A stretch of 64,000 nt of DNA from Candidatus Eiseniibacteriota bacterium. Lineage in GTDB: Bacteria > Joyebacterota > Joyebacteria > Joyebacterales > Joyebacteraceae. The notes under the pieces were generated by a model. The model ran no database searches. It was not told the DNA's origin and saw only the letters and a list, made by a program, of their open reading frames with translations. Where the stretch lies: the NCBI GenBank assembly GCA_030595835.1, contig JAUVLG010000002.1, forward strand, positions 19,147-83,146, in the 5' to 3' direction. Numbering within the stretch: the first letter of the stretch is position 1; every line of letters starts with the position of its first letter. Shown here in pieces: positions 1 through 64,000 of the stretch. The position numbers and the translations under genes were made by a program.

Positions 1-1445
1 TCCCCGCCCCGCTCGCGGAGTTCGGCGATACTGCCGATGCAGTCCCGCCGCTCGCACTTCTCGCAGATCCAGATGTTCAGCGGCGTGCCCCAGTAGCGGT
101 CACGCGAAACGGCCCAGTCGACGTTGTTCTCGAGCCAGTCACCGAGCCTGTTGGCGCCGATCTCCTTGGGGTGCCACTTGATCTTGGCGTTGTTCGCGAT
201 CATCTCGCTCTTGAACTGCGTCGTCCGCACGTACCACGAGTGCCGAGCGTAGTAGACGAGCGGCGAATCGCACCGCCAGCAGAAGGGGTAGGTGTGCGTG
301 ACGGTATCGCTCTTATAGAGGGAACCACGCTTGTCCAGATCTTCGGCGATGAGCGGGTCAGCGTCCTTGATGAACATACCGGCCCACGGCTTCACCTCGG
401 ATGTGAAGCTACCCGTGTCATCGACAGGCTGGACGAACGGCAGGTCGTGCTCGACGCCCACGCGGTAGTCGTCCTCGCCGAAAGCCGGCGCCGTGTGGAC
501 GATACCGGTGCCATCCTCGAGCGTGACGAAGTCCGCGCCGATCACATACCAGGCCTTCTTGTCGACGTGCACAAACGTGTAGAGGGGCTCGTACTCCTTG
601 CCGATGAGATCTAGCCCTAAGTACTTCTCCAGAATCTCGTACTCTTCATCCAGCACGGACAGAAGGGCCTCGGCCAGTATGAGATTCTCGCCTCCCGATT
701 TCACCTTGACGTAGCTCTCGGTGGGCGCGACGGCCAGCGCGACGTTGGATATCAGTGTCCACGGCGTCGTCGTCCATACGAGGAAGGACGTATCGGGGTC
801 TTCCTTGAGCCTCATTCTGATGAAGACCGACGGGTCGACGGCGTCCCTGTAGCCTTGCGCGACCTCGTGGCTCGACAACGGCGTCCCGCAGCGCGGGCAG
901 TAGGGCAGGATCTTGTGGCCCTTGTAGATGAGGTCACGGTCCCACATCAGCTTGAGGATGTGCCAGACCGACTCGACGTAGTCGTTGGTGCACGTGACAT
1001 ACGGATCGGACAGGTCGAGCCAGTACCCCATGCGGCGGGTCAGTTCGTCCCACTCGTCCTTGTACGTGAACACACTGTGGAGGCACTTCTCGGCGAACTC
1101 GGCGACGCCGTACTTCTCGATGTCTTCCTTGCTCTCGAGATCGAGCTGCTTCTCGACCTCGATCTCGACCGGCAGCCCGTGCGTGTCCCACCCGGCCTTC
1201 CGCTCAACCAGGAAACCCTTCATCGTCTTGTAGCGACAGATGGCGTCCTTCACGGTGCGCGCCAGCACGTGATGCGTTCCCGGATGGCCGTTCGCTGTCG
1301 GAGGACCCTCGAAGAAAACGAATCTCGGGGCCTCCGCACGCTCGTCCGTGCTCCGGCGGAAGGTATCGTCGCTATCCCAGAACTCGAGCACTTCCTTCTC
1401 GATATCCGGCAGCGACTGCTTCTTATGTAGTTCCTTGAAGCTCAT
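1..1445 (-). CDS. ileS: Isoleucyl-tRNA synthetase, N-terminal part (gene continues beyond window start)
   Basis: Reverse-strand translation from ATG (rc of 1443-1445) reads MSFKELHKKQSLPDIEKEVLEFWDSDDTFRRSTDERAEAPRFVFFEGPPTANGHPGTHHVL...; a class I aaRS HIGH-type motif (PTANGHPGTHH) and a type-2 IleRS N-terminus. There is no stop before position 1, so the gene is truncated by the window edge and absent from the ORF track. Confidence 0.85.
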   Translation of the reverse strand, partial: MSFKELHKKQSLPDIEKEVLEFWDSDDTFRRSTDERAEAPRFVFFEGPPTANGHPGTHHVLARTVKDAICRYKTMKGFLVERKAGWDTHGLPVEIEVEKQLDLESKEDIEKYGVAEFAEKCLHSVFTYKDEWDELTRRMGYWLDLSDPYVTCTNDYVESVWHILKLMWDRDLIYKGHKILPYCPRCGTPLSSHEVAQGYRDAVDPSVFIRMRLKEDPDTSFLVWTTTPWTLISNVALAVAPTESYVKVKSGGENLILAEALLSVLDEEYEILEKYLGLDLIGKEYEPLYTFVHVDKKAWYVIGADFVTLEDGTGIVHTAPAFGEDDYRVGVEHDLPFVQPVDDTGSFTSEVKPWAGMFIKDADPLIAEDLDKRGSLYKSDTVTHTYPFCWRCDSPLVYYARHSWYVRTTQFKSEMIANNAKIKWHPKEIGANRLGDWLENNVDWAVSRDRYWGTPLNIWICEKCERRDCIGSIAELRERGG

Positions 1446-1517
1446 GCGCTCCTTAGGTACGGCTCCCACGCGCCCTCGTCTCGACACGTTGTGCGTCAAC
1501 GCGGCCCGCCTGGTGCT

Positions 1518-2348
1518 TTACATCTCCTTGACGAGACGGAAGACCAGCTGGGTCAGCTTCGGCTCGGCGCCGGCGGCGACCTTGAGGATCTCCTCGTGAC
1601 TTGCGGGCTGGAGGGCGTCCGCCAGACATACGTCGGTGATTATCGCCAGCCCCACAACTCGCATGCCGCCGTGAATGGCCACGATGTTCTCGGCCACCAT
1701 CGACATGCTGACTACGTCCGCCCCGATGGTGGTCAGGTAACGGTACTCCGCCGCCGTCTCGAGGTTCGGCCCGGCCACGCCCACGAAGACGCCCTTCCTC
1801 AGGCGTATCTTCTCATCGAGCGCGATGTCCTCAGCGAGGCGCACGAACTCGCGGTCGTACGGCTGCGACATGTCGGGGAAGCGCGGTCCCAGGGTCTCGT
1901 CGTTGGGACCGATGAGCGGGTTGTCGCCCGTCAGGTTGATCTGGTCGACGATGGCCACGATGTCGCCCTTGTCGTAGAGGGGGTTCATACCCCCGGCGGC
2001 GCACGTGAGAATGAGCTTCCCGGCGCCCAGCGCGCGCAGCACGCGGGTCGGGAAGGTCACCTCCTGCATCGTGTAGCCTTCGTAGTAGTGAACGCGCCCG
2101 TTCATAAGCGCCACGGGCTTGCCGCTCACGGTCCCGAGCACCAGCTCGCCTGCGTGGCCCTGAACACCCGACTTCGGGAAGTGCGGGATATCACCGAACG
2201 GGATCGTCGCATCCACTTCCATGCGGCTGGAGAGATTGCCCAGACCGCTGCCCAGGACAACGGCGATCTCAGGCACGACCGCAGACTGCTCGCGGATGAA
2301 CGCGACTGCCTCGTCTATCTTCTGTGTCAGCTTCAGTGTGTCTGCCAT
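1518..2348 (-). CDS. Purine nucleoside phosphorylase (PNP-I family, inosine/guanosine type)
   Basis: 276 aa; PNP-I-family (inosine/guanosine type) motifs such as NGRVHYYEGYTMQEVTFPTRVLRALGAGKLILTCAAGGMNP; sits directly upstream of ileS on the same strand. Confidence 0.9.
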   Translation of the reverse strand: MADTLKLTQKIDEAVAFIREQSAVVPEIAVVLGSGLGNLSSRMEVDATIPFGDIPHFPKSGVQGHAGELVLGTVSGKPVALMNGRVHYYEGYTMQEVTFPTRVLRALGAGKLILTCAAGGMNPLYDKGDIVAIVDQINLTGDNPLIGPNDETLGPRFPDMSQPYDREFVRLAEDIALDEKIRLRKGVFVGVAGPNLETAAEYRYLTTIGADVVSMSMVAENIVAIHGGMRVVGLAIITDVCLADALQPASHEEILKVAAGAEPKLTQLVFRLVKEM

Positions 2349-2395
2349 GGTACGTTCGATCCTCCGGTATCGGTTTCGTTGCTCGCTGCCCGCAT

Positions 2396-2698
2396 CTACT
2401 CGAGACGGGCTGCCAACTGGTAGAGTGTCGCCACCAGGAACCTCTGAATGAAGTAGATAGCGAAGAACGCCAACATCGGCGAAAGGTCAAACCCTCCCTG
2501 AACAGTGAACGGCAGCTTCCTCCTGATCCAGGCCAGGAGCGGGTGCGTTATCTGCCTGAGGAACATCACCGCCGGATGCACGGACCGTGGGGCGAACCAC
2601 GAAACGATCACTATGGTGAAGAGCGCTATCATATAGAGAAGCAGCGCGATGTCGATGATGGTGGCGATGGCGCCTACGAGATTGCCCACTGCGAACAC
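2396..2698 (-). CDS. yggT: YggT-family small membrane protein
   Basis: C-terminal ~100 aa of the 158-aa ORF (VFAVGNLVGAIATIIDIALLLYMIALFTIVIVSWFAP...FFAIYFIQRFLVATLYQLAARLE) matches YggT/Ycf19 family membrane proteins. Start placed at an in-frame GTG (2696-2698) preceded by GAGGG, just downstream of the yggS stop; the longer ORF would overlap yggS by 170 nt. Confidence 0.6.
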   Translation of the reverse strand: MFAVGNLVGAIATIIDIALLLYMIALFTIVIVSWFAPRSVHPAVMFLRQITHPLLAWIRRKLPFTVQGGFDLSPMLAFFAIYFIQRFLVATLYQLAARLE

Positions 2699-2703
2699 GG
2701 TCT

Positions 2704-3390
2704 CTACCCTCGCTCCCCGAAGATTGCTCTGCCTACCCGCACGATCGTGGCGCCCTCCTCGATGGCCACCTCGTAGTCGTTGGTCATGCCCATCGACAGG
2801 TGTTCCATTGAGACGCCGGGGATGACCCTCTCCTCTATAGCACTTCTGAGCTCCCGAAGTCGTCTGAAGCACGGGCGGACATCCTCGGGGTCCGGCAGGA
2901 ATGCCCCGATGGTCATGAGCCCCAGGATCTTGAGCCGCGGCAGATCGGCCATCTCCTCGAGGGCCGCCACCGTCTCATCGGGCTCCAGCCCGAACTTCGT
3001 CTCCTCGCCGGAAGTGTTCACCTCGACCAGCACATCGATGTCGACACCCGTGGATTCGCACGCGATCGAGATCTCACGAGCCAGGCGGACACTGTCCACC
3101 GACTGGATCATATCGAAGAGCGGGAGAGCCTTCCTGACCTTGTTGGTCTGAAGGTGCCCCACCAGGTGCTTCTCGACGGGCGGCAGCTCTCCTTTGAACT
3201 TCCGCTCGGCCTCCTGCACCCTGTTCTCCCCGATGCAGGTGACCCCCGCCTCAATTGCCTCGATGATGAGGGCCGGCTCCACCGTCTTCGTAATGCCGAC
3301 CAGCGTGACGTCACCGGGGTCTCGCAACGCCCGGGCCGCCGCGGCCTCGATCCGGTCACGAACCTCCCTGACGTTGTCGGCGATGGCCAA
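2704..3390 (-). CDS. yggS: PLP-binding YggS/PLPBP family protein
   Basis: 228 aa; alanine-racemase-fold YggS signature (LVGITKTV...IGENRVQEA...KHLVGHLQTNKVRKA...LKILGLMTIGAF...LSMGMTNDYEVAIEEGATIVRVGRAIFG). Confidence 0.9.
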   Translation of the reverse strand: MAIADNVREVRDRIEAAAARALRDPGDVTLVGITKTVEPALIIEAIEAGVTCIGENRVQEAERKFKGELPPVEKHLVGHLQTNKVRKALPLFDMIQSVDSVRLAREISIACESTGVDIDVLVEVNTSGEETKFGLEPDETVAALEEMADLPRLKILGLMTIGAFLPDPEDVRPCFRRLRELRSAIEERVIPGVSMEHLSMGMTNDYEVAIEEGATIVRVGRAIFGERG

Positions 3391-3653
3391 GATACTGCCT
3401 CCGGTCCGGGTTCAGTAGAACCATATATTATAGTCTGAGGCTGGGGGGTCGGCAACGCAAAAACAGCCCGGACGACGCTCCCCCAGCCACGCCGGCACCC
3501 CCTGACAGCCCGAAAACACGCGCTGTGCAGTCTTTTCCGCTTGCCCTGCCTTGCCCGCTGATGCTAGCCTATGCGGACGCGCAAAGAGCGTGGGTACAGC
3601 GTAACAACACCTGTGTGAGGTCCGTACAGGGACGGCACTCGGAGGAGAACCGG

Positions 3654-4136
3654 ATGAGCAAGACAGTTGCAGGCGGCTTCAAACCACGTGTTCTGGTCTT
3701 CTGCTGCAACTGGTGCGCGTACGCCGGCGCAGACCTGGCAGGCGTGTCCAGACTCAAGATAACTCCACATTTCCGGGTTATCAGAACCATGTGCTCGGGC
3801 CGCGTGGATCCCGAGCTCATTCTTGAGGCCTTCGCAGAGGGCGCGGACGGGGTCATGGTCGCGGGGTGCCACCCTGGCGACTGCCACTATATGGAAGGCA
3901 ACTACAAGACCATGCGGCGCATGGCCTTCCTGAAGAAGCTCGTCTCGGACCTGGGACTCGAGCCGGACAGACTGGCGCTCGAGTGGGTGTCGGCCGGCGA
4001 GGGAAGCAGGTTCCGCGAGGTCATCAACGGGTTCGTCGAGAAGATCATCGAGCTTGGGCCCAGCCCGATCGGAAAGAGGGCCGAGGCAAGGACGGGCCTG
4101 GACGCAGTGGGCCGTGGCGAAGCAGTGGGCGGCTGA
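3654..4136 (+). CDS. MvhD/FlpD-like hydrogenase iron-sulfur (delta) subunit family protein, stand-alone
   Basis: From the internal ATG at 3654 (RBS GGAGGAG upstream): MSKTVAGGFKPRVLVFCCNWCAYAGADLAGVSRLKITPHFRVIRTMCSGRVDPELILEAFAEGADGVMVAGCHPGDCHYMEGNYK...; a characteristic MvhD Cys pattern. The upstream 43 codons of the long ORF look non-coding. Confidence 0.8.
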   Translation: MSKTVAGGFKPRVLVFCCNWCAYAGADLAGVSRLKITPHFRVIRTMCSGRVDPELILEAFAEGADGVMVAGCHPGDCHYMEGNYKTMRRMAFLKKLVSDLGLEPDRLALEWVSAGEGSRFREVINGFVEKIIELGPSPIGKRAEARTGLDAVGRGEAVGG

Positions 4137-4172
4137 CCAGTAGCCGGACGACCAAAGGAGATCGGGTAGGGC

Positions 4173-4195
4173 GGGGCCTCGCGGCCCCGTCTTCC
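4173..4195 (+). terminator. Weak intrinsic-terminator-like hairpin after the mvhD-like gene
   Basis: GGGGCC-UCGC-GGCCCC stem-loop followed by GUCUUCC; the U-tract is poor. Confidence 0.3.
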
Positions 4196-4330
4196 TACAC
4201 CACCGGACGTACGGCTCCGTGTCCGGCTGTTCATGGGGAGCACATGAGGCTCTGAAGAGCCCCCTAATCTGCGTCGTCGTTGCGTGCCCTGCCCGTTTGC
4301 CACGGGGTTCCCCTAGCCCCGGCGCTGCCG

Positions 4331-7300
4331 CTACTTCATAAGGACGACCTTCCTGGTCAGCGCGGTGTCTTCTGCCGTCAGACGAACGAAGTAGATACCC
4401 GATGCAACGGGCACACCGTGACTGTCCGTGCCGTCCCAGGTAACAGAGCTCCGCCCGCCGGCCACTCTGCCGCTGGCAAGTGTTGTCACACGCGCACCGG
4501 CGATGTTGAAGACCGCCAGGTCGATGTCGGCGCCGCCGTCCGGAACGGCGTAGGCGATCATCGTGACGGGGTTGAACGGGTTGGGTACGTTCTGATCAAG
4601 CCTTGCCCCGGACACCGACCAGGATTCGTCCCCGGGCACGCCGACCTCGAGTTCGTAGTTGTAGAAGCCCGTGCGCCTGCTGTTGTGGCGCCAGCTGCCC
4701 CACTCGACGCCGTCTCCGTCGTCGTATGAGCCCTCGGTATCCCAGACGTAGACCAATCCGTCCATGCCGGAGACGATGACCTCAACGTCGCCATCGAGAT
4801 CGAGATCGGCCAGGGCCGGCGACGAGATGACCTCACCGTCTGTCTGGATGGGCCATCCGGCCAGCGGGGAGCCGTCGGTGTCGTATCCGTAGACCTTCCC
4901 GTTGTTGGAGCCCACCACTATCTCGACGTCCGGGTCGTTGTCGATGTTCCCCACCGACACGCTGCCGCGCTTGTCATTGAAGTCGCCGCCGACCATTGTC
5001 TGCGGCCACCCGGGGTAGACGGCGCCCTCCCAGGTCCAGACGTGGATCTTCGCGTCCGTACTCGTTATCAGGATCTCGAGGTCACCATCTCCGTCCAGGT
5101 CGGCAAGCGTTGGCGATGACGCGAAGTCGTCGTTCTGCACGCACGGCTGGGGCCAGTTTGGGAAGACCGATCCGTCGCTGGAGAAGAGCCAGACCTCGTT
5201 GCTGTTCGATGAGGCGACGACCTCTATCATGCCGTTGTTGTTCACGTCGCCGACTGCGACGGAACCTCTGGCGTCACCGCCGACGTTGACGGGCCATCCC
5301 TGCACCATTGATCCATCGGGGTTGAAGCAGTAGATGCTGTCCGAACGGGATGGAACGACGATCTCCAGATCGTAGTCGTGGTCGATGTCGACCACGGCCA
5401 CGGAGCCGAAGGCCCAGCTGGCGTCCAGCGAGGCGAAGGTGCCGTTTGGATTCAGGAACCCGGAGCCGTCAGCGTTCCACACGTAGAGATAGCCGTCCGC
5501 GCATGGAAGGATGATCTCATCGATGCCGTCGTGGTCCAGATCGGAGAGGGTGGGAGTGGCCCAGCAGAGCTTGTTCAACAAGACAGGCCAATTACCCGGG
5601 AGTACCGTTCCGTCCTCGGCGTTCCAGGCCCAGATCTCGTAGGCGGGATGCCCCTCGGGTCCCACGTCGCCGAAGGCGGCCCCCACGAGCTCCAGATACG
5701 GGTCACTGTCGAGCTGTCCGACGGCGATGGAGGACCTGTAGCCGCCCGTGCCTTCCTCAGCGAGCACGCCCTCCGTCCTCGGGTCGCCGTCACCATCAAT
5801 GATCTCGGTGCCGTCGTGATGCCAACCGTAGATCTCGCCCGACCCCACGAGCACCTCTAAGTCACCGTCCAGGTCCACGTCCACCGCGAGGGGGGAGCCG
5901 TACATGGCCTCGCCGCCCATCAGGGGCCATCCTGCCTGTGCCGGCGGGTTCGTGTTGATCTCAAGCGTGTCAGAGTGAACTCCCTCGTTGCCTGATGAGT
6001 CGATGGCGCTCACGTAGTAGTAGTACCTCTGATTCTCGGCGAGCCCCGCGTCCTCGTAGCAGGAGATCCGCTCGATGACGGCGGAGTTGACCTGCTCGAA
6101 CGTCCCGAAGGGATGGTCGGTCCTGTAGATGTCGTAGCCCCAGAGGTCCTCCGTGACGTCGGGATCCCACGTGAGGTAGATGGTCGTGGCCTTGACCCGG
6201 CCGTCGAGCCCCGTGGGTATGGGAGGTGCCACGACATCGAAGTTCTTGACCCACGTCTTCCCGTCCTCATCCGTCAGCACCAGTTCAAACTCCTGCGTGA
6301 TGGCGGAATTGACCGTGAAGACAAAGCCGGTCTGGCCGGAGGCGGCCGCGCCTGCTGCGATGTCACCCCACGTGTCCAGGCTGTCGGATATGGACACCTC
6401 CGCTGACGGGTAGTTCAGCTCGGCGCTCACGACGTCGGCCTCGCCGTTGCCCTCGTTCAGGATGTCGATCGTCAGAGTGACCGTCTCTCCGACGTGCGGG
6501 ACGCCGTCGTTGCCGTCATCGTAGTTGTTGCGGAGCTGCGTCAGGATCGGACGGAGCACCCTGAGGGTGTACGTGTCCGTCCAACTGCCGCGTGCCGGCT
6601 CGTCGAACTGGAGCGTGAACTCGATGTCGTAGTCGTTCGGGCACGAGTCCGCAATGTCGACCGAGAAAGCGGCCGGGTAGGCCACCTGGCTCGTTGCTCC
6701 GATGGTCCCCAGCGACTCCGTACCGTCTACGAGCGCCGCGTACGGGTCGGTAGTGGAGAGCGTTGCAGTGACGCCGGTCGCAGCCGTCAGGCCACCGTTT
6801 CCGACCGTGATGCCGAGTTCGACCGTCTCGCCGGCTTCGGCGCTGCCGTTGGCGTTGCCGTCGCTTCCGCCCACGGCATCGTCATCGACCGTGGTGGAGC
6901 GCAGTGTGAGGTGTGCGCCCGTGGACGACGTCACGCCGACTGAATCTTCGTAGGGGTAGTGGTTCTTCGCGGTAACGGTGATGGTCATTGAGCCCGTCGT
7001 CTGGGGCGTGAACGACAGTACCACCTGGCCGGACGCGTTGGTGTAGCCAGTCGCGTAGACCTCATCGTCCTTGACCAGACAGACAAGCGCGCTGTCTACC
7101 GCGGCCGGGTCGACCACGGTGACTGTCAGGTCGGTTGCGCCGAGCGGCACGCTCGAGTCGTGGATGGCCGACAGCGCTACGGGCCTCTTAGTCCAGAGGC
7201 GTGACTCCGGGTCGCCCAGGAACACGTAGCTCATCTGAGTCCAGCGATCCGTGTTGTCGTAGGACGACTCCGGCACGTAGGGGATCTTGCACATCGCGGA

Positions 7301-9034
7301 CACAACACCGGTTCTGTCGACTCCGTCGTAGAGCAGCTCGTGCCACGTGTAGTAGTAGTCTTTGGCCGTCGTGGGGAAGCAGAATCGCGTTGGGCCGAAG
7401 ACGAACGTTGAACCGCCGTTCGGGTTGTTCATGAAATGCTCGGCGATGCAGTCTTCCTCCGTCTTCGTTGACGTGCAGTTCAGCATCCAGAGGAAACCGC
7501 ATCTCTCGACCCCATTCGTGAGTGCATCGACGTCCTGGACCGTGATGTACTCGTTCTTGCTACACCGCAGGATGTCCTTGTTGCCGTGTCCCACGTGCGA
7601 TGTGATGTTGTGGCCGACGTTCAGCGAGTCCAGGGCCGCCTGTGCCGTCAGCTCGAACGACTCGGGGAACGGCTGGTAGTTCTGGTACACGAGCGCCGGG
7701 TGTACCTCGGGCGGGAGAAGCGGCAGGACCGGCTCGACTACGTGCTCGGCGCCGTCGGTGCTGATGAGCTGTCCCTCTTCCCAGTCGTAGGGAAACAGCA
7801 CTTCCGCCAAATACAGATTTCGAGCCGCGAAGAGGCCGTCGGGCATCTTCTCGTAGGTCAGCGTCTTCGTAACGAACGTCTCGACCTCGAGAGTGTTGGC
7901 TGTAGGCGCTCTGCCGACGAAGATGTCGGGGTACAGGTCAACGCTGTCGCCGGGAGACGTTACGCCCGCGTACCCCTCGCCGAACTTGCTGTCGCCGTCC
8001 AGGTTCCAGTTGTCGTCCAGGTCCGAGTAGTAGAGGTCGTTCGTCACCTCCCAGCCCCCGTAGTAAGCGGACCAGGCGTCCCTGATGGGCACGATGTTCG
8101 TTTCGCCGCCGAGCAGGATGAAGGTCGTTCCCCAGGACTCATACGCGTCCTGGATGAAGAAGCGAATGCGCTCGGTCAGGTCGGTCCCGCCAGAGTAGTT
8201 GGCATCGATCCAGGACACCGTCCGAATGACTGTCGGGATGCCCTTCTTCATCTTCCAGTCCACCAGGTCCTGGAAGTACGGCGCGAACTCGTCGCTCGTG
8301 ATGATGACGTACTCGACCGGGCTGCCCTCGAGTGACGGAGTGTAGCGGGGCATGAACCCATCCACACCTACTCCATCGACAACGTCGAGGTTCTGGAGCT
8401 TCCCTGCTACGTCCCACGGATTTTCCACCAGGCCCTCGACCAGTTCTCTATACAGTTTCTCGGAGCTTGCCGTCACCCGTATTCTCGGGTGCGCGCGGTT
8501 CGTGGCCGGCGTAAGCTCGAGTGCGACGGATACGTCGCTGGCCAGGATCAGCCGTCCACTCCCGGGCGAGTACTGCAATGGGTAGACCGCCACGCTCGCG
8601 ATGCGGTAGCCGCCCATGTAGCCCTCTCCGAGGTACTCGATACGGTTGCGGGGATAAAGCTCGTCGCTCTCATAGACGGAGCGGTCGGGATCGGCCCACA
8701 CGGCCGTCTCACCGATCGGCACCTCCGGCTGAGCGGGGAGAACTCTGTGGACTCCCGGGAGTTCCTCCTCGATGAGGTGGGAGATGGTCACGCCCTCCAC
8801 ACGCATGTCAGACGGCACCACGAAGCGCAGCACCCTCACGGGCAGCTCGGGCATCCCGACATCAGAGAGAGACCGGCATCCCTGCACGGTGACTTTCGAG
8901 AACTCACCCGCGGGTGCCACCGAAACCGCTTCACTGCTAAAAGATGTGTCGGTCGCGGGCCCTGCGGCCCATGCCGGCAGCGCCATGCACACGACGGCGA
9001 TGAGCAGCCAGTGTGCGAGGTATCTCGGGGCCAT
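4331..9034 (-). CDS. Secreted C25 (gingipain-like) cysteine peptidase with FG-GAP/beta-propeller repeats, FN3-like region and FlgD-like/T9SS C-terminal sorting domain (1567 aa)
   Basis: Signal peptide MAPRYLAHWLLIAVVCMALPAWAAGP. C25 core: VEYVIITSDEFAPYFQDLVDWKMKKGIPTVI...FILLGGETNIVPIRDA; catalytic-region motifs SHVGHGN and MLNCTS. Multiple DxDxDGxxE FG-GAP-like repeats (DLDGDGDLEILI, DVNNNGMIEVVA, DLDHDGIDEIIL, DLDLDGDVEVIV). C-terminus NPFNPVTMIAYAVP...VTWDGTDSHGVPVASGIYFVRLTAEDTALTRKVVLMK. Confidence 0.85.
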   Translation of the reverse strand: MAPRYLAHWLLIAVVCMALPAWAAGPATDTSFSSEAVSVAPAGEFSKVTVQGCRSLSDVGMPELPVRVLRFVVPSDMRVEGVTISHLIEEELPGVHRVLPAQPEVPIGETAVWADPDRSVYESDELYPRNRIEYLGEGYMGGYRIASVAVYPLQYSPGSGRLILASDVSVALELTPATNRAHPRIRVTASSEKLYRELVEGLVENPWDVAGKLQNLDVVDGVGVDGFMPRYTPSLEGSPVEYVIITSDEFAPYFQDLVDWKMKKGIPTVIRTVSWIDANYSGGTDLTERIRFFIQDAYESWGTTFILLGGETNIVPIRDAWSAYYGGWEVTNDLYYSDLDDNWNLDGDSKFGEGYAGVTSPGDSVDLYPDIFVGRAPTANTLEVETFVTKTLTYEKMPDGLFAARNLYLAEVLFPYDWEEGQLISTDGAEHVVEPVLPLLPPEVHPALVYQNYQPFPESFELTAQAALDSLNVGHNITSHVGHGNKDILRCSKNEYITVQDVDALTNGVERCGFLWMLNCTSTKTEEDCIAEHFMNNPNGGSTFVFGPTRFCFPTTAKDYYYTWHELLYDGVDRTGVVSAMCKIPYVPESSYDNTDRWTQMSYVFLGDPESRLWTKRPVALSAIHDSSVPLGATDLTVTVVDPAAVDSALVCLVKDDEVYATGYTNASGQVVLSFTPQTTGSMTITVTAKNHYPYEDSVGVTSSTGAHLTLRSTTVDDDAVGGSDGNANGSAEAGETVELGITVGNGGLTAATGVTATLSTTDPYAALVDGTESLGTIGATSQVAYPAAFSVDIADSCPNDYDIEFTLQFDEPARGSWTDTYTLRVLRPILTQLRNNYDDGNDGVPHVGETVTLTIDILNEGNGEADVVSAELNYPSAEVSISDSLDTWGDIAAGAAASGQTGFVFTVNSAITQEFELVLTDEDGKTWVKNFDVVAPPIPTGLDGRVKATTIYLTWDPDVTEDLWGYDIYRTDHPFGTFEQVNSAVIERISCYEDAGLAENQRYYYYVSAIDSSGNEGVHSDTLEINTNPPAQAGWPLMGGEAMYGSPLAVDVDLDGDLEVLVGSGEIYGWHHDGTEIIDGDGDPRTEGVLAEEGTGGYRSSIAVGQLDSDPYLELVGAAFGDVGPEGHPAYEIWAWNAEDGTVLPGNWPVLLNKLCWATPTLSDLDHDGIDEIILPCADGYLYVWNADGSGFLNPNGTFASLDASWAFGSVAVVDIDHDYDLEIVVPSRSDSIYCFNPDGSMVQGWPVNVGGDARGSVAVGDVNNNGMIEVVASSNSNEVWLFSSDGSVFPNWPQPCVQNDDFASSPTLADLDGDGDLEILITSTDAKIHVWTWEGAVYPGWPQTMVGGDFNDKRGSVSVGNIDNDPDVEIVVGSNNGKVYGYDTDGSPLAGWPIQTDGEVISSPALADLDLDGDVEVIVSGMDGLVYVWDTEGSYDDGDGVEWGSWRHNSRRTGFYNYELEVGVPGDESWSVSGARLDQNVPNPFNPVTMIAYAVPDGGADIDLAVFNIAGARVTTLASGRVAGGRSSVTWDGTDSHGVPVASGIYFVRLTAEDTALTRKVVLMK

Positions 9035-9320
9035 CGTTGTTCTCCTCTCTCACCAGGTGGGACCGTGACGTCCACCACAGATAGTTACAGGACCGAGGTC
9101 TTCTCACGACGACTCCCGATCCTGGCATTGCCAGGAACGACAAGGCGATGAACACTGCGCCGGCGCTGCAGGGCGGAATCACAAGGTGTTGCCCCGTCGC
9201 TATTCCGGCTTCGCTGTTGCACTGAGAAGCAGTAGCAGTGTTGTCTTAGCAGTGCTCCCGTTGCCCCGTCGGCTTCCCGACCTGAGCTTACGTTTTGAGG
9301 GATTATAGAAGGATTTTACC

Positions 9321-9365
9321 ACAAAAAGCCACGGGGGTCAAGGATGTTCCCAGTCCCTGACCCCC
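9321..9365 (-). terminator. Intrinsic terminator downstream of the second C25 gene
   Basis: On the minus strand: GGGGGUCA-(17-nt loop)-UGACCCCC hairpin (plus coordinates 9333-9365), followed after 2 nt by GGCUUUUUGUGG (rc of 9321-9330). Confidence 0.45.
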
Positions 9366-9485
9366 CGCAGCTTGTCTGAGTTTGCCTGTCGTCGCGTGGT
9401 GCTACTCTGGAGAAGCCCCGCTTGGCAGGTCTTTCCGGACGATCCGACCAGACCACATGGAACGGTCGGGCTCACCCGTTCCGAG

Positions 9486-12400
9486 CTACTTGAGCATCAC
9501 CATCTTCCTGGTCGCGTTCCAGGTGTCCACCGACAGGCGGCAGAAGTAGACGCCGGAGGCCACGGATTCCCCGTGGTCGTTCCGTCCGTCCCAGCTGGCA
9601 ACGTGGTTGCCGGCGTGCCCCGTCTCGTCCAGCACCGTGGCGATGCGCCTGCCCGCGACGTCGTAGATGTGCATCCGCACTCTGGCTCCGTCGTTCGCCA
9701 CCGAGTATCGGATCGACGTCGACGGATTGAAGGGATTGGGCGAGTTCTGCGAGAGCCGGTTGGCTCGGCCGATTCCGACGTCATCAACGCCGGTCGTGCC
9801 TATCAGGTCAGAGCCGTCCAGTATGCGCGTGACGTACTCGAGGCGTGTGGATGGATGAGAGCCGTCGGTCATTCCGCCCAGCAGGACTGGCACCATGTAG
9901 CGGCGGCCGCCCGTAGCAGCGTCGACGTAGAGCGCGCCGCGTTCCAGCCCGGCCTGGTCGAGCCAAACGAGCTCAGTGCCCGCGTCACCGTTCGGTCCCA
10001 CCTCACCCACGAACTGATCGCTCCATCCCTGGTAGTCGTAGTCGAACGACAAATCCTGCGTCGGCTCTCCCGATTGCCCGGCCACGGACTCGACGTTTCC
10101 GTCTCCCTTGCCGAGCCCGGTGACGTACGTTGCGTGGAATCTGTTCCAGAGGTCGAGCGCCGTCGGGCTGCCGTTGATGTAGTAGGAGCCGCCGAACATC
10201 GGCTCCTCGACGTAGACGTCACCGCCGGCGTCAAGAAAGCTCGTGAGCGCGGCCGCCTCGTCGTCGGTCATCTGCACGTTGGCGCCCGGTTCTCCGAAGT
10301 TGACGACGCCACCGAGGTAGATGATGAGTTCGAAGGGGGAGAGGTCGGCGGGGAGCGTCTCGGAGACGGAGTACAGCTCACCGACCGACTCGAGGGCCTC
10401 GATCCACGGTATCTCGCTGCCGTCGGCCGTGGTGTAATCGTCCCCGATCCCGTCGAACGGCTTATCGCCGTCATCGGCATCCCACAACAGGATGCTGGAG
10501 TTCACGCTGGCAGCGATCGGCCCCTTGGACCACACTTCCGTCCGCTCGTTACCCGAGAGGTCGACGGCGGTGAGCGCGTAGTAGTAGTGCTGCTTGTTCT
10601 CCGCAGTGACGTCGGTCCAGTCTGTCATGGCCGCGTCCAGCAGGTCCGTTGCTATGGGCGTCATCTCGGTGACATCCGAGAAGCGCTCGGTGTCGCGGTA
10701 GACCCGGTAGTGCGCGAAGTCGGACGGAGGTGCGTAGCCCGCCCAGTCCAGAAGGATGGCTCCACCTACGTCGAACGGATCGGCGGGTATCAGGTTATCG
10801 ACGGCCGCCGGGGCGTCTGTGTCCGGGGGCTGGTCGACGATGGACATGCTGCCCTCGTAGGGAAGGATGCCCTGGCCAGTGACCACGATCGTCATCGTTC
10901 CCTCGACGGTCGGCGCCGGAGACAACGTCGCCACGCCGTCGGGTCCGGTCGTCGCGACGACCGACAGCTCGCTGCAGGACAGGAACACGGTGGCGCCGTC
11001 GATCGCCTCGCCGTCTCGCGACACGGCCACGAGCAGCTCGTGCTCACCCAACGGTATCTCGCCGGCGTGCGCGACAGTGGACGTAACCGGATTCCTGGTC
11101 CATATGCGAGTCTCGGGATCGCCGAGCAGGTTGAGTTCGTAGAGAGTGTAGCGCGTGTAGCGTTCGGATCTCGCCAGTTCGACGAACGCGTCCTTGTGGG
11201 CCGCGTGGGCGACTCCCGCGTGCTCCAGTCCCTCGTTGAAGAGCTTGCTGAAGAACTCCCTGTCGAACTCGTCGCCGGTTCCATTGCCGGGGTTGCCGGG
11301 CGAGCCCCATCCATACCGGCTGTTGCCGACGTAGGCTATCCCGCCGCCGCCCGGTGAGTTGAGCCAGTGTTCCGCTATGCAGTCCCTGTCTATTGCCGCG
11401 GACCAGCAGCCCATTGAGTAGAACAGGCCGTAGCGGGGAGCGTTGGTCAGACCGTCGAAGTCCGAGCGGTAGAGCGCTCCGCTTCCGATGCACAGGACCG
11501 TCGTGTTGGCGTGACCGTTGTGGTTGATGATGTTGTAGCCGGTGTTCATCGCGGCGACGGCGCTCGAACGCGACAGGTTACCGCTCGTCTCATAGAGCTT
11601 CGTGATGGGATCGTATAGCTCCGGCACCGACTCGTCGTCGATCATGTTCTTGCAGATGGCGTGATCGGTCCAGGGGTTGGTCCAGAGAACCTCGGCCATG
11701 AAGAGTATATTCTCCAGATAGTCCGTCGGCAGCGGGTCGCCTCCCGGCGCTCCCTCGTAGGTCAGGACCTTGTTGACGAAGCGCGCGGCCTCGGTCGTGT
11801 TGTCGACCGGAGCGCGCCCGACGAACACGTCGGCATACATATCGATCTCGTCGAGCGAGATCTGGCCATACGTGCCGTTGCCGTTCGCGTCCCACGTGCC
11901 ATCGAGGTCGCCGTAGTACAGGTCGCAGCGGATCTGGTCTTCGTCCGGTGCGCCGCCGACGCCGGATGTCATTGCGTAGACCGTGCGGGCCGGGACGACG
12001 CCGGTGTCGCCTCCAAGAAGCACCCACATCGTGCCTTTGTTCTCGTAGTAGTCGATGATGCAGTTCCGGATCTGGTCCTGCTCGTCGACACCCGTGTAGT
12101 TGGAGTAGATCCACGTCGTGGTCACTACCTCGGTCGTCAGCCCCTTCTGCGCCTTCCAGTCAGCCAGTGTCTGGAATGTCGATTCGTAAGCGGAAGGAGC
12201 GATGATCAGGTAGTCGACCTCGCCGCGGCCGGCTCTGGGACCTGCCGATCGATCGATCACGTCTTCCGGATTGACGACGAGCGAGCGCGAACGCTCCGCG
12301 GCGGCGCTGGCCGACCTTGCGGAGAGCGGACCCGGGACCCGGGCCGTATTCGGCGCGAACTCGATCTTGAGAGATATCTCAGTGGTCTCATTGACGTAAA

Positions 12401-12902
12401 GCTTCCGCTCGGAGGCCACATACTGGACAGGGTAGAACGCAACGGTCGCGATCCCCTGGCCGGAGGCTGAGCCCGAGCCCAGGAGGACGCAGCTTCGCTC
12501 GGGGTAGGGACGCGACGATGCGTATGCCTCGGCATCCGCGTCGACCCAGGCAGCCGCCTCGAGTGTCGAGAGCGGTACCTCTGGCTGGCGTGGCCGCACC
12601 AGGAATGAGCCGGGACGTTCGCCCCGCGACAGGACCGTCGCCTCCGCACTCACCGCCACTGCCCCGTCTGGGAGAGCGAACCTGACGAGCATGAGCGGTA
12701 GTTCCGGGTACCCTTCTTCATGCGTCGTCAGTTCGCCTCGAAGGCGGACGACATCGAAGCCGTCTACCTGCTCGACGAAGAGATCCTGTTCCGCTACCTC
12801 CACTGTCGTCGTCAGCGCACTCTGTGACGCGAGAGCCATAGACGTGAGGGCGCAGAGAGCGGCGACAGTAGACAGCACTATCCGAAGACCGGACAGGCGC
12901 AT
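9486..12902 (-). CDS. Secreted C25 (gingipain-like) cysteine peptidase with FN3-like domain and FlgD-like/T9SS C-terminal sorting domain (1138 aa)
   Basis: Signal peptide MRLSGLRIVLSTVAALCALTSMALA. C25 core: VDYLIIAPSAYESTFQTLADWKAQKGLTTEVV...WVLLGGDTGVVPARTVYA; NHNGHAN His motif and SMGCWSAAID Cys motif. C-terminus NSPNPFNPSTSIRYSV...IYDVAGRRIATVLDETGHAGNHVASWDGRNDHGESVASGVYFCRLSVDTWNATRKMVMLK. Confidence 0.85.
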   Translation of the reverse strand: MRLSGLRIVLSTVAALCALTSMALASQSALTTTVEVAEQDLFVEQVDGFDVVRLRGELTTHEEGYPELPLMLVRFALPDGAVAVSAEATVLSRGERPGSFLVRPRQPEVPLSTLEAAAWVDADAEAYASSRPYPERSCVLLGSGSASGQGIATVAFYPVQYVASERKLYVNETTEISLKIEFAPNTARVPGPLSARSASAAAERSRSLVVNPEDVIDRSAGPRAGRGEVDYLIIAPSAYESTFQTLADWKAQKGLTTEVVTTTWIYSNYTGVDEQDQIRNCIIDYYENKGTMWVLLGGDTGVVPARTVYAMTSGVGGAPDEDQIRCDLYYGDLDGTWDANGNGTYGQISLDEIDMYADVFVGRAPVDNTTEAARFVNKVLTYEGAPGGDPLPTDYLENILFMAEVLWTNPWTDHAICKNMIDDESVPELYDPITKLYETSGNLSRSSAVAAMNTGYNIINHNGHANTTVLCIGSGALYRSDFDGLTNAPRYGLFYSMGCWSAAIDRDCIAEHWLNSPGGGGIAYVGNSRYGWGSPGNPGNGTGDEFDREFFSKLFNEGLEHAGVAHAAHKDAFVELARSERYTRYTLYELNLLGDPETRIWTRNPVTSTVAHAGEIPLGEHELLVAVSRDGEAIDGATVFLSCSELSVVATTGPDGVATLSPAPTVEGTMTIVVTGQGILPYEGSMSIVDQPPDTDAPAAVDNLIPADPFDVGGAILLDWAGYAPPSDFAHYRVYRDTERFSDVTEMTPIATDLLDAAMTDWTDVTAENKQHYYYALTAVDLSGNERTEVWSKGPIAASVNSSILLWDADDGDKPFDGIGDDYTTADGSEIPWIEALESVGELYSVSETLPADLSPFELIIYLGGVVNFGEPGANVQMTDDEAAALTSFLDAGGDVYVEEPMFGGSYYINGSPTALDLWNRFHATYVTGLGKGDGNVESVAGQSGEPTQDLSFDYDYQGWSDQFVGEVGPNGDAGTELVWLDQAGLERGALYVDAATGGRRYMVPVLLGGMTDGSHPSTRLEYVTRILDGSDLIGTTGVDDVGIGRANRLSQNSPNPFNPSTSIRYSVANDGARVRMHIYDVAGRRIATVLDETGHAGNHVASWDGRNDHGESVASGVYFCRLSVDTWNATRKMVMLK

Positions 12903-12953
12903 GGGAATCCTCCTCCTCCGGGATCATCTGTGGCTAACTTGTTCAATCACCTC

Positions 12954-12982
12954 ATTTTAACTCATTTGACCGTCTTAGTCAA
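12954..12982 (-). promoter_or_regulatory. Near-consensus sigma70-type promoter for the second C25 peptidase gene
   Basis: Minus strand: TTGACT (rc of 12977-12982), 17-nt spacer, TAAAAT (rc of 12954-12959), about 50 nt upstream of the ATG at 12902, with RBS GGAGGAGGA. Confidence 0.45.
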
Positions 12983-13275
12983 GGAATACTGATTCAGGAA
13001 AGAGTCACACCCCACGCGACAAACGCGGCCGGGGCAGGGAATCGCACACGACGGGCCGGTGACAGCGAGTGTGACCGATCTGAGAGGAGACTGCAAAAGC
13101 CGAGGCGCGACCGTCACTCGGGATCCATGGTCGGTCCCGAGGGCGAGCCGCGCCTCTCGTCCTGCATCCTGCTCAGTGGCTCGGAGGTCCGCCCCGCCCA
13201 AGTCGCTCAGGTTCGGGCGGCGTTGCTCCTCCTGTGCACTTCCTCGAGAACCGCACTGACGCCGGCTGCTCGATG

Positions 13276-14502
13276 TTACCTGTAGAGCGCCTTGATCTGT
13301 GTCCAGGACGTGTTCTCCACCGGGCTCTCGTGGTTGCCCAGGAATGTGACGTCGTCGATCATGGCTCCGGCATCACCACCACCGGCAGGCCCGCATCCAT
13401 TGTCTGTGGTGTACATCACCCACAGGAAGCCGCCCCAAGTGTAGGGACCGGGGAAGTCGAACTGCGTGATGTCATAGCCGATGTTGTAGGCCGTGCCACC
13501 CCAGCCGTCGCACGAACCGAAGTCGCCCCAATACGCCGCGATGCCGTAGTAGTCGGCGCCGTTGGATGTGCCGTTGAAAGTTATGTAGTCGTTGTCGACC
13601 GTCGGGATCGCGAAGTGGATGGCGAACCGGACCGTGCAGCTCAGGGCGCCTACCAGATTGACGAGAGGAGAGTAGAGGGCATTCTGCAGCATCGGCGGGA
13701 CGAAGCTCGTGTCGGCGTCATCACCACACCACCAGCTGTGCGGGTCGCTATAGGCCGGGCAGCACCTGTCGATCAGGTGCCAGAAGTCACCGGCAGCGCC
13801 GGGAACGGCCGGGATCAGATTGACCTGGTCGTCGGCGTTGTCGTAGAAATACACATAGCCGCCGAAGTAGTCAAAGACCTTGACCATGTCGCACATGAAA
13901 CCACCACCGACGGACAGATAGAGAGCGTCCTGATCGGACCAGGCGCCGTCCGACAGGAAGCGGAAACGAGCGTTGAGCGGATTGTCGTATGTAGCGAGGA
14001 TGAAACCGTAGAGACCAATGTCGGTCCACGGCTGCGTCCCGTCGTAGCCACGGTTCAGGTCCACGAAGACGCCGAGGCTCTCGGCCTGCACGTACGTGTA
14101 GTCGTAGCCCGTCTCCGAATCGTGACGGAACGCGTATGTCAGGATCGGATACGTGGCGCCGCTCAGGTCCAGCGTCGGGATGACCAGTCTGTCGTCCCAG
14201 CTGTTGCCGTAGCCACCGTCGGCGTCGTAGTCGAAGTTGCCGCACCACCAGGAGTGTGCGCCCTCGTAGGCCATATACGTGTCAATGTGGAAGTGCGGGG
14301 ACGCGCCGGCGCTGAAGTCGGCGGTCGAGTACCCGCTGACGTCACCTTCCATGTCGTCAAACGAGAACTCAATGTTAGGCCATCTCTCACTCTCATATCC
14401 GATATCGTAGACGGGTGAGGCGACCAGCTTGCTGGCCTGGACCTGCCCGCACGCAAGTATCACGAGCGCGAGCGCCGTCAAAAGGATCGTCGTCCTCTTC
14501 AC
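13276..14502 (-). CDS. Secreted hypothetical protein built from two tandem ~170-aa modules sharing an HSWWCG motif (possible beta-sandwich adhesin/MAM-like modules)
   Basis: Signal peptide MKRTTILLTALALVILACGQVQA. Internal duplication: ...YEGAHSWWCGNFDYDADGG...GGGFMCDMVKVFDY versus ...YSDPHSWWCGDDADTSF...GGDAGAMIDDVTFLGN. The plus-strand ORF over the same region is R/V-rich antisense junk. Confidence 0.6.
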   Translation of the reverse strand: MKRTTILLTALALVILACGQVQASKLVASPVYDIGYESERWPNIEFSFDDMEGDVSGYSTADFSAGASPHFHIDTYMAYEGAHSWWCGNFDYDADGGYGNSWDDRLVIPTLDLSGATYPILTYAFRHDSETGYDYTYVQAESLGVFVDLNRGYDGTQPWTDIGLYGFILATYDNPLNARFRFLSDGAWSDQDALYLSVGGGFMCDMVKVFDYFGGYVYFYDNADDQVNLIPAVPGAAGDFWHLIDRCCPAYSDPHSWWCGDDADTSFVPPMLQNALYSPLVNLVGALSCTVRFAIHFAIPTVDNDYITFNGTSNGADYYGIAAYWGDFGSCDGWGGTAYNIGYDITQFDFPGPYTWGGFLWVMYTTDNGCGPAGGGDAGAMIDDVTFLGNHESPVENTSWTQIKALYR

Positions 14503-14838
14503 TGGACACCTCCTTAGTGTAGCGAGCCACGCGGACGCGCACCGACATCTACAGGGGCGCGGCCACGTCCCATTGGACTCCGCAGGTCATTCTCGGGGCA
14601 CCAGTCCTCGGGTGTCAACAGAAAAAGAGCGGCGCGCACCGGACGACGTGCGATATAGAGGAATGGATTCAGGGGCCTCACGCCGAAGGTGGCGCGGGTG
14701 GGCGGCAACGTGCTGCTTGACAGAGGGGTCCGACTGGCCCTATAAGATGAGGGCGACCCGTCGTCTACTGATGGGTCGTGTGCGGATGGTGCGCGGAACT
14801 GCCGCGCGCAGGCCGCAGGGCGCAGATACGGAGGCAGT

Positions 14839-16056
14839 TTGCACAAAGACACCGTGGTCATAGTCCTGGCAGGAGGCAAGGGAGAGCGTCTCTGGCCTCT
14901 CACGCGGGACCGGGCCAAGCCCGCCGTGCCCTTCGGTGGCATCTATAGGATCGTCGACTTCAGCCTTTCCAACGCCATGAACTCGGGTCTCAGGCGGATC
15001 TTCGTCCTCACACAGTACAAGTCCATCTCGCTGACCAGACACCTTCGGCGCGGATGGGATCACCTGAGCTATGCCCTCGGGGAGTTCATCGAGAACGTGC
15101 CCGCGCAGCAGCGGCTCGGCGAGGTCTGGTACAGGGGGACCGCTGATGCCATCTGGCAGAACGTCTACCTCCTGGACCAGCTGAAGCCCAAGCCACGCTA
15201 CGTCTTGGTGCTCTCGGGAGATCACGTTTATCAGATGGACTACAACGGTCTCCTCGCGTACCACGCGGCCTCGGGTGGCAGCGCGACCGTGTGCGCACAG
15301 GAGAGGCCCGTAGAGGAGGCCTCCGAGTTCGGTGTGCTTCAGGTGGACGACGCATTCCGCGTCCGCGGCTTCCAGGAGAAGCCCGAGCGGCCCGACACCA
15401 TTCCTGGGAAGCCCGACCGCGTGCTGGCCTCCATGGGGGTCTACGTCTTCAACACCGATTTCATGATAGAGCGTCTGAGCGAGGCCGCTGAGCGAGGCAT
15501 GTTTGACTTCGGGCACGACCTTCTGCCCGAGATGACAGAGAGGGAAGACGACCTTCGGGCGTATGTCTTCGGTGAGAACGGAGCGCGGGGTTACTGGCGA
15601 GACGTCGGCACCATTGATGCGTATTGGGCGGCCAACATGGACCTCGTGAGTCCGATTCCTGAGCTCAATCTCTATGACAGGGAATGGCCGATCCACACAT
15701 ACCAGGGTAGGTTCCCGCCCGCCAAGTTCCTCCACGACGGTGCCCAGGAGGGCGACAGGATGGGCGTCGCGGTCGACTCGATAGTATCGACCGGCTGCAT
15801 CATCTCCGGCGGCCGGATCCACAGGTGCGTGCTCTCCCCGCGAGTGCGGACGAACAGCTACAGCTATGCGTTCGAGTCCATTCTGATGGAGGACGTCGAC
15901 GTCGGACGGTACGTCAAGCTCCGCCGCGTCATTGTGGACAAGGGCGTGCAGATCCCCCCCAGGACCCAGATCGGGTACGATCCCGAGGAAGACGCGCGGC
16001 GATTCACGATCACGAACAGTGGCGTGGTCGTCGTGCCCAAGGGGTTCACTTTCTAG
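14839..16056 (+). CDS. glgC: Glucose-1-phosphate adenylyltransferase
   Basis: 405 aa; VIVLAGGKGERLWPLTRDRAKPAVPFGGIYRIVDFSLSNAMNSGLRRIFVLTQYKS... is the canonical ADP-glucose pyrophosphorylase N-terminus, and the C-terminus has the left-handed beta-helix. Confidence 0.9.
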   Translation: MHKDTVVIVLAGGKGERLWPLTRDRAKPAVPFGGIYRIVDFSLSNAMNSGLRRIFVLTQYKSISLTRHLRRGWDHLSYALGEFIENVPAQQRLGEVWYRGTADAIWQNVYLLDQLKPKPRYVLVLSGDHVYQMDYNGLLAYHAASGGSATVCAQERPVEEASEFGVLQVDDAFRVRGFQEKPERPDTIPGKPDRVLASMGVYVFNTDFMIERLSEAAERGMFDFGHDLLPEMTEREDDLRAYVFGENGARGYWRDVGTIDAYWAANMDLVSPIPELNLYDREWPIHTYQGRFPPAKFLHDGAQEGDRMGVAVDSIVSTGCIISGGRIHRCVLSPRVRTNSYSYAFESILMEDVDVGRYVKLRRVIVDKGVQIPPRTQIGYDPEEDARRFTITNSGVVVVPKGFTF

Positions 16057-16153
16057 CATCGACTTGCAGTGAACGTGTTGTTGGGACGCAACTTGTTGTG
16101 CCCGCGGCCTGTCAGAACATATGGAACCTCGTTCCGGATGCCCTCCTGGAGTG

Positions 16154-16924
16154 ATGGACGGAACAGCCATGTCCGAACGCCCTCAGTACATCACGAAGAT
16201 CCGACGCGGACGCGAGCGGCGCTACCGGCGCACGATCGCCTGGTCGACCGCCGGAGCTGTCGTCTTCCACATTCTGTTGGTTTTGATAATCGCTACCTTC
16301 AGAGAGCGGCCCCATCTCGTCATGCGCAGTGGCTACAGGGGAGAGTTCCGCCTGCTTCCGGCGATCTCGATTCTGAGGGAGCCGGACGTGACGGAGAGCG
16401 AGGCGCAGGCCAGAGGCAGAGAGTTGGGGAGCTCCGGTTTCACGGTGGTCAACCTGGTCGTTGCCGAACACGCGCTGTCGAGGAAGACCCCGATCGAGTC
16501 CGAGGTCGAGGAGCTGGATCGGGCACTGGGGGATGACCCCCGGAATCTGCGCGATACATCCCTCCCGCAGCCTGCCGGCCAGGAGATCGTGATCGAACAC
16601 CTCGTGGAGCCCATCTACCCGCAGTCCGCGATCGACCGGGAGATCGAGGGCGTGGCGGTCTTCGTGATCAGCGTGGATGCGACGGGCGAGGTCCGCAACG
16701 CCCGGCTCGTCGAGTCCGAGGTCAGTGGGGACTGCAACATCGAGGCGCAGCGCGCGCTGCTGCAGTGGAGGTTCGCTCCTTATCTCGTCGATGGCAGGGC
16801 GATTCCCTTCCACAAGTTCTACCGGATACAATTCGACCTCCTCGATGAGTTCCAGCGCGTCCAAGAGGCTCGTTCGAGAGAGAAGAAGCGGCGTGCGCTG
16901 CCTGCTCCACGAACTGCCCCGTAG
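16154..16924 (+). CDS. TonB-family protein (energy transducer TonB C-terminal domain)
   Basis: N-terminal TM segment (TIAWSTAGAVVFHILLVLIIATF) and a C-terminal TonB-like domain (IEHLVEPIYPQSAIDREIEGVAVFVISVDATGEVRNARLVESEVSGDCNIEAQRALLQWRFAPYLVDGRAIPF). Start is ambiguous (ATG 16154 or 16169). Confidence 0.7.
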   Translation: MDGTAMSERPQYITKIRRGRERRYRRTIAWSTAGAVVFHILLVLIIATFRERPHLVMRSGYRGEFRLLPAISILREPDVTESEAQARGRELGSSGFTVVNLVVAEHALSRKTPIESEVEELDRALGDDPRNLRDTSLPQPAGQEIVIEHLVEPIYPQSAIDREIEGVAVFVISVDATGEVRNARLVESEVSGDCNIEAQRALLQWRFAPYLVDGRAIPFHKFYRIQFDLLDEFQRVQEARSREKKRRALPAPRTAP

Positions 16925-17051
16925 AACACACACCCGCCGGCCGTGCGGGCGGGCACGCTCCCGTCCTTGACACGAGCCTGTCCGCTGGGCGAGACTCGGC
17001 GGACGTCCGGGCGCACTGCGCGCGGCGACTGACGACACTCTCCCGAGCGAG

Positions 17052-18965
17052 GTGCAGATGAGTTTCAACAGGCGCTCCAGGTTTCCTCTCGCGCGGGCGT
17101 GTGCCGCCGCGCTTGTCGCCACGGTTCTTCTGGCGATACCCGCGGCGAACGGTGCGCGGGCGGACACTCCCGAGGGGTACTTCGTTTCCGTGGAGGAACT
17201 GAAGCGGGGCGACAGGTGCGTCGGGCGGACCGTTTTCGTCGGCACCGAGATCGAGGAATTCGAGCTTCTGATACTCGGAGTGATCCGCGGCGCCGCGCCT
17301 GGCACTGACCTCATAATCGGCAGGGCGGGAGGTGCTCTGCTCGAGAGAACCGGGATACTCGAGGGCATGAGCGGCAGTCCAGTCTACAAGGACGGGAGGC
17401 TCATCGGCGCGATCTCGTCGACGTGGCAGTTCAGCAAAGAGCCCATCGCGGGGATCACCCCGATCGGAGAGATGCTGCCGGCGCTGGAACTGATGGACAC
17501 AGAGGGTCACGCGAGCGGCCGCCCTGGCCTGGATGAACTTCCAGGGCTCGCTATGCTGCCCGAGGGCGAGAGGGCTGCTTCGTCTCTCGCGCGGATCTGC
17601 GATACGGCGGGTATGCTCGAGCGGCGGATCGACCTGCACTCCGCATCGAACGCGGTCGCGTTCGGTGATCGTGTGCTGTCCCCAATAGCGGCCCCTCTGG
17701 TCGTCTCGGGCGCGAACGCGGACTACGTCCATCGCGCGTCCCGAATACTCGGGCCCGGAGTTGCGCCGCTGCTCGGATCCGGCGTCGCGCCCGGCCCCGC
17801 GGCTGTCCCCGGGTCTTCGTCGGGAGCGGGATGGAACGCCGGGGAACTCGAGCCCGGTTCCGCCGTGGGGATCCAGTTCGTGAGAGGGGACGTCAACTGG
17901 ACCGCGATCGGCACTGTCACACATCGCGACGGCGACCGACTTGTCGCGTTCGGCCACCCGCTCTTCAACGCGGGAGCCATCGACATGCCGATGGTTGCAG
18001 CCTTCGTCCACGCCGTCATGCCCATTCAATCCATGTCGTTCAAGTATGCGTCCGGGGGAGAACTCCTCGGGACCATCAAGGAGGACAGGAACAGGGCCGT
18101 GGCGGGCATCGTTGGCCCGGGACCGCCCATGGTCCCGTTCACGGTGAACATACGTGCGAATGGCGGCGAGCGCCTCTTCGAGTTCGAGACGGTGAGCAAC
18201 CGCCCCTACACTGCGCTCTTCAGTGGCCTGGCCTTCGGCGGGGCGGTATCGAGCGCCGTGAAGGCCTCGGGTCCCGTGACCGTCGACATGAGCGTCCGGA
18301 TCGACACCGGGGAGGAGATGGTGGAGTACCGCGACGTCTTTCACACGACCGAGCCCGCGATGAGGTGCAGTGGCGAGCTGTCGCTCCTTCTGTCGTTCAT
18401 CGCGGAGAACGCGTTCGAGGAGAGGGAGCTTCGGGGAGTCGAGCTCGATGTGACCATTCGGGAGGGAGATTCCTGGACGGTGATCTCTCGTGTCGACGCC
18501 GACAGGAAGGTCTACCGGCCCGGCGACGACGTGACGCTCCGCCTGTTCATGCGTCCCCGACAAGGCGACCCGTTCGAACGCGAACTGTCCCTGCGGATCC
18601 CCAACTCGATCACGCCCGGCGCGCTCACGGTGCGAGTCGGCGATGCCGTGTCGTTCCATCTGGGTGAGCGGGACCGGCTGGCGGCCGGAGCGGCGCCGCG
18701 AAGCTACGAGCAGCTCCTGAATCTCATCAGGGACGCCAAGCCCGGGAACATCGTGGTCGCCCAGCTGCTCTCCGACAGCCCGAGCCTGTCGCTGTCGGGG
18801 GACGAGATGCGCGGTATCCCCGGTCGGGCGGGCCTCGCGATGGCGTCGAGCGCGACGAGCGGGGCCGTCGATCCGTCCATGTTCTCCGTGCTGAGAGAAC
18901 GCGAGCTCGCCGTTGAGGGCCAGGTTGTGGGGTCCTTCGAGATGACCATTCACGTCAGGGAATAG
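17052..18965 (+). CDS. Secreted protein with SpoIVB/S55-like GMSGSP serine motif (divergent, possibly non-canonical peptidase)
   Basis: Signal peptide MQMSFNRRSRFPLARACAAALVATVLLAIPAANGARA; the motif LEGMSGSPVYKDGRLIGAISSTW closely resembles the SpoIVB (MEROPS S55) active-site Ser region. No His is found upstream within the short N-terminal region, so the catalytic architecture is uncertain. Confidence 0.55.
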   Translation: MQMSFNRRSRFPLARACAAALVATVLLAIPAANGARADTPEGYFVSVEELKRGDRCVGRTVFVGTEIEEFELLILGVIRGAAPGTDLIIGRAGGALLERTGILEGMSGSPVYKDGRLIGAISSTWQFSKEPIAGITPIGEMLPALELMDTEGHASGRPGLDELPGLAMLPEGERAASSLARICDTAGMLERRIDLHSASNAVAFGDRVLSPIAAPLVVSGANADYVHRASRILGPGVAPLLGSGVAPGPAAVPGSSSGAGWNAGELEPGSAVGIQFVRGDVNWTAIGTVTHRDGDRLVAFGHPLFNAGAIDMPMVAAFVHAVMPIQSMSFKYASGGELLGTIKEDRNRAVAGIVGPGPPMVPFTVNIRANGGERLFEFETVSNRPYTALFSGLAFGGAVSSAVKASGPVTVDMSVRIDTGEEMVEYRDVFHTTEPAMRCSGELSLLLSFIAENAFEERELRGVELDVTIREGDSWTVISRVDADRKVYRPGDDVTLRLFMRPRQGDPFERELSLRIPNSITPGALTVRVGDAVSFHLGERDRLAAGAAPRSYEQLLNLIRDAKPGNIVVAQLLSDSPSLSLSGDEMRGIPGRAGLAMASSATSGAVDPSMFSVLRERELAVEGQVVGSFEMTIHVRE

Positions 18966-18972
18966 CAGCGGA

Positions 18973-21132
18973 GTGGGCCACAACGGGCCCCTGGGAGGTT
19001 CGATGCAGAGAGTTCTGACGACCCGCCGCACATGCGCGGTACTGCTCGCGGCGACGCTGTCCTCGGCGGCGATACTGTGCACACTCGCGCCGGACGCGCT
19101 CGCCGTCTCAACGTCTTTCTGGAAGACCGACTCGTTCGTGACGGCGGAGGAAGGACGCCTCGAAGGGGTTTCCGTTCTGCGCGACGGGCGGATAGTCCTG
19201 TCACGTGAGTTGGAGATGCTGGATACACCGGAGGCGCAGTACGTGTGGTCCGGCGAGGGCATGGGACGTGGGGTCGTGGTGGTTGCGGGCACGCCCGGGA
19301 GGGTGCTCAGATTGGGCGACGGCGATCCGGTCGAGCTTCTCAGTTTGGAGACGGCTGATTTCCCCGCGATGGCGGTTTCTCCCGAAGGCAGCGTTTTCGT
19401 CGGGACGGCGCCGGGCGGCGAGGTCTACATCATCACGCCCGACGGCGAGAGCCGGCTCTTCTTCGAGACGGGCGAGGGCTACATCTGGAGCATGGCTTTC
19501 TCAACTGATCACGGGCTTCTCGTCGGCACGGGCGACGCCGCGAAGGTCTACGCGGTTGACAACGGCGGATCGGGGGTCGTCATCTACGAGTCGAGCGATG
19601 CGAGTGTCTCCGCTCTGGCCGTCACGGACGGCAGGGTGCTCGCGGGCACCAGTATCGACGGGCTCCTGCTGGACATCACGCCAGGCAGTGACCTGCGGGT
19701 GTTGTGCGACTCCTGGTACGATGAGATCTCCGGTGTGGTGCGCGGCACGGACGGTACCATCTTCTTCGCGGCCACCAGCGTGTCGCTCGAGGACATACTG
19801 GACGGCAACGGAAACGGCGACAGCGGCTACGGCTCGGGCTTTGGCGAGGGAGCCGTGTTTCGGATTACACCCGGCGGGGGTGCAGTCGAGCTATGGCATT
19901 CGCGGAGCGCGCCCGTTACCTCACTCGGGCTTTCGCCGGACGGCCTGATACTGGCGGGCACGGGGTCCGGCGGCCGGATCTACGCCGTGGGCCACGACGG
20001 CACCGCCGATCTGGTCGCGGAGCTGGAGGGGGAGGAGGTGCTCTCTATCCGGGGTACCGGAGACGCGATCGTGACCACCGGCGCGCCGGGAGCGGTCTAC
20101 AGGATGGGCCCGGACACAGCCCGGTCCGGTGAGTACGAATCGGAGGTGTTCGATGCGCGCTCGACATCTGCCTGGGGTGAACTGGCGTGGAAGGCGGATG
20201 TGCCCGCCGGGGCTGGCGTGGAGTTCTTCGCGAGGTCGGGCAACACCGGTGACCCGGACGAGACGTGGAGTGAGTGGACGCCTGTCGCAGGGAGAGGGGG
20301 CGGGCAGATCGTGAGCCCCTCGGCGCGGTTCCTCCAATGGAAGGCCGTGTTGAGCCGAGGTTCCAGTGGGGCGGGCCCCGAACTGCTCAGCGTGGAGGCC
20401 GCCTACCTGCGCGAGAACCTCCCGCCTCTCGTGTCGTCCGTGACCGTATACGAGCCCGGCGACATCGTCACGGGCCCCGCCGGCGGAGCGAACGATTCCT
20501 CCGTCTCGCAGACTCTGCCGGGTGGAGTCGAGGTGACATACTCGCTCGACCCCGTTGCGTCCCCTGACCGCGAGCTTCCTGTGCTCCTGCGCGGGATGAG
20601 AACGGCGTCGTGGGAGGCGCTCGATCCGAACGGTGACGCGCTGTCGTTTGATATCTACCTGAAGTCGGACGACGAGGAGGACTGGAAGCTAGTAGAAGAA
20701 AGCGTCCTTCGGCGGACGCTGCACACCTGGGACACTGCTGCGATGACCGACGGTGTCTACCGACTGAAAGTGAAGGCGACAGACCGGCAGTCCAATCCGA
20801 AGGAGTCCACGCTTACGGCTTCGGCAGAAAGCCCGCCCTTCACTGTCGATCACACGCCGCCCGAGTTCACGCGCGTCGATGTCTCCTCGTCGGCCGGCGG
20901 GCTGACCGTCAGTGGAGTTGTCACGGACGCGGCCAGCCAGGTGATGTTCGTCGACGTGTCCGTCGACTACGGCGTCTGGAGACCGGCGTTCGCGGACGAC
21001 GGCATGTTCGATTCGTGCAGCGAGTCGTTCAGGCTTGTGATAGAGGGGCTGGAAGAGGGGGAGCACGCCGTGTCAGTGCGGGCGGCGGATCGCTCCGGGA
21101 ATCCCGTCGTCGTGCGGAAGTTGTCGTGGTAG
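18973..21132 (+). CDS. Secreted beta-propeller protein with C-terminal Ig-like/Y_Y_Y-like domain (sensor-ectodomain-like)
   Basis: Probable signal peptide from the internal Met (MQRVLTTRRTCAVLLAATLSSAAILCTLAPDALA). Repeated G-x-V/I-x-x-G-T/S blade-like motifs. The C-terminal region (DGVYRLKVKATDRQSNPKESTLTASAESPPFTVDHTPP) resembles the Y_Y_Y domain found after two-component regulator propeller repeats. Only 8 nt separate it from the preceding gene. Confidence 0.55.
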   Translation: MGHNGPLGGSMQRVLTTRRTCAVLLAATLSSAAILCTLAPDALAVSTSFWKTDSFVTAEEGRLEGVSVLRDGRIVLSRELEMLDTPEAQYVWSGEGMGRGVVVVAGTPGRVLRLGDGDPVELLSLETADFPAMAVSPEGSVFVGTAPGGEVYIITPDGESRLFFETGEGYIWSMAFSTDHGLLVGTGDAAKVYAVDNGGSGVVIYESSDASVSALAVTDGRVLAGTSIDGLLLDITPGSDLRVLCDSWYDEISGVVRGTDGTIFFAATSVSLEDILDGNGNGDSGYGSGFGEGAVFRITPGGGAVELWHSRSAPVTSLGLSPDGLILAGTGSGGRIYAVGHDGTADLVAELEGEEVLSIRGTGDAIVTTGAPGAVYRMGPDTARSGEYESEVFDARSTSAWGELAWKADVPAGAGVEFFARSGNTGDPDETWSEWTPVAGRGGGQIVSPSARFLQWKAVLSRGSSGAGPELLSVEAAYLRENLPPLVSSVTVYEPGDIVTGPAGGANDSSVSQTLPGGVEVTYSLDPVASPDRELPVLLRGMRTASWEALDPNGDALSFDIYLKSDDEEDWKLVEESVLRRTLHTWDTAAMTDGVYRLKVKATDRQSNPKESTLTASAESPPFTVDHTPPEFTRVDVSSSAGGLTVSGVVTDAASQVMFVDVSVDYGVWRPAFADDGMFDSCSESFRLVIEGLEEGEHAVSVRAADRSGNPVVVRKLSW

Positions 21133-21246
21133 CTCTTCCTACGGGGCTTTCCGGTCCCGCGAAACCCCAGGAGGGCGTCCGGAGTCACATGTACGTGGAG
21201 TTGCAGCTACTTCTGGTCTCTCGGGGTCAGGTCGGAGGTCTCACGG

Positions 21247-21783
21247 GTGGATTGCACGGCGAACAGACGACTGATGGACGAGAAGCTGGATGGGAACATC
21301 ACGGCCGACGACGCGCGCGCCCTCGAGGCGCATCTCTCCGCGTGCTCCTCATGCCGTCGCGAATGGGAAGTCCTCGTCGCGGTGGATCGGGTGCTCGCCG
21401 ATGTTCCACTGGAGCGGGCGCCGGCCGGGTTCGAGCAGTCCGTCGTTGCTGAGATAGTCCGGTGCGTGGAGGCCCGCCGCCGGAGCGAGTCGATCGGCAT
21501 CCCCGTTGCCTGTGGTGTGGCTGCCGTCGCGGCAGGCTACGGCGTGCACCGCGTCGTGAACTGGGAGGCCGCGCGCTCGTTCGTTCGTGGGATAGGCGAG
21601 GCCGCGAACGGAGTACTGGCGCCGCTCGCCGAGCCCCTTGCAAGAACGCCCGACTTCGTGACGACCTGGTCACAGGAGCCGGGCGCTGTTGGTGCCCTGC
21701 TTGCGCTGGCCGTGGCCGCTGTCTTCTTCCTTGGCTTGAGCGCCCTCCGATTCGTCAGACAGAACGCTTTCGAGTGGCACTAG
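21247..21783 (+). CDS. Anti-sigma factor, zf-HC2 type, with C-terminal transmembrane segment
   Basis: GTG start with GGAGG 8 nt upstream; zf-HC2 motif ARALEAHLSACSSCRREWE; C-terminal TM segment AVGALLALAVAAVFFLGLSAL. Confidence 0.65.
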   Translation: MDCTANRRLMDEKLDGNITADDARALEAHLSACSSCRREWEVLVAVDRVLADVPLERAPAGFEQSVVAEIVRCVEARRRSESIGIPVACGVAAVAAGYGVHRVVNWEAARSFVRGIGEAANGVLAPLAEPLARTPDFVTTWSQEPGAVGALLALAVAAVFFLGLSALRFVRQNAFEWH

Positions 21784-21882
21784 AGGTCCGCCGAGCGTGA
21801 CGCCAGAGGCCCCGCGCGAGTAACGCCGGAGGCCCCGCGCGGAGAACCGCACGGGGCCCCTTCAGATTTCCGGTCTACCGCT

Positions 21883-22326
21883 CTACTCGTCGTCTCCGGA
21901 AACGACCCTGACAGATTCACCGGTTCCGCCTGTCGGCGGGCTGAAGATCACGGGCTCGCCGTTCTGTTTCTCGTCTCCCACGACCTTCCTGCGGATCGCG
22001 TAGTAGATGATAAGGCCGAGCCCGACGAAGAACGGAACGAGCGCGCCGGTCAGGGCGTCGTTCAGCACGCCGAGCGCAATGAAGCCGATGAAGAGCGCGA
22101 TCCCGATGGCCGTGAAGAAGATACCCCAGCCGAGTGTGGCTGTGCCGGAGCTCTTCTTGCCCGCGATCAGCCGGTAGTCGTAGATGCCCTTGTCGAGCGT
22201 TTTCTGGTAGGTCTGCTGCCTGATCTCCTGGGAGCGGTTGATGCCCTTCATGATGAGCATGATCATGAGAACGCCACCGGCTATCGAGACCAGGGCCGTC
22301 AAGAAACTGAAGAAGAACATGTGCAC
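21883..22326 (-). CDS. Hypothetical membrane protein (3 predicted TM segments)
   Basis: ORF trimmed to the GTG/ATG after the RBS GAGGAGG: MFFFSFLTALVSIAGGVLMIMLIMKG...ATLGWGIFFTAIGIALFIGFIALGVL...LVPFFVGLGLIIYYAIRRK; the longer N-terminal extension lacks an RBS. Confidence 0.5.
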   Translation of the reverse strand: MHMFFFSFLTALVSIAGGVLMIMLIMKGINRSQEIRQQTYQKTLDKGIYDYRLIAGKKSSGTATLGWGIFFTAIGIALFIGFIALGVLNDALTGALVPFFVGLGLIIYYAIRRKVVGDEKQNGEPVIFSPPTGGTGESVRVVSGDDE

Positions 22327-22667
22327 GGTCGCCTCCTCGTTGTTTTTCCCACCGCGGTCGTCCCGAAAGGAAAGGGTTGGTTCCCGAACGTCCGGCCCGC
22401 GGCAGAGCCCCATTGTCACTCTCTTTACCGTACGCTATGACACCTCTTCCGATCGGGGTGTTTCAGGGGCGCGAGCGGGACCGGGGATATTCCAGGGCAA
22501 AGGCTGCGGGTTCCCGGGTCTGAAACGCCTCATTGTGGGCAAAAGCGCTTGGATTCTGAGGTCCTTCTGGTAGCATTGTGGGTTGAACCTGGCTGGTCGG
22601 CACGCGGACGCGCGGCCCGAGCAAGTGCCTAGCTGGCCGCCGCCCGTGGGCGGGCGCGGAGGAGCCT

Positions 22668-23279
22668 TTGGCTGGGTCGAACCTGACGCGTGAGTACACG
22701 CCGACGGATGAAGAGCTGATCGCGAGAGTCCTGGCCGGCGACGAGGCGTCCTACGGGACGCTGGTCACCCGGTACCGGGACTACGTGTACACGATCGCCG
22801 TACGGATCGTGGGAAGCGATGAGGACGCGGAAGACGTCGCTCAGGAAGCGTTCGTCCGAGCGTACCGCGCGCTTCCCAGGTTCAGAGGGGACTCCAAGTT
22901 TTCGAGCTGGCTCTACCGCATCGCGACCAACCGCGCGCTCACACATCTGAAGAAGCGCCGGAGGCGAGCGGACACCGTCGACATCGAGTCGGGGTCTCAC
23001 GTGGAGGCCGTTGTCATCGACGACGGCCGCGGCGAGGTAGCGAGTCCGGAGCTTCTGGTCCGGAATGAGGAGTTCAGGCGTGCGGTTCGCGCCGCCGTTC
23101 TCGAACTTCCCGAGCAGTACCGTGTCGTTGTTACGCTCTTCTATCTGGAGGAGAGAAGCTACAAGGAGGTAGTGGCCACACTCGGGATTCCCATGGGAAC
23201 CCTGAAGACGCACCTGCATCGCGCAAGGGCGCTGCTCAGGGACATCCTCACGAAACATCATCTGGAAAGCGGGAGGTAG
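22668..23279 (+). CDS. RNA polymerase ECF-type sigma-70 factor
   Basis: 203 aa; region 2 (YRDYVYTIAVRIVGSDEDAEDVAQEAFVRAYRALPRFRGDSKFSSWLYRIATNRAL) and region 4 (LPEQYRVVVTLFYLEERSYKEVVATLGIPMGTLKTHLHRAR). TTG start as given by the ORF track. Confidence 0.85.
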   Translation: MAGSNLTREYTPTDEELIARVLAGDEASYGTLVTRYRDYVYTIAVRIVGSDEDAEDVAQEAFVRAYRALPRFRGDSKFSSWLYRIATNRALTHLKKRRRRADTVDIESGSHVEAVVIDDGRGEVASPELLVRNEEFRRAVRAAVLELPEQYRVVVTLFYLEERSYKEVVATLGIPMGTLKTHLHRARALLRDILTKHHLESGR

Positions 23280-23281
23280 GT

Positions 23282-24097
23282 TTGGACAAGAGCTGTCTCG
23301 ATACCATACTCGACAGGCGCAGCATCCTGAAGTTCAAGGACGACGATGTCTCGTCCGACGTGCTGGACAAGGTGCTCCACGCGGCGCTCAGAGCATCCGG
23401 ACCGGGCGGAACGCTGAAGGGTGGGTACAGGGGTTCCCAGCCGTTCTCCATCATAGTGGTACGCGACCGCGCCAGGCGCGCGCAGCTCAACGAGCTTCTG
23501 TGCGAGGGCAGAAGGCCCTGCATCGAGAAGGCGCCGGTCTCGCTGGTCTTCTGCGTGGACACGCACCGCATGAACAGGTGGTGTGCCCTCGGCGGGGGCG
23601 CTCCTCACTTCAAGGGCATAGGTGTTCTGTGGGTGGCCCTGAGAGGCGTCTACACGGCAGCGCAGAATGCGGTCCTCGCCGCCGAGTCGCTGGGGCTGGG
23701 TTCGCAGTACATCCAGGAGATAGTCTGGCAGCCTTACACAACGCTCGGCTTCTTCCAGCTGCCGCCGCAGGTGCTCCCAGTCGCCATGCTGATCATTGGT
23801 CACCCCGAGGAGCGTCCACAGCTTGCACCGTCGCTCCCGCTTGAGGCCATCGTCCACAGGGAAGTCTACAGCGATCCGTCCGATGAGGAACTCGTGGAGT
23901 ACTTCGCCGACAAGGAGAAGTACTTCCAGGACTGGCTGGAGGGCCTTCCGGAGGACTCGAAGCTCAAGCGTCACATCGAGTCCGAGGGAGTGACCACTCT
24001 GGCACAGTGGGTCTCGCAACTCACCTACACCGAGAGCTTCTACAAGTGGAGAGACGACGCGGTCCGCACCAACCTGCACCTCTCTGAGCTGGAGTAG
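23282..24097 (+). CDS. Nitroreductase-family flavoprotein
   Basis: 271 aa; LDTILDRRSILKFKDDDV...VLHAALRASGPGG... is a nitroreductase/NADH-oxidase fold N-terminus. It starts 3 nt after the sigma-factor stop, so it is co-transcribed. Confidence 0.8.
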   Translation: MDKSCLDTILDRRSILKFKDDDVSSDVLDKVLHAALRASGPGGTLKGGYRGSQPFSIIVVRDRARRAQLNELLCEGRRPCIEKAPVSLVFCVDTHRMNRWCALGGGAPHFKGIGVLWVALRGVYTAAQNAVLAAESLGLGSQYIQEIVWQPYTTLGFFQLPPQVLPVAMLIIGHPEERPQLAPSLPLEAIVHREVYSDPSDEELVEYFADKEKYFQDWLEGLPEDSKLKRHIESEGVTTLAQWVSQLTYTESFYKWRDDAVRTNLHLSELE

Positions 24098-24163
24098 GCG
24101 GCGTGGCCATCGCGACCGAGGGGCGCATCAGGCTCGCGAGCGGCGCGGGCCCTAGGAGCTAGC

Positions 24164-25388
24164 GTGGAACGCGAGATCCTCGCCCTGATCCTCTCCGTTG
24201 TCCTCATCGTTCTGCTGGTCCGCTTCCGCGTGGATCTGGGTGTTTCCATGCTCGCGGGAGCCGCGACGCTCGCGCTGGTGGTTGGACGCGCCCCGCTCTG
24301 GACGCGCCCCGCTCTGGACGCTTGTCGAGCTGGGGCGCGCCGCGATCGCGCACGACACACTGCTGCTCCTCGCGCGGATTATCACGATCATGGCCCTGAG
24401 CGCGCTGGCGGGGAAGCTCGGCTATCTGGACCGCTTCGCATCGGGCCTCCGTGCACTCATCTCCGACAACCGCATCGTCGTCGCGCTTATCCCCGCGTTC
24501 GGGGGGATGCTCCCGATGCCAGGTGGCACCATGCTGACGGCTCCGATGGTCGAGAGCGCCGTCAGCACCGGGCACGCCACACCGGAACAGAAGCTCTTCG
24601 TCAGCTACTGGTTCCGGCACGTCTGGGAATACATCTGGCCGCTCTACCCGGGCGTGGTAGTGGGCGCGGCGCTGGTCAACAGACCCGTGAGCGACTTCTT
24701 CCTCTACAACTGGCCCATCACGCTGGCGGCTATCGCCTCCGGCGCCTTCTTCGTTCTCCGCAGAGTCGACGCCGGCAGGAACCACCGTTTGAGAGATGGA
24801 GTCATGGGCGGGTGGAAGAACATCCTCATCGGCGTGTGGCCGTTCGGCGTTGTCGTCGCTGGCGTGCTCGTCCTCCAGATCGAGCTGATCCTGGTCATCC
24901 TGGTGGTCATCGCAGTGCTCGTGATCCTGGAGCGCCCCGCCGGCACGCATATCTGGCGGGCGTTCCGGCGCGGGACGGAGTTTCAGATAGTGACGCTGAT
25001 CGTTGGCGTGGCGGCGTACCAGCATCTGCTTGATGCGGTCTCGGTCGTGGACGCGATCCCGCCGCTTCTGCTGAGGATGAGTCTTCCGGAGGTCGTCGTC
25101 ATCGCTGTCGTACCGATGATAATCGGACTCATCACCGGCGTGACTCTGGCCTTCATTGCCGTGAGCTTCCCTCTGCTTATCCCACTAATGGGCGGCCCGG
25201 ACATCAACATGGAGCTCGTCATGCTGGGCTTCGCCTCCGGGTTCGTGGGCTGCCTGCTCTCTCCTGTTCACCTCTGCCTCGTGATCACTCGGGAGTACTT
25301 CGGCGCCAGTTGGGGCGGTATCTACCGCATGCTCCTGCCGGCTTGCGCGGTCATCATGGTCGTTGCGGCGCTCATCGTGCTCCTGTAG
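24164..25388 (+). pseudogene. DUF401-like polytopic membrane protein gene interrupted by a +1 frameshift (16-bp tandem duplication)
   Basis: The N-terminal frame (24164; MEREILALILSVVLIVLLVRFRVDLGVSMLAGAATLALVVGRAPLWT) switches to the 24198 frame (...LVELGRAAIAHDTLLLLARIITIMALSALAGKL... through 25388). Removing one copy of the 16-nt repeat at 24285-24316 restores a single ~400-aa ORF (GRAPLWT|LVELGRAAIAH). Confidence 0.6.
24285..24316 (+). repeat. Perfect 16-bp tandem duplication (gacgcgccccgctctg x2) causing the frameshift
   Basis: Read directly from the sequence: 24285-24300 is identical to 24301-24316. Confidence 0.9.
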
Positions 25389-25503
25389 GATAGGCGCTTA
25401 ATCCAATAGACGGGCGCGTCATCGATGGAAGCGCGAATCATCGAACTGGCGCGGGTCATCGAGCTGGTGCGCACTGTCCACGCGATCGCGCGCGGGAGAT
25501 ACC

Positions 25504-26451
25504 TTGAAGGGGTCAAAGGGTGCTGTCCTGGCCACGATCGCTGCTGGACTGCTGTGGGGGTCGTCGTTTGCCGTCGTCAAGATCGGTCTGCGTTCGATAG
25601 ATCCCTTCTGGTTCGTCTTCTTGCGGTTCGCCGTCGCCTCGGTGCTGGTGGTTCTGTTCAGCGTGCTGACGGGAAGGACCCGCCGGGTCCTCGCGCTCCT
25701 CAGGAATCCGCTGGTCCTGTGGCTGGGTATCACGAACGCCGCCGGTTTCGTGTTCCAGTTCAAGGGGCAGACGATGACGACGGCCGCGAACGCCGCGCTC
25801 CTCATCAATGCAAGTACGCTCTTCGTGGCGATGGCGTCGCGCGTGGTTTTCCGCGAGCGATTCGGTCCGCTCAAGGTGATTGCCGTGCTGGTGGGAATGG
25901 CCGGTGTTTTCCTGGTGACGACCGGGGGCCGTCCATCCGCGGCGACGGGCGCCGCTCTGCACGGCGACCTGCTGGTCCTGACGGCCGCCTTTCTGTGGAC
26001 GTTCTTCATCCTGCTCAACAAGCAGATCGTCGCCGGCCACGCCGTGGACGTGCACGCGCTGACGGCGGCCATGGTCGTCGTGACCACGCTGATCGCACTT
26101 CCCGTCGCGCTTGTCTTCGGGGAAGGCGGCTTCCCCAAGATGTCAGTCCAGTTGTGGACCGTGCCGTACACGGCGGTCTTTTGTTCGATCGCGCCGTTCT
26201 ACCTGTGGACGTGGGGTCTGAAGCGCATTACGGCGACCACGTCTAGCGTCGTGTTGTTGGTTGAGATCGTGTTCGCGCTGGTGTTCGCCGCCGTGTTGCT
26301 CGGGGAGCGGCTCTCCCCGGTCGCGCTCGTGGGCAGCGCCCTGATCCTCGCCGCGGTAGCGCTTGCGTCGAGGGAGAAGGGCGAAGAGGCACCGGTGGGT
26401 CCGGACGTGGTTCCGGAAGAGACCGGTGTTCGGTCTATGGAGAAGCAATGA
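25504..26451 (+). CDS. DMT-superfamily (EamA-like) transporter
   Basis: 315 aa, ten predicted TM segments, two EamA-like halves (LWGSSFAVVKIGL...; LLNKQIVAGHAVD...TWGLKRITATTSSVVLLVEIVFALVFAAVLLGE). Confidence 0.8.
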   Translation: MKGSKGAVLATIAAGLLWGSSFAVVKIGLRSIDPFWFVFLRFAVASVLVVLFSVLTGRTRRVLALLRNPLVLWLGITNAAGFVFQFKGQTMTTAANAALLINASTLFVAMASRVVFRERFGPLKVIAVLVGMAGVFLVTTGGRPSAATGAALHGDLLVLTAAFLWTFFILLNKQIVAGHAVDVHALTAAMVVVTTLIALPVALVFGEGGFPKMSVQLWTVPYTAVFCSIAPFYLWTWGLKRITATTSSVVLLVEIVFALVFAAVLLGERLSPVALVGSALILAAVALASREKGEEAPVGPDVVPEETGVRSMEKQ

Positions 26452-26577
26452 AAGTGAAAAGGAACCGCGCCGTTGATGGGGACGAGGCGATCGGGCTGGA
26501 TCCCGAACACGCAATGGCGGTCGAGTCGAAGGAGAGGCTTGAGGTCGAGCACCCGTAGGTATGTTGGGAGAGTCCCA

Positions 26578-28569
26578 ATGAGCGAGAAGAAGCGGCTCGG
26601 AAAGGAAGCATACGGCGGCGTCCCGGGCGAGAGCTACAGCCCGTACGTCAAACACGACGAGACGATGCGCGAGCTCACGCTGCGCGCCGTTGTCGTAGGC
26701 ATTCTGGTGGGCGTCGTTTTCGGGGCGGCAAACGCCTACATAGGGCTCAAGGTGGGCATCACCGTCGGGGCGTCCATCCCGGCCGCCGTCATCGCGATCG
26801 CGATCTCCAAGTTCTGGCGTGCGACCGTACTGGAGAACAACATGGTCCAGACGGTCGGCTCGGCCGGCGAGTCGCTCGCCGCGGGCGTCATCTTCACGGT
26901 CCCCGCGCTCATCGTGCTCGGATTCATGCCGCAGCTCTCGAAGATCTTCATTCTCTCGGTGGTCGGAGGACTGCTCGGCGTCTTCTTCATGATCCCGCTG
27001 AGAAAGCACCTGATCGTCCGCGAGCACGGCAGGCTCCCGTACCCGGAGGGCACGGCGTGCGCCGAGGTGCTCGTCGCCGGTGATCACGGCGGGACGATGG
27101 TCAAGCGCGTCATGGCCGGCGTCGGCATCGGTGCTCTGTACAAGTTCATCATGGAGGGCATGGAGCTCTGGAGCTACAAGCCGGAGTGGGACATCCGCGG
27201 CATCAAGGGCGCGCGTATCGGTGGTGAGATCACACCGGCCCTTCTCGGTGTGGGCTATGTCATCGGCCCAAGGATCGCGGGCATCATGTTCGCCGGCGGA
27301 GCCATCGGGTGGCTCGTTCTCATCCCCATCATCAAGATGATGGGAAGCGGGCTCTCCGAGCCTCTCTACCCGGCAACGGTTCTCATCAGGGACATGGGAC
27401 CGGCCGCGATATGGAACAACTACATCAGGTACATCGGGGCCGGAGCAGTGGCGTTTGGCGGGCTCGTGACGCTTATCAGGGCCATCCCGACCATGGTGCG
27501 GTCGTTCGGCTCGGGTGTCAGGGAGGCCGCTCGCGACCGCGCGGGCGGCGGCGGAGCCGTCAGGCGCACGGCACTGGATCTGCCGGTCAAGTACGTGATG
27601 GCGGGCGCTCTGGCGCTGGGAGTCCTTTCCTGGCTTCTCCCTCAGATTCCGGTCAACGTGGTCGGCGCGATACTCATAGTGGTCTTCAGCTTCTTCTTCG
27701 TCACGGTCAGCTCAAGCATCGTGGGGTTGGTGGGCAGCACGTCGAACCCGGCCTCGGGAATGACGATAGGTACGCTCCTGGCGACGAGCCTGATCTTCCT
27801 CGGCCTCGGGTGGACCGGGACCGCGGGCATGATCGCCGCCATCTCGGTCGGGGCGGTGGTCTGCATCGCCATCTGCATTGCGAGTGATACGTCGCAGGAT
27901 CTCAAGACCGGGTTCCTGGTAGGCGCGACGCCGCGCCGGCAGCAGTATGGTGAGATCATCGGTGTTCTGTCCTCGGCGCTTGTCATCGGCTGGGTCGTCT
28001 TCTTCCTTCACAGGGTCTACGGGATCGGTTCGGAACAGCTGCCCGCTCCCCAGGCCGTCCTGATGTCGATGGTCGTGAAGGGCGTTCTGACGATGTCGCT
28101 GCCGTGGACGCTGGTCTTCATCGGTGTGTTCATCGCCGCCTGCATCGAGCTCTTGGGAATACCGTCGCTGCCGTTCTCGGTCGGGCTCTATCTTCCGATC
28201 AGGCTCTCGACGCCCATCATGATCGGTGGGATTGTCAGGCAGATGACCGAGCGCATCAAGAACGTGGACATCCGGCACCGCCTGCGGGAGCGGGGAGTGC
28301 TGTACGGGTCGGGTCTCATTGCGGGCGGCGGCGTGATGGGCATTATCGTGGCGGCGCTATACAACTCATCGCTCCAGAGCGAGAAGCTCCTCGCGGCAGG
28401 CGAGCCGGTCGGCGCCGCGACCAGGGTCACGGCGACGTTCTACAACTTCATCAACGTCGGGTACGGCTGGGCCGGGAGCTGGGCGGGCGTCGTTGCGCTC
28501 GTGGCATTCGGAGCTCTGACCATGACGCTCGTGTGGAACATCTGGTCTGGAGACAGGCGCGGGGAGTAG
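26578..28569 (+). CDS. OPT-family oligopeptide transporter
   Basis: Start at the ATG after GGGAGAG: MSEKKRLGKEAYGGVPGESYSPYVKHDETMRELTLRAVVVGILVGVVFGAANAYIGLKVGITVGASIPAAVIAIAI... is the typical OPT N-terminus; about 16 TM segments. Confidence 0.85.
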   Translation: MSEKKRLGKEAYGGVPGESYSPYVKHDETMRELTLRAVVVGILVGVVFGAANAYIGLKVGITVGASIPAAVIAIAISKFWRATVLENNMVQTVGSAGESLAAGVIFTVPALIVLGFMPQLSKIFILSVVGGLLGVFFMIPLRKHLIVREHGRLPYPEGTACAEVLVAGDHGGTMVKRVMAGVGIGALYKFIMEGMELWSYKPEWDIRGIKGARIGGEITPALLGVGYVIGPRIAGIMFAGGAIGWLVLIPIIKMMGSGLSEPLYPATVLIRDMGPAAIWNNYIRYIGAGAVAFGGLVTLIRAIPTMVRSFGSGVREAARDRAGGGGAVRRTALDLPVKYVMAGALALGVLSWLLPQIPVNVVGAILIVVFSFFFVTVSSSIVGLVGSTSNPASGMTIGTLLATSLIFLGLGWTGTAGMIAAISVGAVVCIAICIASDTSQDLKTGFLVGATPRRQQYGEIIGVLSSALVIGWVVFFLHRVYGIGSEQLPAPQAVLMSMVVKGVLTMSLPWTLVFIGVFIAACIELLGIPSLPFSVGLYLPIRLSTPIMIGGIVRQMTERIKNVDIRHRLRERGVLYGSGLIAGGGVMGIIVAALYNSSLQSEKLLAAGEPVGAATRVTATFYNFINVGYGWAGSWAGVVALVAFGALTMTLVWNIWSGDRRGE

Positions 28570-28690
28570 TCCCGGGCACAGGGCTGTTGGAGTGCCGATT
28601 CGCGCGTTTCAGGACGCCGGCGCGCCTGAATGTTGCGTGTCTGTCTGGCGTCTATCATGAGTGGCCGCACACTATAGTGCTGAATCCGCT

Positions 28691-28719
28691 TGACTGAGGT
28701 GTCGGTTGCCCCTAGAGTA
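28691..28719 (+). promoter_or_regulatory. Sigma70-like promoter upstream of the PhaR-like gene
   Basis: TTGACT (28691-28696), 17-nt spacer, TAGAGT (28714-28719); 60 nt upstream of the TTG start at 28779. Confidence 0.35.
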
Positions 28720-28778
28720 ATGGTGCAATGCACTAGCATGCGGACCGCTCGATGCGGGAAATCTGAGGAGCGTCCATC

Positions 28779-29120
28779 TTGAGAACCATCATCAAACACG
28801 CTAACAGGCGGCTCTATGACGCCAGTGAGCGCGGAGCGGTCACCCTCCTTGGGGTCTCCGAGCTGGTCATCGGTGGCGAGGCCATCACTGTCGTGGATAA
28901 GGCGTCCGGGGAGGACATCACGGTGGTCACACTGCTGCAATCTCTCCTCGAGCGGCTGAAGAGGTGTTCATCGGATGGGCTCGGGGCCGAGGACACCGAT
29001 CGCCTGGTTGCCGCTCTCAAGGTGGCGATGCTGGCGGGCGCGCGTGCAGGTGACTCGTACGATTCCGAGGTTGAGGCGGGCGCTGGAAGCAGTGCCGGCG
29101 CAGTTGGGGGAGCGGCCTGA
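28779..29120 (+). CDS. PhaR-like regulator (PHB/PHA accumulation regulator N-terminal DNA-binding domain only)
   Basis: 113 aa; MRTIIKHANRRLYDASERGAVTLLGVSELVIGGEAITVVDKASGEDITVVTLLQSL matches the PhaR N-terminal motif (IKKYPNRRLYDT...). The C-terminal half is Ala/Gly-rich low complexity. Confidence 0.6.
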   Translation: MRTIIKHANRRLYDASERGAVTLLGVSELVIGGEAITVVDKASGEDITVVTLLQSLLERLKRCSSDGLGAEDTDRLVAALKVAMLAGARAGDSYDSEVEAGAGSSAGAVGGAA

Positions 29121-29161
29121 CCGCAGTGAAGCCTGAGCGGCGCAGGCCTTCGGGGGAACGG

Positions 29162-31432
29162 ATGGACGAGACGAAAGACACCAGCAGAAAAGGCCTCCTG
29201 AGTCTCTTTAGGAACAGGGACTTCTCGCTTCTGTGGGCGAGTACGGTCGCCTCGCAGCTGGGCGACCACCTCAATCTCATGGCCCTTACGGCTCTCATTT
29301 TCTCCATGAGCGCCGGCGCCATCAAGGGCCTTGAGTTCTCGAAGATCCTCCTCCTCGCAAGTGCTCCCGTGCTTATCTTTGGTCCGATCTCAGGTGTCTA
29401 CGCGGACCGGCTCTCCCGCAAGAAGATGATGATAATCTCGGACGTGCTGCGAGCGCTGCTGGTTGCTTCCATACCGTTCGTCGCCCGTTCGATGACCTAT
29501 GTCTACGTGATCCTCTTCATCGTTTTCACGATCAACCGCTTCCACCTGTCGGCCAAATCGGCGGCGGTTCCTCAACTCGTCACGAAGGACCGGCTCCTGG
29601 CTGCTAACTCCCTTCTGAGCGTGGCCATGATGGCGGCCATCATGTTGGGCCCGTGGGGTGGCGGACTGCTCGTCGAGCGGTTCGGTTTCACCGTCGGATT
29701 CCTTGCCGACTCGGGCACATACATCATCTCCGCGGCGTTCGTAACCTTCATCACCCTGAAGAGCATGTCCGAGGTGAAGGAGGCGCGTCAGCTGGAGCAC
29801 GCGGCACTGCGGCACGCGCTCGGCGAGACGGCCAGGGAGACCCTGAGGTCGCACTCGCCCTCGGAGCTGGCCGGCGGCGCGGCGAAGCTGGGCCGGGAGA
29901 TCGCGGCTCCTCTGGAGGAGGAGGTCGAGGTCATCGGTTCCGCCTACCATCGCCTCATTGCCGATCTCAAGGACGGTGTGGCGCAGATGCGGGGCAACCG
30001 ACTGGTGGTCTACTCCACCGTCTCTTTCTCCGCCATCATGTTGATCGCCGGGTTCGTGCTTATCGCATGCCCGGTGCTCGTGCGGAACGAGTTCGGACTC
30101 GGTGCGGCCGACGTGGGAATGCTGTTCTCCGTCGGCGGCGTGGGCATGCTCGTGGGTTCGCTCGTGGTAGGCAGGTTCTTCCACAAGACCCAGCGGAGGG
30201 CGATCATCACGGTCAGCTTCCTCTTGTCCGGCATCGTCATTCTGGTTCTTTCGACGGTGGGTTCCATCCCTGTTTTCGGCGTGTGGATATTCACGCTGGG
30301 TCTGCTCATTGCGCCGACAATGGTCACCTGCGACACGATCCTCCAGGAGAAGATGCCGCCTGAGGCCGTTGGAAAGGCCTTCGGGTTCCGCGAGATGGTC
30401 AGTAAGGCGGCGTTCGGGGTGGCCGGAATCGTCTCTGGCATCGTCGTCGACATCATAGGTCCACGGAACCTCCTGGTGGTTCTAGGGGCGGCGGCCATCG
30501 GGTACTCCGCATTCTCGCTGGTTCTCCTTGCGGACACGTCCAAGCTCAACCTGCTCAACGTCTACCCGCTGCTCAGGGCGGGCTCGGGGCTGGCCGCACG
30601 TCTGCCGCGCGCGGTGAGCTACCGATTGGCCTCGGTACTCTCCGGCATCGCCTTCCTCGTGATGTCCGACAAGCGGAGAGGGGCAAGTGAGAACATATCG
30701 CGAGTGATTCGGAAGCACCCGGAGAGCCCGGAGGTCAGGGCGCTGGTCAGGCGGATGTTCCGAAGCTACGGCCTCTACTGGGCTGATTTCTTCGGGCTGA
30801 ACGGGAGGACCCGCGGCAAGGTGCACGAGATCGTGCGTACCGAGGGGCTCGAGCATCTGAAGGAAGCGCTTCGCGGCGGCAAGGGCGCGCTCCTTGTGAC
30901 GGCACATCTGGGCAATTGGGACATGGGAGGCGCGGCTCTGGTGGAGACCGGCGAGTTTCCCGGGCTCTCCGCAATCGTGGAGCCTGTCACGCAGAGAGCG
31001 TCCGAGAAGACCGTGACCTCCATGCGCGAGAGGCGTGGAATAAAGGTCATCCCGCTCGGGAGGCCGTTGGGGATAGCCCGGGCCCTCAGGCGAAACGAGG
31101 TCGTCCTTGTGGTCGGCGAGCGTCTGATCAACGGCGAGGGTGTCGAGGTCGACTTCTTTGGTGAGAAGACCCTGTTTCCCAGAGGCGCGGCGTACTGGTC
31201 AGCGAAGCTCGGTGCTCCGATACTCCCCGGTTTCTGCATTCGTCAGCCCGACGGCACCTTCGTCAGCCATATCGAGGCCCCGCTCACGCTTGCGGTTGAG
31301 GGAGACGGGGGGGGCGACGAGGTGGCACACACTCAGCAGCTGGCCAGTATCATTGAGGAGTACATCGCTCGTTACCCGGAGCAGTGGTGCATGCTGCAGC
31401 CTATATGGGGCAGCGTGGGAGGGCGCTCTTGA
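29162..31432 (+). CDS. MFS transporter fused to LpxL/HtrB-like lysophospholipid/lipid A acyltransferase domain
   Basis: N-terminal 12-TM MFS (LFRNRDFSLLWASTVASQLGDHL...). C-terminal domain carries the acyltransferase H-x4-D motif (VTAHLGNWDM) and LpxL-like context (RMFRSYGLYWADFFGL...GKGALLVTAHLGNWDMGGAAL...FFGEKTLFPRGAAYWSAKLGAPILPGF). Start taken at ATG 29162; the ORF track's GTG at 29126 lies 6 nt after the preceding stop. Confidence 0.75.
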   Translation: MDETKDTSRKGLLSLFRNRDFSLLWASTVASQLGDHLNLMALTALIFSMSAGAIKGLEFSKILLLASAPVLIFGPISGVYADRLSRKKMMIISDVLRALLVASIPFVARSMTYVYVILFIVFTINRFHLSAKSAAVPQLVTKDRLLAANSLLSVAMMAAIMLGPWGGGLLVERFGFTVGFLADSGTYIISAAFVTFITLKSMSEVKEARQLEHAALRHALGETARETLRSHSPSELAGGAAKLGREIAAPLEEEVEVIGSAYHRLIADLKDGVAQMRGNRLVVYSTVSFSAIMLIAGFVLIACPVLVRNEFGLGAADVGMLFSVGGVGMLVGSLVVGRFFHKTQRRAIITVSFLLSGIVILVLSTVGSIPVFGVWIFTLGLLIAPTMVTCDTILQEKMPPEAVGKAFGFREMVSKAAFGVAGIVSGIVVDIIGPRNLLVVLGAAAIGYSAFSLVLLADTSKLNLLNVYPLLRAGSGLAARLPRAVSYRLASVLSGIAFLVMSDKRRGASENISRVIRKHPESPEVRALVRRMFRSYGLYWADFFGLNGRTRGKVHEIVRTEGLEHLKEALRGGKGALLVTAHLGNWDMGGAALVETGEFPGLSAIVEPVTQRASEKTVTSMRERRGIKVIPLGRPLGIARALRRNEVVLVVGERLINGEGVEVDFFGEKTLFPRGAAYWSAKLGAPILPGFCIRQPDGTFVSHIEAPLTLAVEGDGGGDEVAHTQQLASIIEEYIARYPEQWCMLQPIWGSVGGRS

Positions 31433-32610
31433 AGATAGGAATCGTCACACCGACCTACCATCCCTATCCCGGCGGCGTGCCGGAGCACGTTTACCACACC
31501 TGCGTCGAGTTCGGCCGCATGGGGCACGACGTCCGCGTCATCACCACGCACTTCGGTCGGGGCCGGGCGCCGAACGAGGAGCAGGTGATCAGGATCGGAC
31601 GCTCGGTCCCGATCCCGGCCAACGGCTCTATCTGTCCGGTGGCCGTCGACGTGCGCATGAGAGCGAAGGTGCGCAGGATGCTCGTGGCCGAGCGATTCGA
31701 CGTTCTGCACCTGCACGAGCCGCTCATGCCGACACTGTGTCTCTCCGTTCTCGCCGAGGCGGAGGTGCCCATCGTGGGGACGTTCCACGCGAACAATGAT
31801 AGTGCTTTCGGCTACAGGCTGTTCGGCTCGCTGCTCAAGAGCTACCTCGATAAACTGGACGCCAGAATAGCCGTGTCCGCGGCGGCCCTGCGCACGGTCG
31901 CCGGGTGTTTCGGCGGCGACTACACCGTCATCCCAAACGGCGTGGACATCGGGAGGTTCTCGACCGCCGCATCCGCTTCCACTCCAGGTGACGGGACCTT
32001 CACCATTCTCTTCGTTGGACGGCTGGAACCGCGCAAGGGGGCGAAATTTCTATTGAGGGCGATGCCGCGCATCCTCAGGGATGTCCCCGAGGCGCGGCTC
32101 ATCGTTGTGGGGAGTGGCCCCTTGTCCGGCTACTACCGGTCGCACCTGCCGGATGGCGTGGGTGACCGTGTCGTGTTCGTCGGGCGCGTGTCCGGCGAGG
32201 CCCTGGCGAGCTACTACGCGGGCGCCGATGTGTTCTGTTCGCCGGCGATGGGCGGGGAGAGCTTCGGGATAGTGCTGATCGAGGCGATGGCCGCCGGCGC
32301 CGCGGTGGTGGCGTCCGACATCGCGGGTTACAGGGACGTCGTGAGCGACGGAGCGACCGGGCTTCTGGTCCGTCGGGGCGACCCGGATTCCATCGCCGAT
32401 GCCATCGTCAGGTTGGCTCGTGACGATGAGCTGAGACGACGCCTGGTCGAATCTGCCGGGAGCGAAGTGCGTCAGTATGCATGGGATCGAGTTACCAGGC
32501 GAATCCTCGCCGTCTATGAGTCCGTGGTCGACGGCGGAGCGGCGAGTCCCGGTGAACCAGTCCCAACCACTGAGCAGAGCGAGGAAGGAGTCGAGATCGA
32601 GATCAGTTGA
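31429..32610 (+). CDS. Glycosyltransferase family 4 (GT-B fold)
   Basis: TTG start overlapping the upstream stop (TTGA), with GGGAGGG 6 nt upstream: LKIGIVTPTYHPYPGGVPEHVYHTCVEFGRMGHDVRVIT...; C-terminal ...ESFGIVLIEAMAAGAAVVASDIAGYRDVV (GT4 E-x7-E region). Confidence 0.8.
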   Translation: MKIGIVTPTYHPYPGGVPEHVYHTCVEFGRMGHDVRVITTHFGRGRAPNEEQVIRIGRSVPIPANGSICPVAVDVRMRAKVRRMLVAERFDVLHLHEPLMPTLCLSVLAEAEVPIVGTFHANNDSAFGYRLFGSLLKSYLDKLDARIAVSAAALRTVAGCFGGDYTVIPNGVDIGRFSTAASASTPGDGTFTILFVGRLEPRKGAKFLLRAMPRILRDVPEARLIVVGSGPLSGYYRSHLPDGVGDRVVFVGRVSGEALASYYAGADVFCSPAMGGESFGIVLIEAMAAGAAVVASDIAGYRDVVSDGATGLLVRRGDPDSIADAIVRLARDDELRRRLVESAGSEVRQYAWDRVTRRILAVYESVVDGGAASPGEPVPTTEQSEEGVEIEIS

Positions 32611-32703
32611 GCGCGCCGGCCTTGCCGGGCCGCATCCGAGTACCCGCCTCGCACAGGCGTGGGCGGGGTCGCATCGGGTTGTTGGGTAAAGGAGGGGTGA
32701 ACC

Positions 32704-33273
32704 ATGTTGGACAAGGCGGAACTTGGCAGACGAGTCAAACTCGAGCGTCTGGCGAAAAGCATGACGCTCAAGCAGGTGGCGGACTCCTCGGGCATGTCGC
32801 CCACGCACATCTCGGAGATCGAGCGCGGTAGGACCTCGCCGACGGTCGGTGCACTCCTTAGGATATCCAGAGCACTCGGCAAGTCCGCGACCTACTTCGT
32901 TGAGGAGGACGAACTGCCCACCGTGTCGGTCGTGCGCCGGCACGAGCGTCCGCACCGGGCGATACTGGACGGCGACAAGAGCATCGCCGACGTCGATTTT
33001 CTCACTAAGGGTATCCCCGCGGGGCGGCTGCGAGTCGTCGAATTCAAGGGTCTGTCTGAAGGAGAGATGACCGGTCCCCTCCATCAGGGCGAGGAGATCC
33101 TGCTGGTCACGGCGGGGAAGGTCCGTGTCACTGTCGGGAGCGAGGACTTCGAGCTCTCGGAGGGCGACTGCATTCAGTTCAAGGGCAGCGCGCCGCACAA
33201 GTTCACACGTATGGGCGACGAGCCGCCGCAGGCGTTCTGGATCACGGCGTCCGAGGGACTGCTGTCTCCCTAG
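32704..33273 (+). CDS. XRE-family HTH transcriptional regulator with C-terminal cupin domain
   Basis: HTH (LAKSMTLKQVADSSGMSPTHISEIERGRTSPTVGALLRISRALG) plus cupin (GEEILLVTAGKVRVTVGSEDFELSEGDCIQFKGSAPHKF). Confidence 0.8.
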   Translation: MLDKAELGRRVKLERLAKSMTLKQVADSSGMSPTHISEIERGRTSPTVGALLRISRALGKSATYFVEEDELPTVSVVRRHERPHRAILDGDKSIADVDFLTKGIPAGRLRVVEFKGLSEGEMTGPLHQGEEILLVTAGKVRVTVGSEDFELSEGDCIQFKGSAPHKFTRMGDEPPQAFWITASEGLLSP

Positions 33274-33365
33274 CCGGACGATCGAAACCGACACTGCACA
33301 GGGGCACGGGCGGGCGGTTCCAGACGCCCGTCTGCACCGGTGAAACCTCGGAAGGGGGTTCGAGC

Positions 33366-35330
33366 GTGGCTCCACCGCGCAATCCGCATTCCCGTCTGCT
33401 CGTGATAGCACCTCTGGTGCTCGTTCTCGCGGCCGTCATTATCTCCGCGACGGCCGGCCGGGCTACGGGTCCGACGGTCGATGAGCTGGGATTGTCATCC
33501 GAGGCGCGTCGGCAACTCTCGGAACACGGCTTCGTTGTGGTGCCGGGTGGGAGCGGGGATTTTCCCGAGACCTACGCCGCTCTCGCGGAGCGTGACCTGC
33601 CCGTGTTTGTTACGTCCGACTCGGTCCTCCGCGTCACGGACCTCCTGATAGACAGGATCCTCCGGACCATCGAGGAAGTCTATCTCTATGACAGGCTGGA
33701 GCAGTTGTCGCGCGAGATGGTGCGGCTTCTGGACGACGACTACCTGCGCTCGACGGACGCGCTGGTCAAGGAGGCCGCGCGCCGTGACCTCGCGTTCTTC
33801 GCCGTCGGACTGAGCCTGCTCGACCCGGACTACTTCCCGCCCGAATTCGCCCGGGGCCTGGTCGAGCGTGAGCTCGAGCTTATCGAGGCCGCCAACCGGG
33901 TGGTCAGCTCCCCGATCATGGGCCCGACCCCCCTTGATCAGGTGGTCGGTCCCGGTGAGGACTACACGTGCTACGCTCCCACCGGCCACTACGCTTCGAG
34001 CGAGCGTCTCGAGCGGTACTACCGGGCGCTCACCTGGTACAGCAGGATGGCGTTCGCGCTTCCCGAGAGGCCCGTCGAGGACTACACGCTGACCGTACAG
34101 GCTCTGCTTGTCATTCGCGCTCTGGAGAGGGAAGCAGGGGAGTGGTTCGAGCTGTGGGAGCGCATCAACTACCCGCTGACCTTCTATTACGGTGGGGCGG
34201 GAGACCCAACCGTCGCGGACTACATGGAGCTGGCCGACGAGGTGTTTGGTCGCGAGTTCGAGCGGGACCTCGCCGCGAGCGAGTCATTGCTCGTTGTGTT
34301 TGTTGACAGGGTCTCCGACATGGCCCCCGCTCATGTCCAGACGCATGAACTGCGCGGTATGCGGTTCCTGCCAAGAGATTTCCCTCCGGCGACCGACTAC
34401 TTCGGACTTCTCGCGGGAGGCGAGGACAGACCGCTCCCTACCTCGCTGGATTTCATGTCCCTTCTGGGGTCGTCCGCGGCGCGGTCGCTTCTCGATGAGA
34501 GCGACGTGTTCGACGACAGCGTGTACCGGCGGACCCACGAGTCGATCGAGCGCGAGCTCGAGACGATGACGTACGGGGACTGGACGCGCGACCTCTACTG
34601 GGGCTGGCTTCACTGTCTGTCGGAGCTCCAGCTTCCACCATCGGGCAAGGCTCCTCGGTTCGTGGCGAGTCCGGCTTGGGGCTTCAAGGAGCTGTCAACC
34701 GGAAGTGCAGCCTGGGCGAGCATTCGGTACCAGGCCGCGGACGCCGCGCTCTCCCGAAGGTCACACCGCTCGCCGGCCGCCGCCGTGGACATCCCCGTGC
34801 TGGTGGAGCCCTATCCGGGGCTGTACTCACGGCTCGGAGAACTCCTGGAGAACCTGAGGGATCGCCTGTGGGAGCACTATCTGCTGGACGATTCTATCGA
34901 CGCCCACATGTCCGAGATGATCGATTTCCTGAAGTCGCTCGAGCGGGCGTCGGAGGGGATCCTCATGGACGGTACTCCTCCGCCTGACGTGGCGGCCGCG
35001 CTCTCCGACTACGCGCGGGTCCTCGGGCGTCTGGCAGGTCACGAGGCGAGGCGCAGGCCCGGCGAGCATGCGTGTGTTCTGGTATCGGACGTGGCATACG
35101 AGGACCTGGACACTGGTCGAATCTTACAAAACGCGGTCGGCACTCCCGATGTCATCTACGTTGTGGCGGATCTGGGTGAGGGCGAGACCGTCTACGCGGG
35201 TGCCGTCCACTCCTTCTTCGAAAAGGAACTGGCGGACCGCGAGGAACTGGACGCGGTGGGGTGGCCCAGCGTTCTGAGGTCGTGTCCGGTCAATCGTCCC
35301 TACTGGGTGCGGCGCTTCGTGGTGGAGTAG
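33366..35330 (+). CDS. Secreted hypothetical protein, DUF3160-like (tentative)
   Basis: 654 aa; N-terminal signal/TM (LLVIAPLVLVLAAVIISATA); the PVFVTSDSVLRVTDL motif region resembles DUF3160-family proteins. The family assignment is from memory only. Confidence 0.5.
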   Translation: MAPPRNPHSRLLVIAPLVLVLAAVIISATAGRATGPTVDELGLSSEARRQLSEHGFVVVPGGSGDFPETYAALAERDLPVFVTSDSVLRVTDLLIDRILRTIEEVYLYDRLEQLSREMVRLLDDDYLRSTDALVKEAARRDLAFFAVGLSLLDPDYFPPEFARGLVERELELIEAANRVVSSPIMGPTPLDQVVGPGEDYTCYAPTGHYASSERLERYYRALTWYSRMAFALPERPVEDYTLTVQALLVIRALEREAGEWFELWERINYPLTFYYGGAGDPTVADYMELADEVFGREFERDLAASESLLVVFVDRVSDMAPAHVQTHELRGMRFLPRDFPPATDYFGLLAGGEDRPLPTSLDFMSLLGSSAARSLLDESDVFDDSVYRRTHESIERELETMTYGDWTRDLYWGWLHCLSELQLPPSGKAPRFVASPAWGFKELSTGSAAWASIRYQAADAALSRRSHRSPAAAVDIPVLVEPYPGLYSRLGELLENLRDRLWEHYLLDDSIDAHMSEMIDFLKSLERASEGILMDGTPPPDVAAALSDYARVLGRLAGHEARRRPGEHACVLVSDVAYEDLDTGRILQNAVGTPDVIYVVADLGEGETVYAGAVHSFFEKELADREELDAVGWPSVLRSCPVNRPYWVRRFVVE

Positions 35331-35395
35331 CAGAAGCGGGATGCAAACCGAGCTACGGGCATCGGAACAGGGGCGTCCCGCGCGCCGCCGAGAGC

Positions 35396-36628
35396 TCACT
35401 CATACCTGAACGCGGCGACCGCCGCGATCGAGAATCCCAGCGCGAATCCGAGCAGGACCAGCACCTGAGGTATGACACCGGAAAGCGCATAGCCGCGGCT
35501 CAGCAGGTTGTTCATCGCGTCCATCGCCCAGCCTGTTGGTATGAGGTGTCCGACCGTCTGGTACGCCTCGGGCGTGATCTCAAGGGGCCACCAGAGCCCA
35601 CCGAGCGCGCACATAGCGAGTGAAAGAACCAGCGAGAGAGTCTCCGCCCGCCTTGGGTTTCCTGACAGGCTCCCAATGAGGACCGACAGGCCCGCGACGG
35701 CCGCGACGTAAGCCGCGCCCACGAGCGCGAGCGCGAGCATGCTGTCGCCCCAGTCGACGCGGAATACGAGCGCGCCGAACCCGATGAGGAACCAGAGCTG
35801 TAGCGTTCCCACAATGAACCTCCACGCGAGGTTCGCCGCGACTATCTCGCTCCTGCGCACAGGAGCGATAAGGAGTCTGGCCAGCGTCTTCTCCCGCTTC
35901 TCCGTGACCAGCATGGACGAGAGCATCAGCCCGTTCAGAAGGACGAACATCAGGGCCATCGCCGGCGACGAGTGTTGGAAGCCCATGTCCGGCGCCTCTG
36001 ACTGCGCGGGTCGTCCCAGCCTCTCGACCGCGACCGTCGTCGACGGACCAGCGAACTCCGCAGAAACGAACGCCCGTATCGCTCGAGTAAGCTCGAGTTC
36101 CTCCTCCGCCGAGGGTGCGCCACGGATGGCCTCGTGCGCGCTCACCACGGCCCGCCCCGCCAGCTCGTCTGCGTTGAGTTTCGTAACAACTCTCTCGACG
36201 GCCCGACGTGTGACCAGCGGGTTCATCCGCTCGGGATTCCTGTGGAACGTCAGCGTCACGGATTCCCGCGCGGCCAACCTCTCGCTGTAGTCGCGCGGGA
36301 TGACGAGGGCCGCCGACCTGTCACCGTCCTCCACCAGGAGCTGGGCCTCTTCGTCGGCCGCAGGGCCCTCGAGCATCAAGAGGTCGATCTCGTCCGAGCG
36401 CAGAATCGCATCGAGCAGTTCTCCGCCACGACTGCCCTCGTCCATGTTCGCAACCGTCAGGGCGTACCTCACGGGAGCGTCGCCGCCACCACCGCCGCCC
36501 GAGAACGCGACGCCGGACACGAACGTGAAGACAATGGGCATCGCGAGCAGCCAGAGAAGCGCGGTGCGGTCCGAAAGAAGCACCCGCACGTTCAGCGCAG
36601 CTATGGAGTAGATCCTCCTCACGTGCAT
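35396..36628 (-). CDS. ABC-2 type transporter permease
   Basis: From the internal Met after GGAGG (MHVRRIYSIAALNVRVLLSDRTALLWLLAMPIVFTFVSGVAF...): large periplasmic loop followed by 5 C-terminal TM segments, typical ABC-2 permease topology. The upstream 73 codons of the track ORF are Arg/Ser-rich and probably non-coding. Confidence 0.7.
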   Translation of the reverse strand: MHVRRIYSIAALNVRVLLSDRTALLWLLAMPIVFTFVSGVAFSGGGGGGDAPVRYALTVANMDEGSRGGELLDAILRSDEIDLLMLEGPAADEEAQLLVEDGDRSAALVIPRDYSERLAARESVTLTFHRNPERMNPLVTRRAVERVVTKLNADELAGRAVVSAHEAIRGAPSAEEELELTRAIRAFVSAEFAGPSTTVAVERLGRPAQSEAPDMGFQHSSPAMALMFVLLNGLMLSSMLVTEKREKTLARLLIAPVRRSEIVAANLAWRFIVGTLQLWFLIGFGALVFRVDWGDSMLALALVGAAYVAAVAGLSVLIGSLSGNPRRAETLSLVLSLAMCALGGLWWPLEITPEAYQTVGHLIPTGWAMDAMNNLLSRGYALSGVIPQVLVLLGFALGFSIAAVAAFRYE

Positions 36629-36635
36629 CCTTTCC

Positions 36636-37829
36636 TCAGATCCGCCGCCTGGACAGCAGAAGCACGGCCACCACGACGAACACGGCCGACATGGCGCAGA
36701 TGATGGAGATCTCCTGTGTGATGCCGGCGAGGCCGGCGTCGTCGAAGACCAGCTTCTTGAACCCGCTGTGGGCCCAGTAATTGAACGTGAAGCGCCCGAA
36801 TCGCTGGAAGGCCTCGGGCGCCTGCTCGATCGGCCACATGCTGCCACCCATGAGAGACATCACGAGAATGATCGCGGTCCCCACGCTGTCCGTCTGCCTG
36901 CCGGTGCGGGCCGCCGCCGCGATGAGCATCGCGAGTGACGTCGCCCCCGCGGCGGTGACGAGCGCCATGATGATCGTGGCGCCCGGGTGGCTTCCCCACT
37001 TGATCCCGAAGAGGAGACCTCCGAGCGCGATCAGCGTGAGGATCTGAATTGCCGCGAGCACGTACGAACCGGTCATCTTACCTGCGATGATCGAGGTCTT
37101 CGAGAGTGGCGCGGCCATGAGGCGTTCGTAGGTGCCGGACTCGCGTTCCTCGTGGATGGTCTTTGCGCTGGCGAGCATCGTGAACAGTAGGAAGAGCACC
37201 GCGAAGCCGGGGGCGAAGTACGCGTGGACGTTGAGGTCATCCGTGTCCGTGGTGGACGTGTCGAGAGACACGGGGGGCTCCGTCCACGCGTCACGCATCC
37301 ACATGAACATCCATCCCCAGAGGGCGAGGTGCTCCGAGTCGCCGAGCGGTTCGGCACGGTCCAGTGTCTCGAACACGCCGCGGCCCACCGCACTGCCCGC
37401 CGATAAGTAAGAGATGAACTGCTCGATCATGGACTGGACAATGCCGGCCTTGATGTTGCTCGCAGGGTCCAGAAGAACGCGCACTTCCGCGGGAGCGCCC
37501 GTGAGGACGCTGTCGAGCAGACCCTCGGGGATCACGACGGCCGCCGATTTCTCGCCGGCCGCGACGGCCCGCCGCGCCTCCTCTTCAGTCGCGCGCTCAA
37601 CGTCGAAGAGCTCGTGATGGCTTAGAAGGCCTGCGGCCGCTTCCGCTAGGAACCCGCCCTCCTCGGGAGCGACCAGCAGGAACTCGACGGTCGATATGCC
37701 TGACTCGCCCCCGAACGCGAACCCGATGATGGCCGTCATGCCCACGGGGAGCAGCAGCATCATGACCAGCGTGTTCCGGTCACGAAGCCTCATCTTGAGG
37801 TCTTTGAGCGCTATGTACAGAGCCCTCAT
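36636..37829 (-). CDS. ABC-2 type transporter permease
   Basis: 397 aa; MRALYIALKDLKMRLRDRNTLVMMLLLPVGMTAIIGFAF..., a large extracytoplasmic loop and 5 C-terminal TM helices. Confidence 0.75.
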   Translation of the reverse strand: MRALYIALKDLKMRLRDRNTLVMMLLLPVGMTAIIGFAFGGESGISTVEFLLVAPEEGGFLAEAAAGLLSHHELFDVERATEEEARRAVAAGEKSAAVVIPEGLLDSVLTGAPAEVRVLLDPASNIKAGIVQSMIEQFISYLSAGSAVGRGVFETLDRAEPLGDSEHLALWGWMFMWMRDAWTEPPVSLDTSTTDTDDLNVHAYFAPGFAVLFLLFTMLASAKTIHEERESGTYERLMAAPLSKTSIIAGKMTGSYVLAAIQILTLIALGGLLFGIKWGSHPGATIIMALVTAAGATSLAMLIAAAARTGRQTDSVGTAIILVMSLMGGSMWPIEQAPEAFQRFGRFTFNYWAHSGFKKLVFDDAGLAGITQEISIICAMSAVFVVVAVLLLSRRRI

Positions 37830-37892
37830 CTTGAGCTCCGAGGGAAGGGTTCGCTCGTCGGGGCGCCCCTGCCGCGCGCTGAGTGTGAGCCG

Positions 37893-38855
37893 TTAGCTCT
37901 TCTCATCGTGCTCCTCGTCCAGTCGTCTGCCCGTAAGATGCAGGAACACGCTCTCGAGGTTGGGGACCGTCACGTCCAGCGAGTGTATGTCGACTCCGCT
38001 GCCCGCCAGTTTCTCCACGACGGTCGGCAGAAGATCTGCGCCCCTGACGACGTTCAGTGTCAGTCCGTCCTCGCTTCTCGCTACCTTACTGACTGCCGGG
38101 AGGGCGGCCAGCCAGTCGATCAGGGCATCGTTGAGCCCGTCCGCACGCACCGCGATGACGCCGGTCGCACCGATCGACTCGGTGAGCTCGTCGCGCGTTC
38201 CCACCGCGATCATCTTCCCCTCATCCATGATACCCACGCGGTCGCAGAGGAATTCGGCCTCCTCCAGGTAGTGTGTCGTGTAGAGGATGGTCAGGCCTTC
38301 GGCGTTGAGTTCCTTGATGAGGTCCAGGATGTTCCTGCGGGTCTGGGGGTCTATTCCGACCGTCGGCTCGTCGAGAAACAGCACGTCGGGTCGGTGAAGC
38401 AGTCCAGCCGCGATGTTGATCCGCCTCTTCATTCCGCCCGAGAACGTGTCGATCCTACTACTCGCGCGATCGGAGAGCTGCACAATGCTGAGCAGCTCGT
38501 CCACGCGCCGTGTGAGAGTCCGGTCGGGCAGTCCGTACATCCTGCCCCAGAACATCAGGTTGTCGCGCGCCGAGAGGGTTGGGTAGAGCGCGATCTCCTG
38601 TGGGACCACTCCGATCTTCGAGCGGGCCGTGAGCGAATCCGTGACGACGTCAATTCCCGAGACCATTGCCGACCCGGACGTCGGGGGAGTGATGCACGAG
38701 AGGATGGATATGGTGGTGGTCTTGCCCGCGCCGTTCGGACCGAGCAGCCCGAAGATCTCCCCTTTGGCCACTTCGAAGCTGACCGCGTTCACGGCGACCA
38801 GTTCTCCGTAGCGTTTGACGAGATTCCGTACCTTGATGACGGGTTCGCCGCTCAT
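37893..38855 (-). CDS. ABC transporter ATP-binding protein
   Basis: Start at ATG with GGAGG 6 nt upstream (MSGEPVIKVRNLVKRYG...). Walker A GLLGPNGAGKTTT, signature FSGGMKRR, Walker B VLFLDEPTVGID. Confidence 0.9.
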   Translation of the reverse strand: MSGEPVIKVRNLVKRYGELVAVNAVSFEVAKGEIFGLLGPNGAGKTTTISILSCITPPTSGSAMVSGIDVVTDSLTARSKIGVVPQEIALYPTLSARDNLMFWGRMYGLPDRTLTRRVDELLSIVQLSDRASSRIDTFSGGMKRRINIAAGLLHRPDVLFLDEPTVGIDPQTRRNILDLIKELNAEGLTILYTTHYLEEAEFLCDRVGIMDEGKMIAVGTRDELTESIGATGVIAVRADGLNDALIDWLAALPAVSKVARSEDGLTLNVVRGADLLPTVVEKLAGSGVDIHSLDVTVPNLESVFLHLTGRRLDEEHDEKS

Positions 38856-38929
38856 GGTTGCCTCCGGAAGTGAGTTCTCTGCAGTGGTCCGGGCGTGTCC
38901 TGCTCCGGACGTGGGGGAGGGCATGCCCG

Positions 38930-40078
38930 TCAGACGACCGACCTGTCGGTCGTCACGGGTCCCTCGGTGAAGCGGCGCGCGTTCAGGCGAGAGATGTCGA
39001 GGTCCGGTTTCTGCCCGGCCACAACCTGCGCGACCAGCATGGCCACCTTCGGCGCGATCATGAAGCCGTGTCCCGAAAAGCCGTTCGCCTGGAAGAAGCC
39101 GTCCACGCCGTCGGTCTCACCGAGGATGGGCTGCGCGTCCGGTGTGAGATCGTACATGCCGCCCCACTGCCTGACGATCTTCACGGACCTCAGGCGTGGC
39201 ATGAGGAACGCCAGCTTCGCCGACATCGTGGTGAGGAACTCGAGGCTCGACGTCTGGTTGAAGCCCGCGGGCTCGTCCGGGTCTCCGAATCCACCGATCA
39301 CCGATCCGTGCCTGACCTGTCTGAAGTAGACCCCCAGGCTGAACGAGATGATCATAGGGTCGAAGAAGCGCTCGAGCGGCTCAGTGACCAGGATCTGCCG
39401 GCGGTACGGGGTGATGGGCAGATCTACACCTGCTGTCTTCGCGATCGGGACCGAATGGCTGCCGGTGACGTTGACCACGAGCGGAGCACGGATGGTCCCT
39501 CTGGACGTTTCGACGCCCGTCACGCGGCCGCGCTTCGTGAGGACCCGCGTGACCGGTGTGAAGAGCTCGACCTCGACCCCCAGGCGGCGCGCCGCGTCGG
39601 CGTAGGCTCTGGTCGTCAGGAACGGGTTGGCGCTGGCGTCCGAGGGGCAGTAGGTCGCCATCCGGACGCCGTCGGTGTTCAGCTGCGGCACGACTCTGTC
39701 TGTGATCTCGTCGGGGGTCAGGATCGCAACATCGAGGCCGAGCCCTTGCTGGAGAGCAACGTTCCTCTCGAACTGGGCCACGTCCTCGTCCGTGTAGGCG
39801 AGGACCAGATAGCCGCCCTGGAGGAACTCGATGTCGGCGTCGAGCTCCTCCGAAAGCGAAGAAAACTCCCTGACGCTCTCGATTGCGAGCTGCGTGTTGG
39901 CCTCCGTGCTCCACTGCTGGCGGATTCCCCCGCCGCAGCGACCCGTCGCGCCGCTCGACAGGTAGTCGGCCTCGACGAGAACACAGTCGGTCATCCCGGC
40001 CTTCGCCAGGTAGTAAGCGATGGCAGTGCCGACGACTCCGCCACCTATGATCACGCACTCGGCCCTACTCTTCATCAT
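38930..40078 (-). CDS. FAD-dependent oxidoreductase, sarcosine-oxidase-beta / proline-dehydrogenase-beta like (DadA family)
   Basis: 382 aa; ECVIIGGGVVGTAIAYYLAKAG (GxGxxG), ...LSSGATGRCGGGIRQQWS...; a DAO-type flavoprotein. Confidence 0.85.
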   Translation of the reverse strand: MMKSRAECVIIGGGVVGTAIAYYLAKAGMTDCVLVEADYLSSGATGRCGGGIRQQWSTEANTQLAIESVREFSSLSEELDADIEFLQGGYLVLAYTDEDVAQFERNVALQQGLGLDVAILTPDEITDRVVPQLNTDGVRMATYCPSDASANPFLTTRAYADAARRLGVEVELFTPVTRVLTKRGRVTGVETSRGTIRAPLVVNVTGSHSVPIAKTAGVDLPITPYRRQILVTEPLERFFDPMIISFSLGVYFRQVRHGSVIGGFGDPDEPAGFNQTSSLEFLTTMSAKLAFLMPRLRSVKIVRQWGGMYDLTPDAQPILGETDGVDGFFQANGFSGHGFMIAPKVAMLVAQVVAGQKPDLDISRLNARRFTEGPVTTDRSVV

Positions 40079-40373
40079 TGGTTCCTGTCGGGGCGCTGAC
40101 GTTCATGACGTCGGGTTCCGCAAGCGTTCCTATCTCGACGGGCCTCGACGGCGGGCGGACGGCCGGGTACGGCACGTCGGCTATCTTCGCTCCGGTCTTC
40201 TCGGCGATTATCCGCGCGATGAGTCTCGAGCACGTGCGTCCCTGGCACGGCCCCATTCCGGTGCGGAGGACCCGCTTGATCTCCTCGGTGGTCGTGAGCC
40301 CTTCGTCGATCGCGTCCACGATCTCACCGTAGGTAACGTCCTCGCACCTGCATATGATGACGTCACGATTCAT
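40065..40373 (-). CDS. BFD-like [2Fe-2S]-binding small subunit
   Basis: 102 aa from the ATG overlapping the upstream stop (ATGA): MNRDVIICRCEDVTYGEIVDAIDEGLTTTEEIKRVLRTGMGPCQGRTCSRLIARII carries the BFD-like C-x-C...C-x4-C motif. Confidence 0.7.
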   Translation of the reverse strand: MNRDVIICRCEDVTYGEIVDAIDEGLTTTEEIKRVLRTGMGPCQGRTCSRLIARIIAEKTGAKIADVPYPAVRPPSRPVEIGTLAEPDVMNVSAPTGTNDEE

Positions 40374-40870
40374 GCAGTCACGTCCTTGGCCAGAAAGTGC
40401 CTCACGTCCATCGCGTGGTCCGCGGGCACGGAGAGAGTCACTATTGGGGTCCGGTCGAGCGCCAACGCCTGCAGGACACGCTTGACCGTTCCCTCGCCGA
40501 GAACCTTGCCTTCCCTCGACAGCGTTACCACCGTGTCGCCGACGGAGGGGAGGGGGGTGTACTCGTAGGGAAGCGAGACCGTCGCGGCTCCGGCGTCCAG
40601 GCTCATGTCGACCACGAAGATCGCGAGCCCGGGGCACGCGCTGACACAGAGCCCGCACCCGTCGCAGGTGTCGAAGTCGACCGACGGTGTGCCGTTCATG
40701 TCGCCCTCTATGCGGATGGCGCCCTTGGGGCACGCTTCCACACACGGGTCGCACGGGATGTTCTCGACGCACTCGATGATGGCGACGGGCCCGCAGGCCG
40801 ACCTCTCCGTCGAGGGCACGAGGGGCAGGAGCTGCCGCCGTTCAAGGATGCCGTCCTGTCGGTGACTCAC
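40370..40870 (-). CDS. 4Fe-4S ferredoxin-like subunit
   Basis: 166 aa; two Cys clusters (CVENIPCDPCVEACP and CDGCGLCVSACP). Confidence 0.7.
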   Translation of the reverse strand: MSHRQDGILERRQLLPLVPSTERSACGPVAIIECVENIPCDPCVEACPKGAIRIEGDMNGTPSVDFDTCDGCGLCVSACPGLAIFVVDMSLDAGAATVSLPYEYTPLPSVGDTVVTLSREGKVLGEGTVKRVLQALALDRTPIVTLSVPADHAMDVRHFLAKDVTA

Positions 40871-42324
40871 GAGTCACCCCCTCGCGCGCTGGCCAGTGCG
40901 AGCATCTTCCGCTTACCTGCTCTGGCGTGCTTTCCGAACGGGCCGGCCCTGAGCGCGCGCAGGCCTTCTTCGGCCTCGCTTCTGAGGCGCGTCAGTTCAC
41001 CCATCTCCCGGTCGTGGAGGAACTTCGCGGCGGCCGAGAGGCCGGCGAGTCGTCCCTCGAGCATCGCCGTCGATGCTTCCTCAATGCCGGAGGCGTCGCC
41101 TGCGATGTGGACGCCGGGGACCGTGGTCTCGAGGCTCGCGTCGTGAATTGCCACCCTGCCGCCCAGCTCGGCGACGTATGCCTCGTCGCACCCGAATTGT
41201 GATGCCAGTTCGCAGTTGGGGGTGAGTCCGACGGCCAGGCAGATGGTGTCCACGTCGAGCTCGACTTCCGTGCCCTCGATGGGTCGCCAGTCACCGTCGA
41301 TCTTCGAGATGACTGCGCCCTCCACGCGGTCGGTTCCCAGAGCGCGAAGAACGGTGTGTGAGGTCATGATCGGAACGCCGGCGCGTCTGATTTTCGCCGC
41401 GTGCACGTGGTAACCGCCGAACTCGGGCAGACCCTCCACGACGGCCGCGACCTCGACGCCAGCCTGGAGAAGCTGATAGCTTACGATGAGCCCGATATTG
41501 CCGGCGCCTATCATGAGAACGCGTTTCCCGGGAGCGACGCCGTCGACGTTCATGAGCGTCTGGACGGCCCCGGCGCCGTAGACCCCGGGGAGGTCGCTGT
41601 TGGGAAACGCCAGCATGTTCTCGGAAGCGCCCGTGGCCAGGATGACCGAGTCCGCCGTCAGACGGTGCAGTCTGCCGTTCCGAAGAAGCGCGAGCATCCT
41701 GCCGGGGTAGAGGCCCAGAACTGTGGTGCCGGTCAGACAATCGACCGGCAGATCCTCGATCTCCTTCACGAGAATCGCGCCGATGTCGATGCCGCGCACC
41801 CGGGCATGGTGTTCCTTCGACCCGAAGAACATGTGGGTCTGCTTGATCAGTTGGCCGCCCGGAACGGGGTTCTCGTCAATGACAACGGATCTGACCCCGA
41901 GCTGTCCCGCTGCAATGGCCGCGGAGAGCCCCGCCGGTCCGGCGCCTACGATGGCGAGCGGTACGTTGCCCAGGTCTCTCGGGTAGTCGGGATCTGTTGG
42001 GGGGGTGGGGAAGTGCACGTCCGGGATGATGCCCTTGCCCGTCTGTGTCTCGATTCGCATGCCCGCCGACAGCGCGGTCACGCACGTCATTACGTTCGGG
42101 ACGCCGTCGACGGTCATCAGGCACGACGAGCACCTGCCGATGGCGCAGAAGAAGCCCCTCGGCCGGTCGAGTTTGATGCTGTGTCGAAGGACGCGAACGC
42201 CGGCCGCGTGCAGCGCCGCGGCGATGGATTCACCCTCGTGCCCCTTGAGTTTCCGGCCGTCGTGCTCGAACTCGACGAGCGGGCCCTTCTCGAACTTGAG
42301 GATCGGGTGTTCCGTGATGCGCAC
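40867..42324 (-). CDS. NAD(P)/FAD-dependent oxidoreductase alpha subunit with N-terminal 2Fe-2S domain (OoxA / HcnB / PDH1-alpha like)
   Basis: 485 aa; N-terminal 2Fe-2S ferredoxin-like segment (GFFCAIGRCSSCLMTVDGVPNVMTC), Rossmann motifs LAIVGAGPAGLSAAIAA and RVLMIGAGNIGLIVSYQL; overlaps the next gene by 4 nt. Confidence 0.8.
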   Translation of the reverse strand: MRITEHPILKFEKGPLVEFEHDGRKLKGHEGESIAAALHAAGVRVLRHSIKLDRPRGFFCAIGRCSSCLMTVDGVPNVMTCVTALSAGMRIETQTGKGIIPDVHFPTPPTDPDYPRDLGNVPLAIVGAGPAGLSAAIAAGQLGVRSVVIDENPVPGGQLIKQTHMFFGSKEHHARVRGIDIGAILVKEIEDLPVDCLTGTTVLGLYPGRMLALLRNGRLHRLTADSVILATGASENMLAFPNSDLPGVYGAGAVQTLMNVDGVAPGKRVLMIGAGNIGLIVSYQLLQAGVEVAAVVEGLPEFGGYHVHAAKIRRAGVPIMTSHTVLRALGTDRVEGAVISKIDGDWRPIEGTEVELDVDTICLAVGLTPNCELASQFGCDEAYVAELGGRVAIHDASLETTVPGVHIAGDASGIEEASTAMLEGRLAGLSAAAKFLHDREMGELTRLRSEAEEGLRALRAGPFGKHARAGKRKMLALASARGGDS

Positions 42325-42572
42325 GATGTGGGTGCTCCCCGTCGAACGCGTTTCCAGGATCCGTGGAACCCACGGCGCGTTTGAGAGAATGACGTTGAAG
42401 GACCGCAGCGTTTCCCGCTAGAATGAGCCCGGAGCAGGGATCCCTCACACGTCCGGGAACCCGAGGCGCCACGACCAGACAGAATACCATTCGCTGCCCG
42501 GTCCGGGCAACCCGAATCGCGAGCGACCATTCGCCGCACGTGTCTGACCGAACTCAGTTGGCGTCGGGAGAG

Positions 42573-43418
42573 ATGCTGGACTCAGCTCCGGCGGACCCGA
42601 TCCGGAGCCTGGCGGAGGAGATGATGACCGTACCGACAGTACTGACCATCGCCGGTTCCGACTCGTCAGGGGGCGCCGGGATCCAGGCCGACCTCAAGAC
42701 GATGTCAGCCTTCGGTGTCTTTGGGACGACCGCCCTGACGGCGGTTACCGCACAGAACACCCTGGGCGTGACAGAGAGCCTGTTTCTCTCCGCCGAACTC
42801 GTGGCTCGTCAGATAGACGCCGTGGTGGAGGATGTGGGGGTCGATGCAGCCAAGACAGGTATGCTCGGGACCGCCCTTGTCATTGAGATCGTGGCGGAGA
42901 GAGTCGGCCGGCACCGGATCCCGAACCTCGTGGTCGACCCTGTGATGGTGGCGACGTCCGGCGCTTCTCTGATGGAGGACGATTGCCTGGGTGCGCTCCG
43001 GACGGCCTTGATACCGCGGGCGTATATCGTGACGCCGAACGTCCCCGAGGCGGAAGTTCTCTCCGGCGTCAGCATCGTCTCGCTGGAGACCATGGAGGAA
43101 GCGGCCCGGGCCGTACACGGGCTCGGTGCGGCCAACGTACTGGTGAAGGCCGGGCACATCGAGGGCAGCGCCACCGATGTGCTCTTCGATGGAGAGAACA
43201 TCACCCGCTTCTCGGCCGAGCGGATAGAGGGCGGTAGCATCCACGGGACCGGGTGCACGCTGTCGGCGGCCATTGCGTCAGGACTGGCGCTGGGTCTTGA
43301 ACTCACTGATGCCATAGCTGGAGCCAAGTCGTTTGTGACGCGGGGCATAGCGGCAGCGCTCGACATGGGTAGCGGCAGCGCGTTCGTCAATCACTTCGTG
43401 TCGGTGGACGAGGGCTGA
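42573..43418 (+). CDS. thiD: Hydroxymethylpyrimidine / phosphomethylpyrimidine kinase
   Basis: [44 protein letters not shown]..., ...KTGMLG..., ...[17 protein letters not shown] are canonical ThiD motifs. Start placed at ATG 42573 (RBS GGGAGAG); the upstream 50 codons of the track ORF look non-coding. Confidence 0.85.
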
Positions 43419-43479
43419 GTCAGATTCGGGCATGACTTCGAAGGCGTGGCACAGGCGCCAGGGCGAATGGAGGACGGCA

Positions 43480-44397
43480 GTGAAGCACGTGTTCGGACCG
43501 GTACCATCGCGAAGACTCGGGTTCTCACTCGGCGTGGATCCGGTCATCCCAAAGACATGCACGCTCGACTGTGTCTACTGCGAGCTTGGTCCCACGACGG
43601 ACAGGACCGTCACGCGGCAGCTGTACGTTCCCATCGACGGGATACTGGAGGAACTGGGAGCCAGACTGGCCGAGAACCCGGACCTCGATTTCATCACGTT
43701 GTCCGGGTCGGGTGAGCCCACGCTCAACTCCGGTCTGGGCAGGCTAATCGACGGTATCAAGGATATGACGGATGTCCCGGTGGCCGTTCTCACCAACGGG
43801 ACACTGCTCACCGATCCGGACGTGCGGGCCGCGCTCGCCCGTGCCGACGTTGTGGCCCCTTCGCTGGACGCGGTCTCCCGCGACGCCTTCGAGAAGGTCA
43901 ACCGTCCGCACGAGTCGCTCGATCCGGGCGTAATTGCCGATGCCCTCGTCACTTTCGCCCGCGAGTACCGCGGGAAGATTTGGCTTGAGGTCCTGTTTGT
44001 CGAGGGGCTGAACGACAGTTCCGACGAGGTTGAGCGTATCGCCGGAATTATCGACGCCGTCAAACCGGACAAGGTCCACGTGAACACGGTCGTGCGACCC
44101 CCGGCGGCGCCACACTCACGCGCGCTCAGTCAGGAACGTCTGGAAGAGATAGCGGAACGCTTCGGTCCGAACGCTGTGGTAATCGCGAGTGCGACCGGGC
44201 CGTCGCAGCCGAAGTCCGAGCGCGATGCCTCCGATGTCATCGTCGCGATGGCCGCGCGCAGACCGGTCACTGCCATCGATGTTGCCAGATCCGTCGGCGT
44301 CAGTCAGGCCGCTGCCGCGAAGCGGCTGAACGCGTTGGTCGAAAGAGGAGTCTTATCAGTTGTGCGGCACGGCGAAAGACTGTATTATAAGCAGTGA
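43480..44397 (+). CDS. Radical SAM protein with C-terminal winged-helix (MarR-like) domain
   Basis: GTG start with GGAGGA 5 nt upstream: VKHVFGPVPSRRLGFSLGVDPVIPKTCTLDCVYCELG (CxxxCxxC at the N-terminus), ...LSGSGEPTL...; C-terminal wHTH (RRPVTAIDVARSVGVSQAAAAKRLNALVERGVLSVVRHGERLYY). Confidence 0.75.
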   Translation: MKHVFGPVPSRRLGFSLGVDPVIPKTCTLDCVYCELGPTTDRTVTRQLYVPIDGILEELGARLAENPDLDFITLSGSGEPTLNSGLGRLIDGIKDMTDVPVAVLTNGTLLTDPDVRAALARADVVAPSLDAVSRDAFEKVNRPHESLDPGVIADALVTFAREYRGKIWLEVLFVEGLNDSSDEVERIAGIIDAVKPDKVHVNTVVRPPAAPHSRALSQERLEEIAERFGPNAVVIASATGPSQPKSERDASDVIVAMAARRPVTAIDVARSVGVSQAAAAKRLNALVERGVLSVVRHGERLYYKQ

Positions 44398-44408
44398 CCT
44401 GAGAGGGG

Positions 44409-45131
44409 GTGTCAGTGAAGCATGCGATCAAGGGATTCGACCAGATGTCCCTCGTGGATTGGGACGGCATGGTCGCCTCGACACTCTACACCTCTGGCTG
44501 CAATTTCCGTTGTCCGTACTGTCACAACTCCGGTTTGGTTCTGTTCCCGGATCAGTACGAGTCAATACCCGTCGATGAGATTCTTGATTACGTGAGGGAG
44601 CACAACGATTTCATCGACGGCGTCGTCATCACTGGCGGCGAGCCCTGCATCCACAGCAACATCGGGGTCTTGATCAAGCAGCTGCGAGAGGTGGGAGTAG
44701 CAGTGAAGCTCGACACGAACGGTTCCTTTCCGGATCTGCTCGAGTCGCTGATAGACAAGGAACTGGTCGACTACGTGGCGATGGACGTCAAGGCGCCGCT
44801 CGACTTCGATGCGTACTCGAAGAGCGCCGGGATCACCGATCGCCGCACGTTCGAGAAGGTGCGAGACAGCATCGACCTCCTGATGGAAGGGAGGGTCGAC
44901 TACGAATTCCGAATGACCGTCGTGCCCGCACTGCATCGCGCAAGCGATCTCCAGCGGGTCGCGGAGCAGATCAGGGGCGCGAGCCGTTTCATTCTTCAGA
45001 ACTACGTGCCGCGTGACACGCTGGATCCTGCTTTTCTCAACGAGACACCATACAACGCGGAGCGGCTTGAGGAGTTCAAGAAGATGATGGCGCCGATGTT
45101 CGGCGAGTGTCTGATTCGCGGGGAGAGCTAG
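44409..45131 (+). CDS. Radical SAM protein, anaerobic ribonucleotide reductase activase (NrdG)-like family
   Basis: 240 aa; TSGCNFRCPYCHNSGLV (CxxxCxxC), VVITGGEPC; 11-nt gap after the preceding radical SAM gene. Confidence 0.8.
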   Translation: MSVKHAIKGFDQMSLVDWDGMVASTLYTSGCNFRCPYCHNSGLVLFPDQYESIPVDEILDYVREHNDFIDGVVITGGEPCIHSNIGVLIKQLREVGVAVKLDTNGSFPDLLESLIDKELVDYVAMDVKAPLDFDAYSKSAGITDRRTFEKVRDSIDLLMEGRVDYEFRMTVVPALHRASDLQRVAEQIRGASRFILQNYVPRDTLDPAFLNETPYNAERLEEFKKMMAPMFGECLIRGES

Positions 45132-45177
45132 AGCGGGCGGAGCGCCGGTGGTCCGCGCTCTGGTGTGTGCCTGCTTT

Positions 45178-45897
45178 CTACTTCTTGCGATTGTGGGTAT
45201 TGAGCTTCCGGATGGACGAGCGGCGAGGCCTCGATAGGAGGACTCGCCGTTTGTGCATTCTCTCGTGCACGGCGCGAACACTGGTCGCGCCGCCCTCACC
45301 GTCGTCTTCCCTCAGCACGGCTCTCCCGAACAGCAGCGGAACCGCGTAGACGGACGCCACGACAAGCGGTACGTGTATCCACCCTTCAGAGAGAAGACCG
45401 TTGACACCGATGACGAGTCCGACTGCGGCAAGCGACCCGTGGAGGGGACGGCTCGTCGCCGGTGCGATGGAGTTCAGTGTCGCGAGCGCGAGGAGAAGGG
45501 TAGGAGGCAGCGTCACGCCGAGAGGGGAGAAGACGAAGCTTGGTAGCTCGCCTGAGTACCCCGGATACAGCAGAGCGAAAAGCCCCAGGATACCCATCAC
45601 TGCGAGTCGAAGTCGGGGCGTGCGGCGGAATGAGAGGACGTTCTTCGGGTGCGCTGCCTCGAGACACCAGAGCGCGGACAGTCCGGTGGTGAACGCTGCC
45701 ACAATGCGTGCGGACGGGTGGCCGGCGAGCGCCACCGCCGCGGTGGCGAAGGCAAGAGCGAAGTACACGGCGACCGTCCTCTCCATCGACGTGCGTCTGA
45801 TCCAGAACAGGACCGCGACGACGGCGACGGCGAAGTGGTGCAGCGCTGCCACAAGGAGGAAGCTCTCGGCGACGGCCAGCTGCGTTTCCGGTGACAT
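45178..45897 (-). CDS. Hypothetical polytopic membrane protein (last gene of TPP-riboswitch operon)
   Basis: 239 aa, about 6 predicted TM segments (FLLVAALHHFAVAVVAVLFWI; VAVYFALAFATAAVALAG; LAVMGILGLFALLY; ...). It follows the PurM-like gene by 35 nt. Confidence 0.5.
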   Translation of the reverse strand: MSPETQLAVAESFLLVAALHHFAVAVVAVLFWIRRTSMERTVAVYFALAFATAAVALAGHPSARIVAAFTTGLSALWCLEAAHPKNVLSFRRTPRLRLAVMGILGLFALLYPGYSGELPSFVFSPLGVTLPPTLLLALATLNSIAPATSRPLHGSLAAVGLVIGVNGLLSEGWIHVPLVVASVYAVPLLFGRAVLREDDGEGGATSVRAVHERMHKRRVLLSRPRRSSIRKLNTHNRKK

Positions 45898-45932
45898 GTC
45901 TCAGTGCCCTCCGTTCGACCACGGTGCCGTAG

Positions 45933-46988
45933 CTACCTCGCGGACTGCTTCGCGAGGTACTCTTCGAACTTGCCCCAGAACGGATCGATCTCGGGGTGCT
46001 CGAGAGGATGCCGCCCGTCCTCGTCGATGACGACGACACCCGCGTCGGGCTCGGTGAGTTCTCCCACGACGGACGCGGGTATCCCCTTTCCATCAAGGGC
46101 CGCCAGGATGTCCTCGGCCCGGTCGGGCTTCACCGTAGCCACGAGAGTCCCCTCACTGATGCTCTTGTAGGGGTCGATGTCGAAGACCTCACAGGTCTTC
46201 ATGACGGCGTCCTGTGTTACGATGCTGCACTTCTCGACCACGAGCCCCTTCCCGGACGCTCGCGCTATCTCGAACAACGCGCCCCAGATCCCGCACTCCG
46301 TGGCGTCGTGCATGGCGGTTACGCCGCCCACGCCCGCGCAGATGGCGGCGTCCTCGATGACGGACATCTGGTAGAAGACGCTCTGAGCCTGCTCGGTCGT
46401 GGTCTCGCCGAAGCGCTCGGTTATGAACTCGGGGAATTGGACCGACATCAACCCGGTCGTCTCGACCGCCGGCCCCTTCGTGATGATGATCCTGTCGCCC
46501 ACCTCTGCCTTGCGAGGATCGATCAGGTCGTCGCTCGCGCCGACCCCGATGACCGTCGCCCCACCGACCATTGGGAAGTTGCATCCCGCGTACCTGGCCG
46601 TGTGCCCGGTGACAATGGCGATTCCCAGGCGTTCCGCCTCCTCGTGCACCGTCTGCCAGATGGTGACGAGCGCCTGCTCCTCCAACTCGGGCGGGAGGTT
46701 GAGATCGACGGCGAGAAACCGAGGTGGGATCCCACTGACGGCGACGTCACTCGCGACAATGTGCAGCGCGAACCACGCCGCGCGCTCCCAGCCTAGCGAG
46801 GGAGCGATGAAGAACGGGTCGGTCGACAGGACCACGGTCCGGTCGCCTATGGTGATGGCCCCGAAGTCGACGCCGTGGGTTGGCCCCACAACGACCGAGT
46901 CGTCGCGCGCCCCGAGGCGCGGGAAGATCACTTCGTCGAAGAACTGTGGTGTTGCCTTGCCCAGTGTTGGAAGTCTTTCCTGCGGCAT
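45933..46988 (-). CDS. AIR-synthase-related (PurM superfamily) protein, HypE-like
   Basis: Start at ATG with GGGAGGA upstream (MPQERLPTLGKATPQFFDEVIFPRLG...). PurM-fold motifs ...VVLSTDPFFIAPSLGWERAAWFALHIVASDVAVSGIPPRFLAVDLNLP... (HypE-like) and C-terminal ...AMHDATECGIWGALFEIA.... The upstream 98 codons of the track ORF are Arg-rich junk. Confidence 0.75.
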   Translation of the reverse strand: MPQERLPTLGKATPQFFDEVIFPRLGARDDSVVVGPTHGVDFGAITIGDRTVVLSTDPFFIAPSLGWERAAWFALHIVASDVAVSGIPPRFLAVDLNLPPELEEQALVTIWQTVHEEAERLGIAIVTGHTARYAGCNFPMVGGATVIGVGASDDLIDPRKAEVGDRIIITKGPAVETTGLMSVQFPEFITERFGETTTEQAQSVFYQMSVIEDAAICAGVGGVTAMHDATECGIWGALFEIARASGKGLVVEKCSIVTQDAVMKTCEVFDIDPYKSISEGTLVATVKPDRAEDILAALDGKGIPASVVGELTEPDAGVVVIDEDGRHPLEHPEIDPFWGKFEEYLAKQSAR

Positions 46989-47083
46989 GCGTCCTCCCTG
47001 CAACGGTGTTGTCTTTCGTTCCCTTGTCGTCACACTCGGGGCACGCGGTCGCGTCGGTAGCCCGCTGCGGTTTCGTCCCGTGT

Positions 47084-47626
47084 TCAGCCGCGTCCGCTCT
47101 CCTCTATGTAGGTGCGGACGATCCTCCTGTGATCCGCGAACGCTATCGGCTGCGGCAGGTCGTCCATGTCGAAGAACGCCGCCTCGGCCGCGTCGTCGCC
47201 CGCGGCGAGTTCTCCGCCAACCACCCTGGCAGTGAACGCAATACTGATGACGGGTGTCCTGGGGTCTTCGTCCGTCGCCCATGTGTCGTAGATGCCGGTG
47301 ATCTCGACGTCGAGCCCGGTCTCTTCCTTCGTCTCTCTTGCCGCGCTCGCGTCCGGCTGTTCACCGGCCTCCAGGAAACCCGCCGGCAGGCACCACTTTC
47401 CCTTGCCGGGCTCGTACTTGCGCAGTACGAACAGGAGCTTCCCGTCCCGCTCGGCCAGCACGCACGTCACCGCCGCCGGCGCCATGTAGAAGATGTAGGA
47501 GCAGCTCGTGCAGACCATACGCCGGTGACCGCGGCTCTCTCGCTCCTCGAGCCGGGCCGCGCACCTCGGGCAGAACTTCAGCCCCTCGTAGTTCGCCTGC
47601 GCGTCTATGTCATATGTGTCGTCCAT
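47084..47626 (-). CDS. NUDIX hydrolase with N-terminal zinc-ribbon
   Basis: Start MDDTYDID (GGGAGGAAG RBS); zinc ribbon CPRCAARL...CTSCSYIF; Nudix box GKWCLPAGFLEAGEQPDASAARETKEETGLDVEI. Confidence 0.8.
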   Translation of the reverse strand: MDDTYDIDAQANYEGLKFCPRCAARLEERESRGHRRMVCTSCSYIFYMAPAAVTCVLAERDGKLLFVLRKYEPGKGKWCLPAGFLEAGEQPDASAARETKEETGLDVEITGIYDTWATDEDPRTPVISIAFTARVVGGELAAGDDAAEAAFFDMDDLPQPIAFADHRRIVRTYIEESGRG

Positions 47627-48302
47627 CTTCCTCCCGGCGTCCCGTCCGGTCAACGGGACCGCTCTCCAATGCGATCTGGAAATCATCGATGGCGTCTAAG
47701 GGATCGTCCGCGTGGCACACGGCCGATATCACAGCGACGTAGTGCGCACCCGCCCTGAGGACGTCCGTCGATGTGGACTTGCTTATGCCTCCTATGGCTA
47801 CCCTCGTCAGTTCGGGAACGCGCCCGGCTACGGACCTGAGTCCGTCCAGACCGATGGGCGCAAGTGCGTCGGGCTTCGTGTCGGTTGGGAACACGGGACC
47901 GACGCCTATGTAGTCGGCGCCGGCAATTCGCGCCTCCTCCGCTTCGTCCGGCGTCCTCGTCGACAGCCCTATGACGGCCGAAGGTCCCAGGAGCTCCCTG
48001 GCGCTTTTTATGCCTGCGTCGGTTCTTCCGAGGTGCACTCCGTCGGCGCCCGCGGCGGCGGCGACGTCCGGCCTGTCGTTGACGATGAAGAGGGTGTCCG
48101 TGCCTCTCGTGACGTCCGCTATCTCACGCGCGAGTCTCAGGAGCTCGTCGTCGGGGAGGTTCTTCTCACGCAACTGTATTGCGGGCACACTGCGCTCGCA
48201 CGCACCGGCCGCGAGCTCGACGTGCGGAATTACCGGGGAGGTGAGAACCAGGTACAATCCGCCTCCGCCGAGGAGACGTTCTTTCGAACTGACAGTGCTC
48301 AC
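47610..48302 (-). CDS. thiE: Thiamine-phosphate synthase
   Basis: 230 aa; ...LYLVLTSPV...IQLREKNLPDDELLRLAREIADVTRGTDTLFIVNDRPDVAAAAGADGVHLGRTD...IGLSTRTPDEAEEARIAGADYIGVGPVFPTDTK... is the TMP-TENI fold signature. Confidence 0.85.
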   Translation of the reverse strand: MSTVSSKERLLGGGGLYLVLTSPVIPHVELAAGACERSVPAIQLREKNLPDDELLRLAREIADVTRGTDTLFIVNDRPDVAAAAGADGVHLGRTDAGIKSARELLGPSAVIGLSTRTPDEAEEARIAGADYIGVGPVFPTDTKPDALAPIGLDGLRSVAGRVPELTRVAIGGISKSTSTDVLRAGAHYVAVISAVCHADDPLDAIDDFQIALESGPVDRTGRREEDGRHI

Positions 48303-48409
48303 GGTATCCCTCCGTACACTCTCCGGAACCGGGCTGCGCGGGTGCGGGTGCGTCCGTTCCCAGGCGCGTCCGCGGGCTCGCGCCCGACCGGTTTCGGTGC
48401 GTGGACCGA

Positions 48410-49246
48410 TCAGCGTGCGGTCGCCTCGGCGGCGTGCTCGAGCTCTCCCTCGGCTGGGTGGGGCGCCTCGCCGTCCAGATCGCGCAGAATCAGCTGGGCG
48501 ACCTTTCTTCCTGAGAGGAACATGCCTCCGAATATCGGGCCCATCCGCGGTGCGCCGTGAACGGCGCCGGCCGCCATGCCAGCCACGTAGAGGCCGGGGT
48601 ACACCTCACCGGTGTGCTCGATCACGGCTCGCTCTCCGCTGTCCGCGCACATCGAGCGCTCACCCATGACACCTCCGGTCTCCGTCCTCAGGGTCACGCC
48701 TTCCTTGCGCACGGTGACGCGGGTCACATCCGCGTCATGTCCTGTCGCGTCCAGGACTACTCGAGCCGAGAACGAGAGGGGGTCGACGTGCAGTCCGGCG
48801 GCGTCGACGGCGCTCCACAGTACGACGACTCCCGCCACCCTGCCACCGTTGAACATCACGTCTTCGACTCGGCAGCCGTTGAGGACGAGAAGTCCCTCGC
48901 GGGTCGCGCCGTACGCGAGGGCCGCGGCCGTGTGCACTGAGTCGGCGGTGTGGAAGCCGTCACTGTAGGGCCTGTGTCTGATGCCGAAGTCGTCGAGCAC
49001 CTCGAGCGCTTCGTCCTGCACCACGATCTCGTTGAACATCATGCCGCCGCCCCAGATGCCGCCGCCGGTCGAGAGCTTGCTCTCGAAGAGTGCGACCTTC
49101 CTTCCCGCGCGCGCGAGGTACCCTCCGGCAACCAGCCCGGCCGGCCCCGCGCCCACGATGGCCACGTCCAGCTCAGTTGCCTCGCTCAGCTTCTCGAAGA
49201 ACCTCTCGGTGATCGCACGTGTGACCATGACGTCGCTGATCATCAC
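48410..49246 (-). CDS. thi4: Thi4-family thiazole synthase
   Basis: 278 aa; DVAIVGAGPAGLVAGGYLARAGRKVALFESKLSTGGGIWGGGMMFNEIVV..., ...HTAAAL..., ...GMAAGAVHGAPRMGPIFGGMFLSG are Thi4/THI1 signatures. It is the first gene after the TPP riboswitch. Confidence 0.85.
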   Translation of the reverse strand: MMISDVMVTRAITERFFEKLSEATELDVAIVGAGPAGLVAGGYLARAGRKVALFESKLSTGGGIWGGGMMFNEIVVQDEALEVLDDFGIRHRPYSDGFHTADSVHTAAALAYGATREGLLVLNGCRVEDVMFNGGRVAGVVVLWSAVDAAGLHVDPLSFSARVVLDATGHDADVTRVTVRKEGVTLRTETGGVMGERSMCADSGERAVIEHTGEVYPGLYVAGMAAGAVHGAPRMGPIFGGMFLSGRKVAQLILRDLDGEAPHPAEGELEHAAEATAR

Positions 49247-49261
49247 ATCCTCCTCCGAACG

Positions 49262-49299
49262 AAAAAGGGACCCCTCGTGGTGTCGTCATGAGGAGTCCC
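49262..49299 (-). terminator. Rho-independent terminator forming the expression platform of the TPP riboswitch
   Basis: Minus-strand RNA GGGACUCCUC-AUGACGACACCAC-GAGGGGUCCC followed by UUUUUCG; it lies between the aptamer and the RBS GGAGGAGGA. Confidence 0.5.
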
Positions 49300-49317
49300 G
49301 CGCGGTCACGCGCTTCA

Positions 49318-49410
49318 AGGGCCGTTTCCCTACGCTGGCATTGCCCAGTTCAGGTTCACGGGGTATCATTCTCAGACCCTGGCGGGCCACCCCCAACGAC
49401 TCCTATGTTA
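49318..49410 (-). ncRNA. TPP (THI-box) riboswitch
   Basis: Reverse complement of 49321-49400 reads GUCGUUGGGGGUGGCCCGCCAGGGUCUGAGAAUGAUACCCCGUGAACCUGAACUGGGCAAUGCCAGCGUAGGGAAACGGC, containing the conserved GGGGUG, CUGAGA, ACCC, CCUGA and GCCAGCGUAGGGAA elements of the TPP aptamer, upstream of thi4. Confidence 0.85.
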
Positions 49411-49467
49411 TCTGCACCGCTCGTCCGGACGCACCAATGACGCTTGAGCACGGAGAGCGCTTCGTAT

Positions 49468-49496
49468 ACCCTACTTGAGATTCGCCGGTCAGTCAA
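49468..49496 (-). promoter_or_regulatory. Candidate sigma70-type promoter for the TPP-riboswitch operon
   Basis: Minus strand TTGACT (rc of 49491-49496), 17-nt spacer, TAGGGT (rc of 49468-49473), about 60 nt upstream of the aptamer. Confidence 0.35.
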
Positions 49497-49524
49497 CCGC
49501 GGGGACCGCTAACAAGGGGAACAT

Positions 49525-50916
49525 GTGAAGCTCACTGCCTACGGCGCTGCGCGCAATGTCACGGGTTCCAAGCATCTGCTCGAGGTGGCCGGGAAGCGCA
49601 TTCTGCTCGATTGCGGCCTCTATCAGGGGCGCCGGGCCGAGAGCGAGCGGCGCAACAGGCAGCTTCCGTTCGATCCCGCCTCCATAGATGCGGTTCTGCT
49701 TTCGCACGCTCACATTGACCACAGCGGCAGTCTGCCCACTCTGGTTAAGCAGGGCTTCCGCGGGTCCATCTACGCAACGCACGCGACCGCGGACCTGTGC
49801 GAGATACTCCTCAGAGACACGGCGTACATTCAGAGCCACGATCTGGAGTACCTGAACAAGAGACGAAGGAAGAGGGGAGAGGTCCCGCTCGAGCCCATCT
49901 ACACCATGGACGATGTCGAGGATGTACTGCCGCGATTCGTGGGCGTCGACTACGATAGTCCGATTCGAGTCACGCAGGATCTTACGGTCACGTACCGCGA
50001 CGCGGGACACATCCTCGGTTCAGCGATCCTCGAGATCGACGCGCGCGAGTCCGGCAGGCGCACGAGGATCGTTTTCACCGGTGACCTCGGCAGGGCGGAC
50101 ATGCCCATCCTGAAAGACCCGTACGAGGTGAGGAGCGCGGACGTTCTCATAACCGAGAGCACGTACGGCGGTCGCTCTCACAACCAGGTGCAGCACGTCG
50201 AAGAGAACCTCGCGTCGTTCGTGTCCGACGTCGCTCGCCGCAAGGGGAAGATCATCATCCCCTCGTTTGCCGTCGGCAGGACGCAGCGCGTTGTCTACGG
50301 ACTGCACAAGCTCATGCGGGACGGACTCGTAAGAGAGATGCCCATCTTCGTCGACAGTCCGCTCGCGATCTCCGCGACCGAGATTTTCCGCAGGCACCCC
50401 GAGTGCTTCGACGAGGAAATGAACGCACTGCTCCGGCGCGACGATGACCCCTTCGGCTTCTCGCGCGTTCGGTACGTCAAGAAGGCGGCCGAGTCGAAGA
50501 AGCTCAACCGCATGAGCGGACCGATGGTGATTATCTCGGCCTCCGGGATGTGTGAGGCGGGGCGCATTCTGCACCATCTCAAGAACAACATCGGGAACCG
50601 CCGGAACGGCGTGCTGATAGTCGGCTATCAGGCGCGTCACACCCTTGGCAGGCGCATCTCGGAAGGGGAGAAGAGGGTCAAGATCTTCGGCAAGCCCTAC
50701 CTCGTGAGGGCCCGCGTCAGGGTGTTTGATGAGTTCAGCGCCCACGCCGACAGCGGCGAGTTGCTGGCCTTTGCCGAGGGGATCCGGCGCCCGCCCAGGG
50801 CGACGATCGTAGTTCACGGCAACGAGGAACAGTCGCTGGCCTTCGGGCGCCGCCTGACCGAGCGGGGATTCCCGAGAGTGACCGTTCCCTTCGACGGTGA
50901 GACCATCACCCTGTGA
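49525..50916 (+). CDS. MBL-fold / beta-CASP RNA-metabolising metallo-hydrolase (RNase J / CPSF73-like)
   Basis: 463 aa, GTG start after AAGGGGA. Motif 1 D (LLDCG), HxHxDH (LLSHAHIDHSGSL), ...ITESTYGGRSH..., beta-CASP and C-terminal RMMBL (FSAHADSGELLAF). Confidence 0.85.
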   Translation: MKLTAYGAARNVTGSKHLLEVAGKRILLDCGLYQGRRAESERRNRQLPFDPASIDAVLLSHAHIDHSGSLPTLVKQGFRGSIYATHATADLCEILLRDTAYIQSHDLEYLNKRRRKRGEVPLEPIYTMDDVEDVLPRFVGVDYDSPIRVTQDLTVTYRDAGHILGSAILEIDARESGRRTRIVFTGDLGRADMPILKDPYEVRSADVLITESTYGGRSHNQVQHVEENLASFVSDVARRKGKIIIPSFAVGRTQRVVYGLHKLMRDGLVREMPIFVDSPLAISATEIFRRHPECFDEEMNALLRRDDDPFGFSRVRYVKKAAESKKLNRMSGPMVIISASGMCEAGRILHHLKNNIGNRRNGVLIVGYQARHTLGRRISEGEKRVKIFGKPYLVRARVRVFDEFSAHADSGELLAFAEGIRRPPRATIVVHGNEEQSLAFGRRLTERGFPRVTVPFDGETITL

Positions 50917-51232
50917 AGTTTCGACACGTTGACTTCTGACTTCCGGGTTAGAACAGGGCGAACGCCCTCGAGTACTCCTGCGCGAAGGCGCTCGCACGCG
51001 AGTTGTGTCGAACGGTTCAGCGCCCTGCCTTCGCGCAACGCGCATCAGTGAGTAGTGACACGACTCCCCGCACAACACGCGGCTCGCCCGTGCTCGACAT
51101 GCTTCACGCGACACGTGTTTGAGTGTGCGACCGACGAGTACGTCGACGGACGAACGCGTCGTTGCGAACTCCTTTTGCTCCGCAGCGATATCGACTCGTC
51201 AAGTCGCGCGAGTACCGAGTTGCACTTTTCGC

Positions 51233-51261
51233 TTGACACAAACGTAGTCTGCTTCTACATA
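51233..51261 (+). promoter_or_regulatory. Candidate sigma70-type promoter far upstream of the histone-like gene
   Basis: TTGACA (51233-51238), 17-nt spacer, TACATA (51256-51261); this would give a ~200-nt leader before the ATG at 51476. Confidence 0.3.
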
Positions 51262-51475
51262 TGGCGATGACAGGTGTGTTGCGTACGCAAGCAGTCCCTT
51301 CTCGACTTGAGCGTTGCGTTGCTCGCCGTCGCGGCGGCCCAGGCCGCCGACCGTTGGCCGGATGAAGGCACCGCGATCACGCATGATGATCGCGGGAATG
51401 TCCGGCGGAGGAATCTGAGTCGGCCAACTCCCCTCTGCGAATGGGCGCGGAGTGGGGCAAAGGAGGTGACGGCTG

Positions 51476-51793
51476 ATGGCAGTGAAGAAGAAGCCCGCCA
51501 AGAAGAAGGCGGCCGCGAAGAGGAAGCCGGCAAAGAAGAAGGTCGTGAAGAAGAAGACGACCGCGAAGAGGAAGCCGGCGAAGAAGAAGGTCGTGAAGAA
51601 GAAGACGACCGCGAAGAGGAAGCCGGCGAAGAAGAAGGTCGCGAAGAAGAAGACGACCGCGAAGAGGAAGCCGGCTAAGAAGAAGGTCGTGAAGAAGAAG
51701 ACGACCGCGAAGAGGAAGCCGGCGAAGAAGAAGGTCGTGAAAAAGAAGACGGCCAAGAGGAAGCCGGCCAAGAGGAAGACCAAGAAGAGGTAA
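51476..51793 (+). CDS. Lysine-rich histone H1-like nucleoid-associated repeat protein
   Basis: 105 aa; RBS GGAGGTGA; five near-perfect 16-aa repeats KKKTTAKRKPAKKKVV encoded by 48-bp tandem repeats. Confidence 0.75.
   Translation: MAVKKKPAKKKAAAKRKPAKKKVVKKKTTAKRKPAKKKVVKKKTTAKRKPAKKKVAKKKTTAKRKPAKKKVVKKKTTAKRKPAKKKVVKKKTAKRKPAKRKTKKR
51530..51770 (+). repeat. Five tandem 48-bp coding repeats inside the histone-like gene
   Basis: aagaagaaggtcgtgaagaagaagacgaccgcgaagaggaagccggcg repeated with only 1-2 substitutions per unit. Confidence 0.85.
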
Positions 51794-51845
51794 CGGTTGG
51801 TCTACCTGGCAGAACGAAGAAGCGGAGCGATTACTCGCTCCGCTT

Positions 51846-51920
51846 CTTCCATGTGGTAGCGCCAACGGGAATCGAACCCGTGTTACCGGCTTGAGAGGCC
51901 GGCGTCCTAACCGCTGGACG
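51846..51920 (-). tRNA. tRNA-Glu (anticodon CUC), CCA encoded
   Basis: rc: GGCGCCAUCGUCCAGCGGUUAGGACGCCGGCCUCUCAAGCCGGUAACACGGGUUCGAUUCCCGUUGGCGCUACCA; cloverleaf with anticodon loop CUCUCAA. Confidence 0.85.
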
Positions 51921-51929
51921 ATGGCGCCT

Positions 51930-52003
51930 TCACTTTGTGGTTGGGGAGGGAGGATTCGAACCCCCGCCGGCGGATCCAGAGTCCGCTGTCCTACCACTAG
52001 ACG
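51930..52003 (-). tRNA. tRNA-Gln (anticodon CUG), CCA encoded
   Basis: rc: UGGGGAGUCGUCUAGUGGUAGGACAGCGGACUCUGGAUCCGCCGGCGGGGGUUCGAAUCCUCCCUCCCCAACCA; anticodon loop CUCUGGA. Confidence 0.85.
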
Positions 52004-52018
52004 ACTCCCCAGATCGTC

Positions 52019-53476
52019 CTATTCTATCAGCTCTCGCGAGCCGGCGATTCGCGCGAGAGATACCTCACGTCCGAGGAGCGACAGCGTCTCGAAGATCCCG
52101 GGGCTCGCAGTGCGACCGGTCAAGGCGACCCTGAGGGGTTGTACGACCTTGCCCAGCGAGAGCCCGGCGTCCTCCGCGAACTTCCGCAACGCCCCTTCGA
52201 GTGTCTCGGGCTGGAAGTCCGGGCATCCCGAGAGAACCAAATGAAGCCCGACGAGGATTTCGTCCGCACCGGGCTTGGCCAGCACCTTACTGACAGCAAT
52301 CTTATCATAGACGACGTCCGGCGCAAGAAAAAACCCCGCGAGTTCGACGATGTCGGTGAGAACCTTGAGGCGGTCGTCGATAAGCTCCACGATCTTCTCC
52401 AGGTGCGACCGATCCTCAGGAGTCAACTCCTTGGGCAGGAGCCCATCCGCCCTCAGAAAGGGGATGACCCGCTCAGTTCGGTCGGGGACGTCCAGCCTCT
52501 TGAGCCATTGGGTGTTCATCCAGTCCAGCTTGTCCGGGTCGAACGATGCCGGCCTCTTGCTGACGCTGCCCGTGTCAAAGTTCTGCAGAAGGTCGTCCAG
52601 CGAGAAGAACTCCTGGTCTCCCTCGTAGGACCATCCCAGGAGCGCCATGTAGTTCACGACGGCCTCGGGCAGGTAGCCACGTCTTCGGTACTCGCCTATC
52701 GCGATGGCCCCGCGGCGCTTCGACATCACTTGCTTGTCCGGAGCGAGCACCAGGGGCTGATGGCCGAACGTAGGCGGTTCGTGGCCGAGAGCCTTCCAGA
52801 TCACTATCTGTCGCGGCGTGTTGGAGATGTGGTCGGCGCCCCGGATGACGTGTGTGATTGCCATCTCCAGGTCATCCACCACCACGGCGAAGTTGTAGGT
52901 AGGCGTCCCGTCCTGGCGGATTATGACGAGGTCGTCGAGCTCCGCGTTGTCGAATTCGATCGTGCCGAGCACCATATCATCGAACGACGTTTTGCCCGCG
53001 GGCACGCGGAAGCGGACCACGGACGGTTGCCCCTTGGCCAACATCGCTTCCCGCTCATCGTCGGAGAGCCCCAGGCACTTGCGGTCGTAGATCCACCCTC
53101 CGTCGGCCGCCTGCGCACGGCTGCGCCTCTCTTCGATCTCCTCGGGAGAGCAGAAGCAGCGGTACGCCTGTCCGCTTCTGAGGAGTTTCTCAACGTGCGG
53201 CTCGTAGCTCTGGGAGCGCTCCGACTGAAGGTAGGGGCCGAAGTCGCCTCCGCACTCGGGGCCCTCGTCCCAGTCGAGTCCGAGCCAGCGTAAGTCCTCA
53301 AGGATGGCATTCAGGTACTCAGGTGTGGACCGCTCCCGGTCCGTGTCCTCGATTCTGAGGATGAAGGACCCGCCCTCATGGCGTGCGAACAACCAGTTCA
53401 ATAGAGCCGTTCGGGATCCGCCCATATGAAGGAAGCCCGTCGGACTCGGTGCGAAGCGCACTCTGACACCACTCAT
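52019..53476 (-). CDS. gltX: Glutamyl-tRNA synthetase
   Basis: 485 aa; RVRFAPSPTGFLHMGGSRTALLNWLFARH (HIGH region), ...VSKRRG... (KMSKS-type); directly followed by tRNA-Gln and tRNA-Glu. Confidence 0.9.
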   Translation of the reverse strand: MSGVRVRFAPSPTGFLHMGGSRTALLNWLFARHEGGSFILRIEDTDRERSTPEYLNAILEDLRWLGLDWDEGPECGGDFGPYLQSERSQSYEPHVEKLLRSGQAYRCFCSPEEIEERRSRAQAADGGWIYDRKCLGLSDDEREAMLAKGQPSVVRFRVPAGKTSFDDMVLGTIEFDNAELDDLVIIRQDGTPTYNFAVVVDDLEMAITHVIRGADHISNTPRQIVIWKALGHEPPTFGHQPLVLAPDKQVMSKRRGAIAIGEYRRRGYLPEAVVNYMALLGWSYEGDQEFFSLDDLLQNFDTGSVSKRPASFDPDKLDWMNTQWLKRLDVPDRTERVIPFLRADGLLPKELTPEDRSHLEKIVELIDDRLKVLTDIVELAGFFLAPDVVYDKIAVSKVLAKPGADEILVGLHLVLSGCPDFQPETLEGALRKFAEDAGLSLGKVVQPLRVALTGRTASPGIFETLSLLGREVSLARIAGSRELIE

Positions 53477-53649
53477 GTATCACCTCATAAAAAAGGCCTC
53501 ATCGCCGAGGCCGTCCGTACTCAGGCGGACTATACCAACCCACGGGCGGGACTGTCAAGAACGCCCGTGGACACACTTGACAGCTGTCTGAGGGCGGAGC
53601 TAGTGTCATGAAGATGGTGTGAGGGCCAGGCCACGGAGGATCCCGGCAG

Positions 53650-54138
53650 ATGACAGGCTATTCAACACCCATGCCGCGGCCAAGGAGAGACGTGCTGATC
53701 GCACTGGCGTGGCTTGCGGCGTTCGCCGTCGCGATGGCGTACGTGGAGGCAGCGGTCGTCGTCTACCTCCGGTTGCTCTACTACCCCGATGGATTCTGTA
53801 TAGAGGGAGCGGCCTCGCTCCAGTGCGTGCCTCCGAGTGCTCTTGCGATCGAGATAGGGCGCGAGGCTGCGACCATCGTCATGCTCGTGGCCGTTGCCTT
53901 CCTGAGTGCCGGGAAGAACTGGTGGGTGCGCCTGGCTCACTTCATGTGGGCGTTCGCGCTCTGGGACATCTTCTACTACATCTGGCTCTACGTGCTGCTC
54001 AGGTGGCCTCCGGGCCCGATGACCGTCGATGTGCTGTTCCTGATTCCCCGGCCATGGATTGCTCCGGTGCTCATGCCCGTTGTCATTTCCCTCCTGATGA
54101 TAGGCTCGGCTCTGGCCATTCTAAGGAGGAGGCCCTGA
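53650..54138 (+). CDS. Hypothetical membrane protein
   Basis: 162 aa, 4-5 TM segments, Trp/Tyr-rich (FMWAFALWDIFYYIWLYVLLRWPP). Confidence 0.5.
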   Translation: MTGYSTPMPRPRRDVLIALAWLAAFAVAMAYVEAAVVVYLRLLYYPDGFCIEGAASLQCVPPSALAIEIGREAATIVMLVAVAFLSAGKNWWVRLAHFMWAFALWDIFYYIWLYVLLRWPPGPMTVDVLFLIPRPWIAPVLMPVVISLLMIGSALAILRRRP

Positions 54139-54300
54139 GTGCATCGTCTCTCGGTCCGTCGCATGTGCACTTGACAGGTATTGCAGTGCGGGGCTAGGCT
54201 CAGTACGAGGGTGAGAGCCAGTTCGACAGACGGTGCGCACCGTTGCGTGCGGCGCCAGGAGCGATGCCGGGTATCCCGGCACTCGCGTGAGAGGTGTTGG

Positions 54301-54975
54301 ATGATCCACCGTATGTTGGTTCTGATCGTGGTTGCCTGTCTGCTGGGAGCCTGTTCCGGCGACGAGACCGCGTCTGAACGCAACTCCTCAGAGCCGTCAC
54401 AGACGGCAGCGGTCGCGGATCCGGGTGAGACCCTGGCCGGGCAGGACGATGCGGTCCCAGTGTCTTCCGGAGATCCGGTGGACATCGAGGCTTCCGCCGA
54501 CACGAGCGCGGACACGGCGTGGGTCGAGCCGGTGGAGAGCGCCGACGAGCCGGCGGAGGATTCCACGAGTCCAGATGAGCCCGCACGGGATGAGCCCGTG
54601 GGAGGGCCCGACGAGTCGGGCGCGTCTGCCGTGCCCGCGTCCTTGAGTGGGCTTCGCGTGCTTCGGACGTACGTCTGCAAGGGCATCGAGCAGAGCGAGC
54701 CGACCGAGGCTGGGAAGAGCTTCATACCGGAGGACGGTGTCCTGAGGCTCTGCTGTTTCAGTGAGATCGCGGGGGCCGCCGGGCCCGACACGGTCCTGCA
54801 CATCTGGCGCTGGGGCGACCGCGAGATGGCCCGCGTGGTCCTTGAGGTCAAGAGCTCGCGCTGGAGGACCTGGAGCACGAAGCGCATCCTCGATGAGTGG
54901 CGCGGCGAGTGGCACGTCGACGTGACCGACAGCGACGGTGTTGTTCTCGCCAGGCAGGAGTTCTCGGTGGAGTAG
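54301..54975 (+). CDS. Lipoprotein with acidic low-complexity linker and conserved C-terminal domain
   Basis: Start MIHRMLVLIVVACLLGACSG (lipobox LLGAC) after GAGAGG; D/E/S/P-rich linker; C-terminal ...VLHIWRWGDREMARVVLEVKSSRWRTWSTKRI...GEWHVDVTDSDGVVLARQEFSV. Confidence 0.55.
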   Translation: MIHRMLVLIVVACLLGACSGDETASERNSSEPSQTAAVADPGETLAGQDDAVPVSSGDPVDIEASADTSADTAWVEPVESADEPAEDSTSPDEPARDEPVGGPDESGASAVPASLSGLRVLRTYVCKGIEQSEPTEAGKSFIPEDGVLRLCCFSEIAGAAGPDTVLHIWRWGDREMARVVLEVKSSRWRTWSTKRILDEWRGEWHVDVTDSDGVVLARQEFSVE

Positions 54976-55108
54976 ATCGCTCCCCATCAGTGCCTTCCCC
55001 CGACTTTCCCGGAAGAACCCCACAAGCAGCTTGACACGCCGAACATTCGCACTATATAATATTAGCAGGTTTGAATAGAACCGCCTTGAAGGCTGTTGGG
55101 AGCCAGTA

Positions 55109-55459
55109 ATGGACGATGCGGGTCACACCACAGAGAGCGCACGGGCGGGGGAGACTCAGTCCGAGGCGTGTGAGAAGGCGGCGGAGCTTCTTCGCGCCCT
55201 CTCGCATCCCGTCCGGCTCAGGATCATCAAACTCCTGGGCGAGGGAGAGCTGTGTGTGAAGAGCCTCGAGGAGATACTCGAGATCTCGCAGTCGTCCGTC
55301 TCGCAGCATCTGACGCGCCTGAGGTACGCCGGACTCATCGAATCCGAGCGCAGAGGGCATCTCGTCTGCTACCGACTGGTCAAGGGCGGTGCGGCGAAGG
55401 TAGTGGAAGCGGCATTGGACGAGTCACAACAGAGAAACTCAGGAGAGGAAGGTAGCTGA
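55109..55459 (+). CDS. ArsR/SmtB-family transcriptional regulator
   Basis: LLRALSHPVRLRIIKLLGEGELCVKSLEEILEISQSSVSQHLTRLRYAGLIESERRGHLVCYRL is the ArsR-type wHTH. Confidence 0.8.
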   Translation: MDDAGHTTESARAGETQSEACEKAAELLRALSHPVRLRIIKLLGEGELCVKSLEEILEISQSSVSQHLTRLRYAGLIESERRGHLVCYRLVKGGAAKVVEAALDESQQRNSGEEGS

Positions 55460-55460
55460 C

Positions 55461-55784
55461 ATGAGTAAGACAATGGCCGGAACCGATGGGAACTTCGAAG
55501 TCGAGGTCCTCAAATCTGACAAGCTGGTGGTGGTTGATTTCTGGGCGCCCTGGTGCGGGCCGTGTCGTCTGGTCGGTCCGATCCTCGAGGAGATCGCGGA
55601 CGACAACGACGGCAAGCTCAAGGTGGTGAAGGTCAACGTCGATGAGAATCCCGCGCTCGCGCAGCACTACGGGATCCGCGGCATTCCGACGATGATGTTC
55701 TTCAAGGGTGGTGAGCAGGTCGACATGACCGTCGGCGCCGCCATGAAGAACAGTATTCAGGAGAAGGTAGACGCCCTGCTCTAG
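55461..55784 (+). CDS. trxA: Thioredoxin
   Basis: 107 aa; VVDFWAPWCGPCRLVGP...NPALAQHYGIRGIPTMMFFKGGE is canonical TrxA with a WCGPC active site. Confidence 0.9.
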   Translation: MSKTMAGTDGNFEVEVLKSDKLVVVDFWAPWCGPCRLVGPILEEIADDNDGKLKVVKVNVDENPALAQHYGIRGIPTMMFFKGGEQVDMTVGAAMKNSIQEKVDALL

Positions 55785-55790
55785 TCGGAC

Positions 55791-56414
55791 ATGGAGGTAG
55801 CAAGCATGATGAAGATCCTGAAGGTCGTAGTTCTCTTGCTGTCGGCAGCGGTTCTCTCTGTCGGGTTCGCCGGCTGTGGCGGAACGGAAGAGGAGGTGTC
55901 GGCTGGTGAGACCGCAGTGACCACCGAGGGAGTTGGAGCCGTGCCGGTCCCACAGGCGTCCGGTGTGGGTGTTGAGCCCGGACAGACTCCGCCTGCGTTC
56001 GTGCTTCCCGACCTCGACGGCAACGATCTGTCCCTCGACGATTTCAAGGGCAAGGTCGTTATTCTCGACCTGTGGGCGACCTGGTGTCCGCCGTGTAGGA
56101 AGGAAATCCCGTTCCTGGTCTCGCTCCACGAGGAGTACAAGGACCAGGGGCTCGCCGTCATCGGTGTAGGGCTGGACCAAGGCGGCGCCGCGGTCATGGC
56201 CCCGTTCGTAGAGGCCAACAGCATGAGTTACACGGTTGTCGTCGGCAACCAGAAGATCAGCCGCGACTTCAAGGTGAGCGGTATTCCCATGACCCTCACC
56301 ATAGACAGGGACGGCCGCGTGGCCGCCAAGGACGTCGGGTTCGCGCCCTCGATGGAAGCGGAGATGCGCGCCCGCGTCGTGGAGCTGCTTGCACGTCCCG
56401 CGACAGAGGCGTAG
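55791..56414 (+). CDS. TlpA/ResA-like thiol-disulfide oxidoreductase lipoprotein
   Basis: Signal plus lipobox (LLSAAVLSVGFAGCGG); redoxin fold with active site DLWATWCPPCRKEIP. Confidence 0.8.
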   Translation: MEVASMMKILKVVVLLLSAAVLSVGFAGCGGTEEEVSAGETAVTTEGVGAVPVPQASGVGVEPGQTPPAFVLPDLDGNDLSLDDFKGKVVILDLWATWCPPCRKEIPFLVSLHEEYKDQGLAVIGVGLDQGGAAVMAPFVEANSMSYTVVVGNQKISRDFKVSGIPMTLTIDRDGRVAAKDVGFAPSMEAEMRARVVELLARPATEA

Positions 56415-56622
56415 AAGCGCCGCACACATCTGAGTATCGCGCAGGGGGACGACACGTGAAGTGGGGTGAACTGGCACTGCCCGCCGCCTTCATCGGACTC
56501 TGGCTGCTGCTGCAGCTGGTGGTGCTGCCCAGACTCGGTGTGGCGACGTGACTCAAGTCGTCCTGCGGACCCGCCGAGCGGGTCGAGGAGTCGTCGGGTC
56601 ACGACGATGTTAGCGAGCAGTG

Positions 56623-57015
56623 ATGGAACCGCCCCTCATCGTTGTCAGGAAGTCGAAGTTCGAACTCGAGCTGACTACGTCGGTTGGGACGCGTGTGTTC
56701 CCGGTGGGCATAGGTTCGAACCCGGACGGCGCGGACAAGGAGAGGGAAGGCGACTGTCGTACTCCTGAGGGCGAGTTCACGGTTGTGTCCATCGAGGACT
56801 CGAGCGAGTGGAAGCATGAGGGAGAGCGGGCCTATGGTCCGCTCTTTCTGCGTCTTGACTGCCCGCCCTGGGAGGGGATCGGCATACACGGTACAAACGA
56901 GCCAGAGGGTATAGGCACGAGATCGAGCAGGGGTTGTGTCCGGATGAGGAACGACGATCTCGTGACGGTGGCGGGCGAGGTGACCGTGGGCACACGGGTC
57001 AGGATAGTTCCGTGA
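56623..57015 (+). CDS. L,D-transpeptidase (YkuD) catalytic domain protein
   Basis: GIHGTNEPEGIGTRSSRGCVRMRNDDL carries the His/Cys catalytic motif of the YkuD domain. Confidence 0.75.
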   Translation: MEPPLIVVRKSKFELELTTSVGTRVFPVGIGSNPDGADKEREGDCRTPEGEFTVVSIEDSSEWKHEGERAYGPLFLRLDCPPWEGIGIHGTNEPEGIGTRSSRGCVRMRNDDLVTVAGEVTVGTRVRIVP

Positions 57016-57157
57016 ACGGTCGCCCCGGACATCGACGGCGAAGGACTTCGAGGAAGGAAATCCTGTTGACACACAGGAGGTCCGAGAGTAGATTCATCTT
57101 GCCTCAGGCGGGTGTTTCTTCTGCCGGTATCTCATCACAGATTCTCGGGAGCTTTTT

Positions 57158-57832
57158 ATGCGACCCGGTAAGTTCGTGGCCGTCGCCGGAAACATCGGTG
57201 TGGGTAAAACCCACCTCACCACGCTTCTTGCGAACCACTTGGGCTGGCGCGCGTACTACGAGCCCGTCATCGACAATCCCTACCTCGACGACTTCTATAG
57301 TGACATGGAGCGCTGGTCGTTCCACCTCCAGGTCTTTTTCCTCTCGAAGCGCTTCGAGATTCACAGAGAGATGGTGAGTTCGGACGAACCGTGCATCCAG
57401 GACAGAACCATATACGAGGACAAGGAGATATTCGCTCACACCCTGCACAACCAGGGCTTCATGTCGGACCGGGACTACGAGAACTACACCGCCCTGTTCG
57501 ACGCGATGACGAGCTTCCTGCATACTCCCGATCTCGTGGTCTACCTGCGCGCCGGGGTGGACACGCTGCAGGAGCGTATCAGGTGCCGCGGTCGCAGTTG
57601 CGAGCGGGAGATATCGAGCGAGTATCTCGAGGCGTTGAACCGCGCGTACGAAGACTGGTGCGCCCGGGCATCGCTGATCACAGAAGTGCTTATCATAGAC
57701 ACGGAGGGCCTCGACCTGGTGCGGGACGAGGCAGCCGTGGAACGCGTCCTGACGACCGTTGTGAGGCGCCTCGGGCCGACCACCCCAGAGGATCAGCCGG
57801 CCGAAGTCGGCCTGGAACTCGCGAGCATATAG
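57158..57832 (+). CDS. Deoxynucleoside kinase (dAK/dGK/dCK family)
   Basis: P-loop VAVAGNIGVGKT, ...YYEPV..., ...ERWSFHLQVFFL..., and the DRxxYED motif (QDRTIYEDKEIF). Confidence 0.8.
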   Translation: MRPGKFVAVAGNIGVGKTHLTTLLANHLGWRAYYEPVIDNPYLDDFYSDMERWSFHLQVFFLSKRFEIHREMVSSDEPCIQDRTIYEDKEIFAHTLHNQGFMSDRDYENYTALFDAMTSFLHTPDLVVYLRAGVDTLQERIRCRGRSCEREISSEYLEALNRAYEDWCARASLITEVLIIDTEGLDLVRDEAAVERVLTTVVRRLGPTTPEDQPAEVGLELASI

Positions 57833-58044
57833 CGTCCATCGCGGAATCCGGTTCCAGGGGAAGCGCCGAGCGGAGCCTCACCCAATCCCGATTACACGCA
57901 GGCCGAATGAGATCGAAACCGGAGCGTCCAAGCTCCAGGCGGCTGCATTGGTGAGTCAAGAACCGGTGCGCGGGTGCGCTACACGTGAATTCTTGACCTA
58001 TGGACTGTATGATGATATAATAGGACAGGAATAAAAATGGGGGT

Positions 58045-58602
58045 TTGATGACCTACAGGAGACTGGCGGGGCTTGCGATCGCGCTGGCTGCGCTCCTCGT
58101 GTTGACGGGGACAAGCATATCTGTGGGCGCTGCCAAGAAGGCGCCCGAGTTTACACTTCCGAATCTCGATGGTGAGGACGTCACACTATCTGAGCTGCTC
58201 GAGGACGGACCGGTGATCGTGGATTTCTGGGCGACGTGGTGCAAGCCGTGCATCAAGGCGTTCCCCGATCTGCAGGAGGTCTTCGACAAGTACAGGAACT
58301 GCGGGCTCACGGTAGTTGCCATCTCGATCGACGGACCGAAGTCAATGTCGCGCGTCGGGTCGCTCATCAAGTCGAAGGGGAACACGTTCGAGGTGCTTCT
58401 CGATCCGGGCCAGAAGGTTGCGAGGAAGTTCCACGTGACGTCCGTTCCCAGGACCGTGCTGGTGAACACGGACGGGACCATCGCCTATGCGGTGACGGGT
58501 TACCGCCCGAAGAACCACGAGGAACTGGAAGCCGCCGTGGCCAAGCTCCTTCCGGGCGATTGCCCCGAGGAGCCGGAGAGCGAGGAGAAGGCCGTTGAGT
58601 AG
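58045..58602 (+). CDS. Secreted TlpA-like thioredoxin-fold thiol-disulfide oxidoreductase
   Basis: Signal peptide; APEFTLPNLDGEDVTLSELLEDGPVIVDFWATWCKPCIKAFP. Confidence 0.8.
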   Translation: MMTYRRLAGLAIALAALLVLTGTSISVGAAKKAPEFTLPNLDGEDVTLSELLEDGPVIVDFWATWCKPCIKAFPDLQEVFDKYRNCGLTVVAISIDGPKSMSRVGSLIKSKGNTFEVLLDPGQKVARKFHVTSVPRTVLVNTDGTIAYAVTGYRPKNHEELEAAVAKLLPGDCPEEPESEEKAVE

Positions 58603-60166
58603 AAACGGGTGGGCGCTTGCGCTCCTTTCCGTCGCGCTCTTGGCCCTCGTGTCGGCCTCGGCGTTGGCTGAGACCGACGTCTACGCGAGCGGCGTGGTGC
58701 GGGGGAAGTACCTCTACAGCACCGACGAGGAGGCATCCGTCTGGGACACCAGAGTCGATTTCGACGCCAGCATCGGAGCGCTGACGCTTGGGGCGGTCTA
58801 CCGGGGATTCTGGCTCTCGGACGACGAGTACAATCCCGCGAACGTTGTGGTGGCTGATCCCAACGACGTCAAACATCGCTACGCCGCGCTCGAGTACGAG
58901 GATTTGTACCTCAGGGCAGGGCATTTCTCCACGACGTTTGGGCACGGCCTGACGCTTCGGAGCTACGAGGACGTGGACCTTGAGCACGACACCCTGCTGG
59001 ATGGATTCTCCGCCGAATACGATGCTGGCGTGTTCGATGTTACGGTTCTGACCGGCGCGTCCAGGGAGGATTCAGGCGACAGGTTCTACGCGCATACCGT
59101 GCACGGTGCCCGGGTCAGCGTGCCCGTGGGCGAATGGGTGGAAGTCGCCGGCAGTGCCGTCGAGCGCTCGCGGATCTGGAACGACGAGGACGGCGAGTTC
59201 GGGGGTGACTTCGCCCGGTTCGAGGACAGCGTGCGCGGGGCGGAGGTGTCTGGTTGGATCGGACCATTCACGTTCGGGGGCGAGTACGCTGAGAGGAGCG
59301 GGGACTACCCGGAGGCGGCGAAGAAGGTCGATCCTGAGACCGGCGGGCTCGCGTACCCGCGGGGGCAGGTCGAGACGCAGGGCCACGCGACCTACGCTTC
59401 CGGAACGCTCGACCTCGGATGGGCCACGCTCTTCGGCGAGTTCAAGGACTTCGACGACTTCGCCCACAGCCTGGCCAATCCGCCGACGTGCGTGCGCGAG
59501 CACCTATGGACTTTGATGAACCGCGCAACCTACGAGGTGGATCTCAATGACGAGCGCGGTTTCCTCGTGGAGGGAAGTTCGGTTCTTGGTGACGCAGTCT
59601 TCGTGACGGGTGGGGCGTCGGAAGCCAGGAGCCACGATCGGGATCTTCGCCACTGGGAGATGTTCGGCCACGCGACCTACGACGTGGGCTCCGACATAAC
59701 GCTTGGTGCGGCCGCGTCACGATCGAGGGAGTACCTGTTCGGGGAGGAAGGCGGCATCGGGAAGTTCACCGAGCACACTACGGGAGTGGTGGAGGCCGAT
59801 CTCACCTTCGCGCTTGGGGCTCTCGGTGACCAGACGGTCGAGCTGACCCTTGAGATGCAGCGGACCGAGGATCCGGCCCTGGATACTCAAGATGACTACG
59901 TGGCATCGGTCGCGTGGTATCCGGGGCTGGATCTCATCCCGGGGCTGGAGGATCTCACGGTCTCCGGTGTCTACGAGAAGACGACCATCGATTGGGAGGA
60001 GCGACAGAACTGGATCATGCTCTCCGTCCGGAAGTCGTTTGCCAACGACCTCGAGGCGGAGATCGCAGGCGGCACCGAGCGTGGGGGCAAGAAGTGCGCG
60101 GGCGGCATCTGTCGCTACGAGCCTGAGTTCGAGGGCGTCAGATTCAGACTGACGAAGTTCTTCTAG
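58595..60166 (+). CDS. Putative outer-membrane beta-barrel protein
   Basis: Signal peptide LALLSVALLALVSASALA; alternating amphipathic beta-strand pattern; C-terminal ...VRFRLTKFF ending in an aromatic residue. TTG start overlaps the preceding stop. Confidence 0.5.
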   Translation: MSRNGWALALLSVALLALVSASALAETDVYASGVVRGKYLYSTDEEASVWDTRVDFDASIGALTLGAVYRGFWLSDDEYNPANVVVADPNDVKHRYAALEYEDLYLRAGHFSTTFGHGLTLRSYEDVDLEHDTLLDGFSAEYDAGVFDVTVLTGASREDSGDRFYAHTVHGARVSVPVGEWVEVAGSAVERSRIWNDEDGEFGGDFARFEDSVRGAEVSGWIGPFTFGGEYAERSGDYPEAAKKVDPETGGLAYPRGQVETQGHATYASGTLDLGWATLFGEFKDFDDFAHSLANPPTCVREHLWTLMNRATYEVDLNDERGFLVEGSSVLGDAVFVTGGASEARSHDRDLRHWEMFGHATYDVGSDITLGAAASRSREYLFGEEGGIGKFTEHTTGVVEADLTFALGALGDQTVELTLEMQRTEDPALDTQDDYVASVAWYPGLDLIPGLEDLTVSGVYEKTTIDWEERQNWIMLSVRKSFANDLEAEIAGGTERGGKKCAGGICRYEPEFEGVRFRLTKFF

Positions 60167-60175
60167 GAGGAATGG

Positions 60176-61243
60176 GTGCTGAGACGGGAGCATACGACGG
60201 TTTCGAGGGTCCGGAGCGAGGTTTTCATCGTCGCCCTTGTCGCGGTTGCGATAGCGGGCGGATGCGACTGGTTCGACGCCCCGTCGCAGATCAACCTTCC
60301 TCCTGAGACGACGATAACCGTGTGTCCGTCCTCGCTCGTTTCGCCCGGTGACAATGTCACCATCAAGTGGACGGGCAGCGACCGGGACGGCCAGGTCGTC
60401 GAATACGAGTGGACGCTCGATGACACGCTGGAAGGAACGACGCACGCCACGACGATGATGGTCACCGGTGTGGAGGAGGGAACGCACACTTTCACGGTGG
60501 CATCGATCGATAACGACGGTGATGTCGATGCGTCACCGGCGGAGTGCACGTTCACCGCCGGAGAGTACGTGGAGCGCGTCGTGCTCTGCGAGCTTCTGAC
60601 GACGAAGATATGTCCGAACTGCTGGAAGGCGGACCTGGTCCTCGAGCAGATGCTCGAGGAGTTTGGTGAGGAGAATCTTTCCGTGGTGTCGTACCACTAC
60701 GATCCGCCTCCCGATCCACTGGCGACGCCGGCGACGTTGGCGCGCTGTGACTGGTACTACACGTTCCCGGACTTCAGTCATCTCGGTGATGCCTTCCCGA
60801 CCACGTTGTTCGACGGGCTGACCTACAAGACCGGGGCGGCGGATATCACCGCGACGGAGATCGCCTACAGGACGCAGATCGAGGCTCGCCAGGTTGTCGG
60901 GTCGCCGGTGAGCATCGAGCTTCAGGGAGAGATCGGGGGGGGACGGGGGAGCGTGACGGCCACGGTGAGAGTTCACTACCAGTTGTCCGAGAGCTCCTAC
61001 ACACTTCGGATGATGATCATCGAGAATGACGTCTGGGATGGCGCTCACTTCGCCAGCTTCGTTGTGAGGGAGTTCTTGCTGGAGGAGGAGCTGCTGAACG
61101 TGGACGCCGTGGGCGAGTCGCTCGTCGTCAGCCGGGAGTTCGCGCTCGGCGACTGGAATGCGGAGTATCTGGATATCGTGGCACTGGTGCAGGACGACGC
61201 AACCGCGGAAGTACTCCAGTCCGGGCGGTTGATGACGGAATAG
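60176..61243 (+). CDS. Lipoprotein with Ig-like domain and thioredoxin-like CPNC module
   Basis: Lipobox VAIAGGC. Module VVLCELLTTKICPNCWKADLVLEQMLEEFGEENLSVVSYHY is homologous to the N-terminus of the 61644 gene (VLAEMFGATWCGYCPNATVALQQLQEEYGTDGLVCFYYHV). Confidence 0.6.
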   Translation: MLRREHTTVSRVRSEVFIVALVAVAIAGGCDWFDAPSQINLPPETTITVCPSSLVSPGDNVTIKWTGSDRDGQVVEYEWTLDDTLEGTTHATTMMVTGVEEGTHTFTVASIDNDGDVDASPAECTFTAGEYVERVVLCELLTTKICPNCWKADLVLEQMLEEFGEENLSVVSYHYDPPPDPLATPATLARCDWYYTFPDFSHLGDAFPTTLFDGLTYKTGAADITATEIAYRTQIEARQVVGSPVSIELQGEIGGGRGSVTATVRVHYQLSESSYTLRMMIIENDVWDGAHFASFVVREFLLEEELLNVDAVGESLVVSREFALGDWNAEYLDIVALVQDDATAEVLQSGRLMTE

Positions 61244-61369
61244 TCAGGTTGATGATTGATCGAATGATGGCTGGTTGAGGAAGCTAGTGGGCTGGAACAC
61301 TGCCTCTACAACAGAGAGGCGGCAGGATCCTGCGACAAACCGAGCGGTGTGACCGCAAGGGGAGAACAG

Positions 61370-61540
61370 CATGCTGAAGCGTTCGGCGATCCTGGGACTC
61401 GTGGTTCTGGTCCTGTGTATCGGCGTTCTTCCGGCAGTGTCCGCGCAGCGGACCGTGCTGGCGGAGCTTTTCGGGGCGACGTCGTGAGGCTTACCGCCAA
61501 CGAGGAGAACGCGTTCAGGAAGATGACGCTGCTCAAGTAG
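61370..61540 (+). pseudogene. Deletion-derived remnant of a paralog of the downstream gene (signal peptide plus 13 codons fused out of frame to the last 16 codons)
   Basis: MLKRSAILGLVVLVLCIGVLPAVSAQRTVLAELFGATS* (compare downstream MLRRAAIVIGLAVAVLLAGTVPAASAQRTVLAEMFGATW...). Immediately after, in the +2 frame: ...LTANEENAFRKMTLLK* (compare downstream end ...SSEDSAFRKMTLLK*). Confidence 0.6.
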
Positions 61541-61643
61541 CAGCTTCGAGTGGTGCGCCTAGTTGGTCTGTGTCGGACGCGCCCCCACGGAGCCCGCCTG
61601 CGCCGGGGGCCTTGAGTTGGATGACACCAGGAGGAGGAGCGAC

Positions 61644-63656
61644 ATGTTGAGGCGTGCGGCGATAGTTATCGGACTTGCTGTTGCGGTGCTTCTGGCGGGC
61701 ACGGTGCCCGCGGCGTCCGCCCAGCGAACGGTGCTGGCCGAGATGTTCGGAGCCACGTGGTGTGGCTACTGCCCGAACGCCACCGTGGCGCTGCAGCAGC
61801 TTCAGGAAGAGTACGGTACGGACGGTCTCGTTTGCTTCTACTATCATGTCGGCGATGCGTATGCGACCGCGGAGACGCACAACCGGGCCAGCTACTACGC
61901 GGTTGGCGGCATTCCCGAGGTCGACTTCGATGCTGTGACGGAGGTCGTGGGCGCCGGGACGAATATCTACGACGTCTACGCTCCGATCGTCGCGACGAGA
62001 TACGCGGAGTCGACCCCGGTTACCATTCGCACCGAGGGCGTTATCTACGCCGCGGGCGACCCCGACTCCAGCTGGGTGACGGCGGTGTTCAAGGCCGTCG
62101 ATACCGTGCCCTACGGTGACCTCAGGGCCTACTTCATCGTCTGCGAGAACACGAGCGAGGTCTATCCGTGGACAGTGCGGGACATGCTGCCGCCCTCCAC
62201 GGTCACCACGCTGGCGGCGGCCGGCGACTCCGTCGTCATCACCAGGAAGTTCAAGGTGGACGCGGCGTGGGACCTTGAGGAGCTCGGCGTGGTGGTCTTC
62301 ATTGAGGACACCGATCCGAAGCTGATCGTCAATGCTCAGGTGATGCCCGCACCGTTTAGCAACAGCTTCGGCCACGCGGACCGCTACGCGGTCGAGATCG
62401 ATTACTTGGGCGAGGCCATCTACCACATCGTTCTCGAGAACACCGGCGTGATGTCGGACGTCATCACGGTCGATATCGGTCACGATATTATCCCGGATGG
62501 TCTGGGGTCGTGGGATTGGGTCGCGTTCTACTGTGATACGGACGGCGCCTGTCACTTCGGCCCGTGGGACTTCGTGCTCGAGCCCGCGGCGAAGGAGACC
62601 TTCGACGTTCACATCTTGGACAACGTCGGCCACACTCAGGGCATGGCTCTGACCACGCTTAGCGCGACGAGCACGAGTGACCCCTCGATGATGTCCAGCG
62701 AGTCGTTTGCGACGTTCGTCGACCTGCCGTCGGTCCTGCTGGTCGACGACGACGGCGGCGCATCAGACGAGACGTATCTGGAGACGGCACTGACCGACAC
62801 GGGTTACACGGCGATGGTGTGGGACGCCGAGGTGAGGGGCAGGCCGTGCATGACACGTCTGGAGTCCTACTGGGCGGTCCTGTGGACCACGGGCGGTGGC
62901 TCCGCCGCCGATCTCGGCGGTTCCTGCGAGAACAACATGGCGGCGTACCTGGACGGCGGCGGAAACCTGCTGCTCTCGAGCATGGAGTTCCTGTCCAGCC
63001 GCGTCAACACGCTCGCGTTCCGGACGGACTACCTGCACATCGACTCGTACACGAGCGACAATGGTGGCTTCGTCGTTACGGGCGAGACGGGGGACGCCAT
63101 CTCGGCGGGGATGTCTCTGAATCTGCTCGGAGGTCCTTTCGCTCCCAATCCCAGCGACGTTTTCGTCGCGGGTTCCGCGGCCGATGTCATCTTCACGAGC
63201 CCGGCCGGGACCGAAGGTATTCGCGTTGAGGAGAACGACCACAAGGTGGTCTTCCTGAGCTTCCCGTTCGAGGACGTGAAGACCACGGAGGCCGCTCCCA
63301 ACAACCAGAAGACACTGATAGGGCGCATACTGAACTGGTTCAGCCTGCCGTCTGGTGTTGAGGCCGGACAGGTCCACCGCCTCGCGCTCCAGCCGAACTA
63401 CCCGAACCCGTTCAACCCCGTGACCAGGGTCGCGTTCTCGGTGCCCGAGGCCGCCGGACGGGTGAGCCTCACGGTCCACAACGTCAACGGTCAGGTGGTT
63501 CGCACGCTGGTCGATTCTGAGCTTCCCGCGGGTCCCGCGCTTGCCGTGTGGGATGGAACCGACGACCTCGGGCGCCCTCTCGCGTCCGGGATCTACTTCG
63601 CGAAGCTCGCATCGAGCGAGGACAGCGCGTTCCGGAAGATGACACTGCTGAAGTAA
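61644..63656 (+). CDS. Secreted thioredoxin-like CGYC-module protein with FlgD-like/T9SS C-terminal sorting domain
   Basis: ATG after GGAGGAGGAG; signal peptide; WCGYCPNA module; C-terminus NYPNPFNPVTRVAFSVPEAAGRVSLTVHNVNGQVVRTLVDSELPAGPALAVWDGTDDLGRPLASGIYFAKLASSEDSAFRKMTLLK. Confidence 0.7.
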   Translation: MLRRAAIVIGLAVAVLLAGTVPAASAQRTVLAEMFGATWCGYCPNATVALQQLQEEYGTDGLVCFYYHVGDAYATAETHNRASYYAVGGIPEVDFDAVTEVVGAGTNIYDVYAPIVATRYAESTPVTIRTEGVIYAAGDPDSSWVTAVFKAVDTVPYGDLRAYFIVCENTSEVYPWTVRDMLPPSTVTTLAAAGDSVVITRKFKVDAAWDLEELGVVVFIEDTDPKLIVNAQVMPAPFSNSFGHADRYAVEIDYLGEAIYHIVLENTGVMSDVITVDIGHDIIPDGLGSWDWVAFYCDTDGACHFGPWDFVLEPAAKETFDVHILDNVGHTQGMALTTLSATSTSDPSMMSSESFATFVDLPSVLLVDDDGGASDETYLETALTDTGYTAMVWDAEVRGRPCMTRLESYWAVLWTTGGGSAADLGGSCENNMAAYLDGGGNLLLSSMEFLSSRVNTLAFRTDYLHIDSYTSDNGGFVVTGETGDAISAGMSLNLLGGPFAPNPSDVFVAGSAADVIFTSPAGTEGIRVEENDHKVVFLSFPFEDVKTTEAAPNNQKTLIGRILNWFSLPSGVEAGQVHRLALQPNYPNPFNPVTRVAFSVPEAAGRVSLTVHNVNGQVVRTLVDSELPAGPALAVWDGTDDLGRPLASGIYFAKLASSEDSAFRKMTLLK

Positions 63657-63735
63657 CAGTCTCGCGTGCGCGCCAGGAAGGGTTCTCCGGACGTGCACCT
63701 GTTTCCGACAGTCACGGCGGGAAGGAGTCTCAACA

Positions 63736-64000
63736 TGATGGTCTGGCGCCTGGTGGTGGGAGCGCTCGCGGTAGCTTTGTTCGCGCCCGCCGCTCACGCG
63801 TACCCCAGAGACGATGCGGCGGTGGTCACGGTCGACATTCTCTCTCGTGAGGATATTCATCGTCTGAACGAACTCGGGATGGACATCATGTCAGTCCGGG
63901 AGGGAGTCGCGGAGATAGCGGCCATACCGGCCGAGGTGGATGCGCTGTGGGCGAACGGGTTCCGACCGACCGTCATTCTTCCCAGGATGATCGACGCCGT
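63736..64000 (+). CDS. Secreted hypothetical protein, N-terminal fragment (continues past window end)
   Basis: RBS GGAAGGAG; MMVWRLVVGALAVALFAPAAHAYPRDDAAVVTVDILSREDIHRLNELGMDIMSVREG...; no stop before 64000. Confidence 0.5.

Follow-up and report, generated by a model that had tools for sequence, protein, structure and literature searches.

What are the two exported proteins with a CxxC pair at this locus, and why are they encoded beside a TlpA-like oxidoreductase and an outer-membrane barrel? The window, that is, the whole stretch of 64,000 nucleotides that was analysed, comes from a Candidatus Eiseniibacteriota bacterium. A preliminary description had listed four open reading frames here, which we call genes F, G, H, and I (Table 1); all exist on the plus strand, as do the TrxA and TlpA genes it had noticed upstream, both identified with Pfam. 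The peptides it quoted, VVLCELLTTKICPNCWKADL... for H and ...GATWCGYCPNATVAL... for I, are likewise found in those proteins. We place H and I in the known HBP35/Omp28 thioredoxin superfamily, as distant members whose operon context is undescribed.

Table 1. Features of the locus, in window coordinates.
Feature	Position	Strand	Evidence or remark
Sigma-70-like promoter, TTGACA-18-TATAAT, 12/12 matches	55031..55060	+	Consensus scan, pattern match only
ArsR/SmtB-type HTH regulator	55109..55459	+	Pfam HTH_5, 58 bits
Cytoplasmic thioredoxin TrxA (WCGPC)	55461..55784	+	Pfam Thioredoxin, 110.6 bits
First TlpA/ResA-like exported thioredoxin-fold protein	55791..56414	+	Pfam AhpC-TSA 82.5 bits, Redoxin 80.8 bits
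Sigma-70-like promoter, TTGACC-17-TATAAT, extended TG, 11/12 matches	57993..58021	+	Consensus scan, pattern match only
Gene F: secreted TlpA/ResA-like thiol-disulfide oxidoreductase (WCKPC)	58045..58602	+	Pfam, NCBIfam
Gene G: DUF6029 outer-membrane beta-barrel	58595..60166	+	Pfam DUF6029
Gene H: lipoprotein, PKD-like Ig domain and HBP35/Omp28-type module	60176..61243	+	Profiles, AF2, Foldseek
H, PKD-like Ig domain (residues 48-120)	60317-60535	+	
H, thioredoxin and beta-sandwich module	60566-61240	+	
H, CPNC motif	60611-60622	+	
Remnant of selenocysteine-form paralogue of I	61371..61540	+	Sequence reading, blastn against intact L010 gene
Gene I: T9SS cargo	61644..63656	+	Profiles, AF2
I, signal peptide	61644-61715	+	
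I, thioredoxin-like domain	61722-62009	+	
I, CGYC motif	61761-61772	+	
I, Omp28-like beta-sandwich	62010-62348	+	
I, Ig-like domain with C-x5-C pair	62361-62723	+	
I, GATase1/flavodoxin-like alpha/beta domain	62727-63347	+	Matches 2gk3
I, FlgD_ig/T9SS C-terminal domain	63411-63653	+	
T9SS-tagged M14 carboxypeptidase, N-terminal part, cut by window end	63735..64000	+	90% identity to L006 protein

The two proteins are paralogous over a module much larger than the 40 or so residues first proposed. Pairwise alignment of H with I by BLASTP gives E=7e-14 at 26% identity over 213 aa, far beyond chance, and the module spans about 215 aa (H 131-355; I 25-239; HMM match in I at 61716-62360), about five times the original estimate. 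In the AF2 models (pLDDT 87 for H and 87 for I), it is a thioredoxin fold followed by a beta-sandwich, the two-domain fold of HBP35. The CxxC stands where helix 1 begins, and strand 3 has an invariant Pro in front of it, which bears out the thioredoxin-like setting suggested earlier. HBP35 (5y1a) is the best Foldseek match of the H model (E=7e-13 over 249 columns), followed by 2axo of DUF1223 (6e-11) and the Omp28 domain 2r2c (3e-5). A module profile searched against PDB sequences recovers 2axo (1.9e-7), HBP35 in both halves (1.3e-5), and MJ0307-type thioredoxins. The family, left nameless in the preliminary description, can thus be assigned to the HBP35/Omp28-type thioredoxin-fold superfamily, though identity to HBP35 is only about 18%, and the H and I modules score below the cut-offs of the curated models NF045500 (53 and 47 bits vs 200) and PF11551 (16.8 vs 34.9 bits).

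The same description had let its proposal stand or fall with conservation of the cysteines. The CxxC is kept in 43/43 H orthologues (as CxNC in 42 of them), in all 33 cysteine-form homologues of I, and in 142 of 145 modules of the wider family; across about 10,850 clusters it is the most conserved feature. In 28 related genes the first Cys is replaced by an in-frame UGA, always at that position, and such forms occur among many orthologues and paralogues of I. SECIS-like hairpins lie 3' of the UGA: one type forms 6 base pairs and shows compensatory changes, whereas the other carries an otherwise rare CGU codon in 13/14 selenocysteine forms, absent from the cysteine forms. This exchange of Cys and selenocysteine marks the residue as redox-active and, as read from the sequences, favours redox chemistry over metal binding, so that of the two functions offered before, thiol-disulfide exchange gains support and metal binding is disfavoured. 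Together, paralogy, fold, the HBP35 match, conserved cysteines, and selenocysteine exchange support an extracytoplasmic thiol-disulfide family, and we are highly confident that H and I are HBP35/Omp28-type, redox-active, and extracytoplasmic.

A selenocysteine form once stood in this very locus. The 400-nt gap between H and I, passed over in the preliminary description, is not empty and holds a deleted selenoprotein paralogue. The remnant retains 38 N-terminal codons and the UGA (61485-61487), after which the last 17 codons are in another frame and end in ...RLTANEENAFRKMTLLK and a stop. The deletion removed about 1846 nt at a 13-nt microhomology, and its junction is identical in L006, an independent assembly of a related genome. 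Related Eisenbacteria also have short selenocysteine-form proteins (343-383 aa) built exactly like HBP35. The Eisenbacteria selenocysteine forms reach only 19-30 bits against NF045500 and thus fail that model, which makes them separate, uncurated branches. No selenocysteine machinery was recognised among the scanned large ORFs of the window.

Beyond the module, H and I differ in build. H (355 aa) has a signal peptide followed by G29-C30-D31, invariant in 41 sequences, with C30 as the lipoprotein Cys. The 670-aa start assumed for I, the ATG at 61644, is upheld by homologues that begin MLRR and by an upstream GGAGGAGG ribosome-binding site. Its FlgD-like sorting tag was correctly recognised and passes both profile cut-offs (FlgD_ig, 43.7 bits vs 27; TIGR04183, T9SS type A sorting domain, 24.1 bits vs 23). 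The next gene is T9SS-tagged as well; its N-terminus was compared with a 772-aa Peptidase_M14/FlgD_ig protein of L006.

Gene F encodes 185 aa with a signal peptide and scores 93.2 bits against AhpC-TSA, 80.7 against Redoxin, and 99.5 against NCBIfam ResA, the last under its cut-off of 170. Gene G (523 aa, with a signal peptide and the C-terminus ...RLTKFF) is the putative barrel that had been noted beside the thioredoxin-fold genes; it exceeds the DUF6029 cut-off (75.7 bits vs 27), with a weak Porin_4 match, and a PDB sequence search found no relative. Within GGKKCxGGxCxxEPEFEG, its C501 and C506 are invariant in 31 orthologues and, from topology reasoning, probably sit extracellularly on the last strand. 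The 8-nt overlap of F with G, the 9-nt gap from G to H, and the promoter-like site 24 nt upstream of F underlie our reading of F, G, and H as an operon; from the sequence, they appear to be translationally coupled and to share one promoter. Farther upstream, another promoter-like site precedes the ArsR-Trx-TlpA genes, of which the TlpA has a WCPPC motif and a lipobox-like signal (FAGC); the regulator and thioredoxin keep the same position upstream of the cluster in all relatives compared.

Gene order supports a functional tie between the barrel and H/I. In 58/58 loci the gene immediately upstream of DUF6029 is TlpA-like, in all 32 Eisenbacteria loci the barrel gene is followed by an H-type gene, and T9SS-tagged modules flank the TlpA-barrel-H trio on either side, in two different arrangements. 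The grouping with an outer-membrane protein had been taken to suggest a cell-surface redox or folding system: the strict synteny upholds the link, and the system itself is inferred from context.

The explanation that we consider best as a whole, at a probability of roughly 55%, is that H and I are extracytoplasmic thiol-disulfide oxidoreductases in a reducing pathway with F and G. The CxxC of the thioredoxin domain, packed on the beta-sandwich, would be the redox centre. Export of I would use the Sec pathway first and type IX secretion second, leaving it displayed on the cell surface or released from it, with its Ig-like and GATase1-like domains as a stalk; H would be an outer-membrane lipoprotein. 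The surface relay that we infer, with its direction of electron flow, role for G, topology of H, and substrate, is more tentative, and its details are doubtful. Reducing equivalents from cytoplasmic thioredoxin would be passed across the inner membrane by a CcdA/DsbD-type protein encoded outside the window (none was recognised among its scanned large ORFs) and arrive in the periplasm at F, which would hold H, and I during its transit, reduced. The barrel might be a partner or conduit, and the surface enzyme would reduce extracellular disulfides or oxidants, disulfide-bonded proteins digested by the neighbouring T9SS peptidases being candidate substrates.

One might instead see H and I as surface receptors for heme or another nutrient, with ligand bound by the beta-sandwich half and the CxxC secondary. 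In HBP35, of the characterised relatives the closest, hemin binding maps to residues 135-344 and does not need the CxxC, the HBP35 mutant grows poorly when hemin is lacking, and the protein's physiological role is tied to hemin use rather than to a defined disulfide substrate (PMC2907840); the beta-sandwich half also aligns to HBP35 by profile and Foldseek, and Omp28 is described as a surface protein. This is unlikely, however: such conservation of the CxxC, upgraded to selenocysteine in many lineages, is not what one expects of a bystander motif, the operon also encodes a dedicated TlpA-type oxidoreductase, and the genes seen beside the cluster include none for heme uptake. A shade less likely is that F and G work as a unit to which H and I do not belong. 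The TlpA might, for instance, mature the invariant Cys pair in a Wzi-like barrel for polysaccharides or solutes, with H and I adjacent only in Eisenbacteria. DUF6029 has been noted as resembling the Wzi barrel, with a suggested role in polysaccharide export (PMC9603273). Because 27/28 distant (Myxococcota-type) loci hold the TlpA-DUF6029 pair without any module, the pair must function in its own right, and G is not bound to serve H or I; yet without a functional tie it is hard to see why, in Eisenbacteria, the H-type gene comes after G without exception, 9 nt away here, and tagged modules always lie next to the trio, on one side or the other.

Selenocysteine at the attacking position is typical of peroxidase-type selenoproteins, and H and I could form an antioxidant shield of thiol or selenol peroxidases that clears envelope peroxides in an anaerobe and is recycled by F. 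The AhpC-TSA and GSHPx matches of F and the upstream TlpA, and the conserved ArsR-type regulator and thioredoxin, fit this reading, but the fold is that of HBP35 and DUF1223, not of peroxiredoxin or GPx, and the UxxC/CxxC spacing is a disulfide-exchange arrangement; we rank it just below the separate F-G unit. That the CxxC serves structurally, as a disulfide, or binds Zn/Cu, with no catalytic part, is very improbable. CxxC pairs can bind metals, as raised in the preliminary description, and some bacteria use TlpA proteins in assembling copper sites; however, this pair opens helix 1 of a thioredoxin fold that also has the conserved Pro loop, selenocysteine replaces the first Cys only, and HBP35, whose motif is the same, works as a reductase, reducing insulin faster than E. 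coli Trx and losing this activity in the C48S/C51S mutant (PMC2907840).

Among known systems, the TlpA/ResA-CcdA/DsbD envelope pathways share a TlpA/ResA-type protein with WCxPC and the proposed electron flow to extracytoplasmic CxxC clients, but the clients here would be outer-membrane or surface proteins, in place of cytochrome c or Cu-centre assembly factors, the steps past the periplasm are without precedent, and no CcdA/DsbD gene was recognised among the scanned large ORFs of the window. G resembles the DUF6029/Wzi-like 18-stranded barrels, yet differs in its TlpA-like gene pairing and the C-x4-C near its C-terminus, neither of which is described for DUF6029 in the literature searched. 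Atu2684 of DUF1223 (PDB 2AXO), the best PDB sequence-profile match and second-best fold match, is also a secreted thioredoxin-like protein with CxxC, but without a T9SS tag or lipoprotein context. With the Omp28 family (PF11551, NF033782, PDB 2R2C), the lipoprotein H shares the beta-sandwich and an N-terminal CxxC region matching NF033782 positions 31-86, but it has an added PKD-like domain, and scores are far under the cut-offs (28.7/38 vs 150 bits for NF033782). NF045500, "Omp28-related selenoprotein", is the best NCBIfam match of both modules, near full length (E=3.5e-14 and 1.7e-12), though the window proteins have Cys; it shows that selenocysteine in this superfamily was already known to curators. 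Like I, HBP35 of Porphyromonas gingivalis (PDB 5Y1A), itself a T9SS cargo (PMC2907840), begins with a signal peptide and ends in a T9SS C-terminal domain; both also have the beta-sandwich and a thioredoxin-like domain whose WCGYCP motif is identical. I has extra Ig-like and GATase1-like domains between its module and C-terminal domain; H, as a lipoprotein, carries a PKD domain and the motif CPNC and lacks such a C-terminal domain; many relatives use selenocysteine; and the genes here lie in a TlpA-DUF6029 operon. The once unnamed module can be placed in a known redox family, met here in a gene context that is new.

The similarity noticed earlier between H, a lipoprotein gene with the motif CPNC, and I, a gene for a T9SS-tagged protein with CGYC, is real (BLASTP E=7e-14, 26% identity over 213 residues, H 133-340), but the shared module comprises ~215 aa and is larger than the roughly 40 residues of the preliminary description. 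Seventeen diverse H-type and I-type modules can be aligned end to end over ~215 residues, with R5, V7, L8, E10, C17, C20, D48, R58, P68, P102, G109, E145, R156, L159, G171, and F180 invariant. In AlphaFold2 (AF2) models of the two proteins (mean pLDDT 87 each), helix 1 has the CxxC at its N-terminal end (H: strand 136-142, C146/C149, helix 149-163; I: strand 30-36, C40/C43, helix 43-61), and the invariant P68 (GIPEV in I, FPTT in H) immediately precedes strand 3 (92-95 and 209-212 in the models). As modelled, this placement of the CxxC and the proline is the thioredoxin arrangement, and a beta-sandwich of seven to eight strands follows the thioredoxin part in both.

The module, for which no family name could be offered at first, can be named from its Foldseek and profile matches. 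The top PDB match of the H model in Foldseek is HBP35, the surface thioredoxin of Porphyromonas gingivalis (5Y1A; E=7e-13, 249 columns, TM(target) 0.58), and the DUF1223 protein Atu2684 (2AXO, 6e-11) and an Omp28 domain (2R2C, 3e-5) are also found. A sequence profile of the module matches 2AXO (1.9e-7), HBP35 (1.3e-5, with stretches in both halves), and MJ0307-type thioredoxins (1fo5, 1nho). Its best NCBIfam matches, NF045500 ("Omp28-related selenoprotein") and NF033782 ("Omp28 family outer membrane lipoprotein"), all lie far under the cut-offs; in the case of NF045500, H scores 53.0 and I 47.4 against 200 bits. With the Omp28 model PF11551, H reaches 16.8 bits where the gathering cut-off is 34.9, though it is structurally similar to 2r2c. 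The module family is the HBP35/Omp28-type thioredoxin-fold superfamily; H and I belong to it as distant members and do not pass its curated sequence models. The thioredoxin-like CxxC context that had been proposed is borne out by the AF2 models, the thioredoxin profile matches, and Foldseek alike, and the earlier interpretation is supported in substance; the module size is corrected, and the family name, the evidence on selenocysteine (Sec) and cysteine, and a gene remnant are added.

The preliminary description had let its proposal depend on the cysteines being conserved in homologues, and they are. A CxxC is found in all 43 H orthologues having the region (CxNC in 42 of them), at identities down to 41%, and C-G-[YH]-C in 33/33 I homologues called full length. 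In a search of 1.84 billion cluster representatives, the module profile found 10,850 relatives at E<=1e-3, of which 3,498 reach E<=1e-10. Among the best 150 of the 10,850, the CxxC is present in 142 of the 145 modules that are intact at the N-terminus, and fourteen proteins start right after the motif.

Such truncated starts deserve attention. Dozens of I homologues are annotated as proteins of 621-623 aa that start with LQQLQEEYG, directly past the motif, because gene callers split these genes at a UGA into a 38-aa ORF and one of ~622 aa; in the DNA, the 38-codon ORF is followed by TGA and the remainder in frame, giving ...GATW-U-GYCPNA.... A six-frame scan of 74 related loci with TGA read through gave 28 UGA-form modules, all in L001-L047, which are T9SS-tagged and HBP35-like. 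The UGA always occupies the first Cys position (28/28; UGYC, USYC, UGTC, UPGC, UGGC, and others), and H-type genes have Cys in every case. The window copies of both genes encode Cys (TGT at 60611 in H and at 61761 in I); as a trace of a recent Sec-to-Cys change, the TGT of I is not significant, TGT being 15 of the 55 Cys codons in the window.

SECIS-like hairpins accompany the UGA codons. The stem found in I-type genes (4-6 bp, ACGCC/GGCGU; loop CGUGM) starts ~17 nt past the UGA and shows little covariation; 13/14 Sec forms use CGU for the loop Arg, whereas CGT accounts for only 6 of the 104 Arg codons of window genes, and the Cys forms have diverged at exactly the hairpin codons. A second clade, which encodes short proteins, has a 10-bp stem from 18 nt past the UGA in which six pairs show compensatory double changes. 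As far as sequence can tell, the UGA and the hairpins are the features of bacterial selenoprotein genes, and comparison across homologues gives strong evidence that the site is redox-active, Sec and Cys alternating at the attacking position of its thioredoxin-fold CxxC. The Eisenbacteria Sec forms reach only 19-30 bits with NF045500 (cut-off 200), and the short ones are therefore distinct from the curated "Omp28-related selenoprotein" family.

The window itself retains part of such a gene in the gap between H and I. From ATG 61371 the remnant reads MLKRSAILGLVVLVLCIGVLPAVSAQRTVLAELFGATS, which are 38 N-terminal codons, followed by TGA at 61485-61487; past the TGA it changes frame and continues as ...RLTANEENAFRKMTLLK*, the last 17 codons, with the stop ending at 61540. 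The pieces correspond to the N-terminus and the final 17 residues of an I-type protein. One might suspect a chimera of paralogues or an assembly artefact, and both can be ruled out. Comparison with L010, a related locus with an intact Sec gene (38 aa + U + 632 aa), reveals an internal deletion rather than a chimera: window 61244-61491 matches L010 9504-9750 at 89% and window 61479-61650 matches L010 11584-11755 at 82%, and the 13 nt shared by these matches imply that ~1846 nt were deleted at a microhomology, the hairpin being removed with them. An artefact is excluded by the identical junction in an independent assembly (L006, GCA_030609365.1), and the deletion is a real, lineage-specific event, since the junction recurs there and the intact Sec copy, with a Cys copy after it, persists in the assembly of L010 and L008. 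Related genomes have two tandem I-type genes, either Sec and Cys (L001) or Sec and Sec (L003), and the window has only the Cys copy. This remnant is a clean natural case of a genome dropping a selenoprotein gene while retaining its Cys paralogue. In the JAUWLR assembly, contigs end between the Sec copy and the Cys copy of the tandem (L007 1-147; L008 1-127; the end of L010), probably because the 3' end and the intergenic sequence are repeated.

Features of the window, domains of protein I, and examples of Sec-form genes (window coordinates unless a locus or residues are named)
Feature	Position	Strand	Remarks
C25 (gingipain-type) peptidase gene, large	4331-9034	-	FlgD_ig T9SS tail
C25 (gingipain-type) peptidase gene, large	9486-12902	-	FlgD_ig T9SS tail
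ArsR-type regulator gene	55109-55459	+	
Thioredoxin gene	55461-55784	+	
TlpA-like exported protein gene	55791-56414	+	
YkuD L,D-transpeptidase gene	56620-57015	+	
Deoxynucleoside kinase gene	57158-57832	+	
F	58045-58602	+	secreted TlpA/ResA-like protein, WCKPC; signal peptide; above Pfam AhpC-TSA and Redoxin cut-offs
G	58595-60166	+	DUF6029, 75.7 bits (Pfam gathering cut-off 27); signal peptide
H	60176-61243	+	signal peptide with invariant G-C-D (C30), PKD-like domain, C-terminal module
Remnant of Sec-form I paralogue	61371-61540	+	400-nt gap between H and I
I	61644-63656	+	670 aa; best start ATG 61644, common to all homologues
I, signal peptide	residues 1-24		AF2 model
I, thioredoxin-like domain	residues 27-122		AF2 model
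I, beta-sandwich	residues 123-235		AF2 model
I, Ig-like domain	residues 240-360		AF2 model; conserved Cys pair
I, alpha/beta domain	residues 362-568		AF2 model
I, C-terminal T9SS domain	residues 590-670		AF2 model
Sec-form gene, locus L001	8632-10653		
Sec-form gene, locus L003	7732-9750		
Sec-form gene, locus L003	9854-11866		

Beyond the module, I possesses several further domains (see the table). Its T9SS tail is recognized by TIGR04183 (24.1 bits, cut-off 23) and FlgD_ig (43.7 bits), and H has none. A Foldseek search of the PDB with the entire I protein mostly returns generic tandem beta-sandwiches (transglutaminases, RbmA) and is informative for the alpha/beta domain only, where the one useful match is the GATase1-like STM3548 (2GK3; TM(target) 0.55). 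The C-terminal ~430 residues also occur on a metallophosphatase head in P0067 (837 aa) and its relatives, with 63-67% identity over 61-62% of I, and stand alone in 471-aa proteins such as P0111, again in related genomes. Because it occurs with another head and by itself, this part (residues 240-670, window 62361-63653; Ig-like, GATase1-like, and C-terminal domains) suggests a reusable stalk or display scaffold for T9SS cargo. The Ig-like domain has a conserved pair, C297 and C303 (YCDxxGxCxFGP; window 62532-62552), which could form a second disulfide or redox site.

The module genes belong to a compact gene set on the forward strand, 55.0-64.0 kb of the window. F and G overlap by 8 nt, and a gap of 9 nt separates G from H. 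Two sigma-70-like sites, both pattern matches only, were found on the same strand: one at 55031-55060 (12/12 consensus) before the ArsR-Trx-TlpA genes and one at 57993-58021 (11/12, with extended TG) before F. Homologues are annotated as Candidatus Eisenbacteria, and five Eisenbacteria contigs share the order GltX, DUF2914, ArsR, Trx, TlpA, YkuD, deoxynucleoside kinase, TlpA, DUF6029, H, I (one or two copies), and M14 peptidase; the window breaks off in the first part of the last. F falls below the NCBIfam equivalog cut-offs for both ResA (99.5 against 170) and TlpA (44.8 against 230). The C-terminus of G (...RLTKFF) is typical of outer-membrane barrels.

How strict is the pairing of F and G? 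Searching with the DUF6029 alignment, one genome per species, gave 66 loci (L009-L074), and in all 58 with enough upstream sequence the gene immediately before the barrel gene is TlpA-like (e.g., L060 4941-7141); this holds also for barrels just 22-28% identical, several of which come from Myxococcota or Deltaproteobacteria. An H-type gene follows the barrel gene in 32/32 Eisenbacteria-type loci with room for one, and T9SS-tagged modules are found downstream of H in one clade or, in another, as one to three copies upstream of the TlpA gene. No module is present within 7 kb in 27 of 28 distant loci, which argues that TlpA-DUF6029 is an older pair with its own function to which the modules became attached in Eisenbacteria.

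The most conserved stretch of G, GGKKCxGGxCxxEPEFEG, contains two invariant cysteines, C501 and C506 (window 60095-60112), which topology reasoning places just before the last beta-strand; their presence in the barrels of distant loci stems in part from the search pattern and calls for caution. A profile of G found no relatives of DUF6029 among PDB sequences. The only paper found that names DUF6029 notes a resemblance to the Wzi barrel and suggests a role in polysaccharide export (PMC9603273).

Two side observations concern the neighbours of this pair. In the distant locus L048 (4600-9904), the barrel gene is immediately followed by that for SelA, the selenocysteine synthase; the locus also has a PEGA+TlpA fusion and encodes a small T9SS-tagged Ig protein with a Cys-pair region similar to the one in the Ig domain of I. 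A YkuD L,D-transpeptidase, a Cys-dependent enzyme, is encoded near the pair both in the window and in the Myxococcota-type L060 (7138-8865, reverse strand) and is a possible client of it; for co-occurrence outside Eisenbacteria, single-sequence phmmer is too insensitive, having missed the Pfam-confirmed YkuD of L060.

Several properties of H and I bear on what they do. Both are extracytoplasmic, as judged from the signal peptides of both, the lipobox Cys of H, and the T9SS tag of I; they are thioredoxin-fold homologues of an enzyme with proven disulfide-reductase activity; strong selection acts on the CxxC of their family, which alternates with UxxC; and genetic linkage ties them to an outer-membrane barrel and a periplasmic oxidoreductase of the TlpA type. 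A scheme can be drawn in which an inner-membrane protein of the CcdA/DsbD type, none of which was seen in the window, would feed F; F would keep H reduced, and also I during its periplasmic transit; and I, once displayed by T9SS, would reduce extracellular disulfides or oxidants. One candidate substrate, offered as a hypothesis only, would be a disulfide-bonded extracellular protein readied for proteolysis, since genes for T9SS peptidases and peptide uptake abound nearby: that of the adjacent M14 peptidase, that of an OPT oligopeptide transporter, and the two C25 gingipain-like genes at 4331-12902. For re-reducing the surface enzyme, the G barrel with its Cys pair would be an obvious conduit candidate. 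That the TlpA-like reductase and the DUF6029 barrel (C-x4-C) form a thiol/selenol relay across the outer membrane, feeding H and the T9SS-displayed seleno-thioredoxins or thioredoxins (I), is a long shot, to which we give a probability of about 0.1. If true, the relay would be an outer-membrane counterpart of DsbD and would make for an energised cell-surface reductase in Eisenbacteria.

The rest of the window was searched for Sec machinery and an electron conduit. It contains no tRNA-Sec, and neither sel genes nor a CcdA/DsbD conduit were found among its scanned large ORFs. An AIR-synthase-like ORF (45933-47282) was considered as SelD and rejected, being below all cut-offs, and the MvhD-like ORF at 3525-4136 is without an in-frame UGA. 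Other window content includes the OPT oligopeptide transporter (26473-28569), DUF3160 (33366-35330), a sarcosine-oxidase-like FAD/2Fe-2S gene set (38930-42324), and the stand-alone MvhD/FlpD-like protein (3525-4136); one of the two C25 peptidases also has FG-GAP/beta-propeller repeats.

The fold, the motif, T9SS display (HBP35), and Sec forms within the superfamily (NF045500) are already known. Three elements are absent from the searchable literature and curated models: a TlpA-like gene strictly paired with DUF6029, the attachment of this pair in Eisenbacteria to an HBP35-like lipoprotein and to T9SS-tagged Sec/Cys modules in arrays, and the multi-domain architecture of I. The searchable literature also holds no paper linking selenoproteins with type IX secretion and nothing relevant on Omp28 with selenoprotein or Eisenbacteria with selenocysteine. 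The locus points to T9SS-secreted selenoproteins and gives DUF6029 a first functional context. A widespread module (about 10,850 clusters at 50% identity) whose CxxC is under selection has, in an uncultured phylum, been repeatedly upgraded to Sec and hard-wired to a TlpA-type reductase and an outer-membrane barrel; the locus is thereby a testable partner set for how a redox enzyme beyond the outer membrane stays reduced.

HBP35 is, to our knowledge, the sole surface-displayed thioredoxin studied in any T9SS organism. Its two-domain fold, thioredoxin-like plus beta-sandwich, is matched by the module. The active-site motif of I (TWCGYCPN) shares WCGYCP with that of HBP35 (EWCGYCPG), whereas H differs (ICPNCW); likewise, a C-terminal T9SS domain is present in HBP35 and I but not in H. 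HBP35 has 344 residues, with a thioredoxin motif, a T9SS C-terminal domain, and a hemin-binding region at residues 135-344; it outpaces Escherichia coli thioredoxin in insulin reduction, an activity abolished by C48S/C51S (PMC2907840). The short Sec forms (343-383 aa) reproduce the HBP35 architecture, with the module between a signal peptide and a T9SS C-terminal domain.

Follow-up and report, generated by a model that had tools for sequence, protein, structure and literature searches.

The remnant and its surroundings

The window analysed here is a 64,000-nucleotide stretch of DNA from a Candidatus Eiseniibacteriota bacterium. Between a gene for a 355-residue protein and an intact gene for a secreted redox protein, termed B, it holds two short pieces of a further gene, termed A, together with a leader and a spacer that correspond to those of intact copies of A in related genomes. 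The features of the locus are the following:

60176..61243, + strand: upstream neighbour, 355 aa, with PKD and Omp28-like domains and a CPNC motif; left edge of the syntenic slot
61288..61370, + strand: 5' leader of the lost gene A, 83 nt, with an RBS-like GGGGAGAA at 61360-61367; 92% identical to L083 and L082
61371..61487, + strand: head of the remnant, a 38-codon ORF (MLKRSAILGLVVLVLCIGVLPAVSAQRTVLAELFGATS, then stop), N-terminus of gene A, ending at TGA
61485..61487, + strand: putative former selenocysteine (Sec) codon of A, first position of the U/CxxC motif; aligns with the in-frame TGA of relatives and is now a terminator
61487..61491, + strand: deletion junction, the pentamer AGGCT, which intact A has at each of the two breakpoints
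61492..61540, + strand: tail of the remnant, the last 16 codons and stop of gene A (...LTANEENAFRKMTLLK, then stop)
61541..61643, + strand: former A-B spacer, 103 nt, collinear with L081 and L082 to the start codon of B
61644..63656, + strand: gene B, the surviving Cys-type paralog, 670 aa, an intact T9SS-tagged secreted redox gene

The loci of relatives carry L numbers and were read as stretches of 20 kb or less; L001 is JAUWCJ01, L081 is JAIVZG01, L083 is DAOUYB01 (DAOUYB010000004) and L003 is JBDRTQ01. Gene B encodes a signal peptide, an Omp28-like thioredoxin-fold domain with a WCGYC motif, a middle region and a FlgD-Ig / T9SS type A sorting tail; the Cys codon of its redox motif is TGT (61761-61763). 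Orthologs with 84-93% nucleotide identity are found in L001, L002, L004, L081, L082 and L083. The C-terminal family TIGR04183 is reached by B (24.2 bits), by A of L083 (24.4 bits) and by A of L003 (26.5 bits), all over the cutoff of 23. In Pfam, B passes for FlgD_ig (PF13860, 43.8 bits) and stays below the cutoff of 27 for PF18962 (21.9). Further upstream, the 355-aa gene is preceded by a DUF6029/porin-like gene and a TlpA/AhpC-like gene. By its homologs and related loci the window belongs to Candidatus Eisenbacteria. Exact-protein look-ups returned no record for the B protein or the upstream protein of the window, nor for the protein P0001.

The head of the remnant consists of a signal peptide of ~25 aa ending in VSA and 13 further residues. 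The tail peptide (...NEENAFRKMTLLK, then stop) terminates at 61540 in a frame other than that of the 38-codon ORF and represents the final strand of the T9SS C-terminal sorting domain. Nucleotide alignment against 61644-63656 gives significant similarity at both ends: 61431-61491 aligns with 61707-61767 at 79% identity (blastn within the window, E=6e-9) and 61501-61552 with 63617-63668 at 83% (E=2e-9), and the 38-aa peptide is 68% identical to the N-terminus of B (tblastn, E=7e-12). The 5' piece lies in frame with B at register offsets of 273/276, the signal peptide having an indel of one codon, and the offset of the 3' piece, 2116, equals 3n+1; a gap of ~1.84 kb and a change of frame are thus real. 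An earlier note on this DNA, made from the letters alone, had described a signal peptide plus 13 codons joined out of frame to the end of a T9SS-tagged gene, with roughly 1.9 kb of the middle missing. Its coordinates, identity estimate, description of the head and frame change are all borne out by the ORF calls and the in-window alignments. The ancestral protein cannot be encoded from what is left, given a 3n+1 deletion, a stop after codon 38 and a tail in another frame. A protein search with the 63-aa ORF that spans the junction (61349-61537) found no match.

For the last ~35 nt of the remnant, encoding FRKMTLLK, the window has two further matches, each at the 3' end of another T9SS-tagged gene and one of them at 9485-9519 on the minus strand (86%), so that this part alone is a family motif. 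Two adjacent, very large genes on the minus strand, 4331-9034 (1567 aa) and 9486-12902 (1138 aa), are in part similar to PorU, the T9SS sortase, and to an M6-like protease that depends on the T9SS, and both have T9SS type A sorting tails whose last codons are similar to the tail of the remnant. The window further contains a TPP riboswitch (RF00059) at 49310-49404 on the minus strand, scoring 63.6 bits and over the gathering score, and a tRNA-Glu(CTC) and a tRNA-Gln(CTG) side by side at 51854-52011, also on the minus strand.

Descent from the upstream paralog and the breakpoints

L083 and a JGI contig share with the window the gene order AhpC/TlpA - DUF6029 - upstream gene - [A] - B - M14 peptidase. 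In L083 an intact A of 671 aa (7880-9895) lies between a 359-aa gene and B, and full-length copies occupy the same slot in L003 and L168. The remnant follows these copies throughout. Over its 5' 204 nt (61288-61491) identity is 92% both with L083 7797-8000 and with L082 1001-1204, and 88% with L003. In its 3' part (61479-61643) the remnant is collinear with the tail of A and the whole A-B spacer up to the start codon of B: these 165 nt show 89% identity to L081 (1410-1574) and 82.5% to L082 (3003-3167) and L083, and 61500-61552 is identical to the tail of the intact A of L081. The same pieces are only 76-83% identical to B. The tail also carries A-type diagnostic bases, TTCAGG...CTCAAGTAG CAGCTTYGAGTGG, where the B type would read TTCCGG...CTGAAG. 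These comparisons identify the source of the remnant as paralog A, the first gene of an old tandem pair, and not the downstream gene B.

The age of that pair can be read from the relatives. A and B each form a monophyletic clade of their own, the branching order inside the two is the same, and the duplication is thus older than all these lineages; the remnant is hence not evidence of a recent duplication. The loss is another matter: the 3' flank of the window's remnant is 90% identical to the intact A of the nearest relative, L081, and the loss is thus young relative to that split. The recent dynamics proposed in the earlier note accordingly apply to the loss and not to the duplication. Its proposal of a tandem paralog collapsed by internal deletion is upheld by the full-length A at the syntenic site in L083, L003 and L168; its statement that the ends match the downstream gene is correct in that the similarity is significant (79% and 83%), but the best match is the upstream paralog, still intact in relatives.

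The 76-83% likeness of both pieces to the ends of B could be taken to mean that a recent tandem duplicate of B collapsed, or that the segment is a recombination by-product of A-like and B-like paralogs. Both versions are very improbable. The leader (83 nt), both pieces and the spacer (103 nt) go back to A and are far closer to the intact A of relatives (88-92% and 82-90%), the diagnostic bases and the 3' UTR are those of A, the two clades are old and separate, and B is intact, with no B-derived segment in the remnant.

Descent from A by internal deletion also accounts for the junction. Breakpoint registers were taken from L083, L082 and L003, and 3' ends were compared in six intact copies of A. 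The 5' site in intact A reads ...GCGAC(C TGG or G TCx) TG[A/C] GGC TAC TG..., the 3' site ...TAC TTC GCC AGG CT[T/G] GCC..., and the remnant, across the junction, ...ACG TCG TGA GGC T/TA CCG CC...; the pentamer AGGCT is thus present at both sites, as TG-AGGCT-AC and CC-AGGCT-TGCC. The first copy shares bases with the UGA at the base of the hairpin discussed below; the second falls within the sorting domain, in its last beta-strand. Measured on L083 the deletion is 1846 nt long, and on L003 1840 nt, both 3n+1. A longer overlap of 13 nt was considered as the repeat and rejected: 10 of the 13 positions match, and only AGGCT is exact in intact copies. This arrangement bears the signature of a microhomology-mediated illegitimate event.

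A false join of the two ends of A during metagenome assembly or binning would give a similar picture, and the contigs of relatives do often end at the A/B boundary. In L004/L166 and L165 the assemblies stop 126-146 nt upstream of B, in the A-B spacer or the tail of A, probably because the two paralogs confuse assemblers; L167 has the same B protein as these broken-off contigs, with an A gene upstream. An artefact is nevertheless extremely improbable at this junction. Exact sharing there is only 5 nt, much shorter than the k-mers of any assembler; an independent metagenome-assembled genome, L001, has the same junction, with flanks that are 12-30% different; and the junction has a substitution of its own, TTACC.

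The in-frame TGA and the fates of A and B

In the alignment the TGA that terminates the head of the remnant corresponds to the in-frame TGA of intact A. Five copies in three lineages (A and B of L003, A of L082, A and B of L168) have such a TGA at the redox motif, T-W-TGA-G-Y-C-P, within the codon string TGG TGA GGC TAC TG[CT]; the homologous codon is TGC or TGT (Cys) in A of L083 and in all other B genes. Beyond the TGA, ~630 codons remain open and conserved in L003 and L168, down to ...FRKMTLLK and the stop.

In bacteria the SECIS element sits immediately 3' of the UGA (PMC1794560). All five Sec-type copies share one common hairpin that starts at the UGA and is built of an outer GGCU/AGCU stem, a CUGC/GCAG stem and an apical AACGCC/GGCGUU stem with the loop CGUGY. 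Its position and shape are what a bacterial SECIS would be expected to show. Predicted energies range from -21.6 to -24.1 kcal/mol, except in B of L168, whose minimum free energy fold (-19.5) is without the outer stem; against shuffled sequences the z scores of -0.8 to -1.1 are not significant in this GC-rich context, and there is almost no covariation. Sec-to-Cys conversions are reported to leave SECIS-like remnants (PMC1794560), and the Cys-type A of L083 still has the hairpin, with a weaker version in B of the window. In the remnants of the window and of L001 only the GGCU is left, and folds of 61485-61544 and of its L001 equivalent lack any such structure. The deletion took the hairpin with it, so that the UGA of the remnant can now only terminate. 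The remnant itself is not a functional selenoprotein gene, having neither a SECIS after the UGA nor an unbroken downstream frame. Ancestral A was most likely a selenoprotein with the motif U-G-Y-C, insertion of Sec at the TGA being indicated by the TGA itself, the conserved ORF, the candidate hairpin and the pattern of gene calls.

That pattern is as follows. Gene callers split intact A into ORFs of 38 and 623 aa. In L168 (750-866) and in a Logan contig this 38-aa ORF stands as a 'gene' of its own before an intact Sec-type A, and dozens of database homologs are 621-623 aa long and start with LQQLQ, just past the U position. Genes with an in-frame TGA are mis-annotated at 750-2765 and 2871-4880 in L168 and at 952-2961 and 3069-end in L003, as are database entries such as P0008, P0010, P0013, P0038, P0042 and P0044.

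No tRNA-Sec or Sec machinery was found in the 64-kb window, which says little on the whole genome. Other in-frame-TGA redox motifs (UxxC/CxxU) in the window gave only matches in implausible frames, and Rfam yielded no SECIS family at the gathering threshold in the window. Literature searches on Omp28 selenoproteins and on selenocysteine in Eisenbacteria found no paper.

Gene A has met different ends in the relatives:

Sec-type A, intact: L003, L168
Cys-type A, intact: L083
A open over at least 489-584 codons, 5' end off the contig: L081, L167
A with TGA and a 35-nt frame-breaking deletion: L082, at ~1699
A with a 71-nt frame-breaking deletion: L002, at ~197
A with the 1.85-kb deletion: window, L001

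In L082 and L002 gene B is intact despite the deletions in A. Microhomology at these two deletions is 1-2 nt at most, so they could be assembly errors; they represent either parallel decay of A or such errors. Gene B is of the Sec type (TGA) in L003 and L168 and of the Cys type in all closer relatives, with TGT in the clade of the window and L081 and TGC in L001, L002, L082, L083 and L167. Both codons are one step from TGA, so the conversion of B from Sec to Cys may have occurred twice. The loss of A would thereby belong to a lineage-wide move away from Sec in the A/B family.

The segment 61288-61643 is very probably the rest of A, an old tandem and likely Sec-type paralog that was lost through one AGGCT microhomology deletion of ~1846 nt. 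The course of events would have begun with an ancestral pair, A and B, of T9SS-tagged, signal-peptide-bearing, Omp28-like thiol-redox proteins in Candidatus Eisenbacteria, the redox motif of A being U-G-Y-C, with an in-frame UGA followed immediately by a SECIS-like hairpin. In the relatives of the window, B would have become Cys-type, and A would have turned to Cys (L083) or been broken (L082, L002, the window and L001). In the window a single microhomology-mediated deletion between the two AGGCT pentamers would have removed everything from 2 nt past the UGA to 16 codons short of the stop of A, shifting the frame by +1. This would have spared the leader and the first 38 codons of A, up to the orphaned UGA, as well as the A-B spacer and, in another frame, the 16 final codons of A.

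A shared junction, residual activity and known systems

Locus L001, an independent assembly that is ~15% diverged, has a junction identical to that of the window over 61473-61508, including the substitution TTACC, which is present in none of the six intact A copies. The surroundings tell a different story. By identity of B, the window groups with L081 (93.5%) and L001 with L082, L083, L002 and L004 (89-90%), with ~85% between the groups. The 3' flanks of the remnants are 90% identical between the window and L081 and 88% between L001 and L002, and only 70% between the window and L001. Vertical inheritance of one old deletion was therefore rejected: the flank in the window is closer to the intact A of L081 (90%) than to the remnant of L001 (70%). 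Beside the remnant lies a mosaic block, 59389-61163, which takes in the 355-aa gene and the DUF6029 gene's 3' half. Across it the window and L001 are 82-88% identical, and the identity of L083 to either of them is only 55-71%; over the rest of the 10-kb syntenic region no pair is closer than L001 and L083 (87-95%). Import of the block by recombination is thus suggested. Leader and signal-peptide haplotypes are likewise reshuffled among the loci.

Given the shared junction and the shared private base, a single origin of the deletion, subsequently spread or patched by homologous recombination, is favoured; the alternative is recurrent deletion at the same site. No further carriers of the junction were found when the degenerate pattern ACNTSNTGAGGCTNRCCRCCRAYGAGRAG was scanned against metagenome contigs (0 matches), and when metagenome contigs were scanned with a profile of the A/B alignment, matches to the generic T9SS-tail PNPFNPVT dominated and no close A/B locus emerged.

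The leader of ~83-85 nt is almost invariant across the window, L001, L082, L083 and L003 and is more conserved than the coding genes. In the five-locus alignment two hairpins with variable loops and 19 pairs are predicted; the pairs show no compensatory changes, only changes from G-C to G-U in L001. No Rfam match was obtained in 61200-61700 at E<=1, and scans of 61100-61750 for sigma-70 promoters and intrinsic terminators found nothing. A GC-rich hairpin of 12-13 bp, without a U-tract, follows directly on the stop of A in all intact loci (L083 9905-9935; also L082, L003, L081 and L167); it is weakened in the remnant of L001 and lost in the window (about 61552-61585). Over 199 nt the window has 4 private substitutions, as in functional copies, and L001 has 11, of which 6 fall in the otherwise invariant leader and one in the RBS. 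Between the window and L001 the 38-codon ORFs differ by 6 synonymous and 3 non-synonymous codon changes, and the untranslatable 3' piece, read in its old frame, shows the same synonymous bias (3 of 4 changes). The bias between the remnants is best read as divergence gained while A was intact.

These data bear on whether the remnant could be functional, with the promoter and leader of A driving or tuning B through a 38-codon uORF, or with the 38-aa product having a role of its own. Such a role would be consistent with the intact leader and ORF in both carriers, with the few private changes of the window's copy, with the excess of synonymous changes and with the disappearance from the window of a hairpin that could stop transcription. 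It is improbable all the same: the accelerated change in L001, which extends to leader and RBS, indicates relaxed constraint; the synonymous bias is explained equally well by divergence before the loss, given that the dead 3' piece displays it too; the region has no promoter- or terminator-like consensus and no known RNA family; and only two carriers were found. The remnant of A thus probably does nothing of its own, although some residual promoter or leader activity is possible.

A wider scenario is put forward tentatively and is rather doubtful as a whole. The deletion allele would have moved between Eisenbacteria species ~15% diverged by short-tract homologous recombination, or would have arisen twice, the base of the SECIS hairpin being a hot spot for such deletions. 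In both cases it would form part of a process, still under way across the lineage, in which Sec is given up in T9SS-secreted thiol oxidoreductases, with Sec kept in L003 and L168, replaced by Cys in B and in A of L083, and A destroyed by at least three different deletions. The promoter and leader of A may, in addition, have been co-opted for B.

The locus has a value beyond the single remnant. It brings to light an unannotated pair of T9SS-tagged, presumably cell-surface candidate selenoproteins in Candidatus Eisenbacteria, which public gene calls systematically truncate or split into products of 38 aa and 621-623 aa. A 38-codon 'small ORF with signal peptide' should accordingly be annotated with caution: it can be the head of a candidate selenoprotein or, as here, its tombstone. 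The sharing of one junction across clades is unusual. Sec, Cys, small frame-breaking deletions and a large deletion occur as a natural series at one locus, which could serve to study how bacteria give up selenocysteine.

Selenoprotein genes in bacteria are known to be converted to Cys or lost, with SECIS-like hairpins as remnants (Zhang, Romero, Salinas, Gladyshev 2006, PMC1794560). The A/B family, with its UxxC/CxxC motifs and its Sec, Cys and lost copies in sister lineages, conforms to this published pattern of Sec loss, and the Cys-type A of L083, which keeps the hairpin after its Cys codon, resembles the published conversion remnants. Unlike the cases described there, the lost copy is here visible as a two-ended remnant whose head stops at a putative orphaned Sec codon; the text of that paper uses neither 'pseudogene' nor 'fossil'.

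Among described families, NF045500 ('Omp28-related selenoprotein') and NF033782 ('Omp28 family outer membrane lipoprotein') align with the N-terminal ~115-230 residues of A and B, around the redox motif, at E = 1e-9 to 1e-14. A known relative with Sec thus exists. A and B score 38-53 bits against cutoffs of 150-200 (for NF045500, with a cutoff of 200, 47.5 bits for B, 38.8 for A of L083 and 37.9 for A of L003 with U replaced by C) and are therefore not members of these families but distant relatives. At ~670 aa they differ from them also by a large extra middle region and the FlgD-Ig/T9SS tail. With T9SS type A cargo (TIGR04183 / PF18962, FlgD_ig PF13860), B and intact A share the C-terminal domain; the 3' piece of the remnant is the last strand of that domain and keeps only 16 of its codons, out of frame, and hence has no sorting function.

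As a single out-of-frame internal deletion between short direct repeats, with both ends kept, the remnant resembles pseudogenes produced by microhomology (illegitimate, slipped-strand) deletion. It differs from the usual ones in that one breakpoint lies at the foot of a predicted stable hairpin, directly at a putatively recoded codon, and in that the identical junction occurs in two lineages whose flanks follow different clades. The remnant of A is a genuine pseudogene remnant and a fresh example of a known process, set in the known pattern of replacement and loss of selenocysteine.
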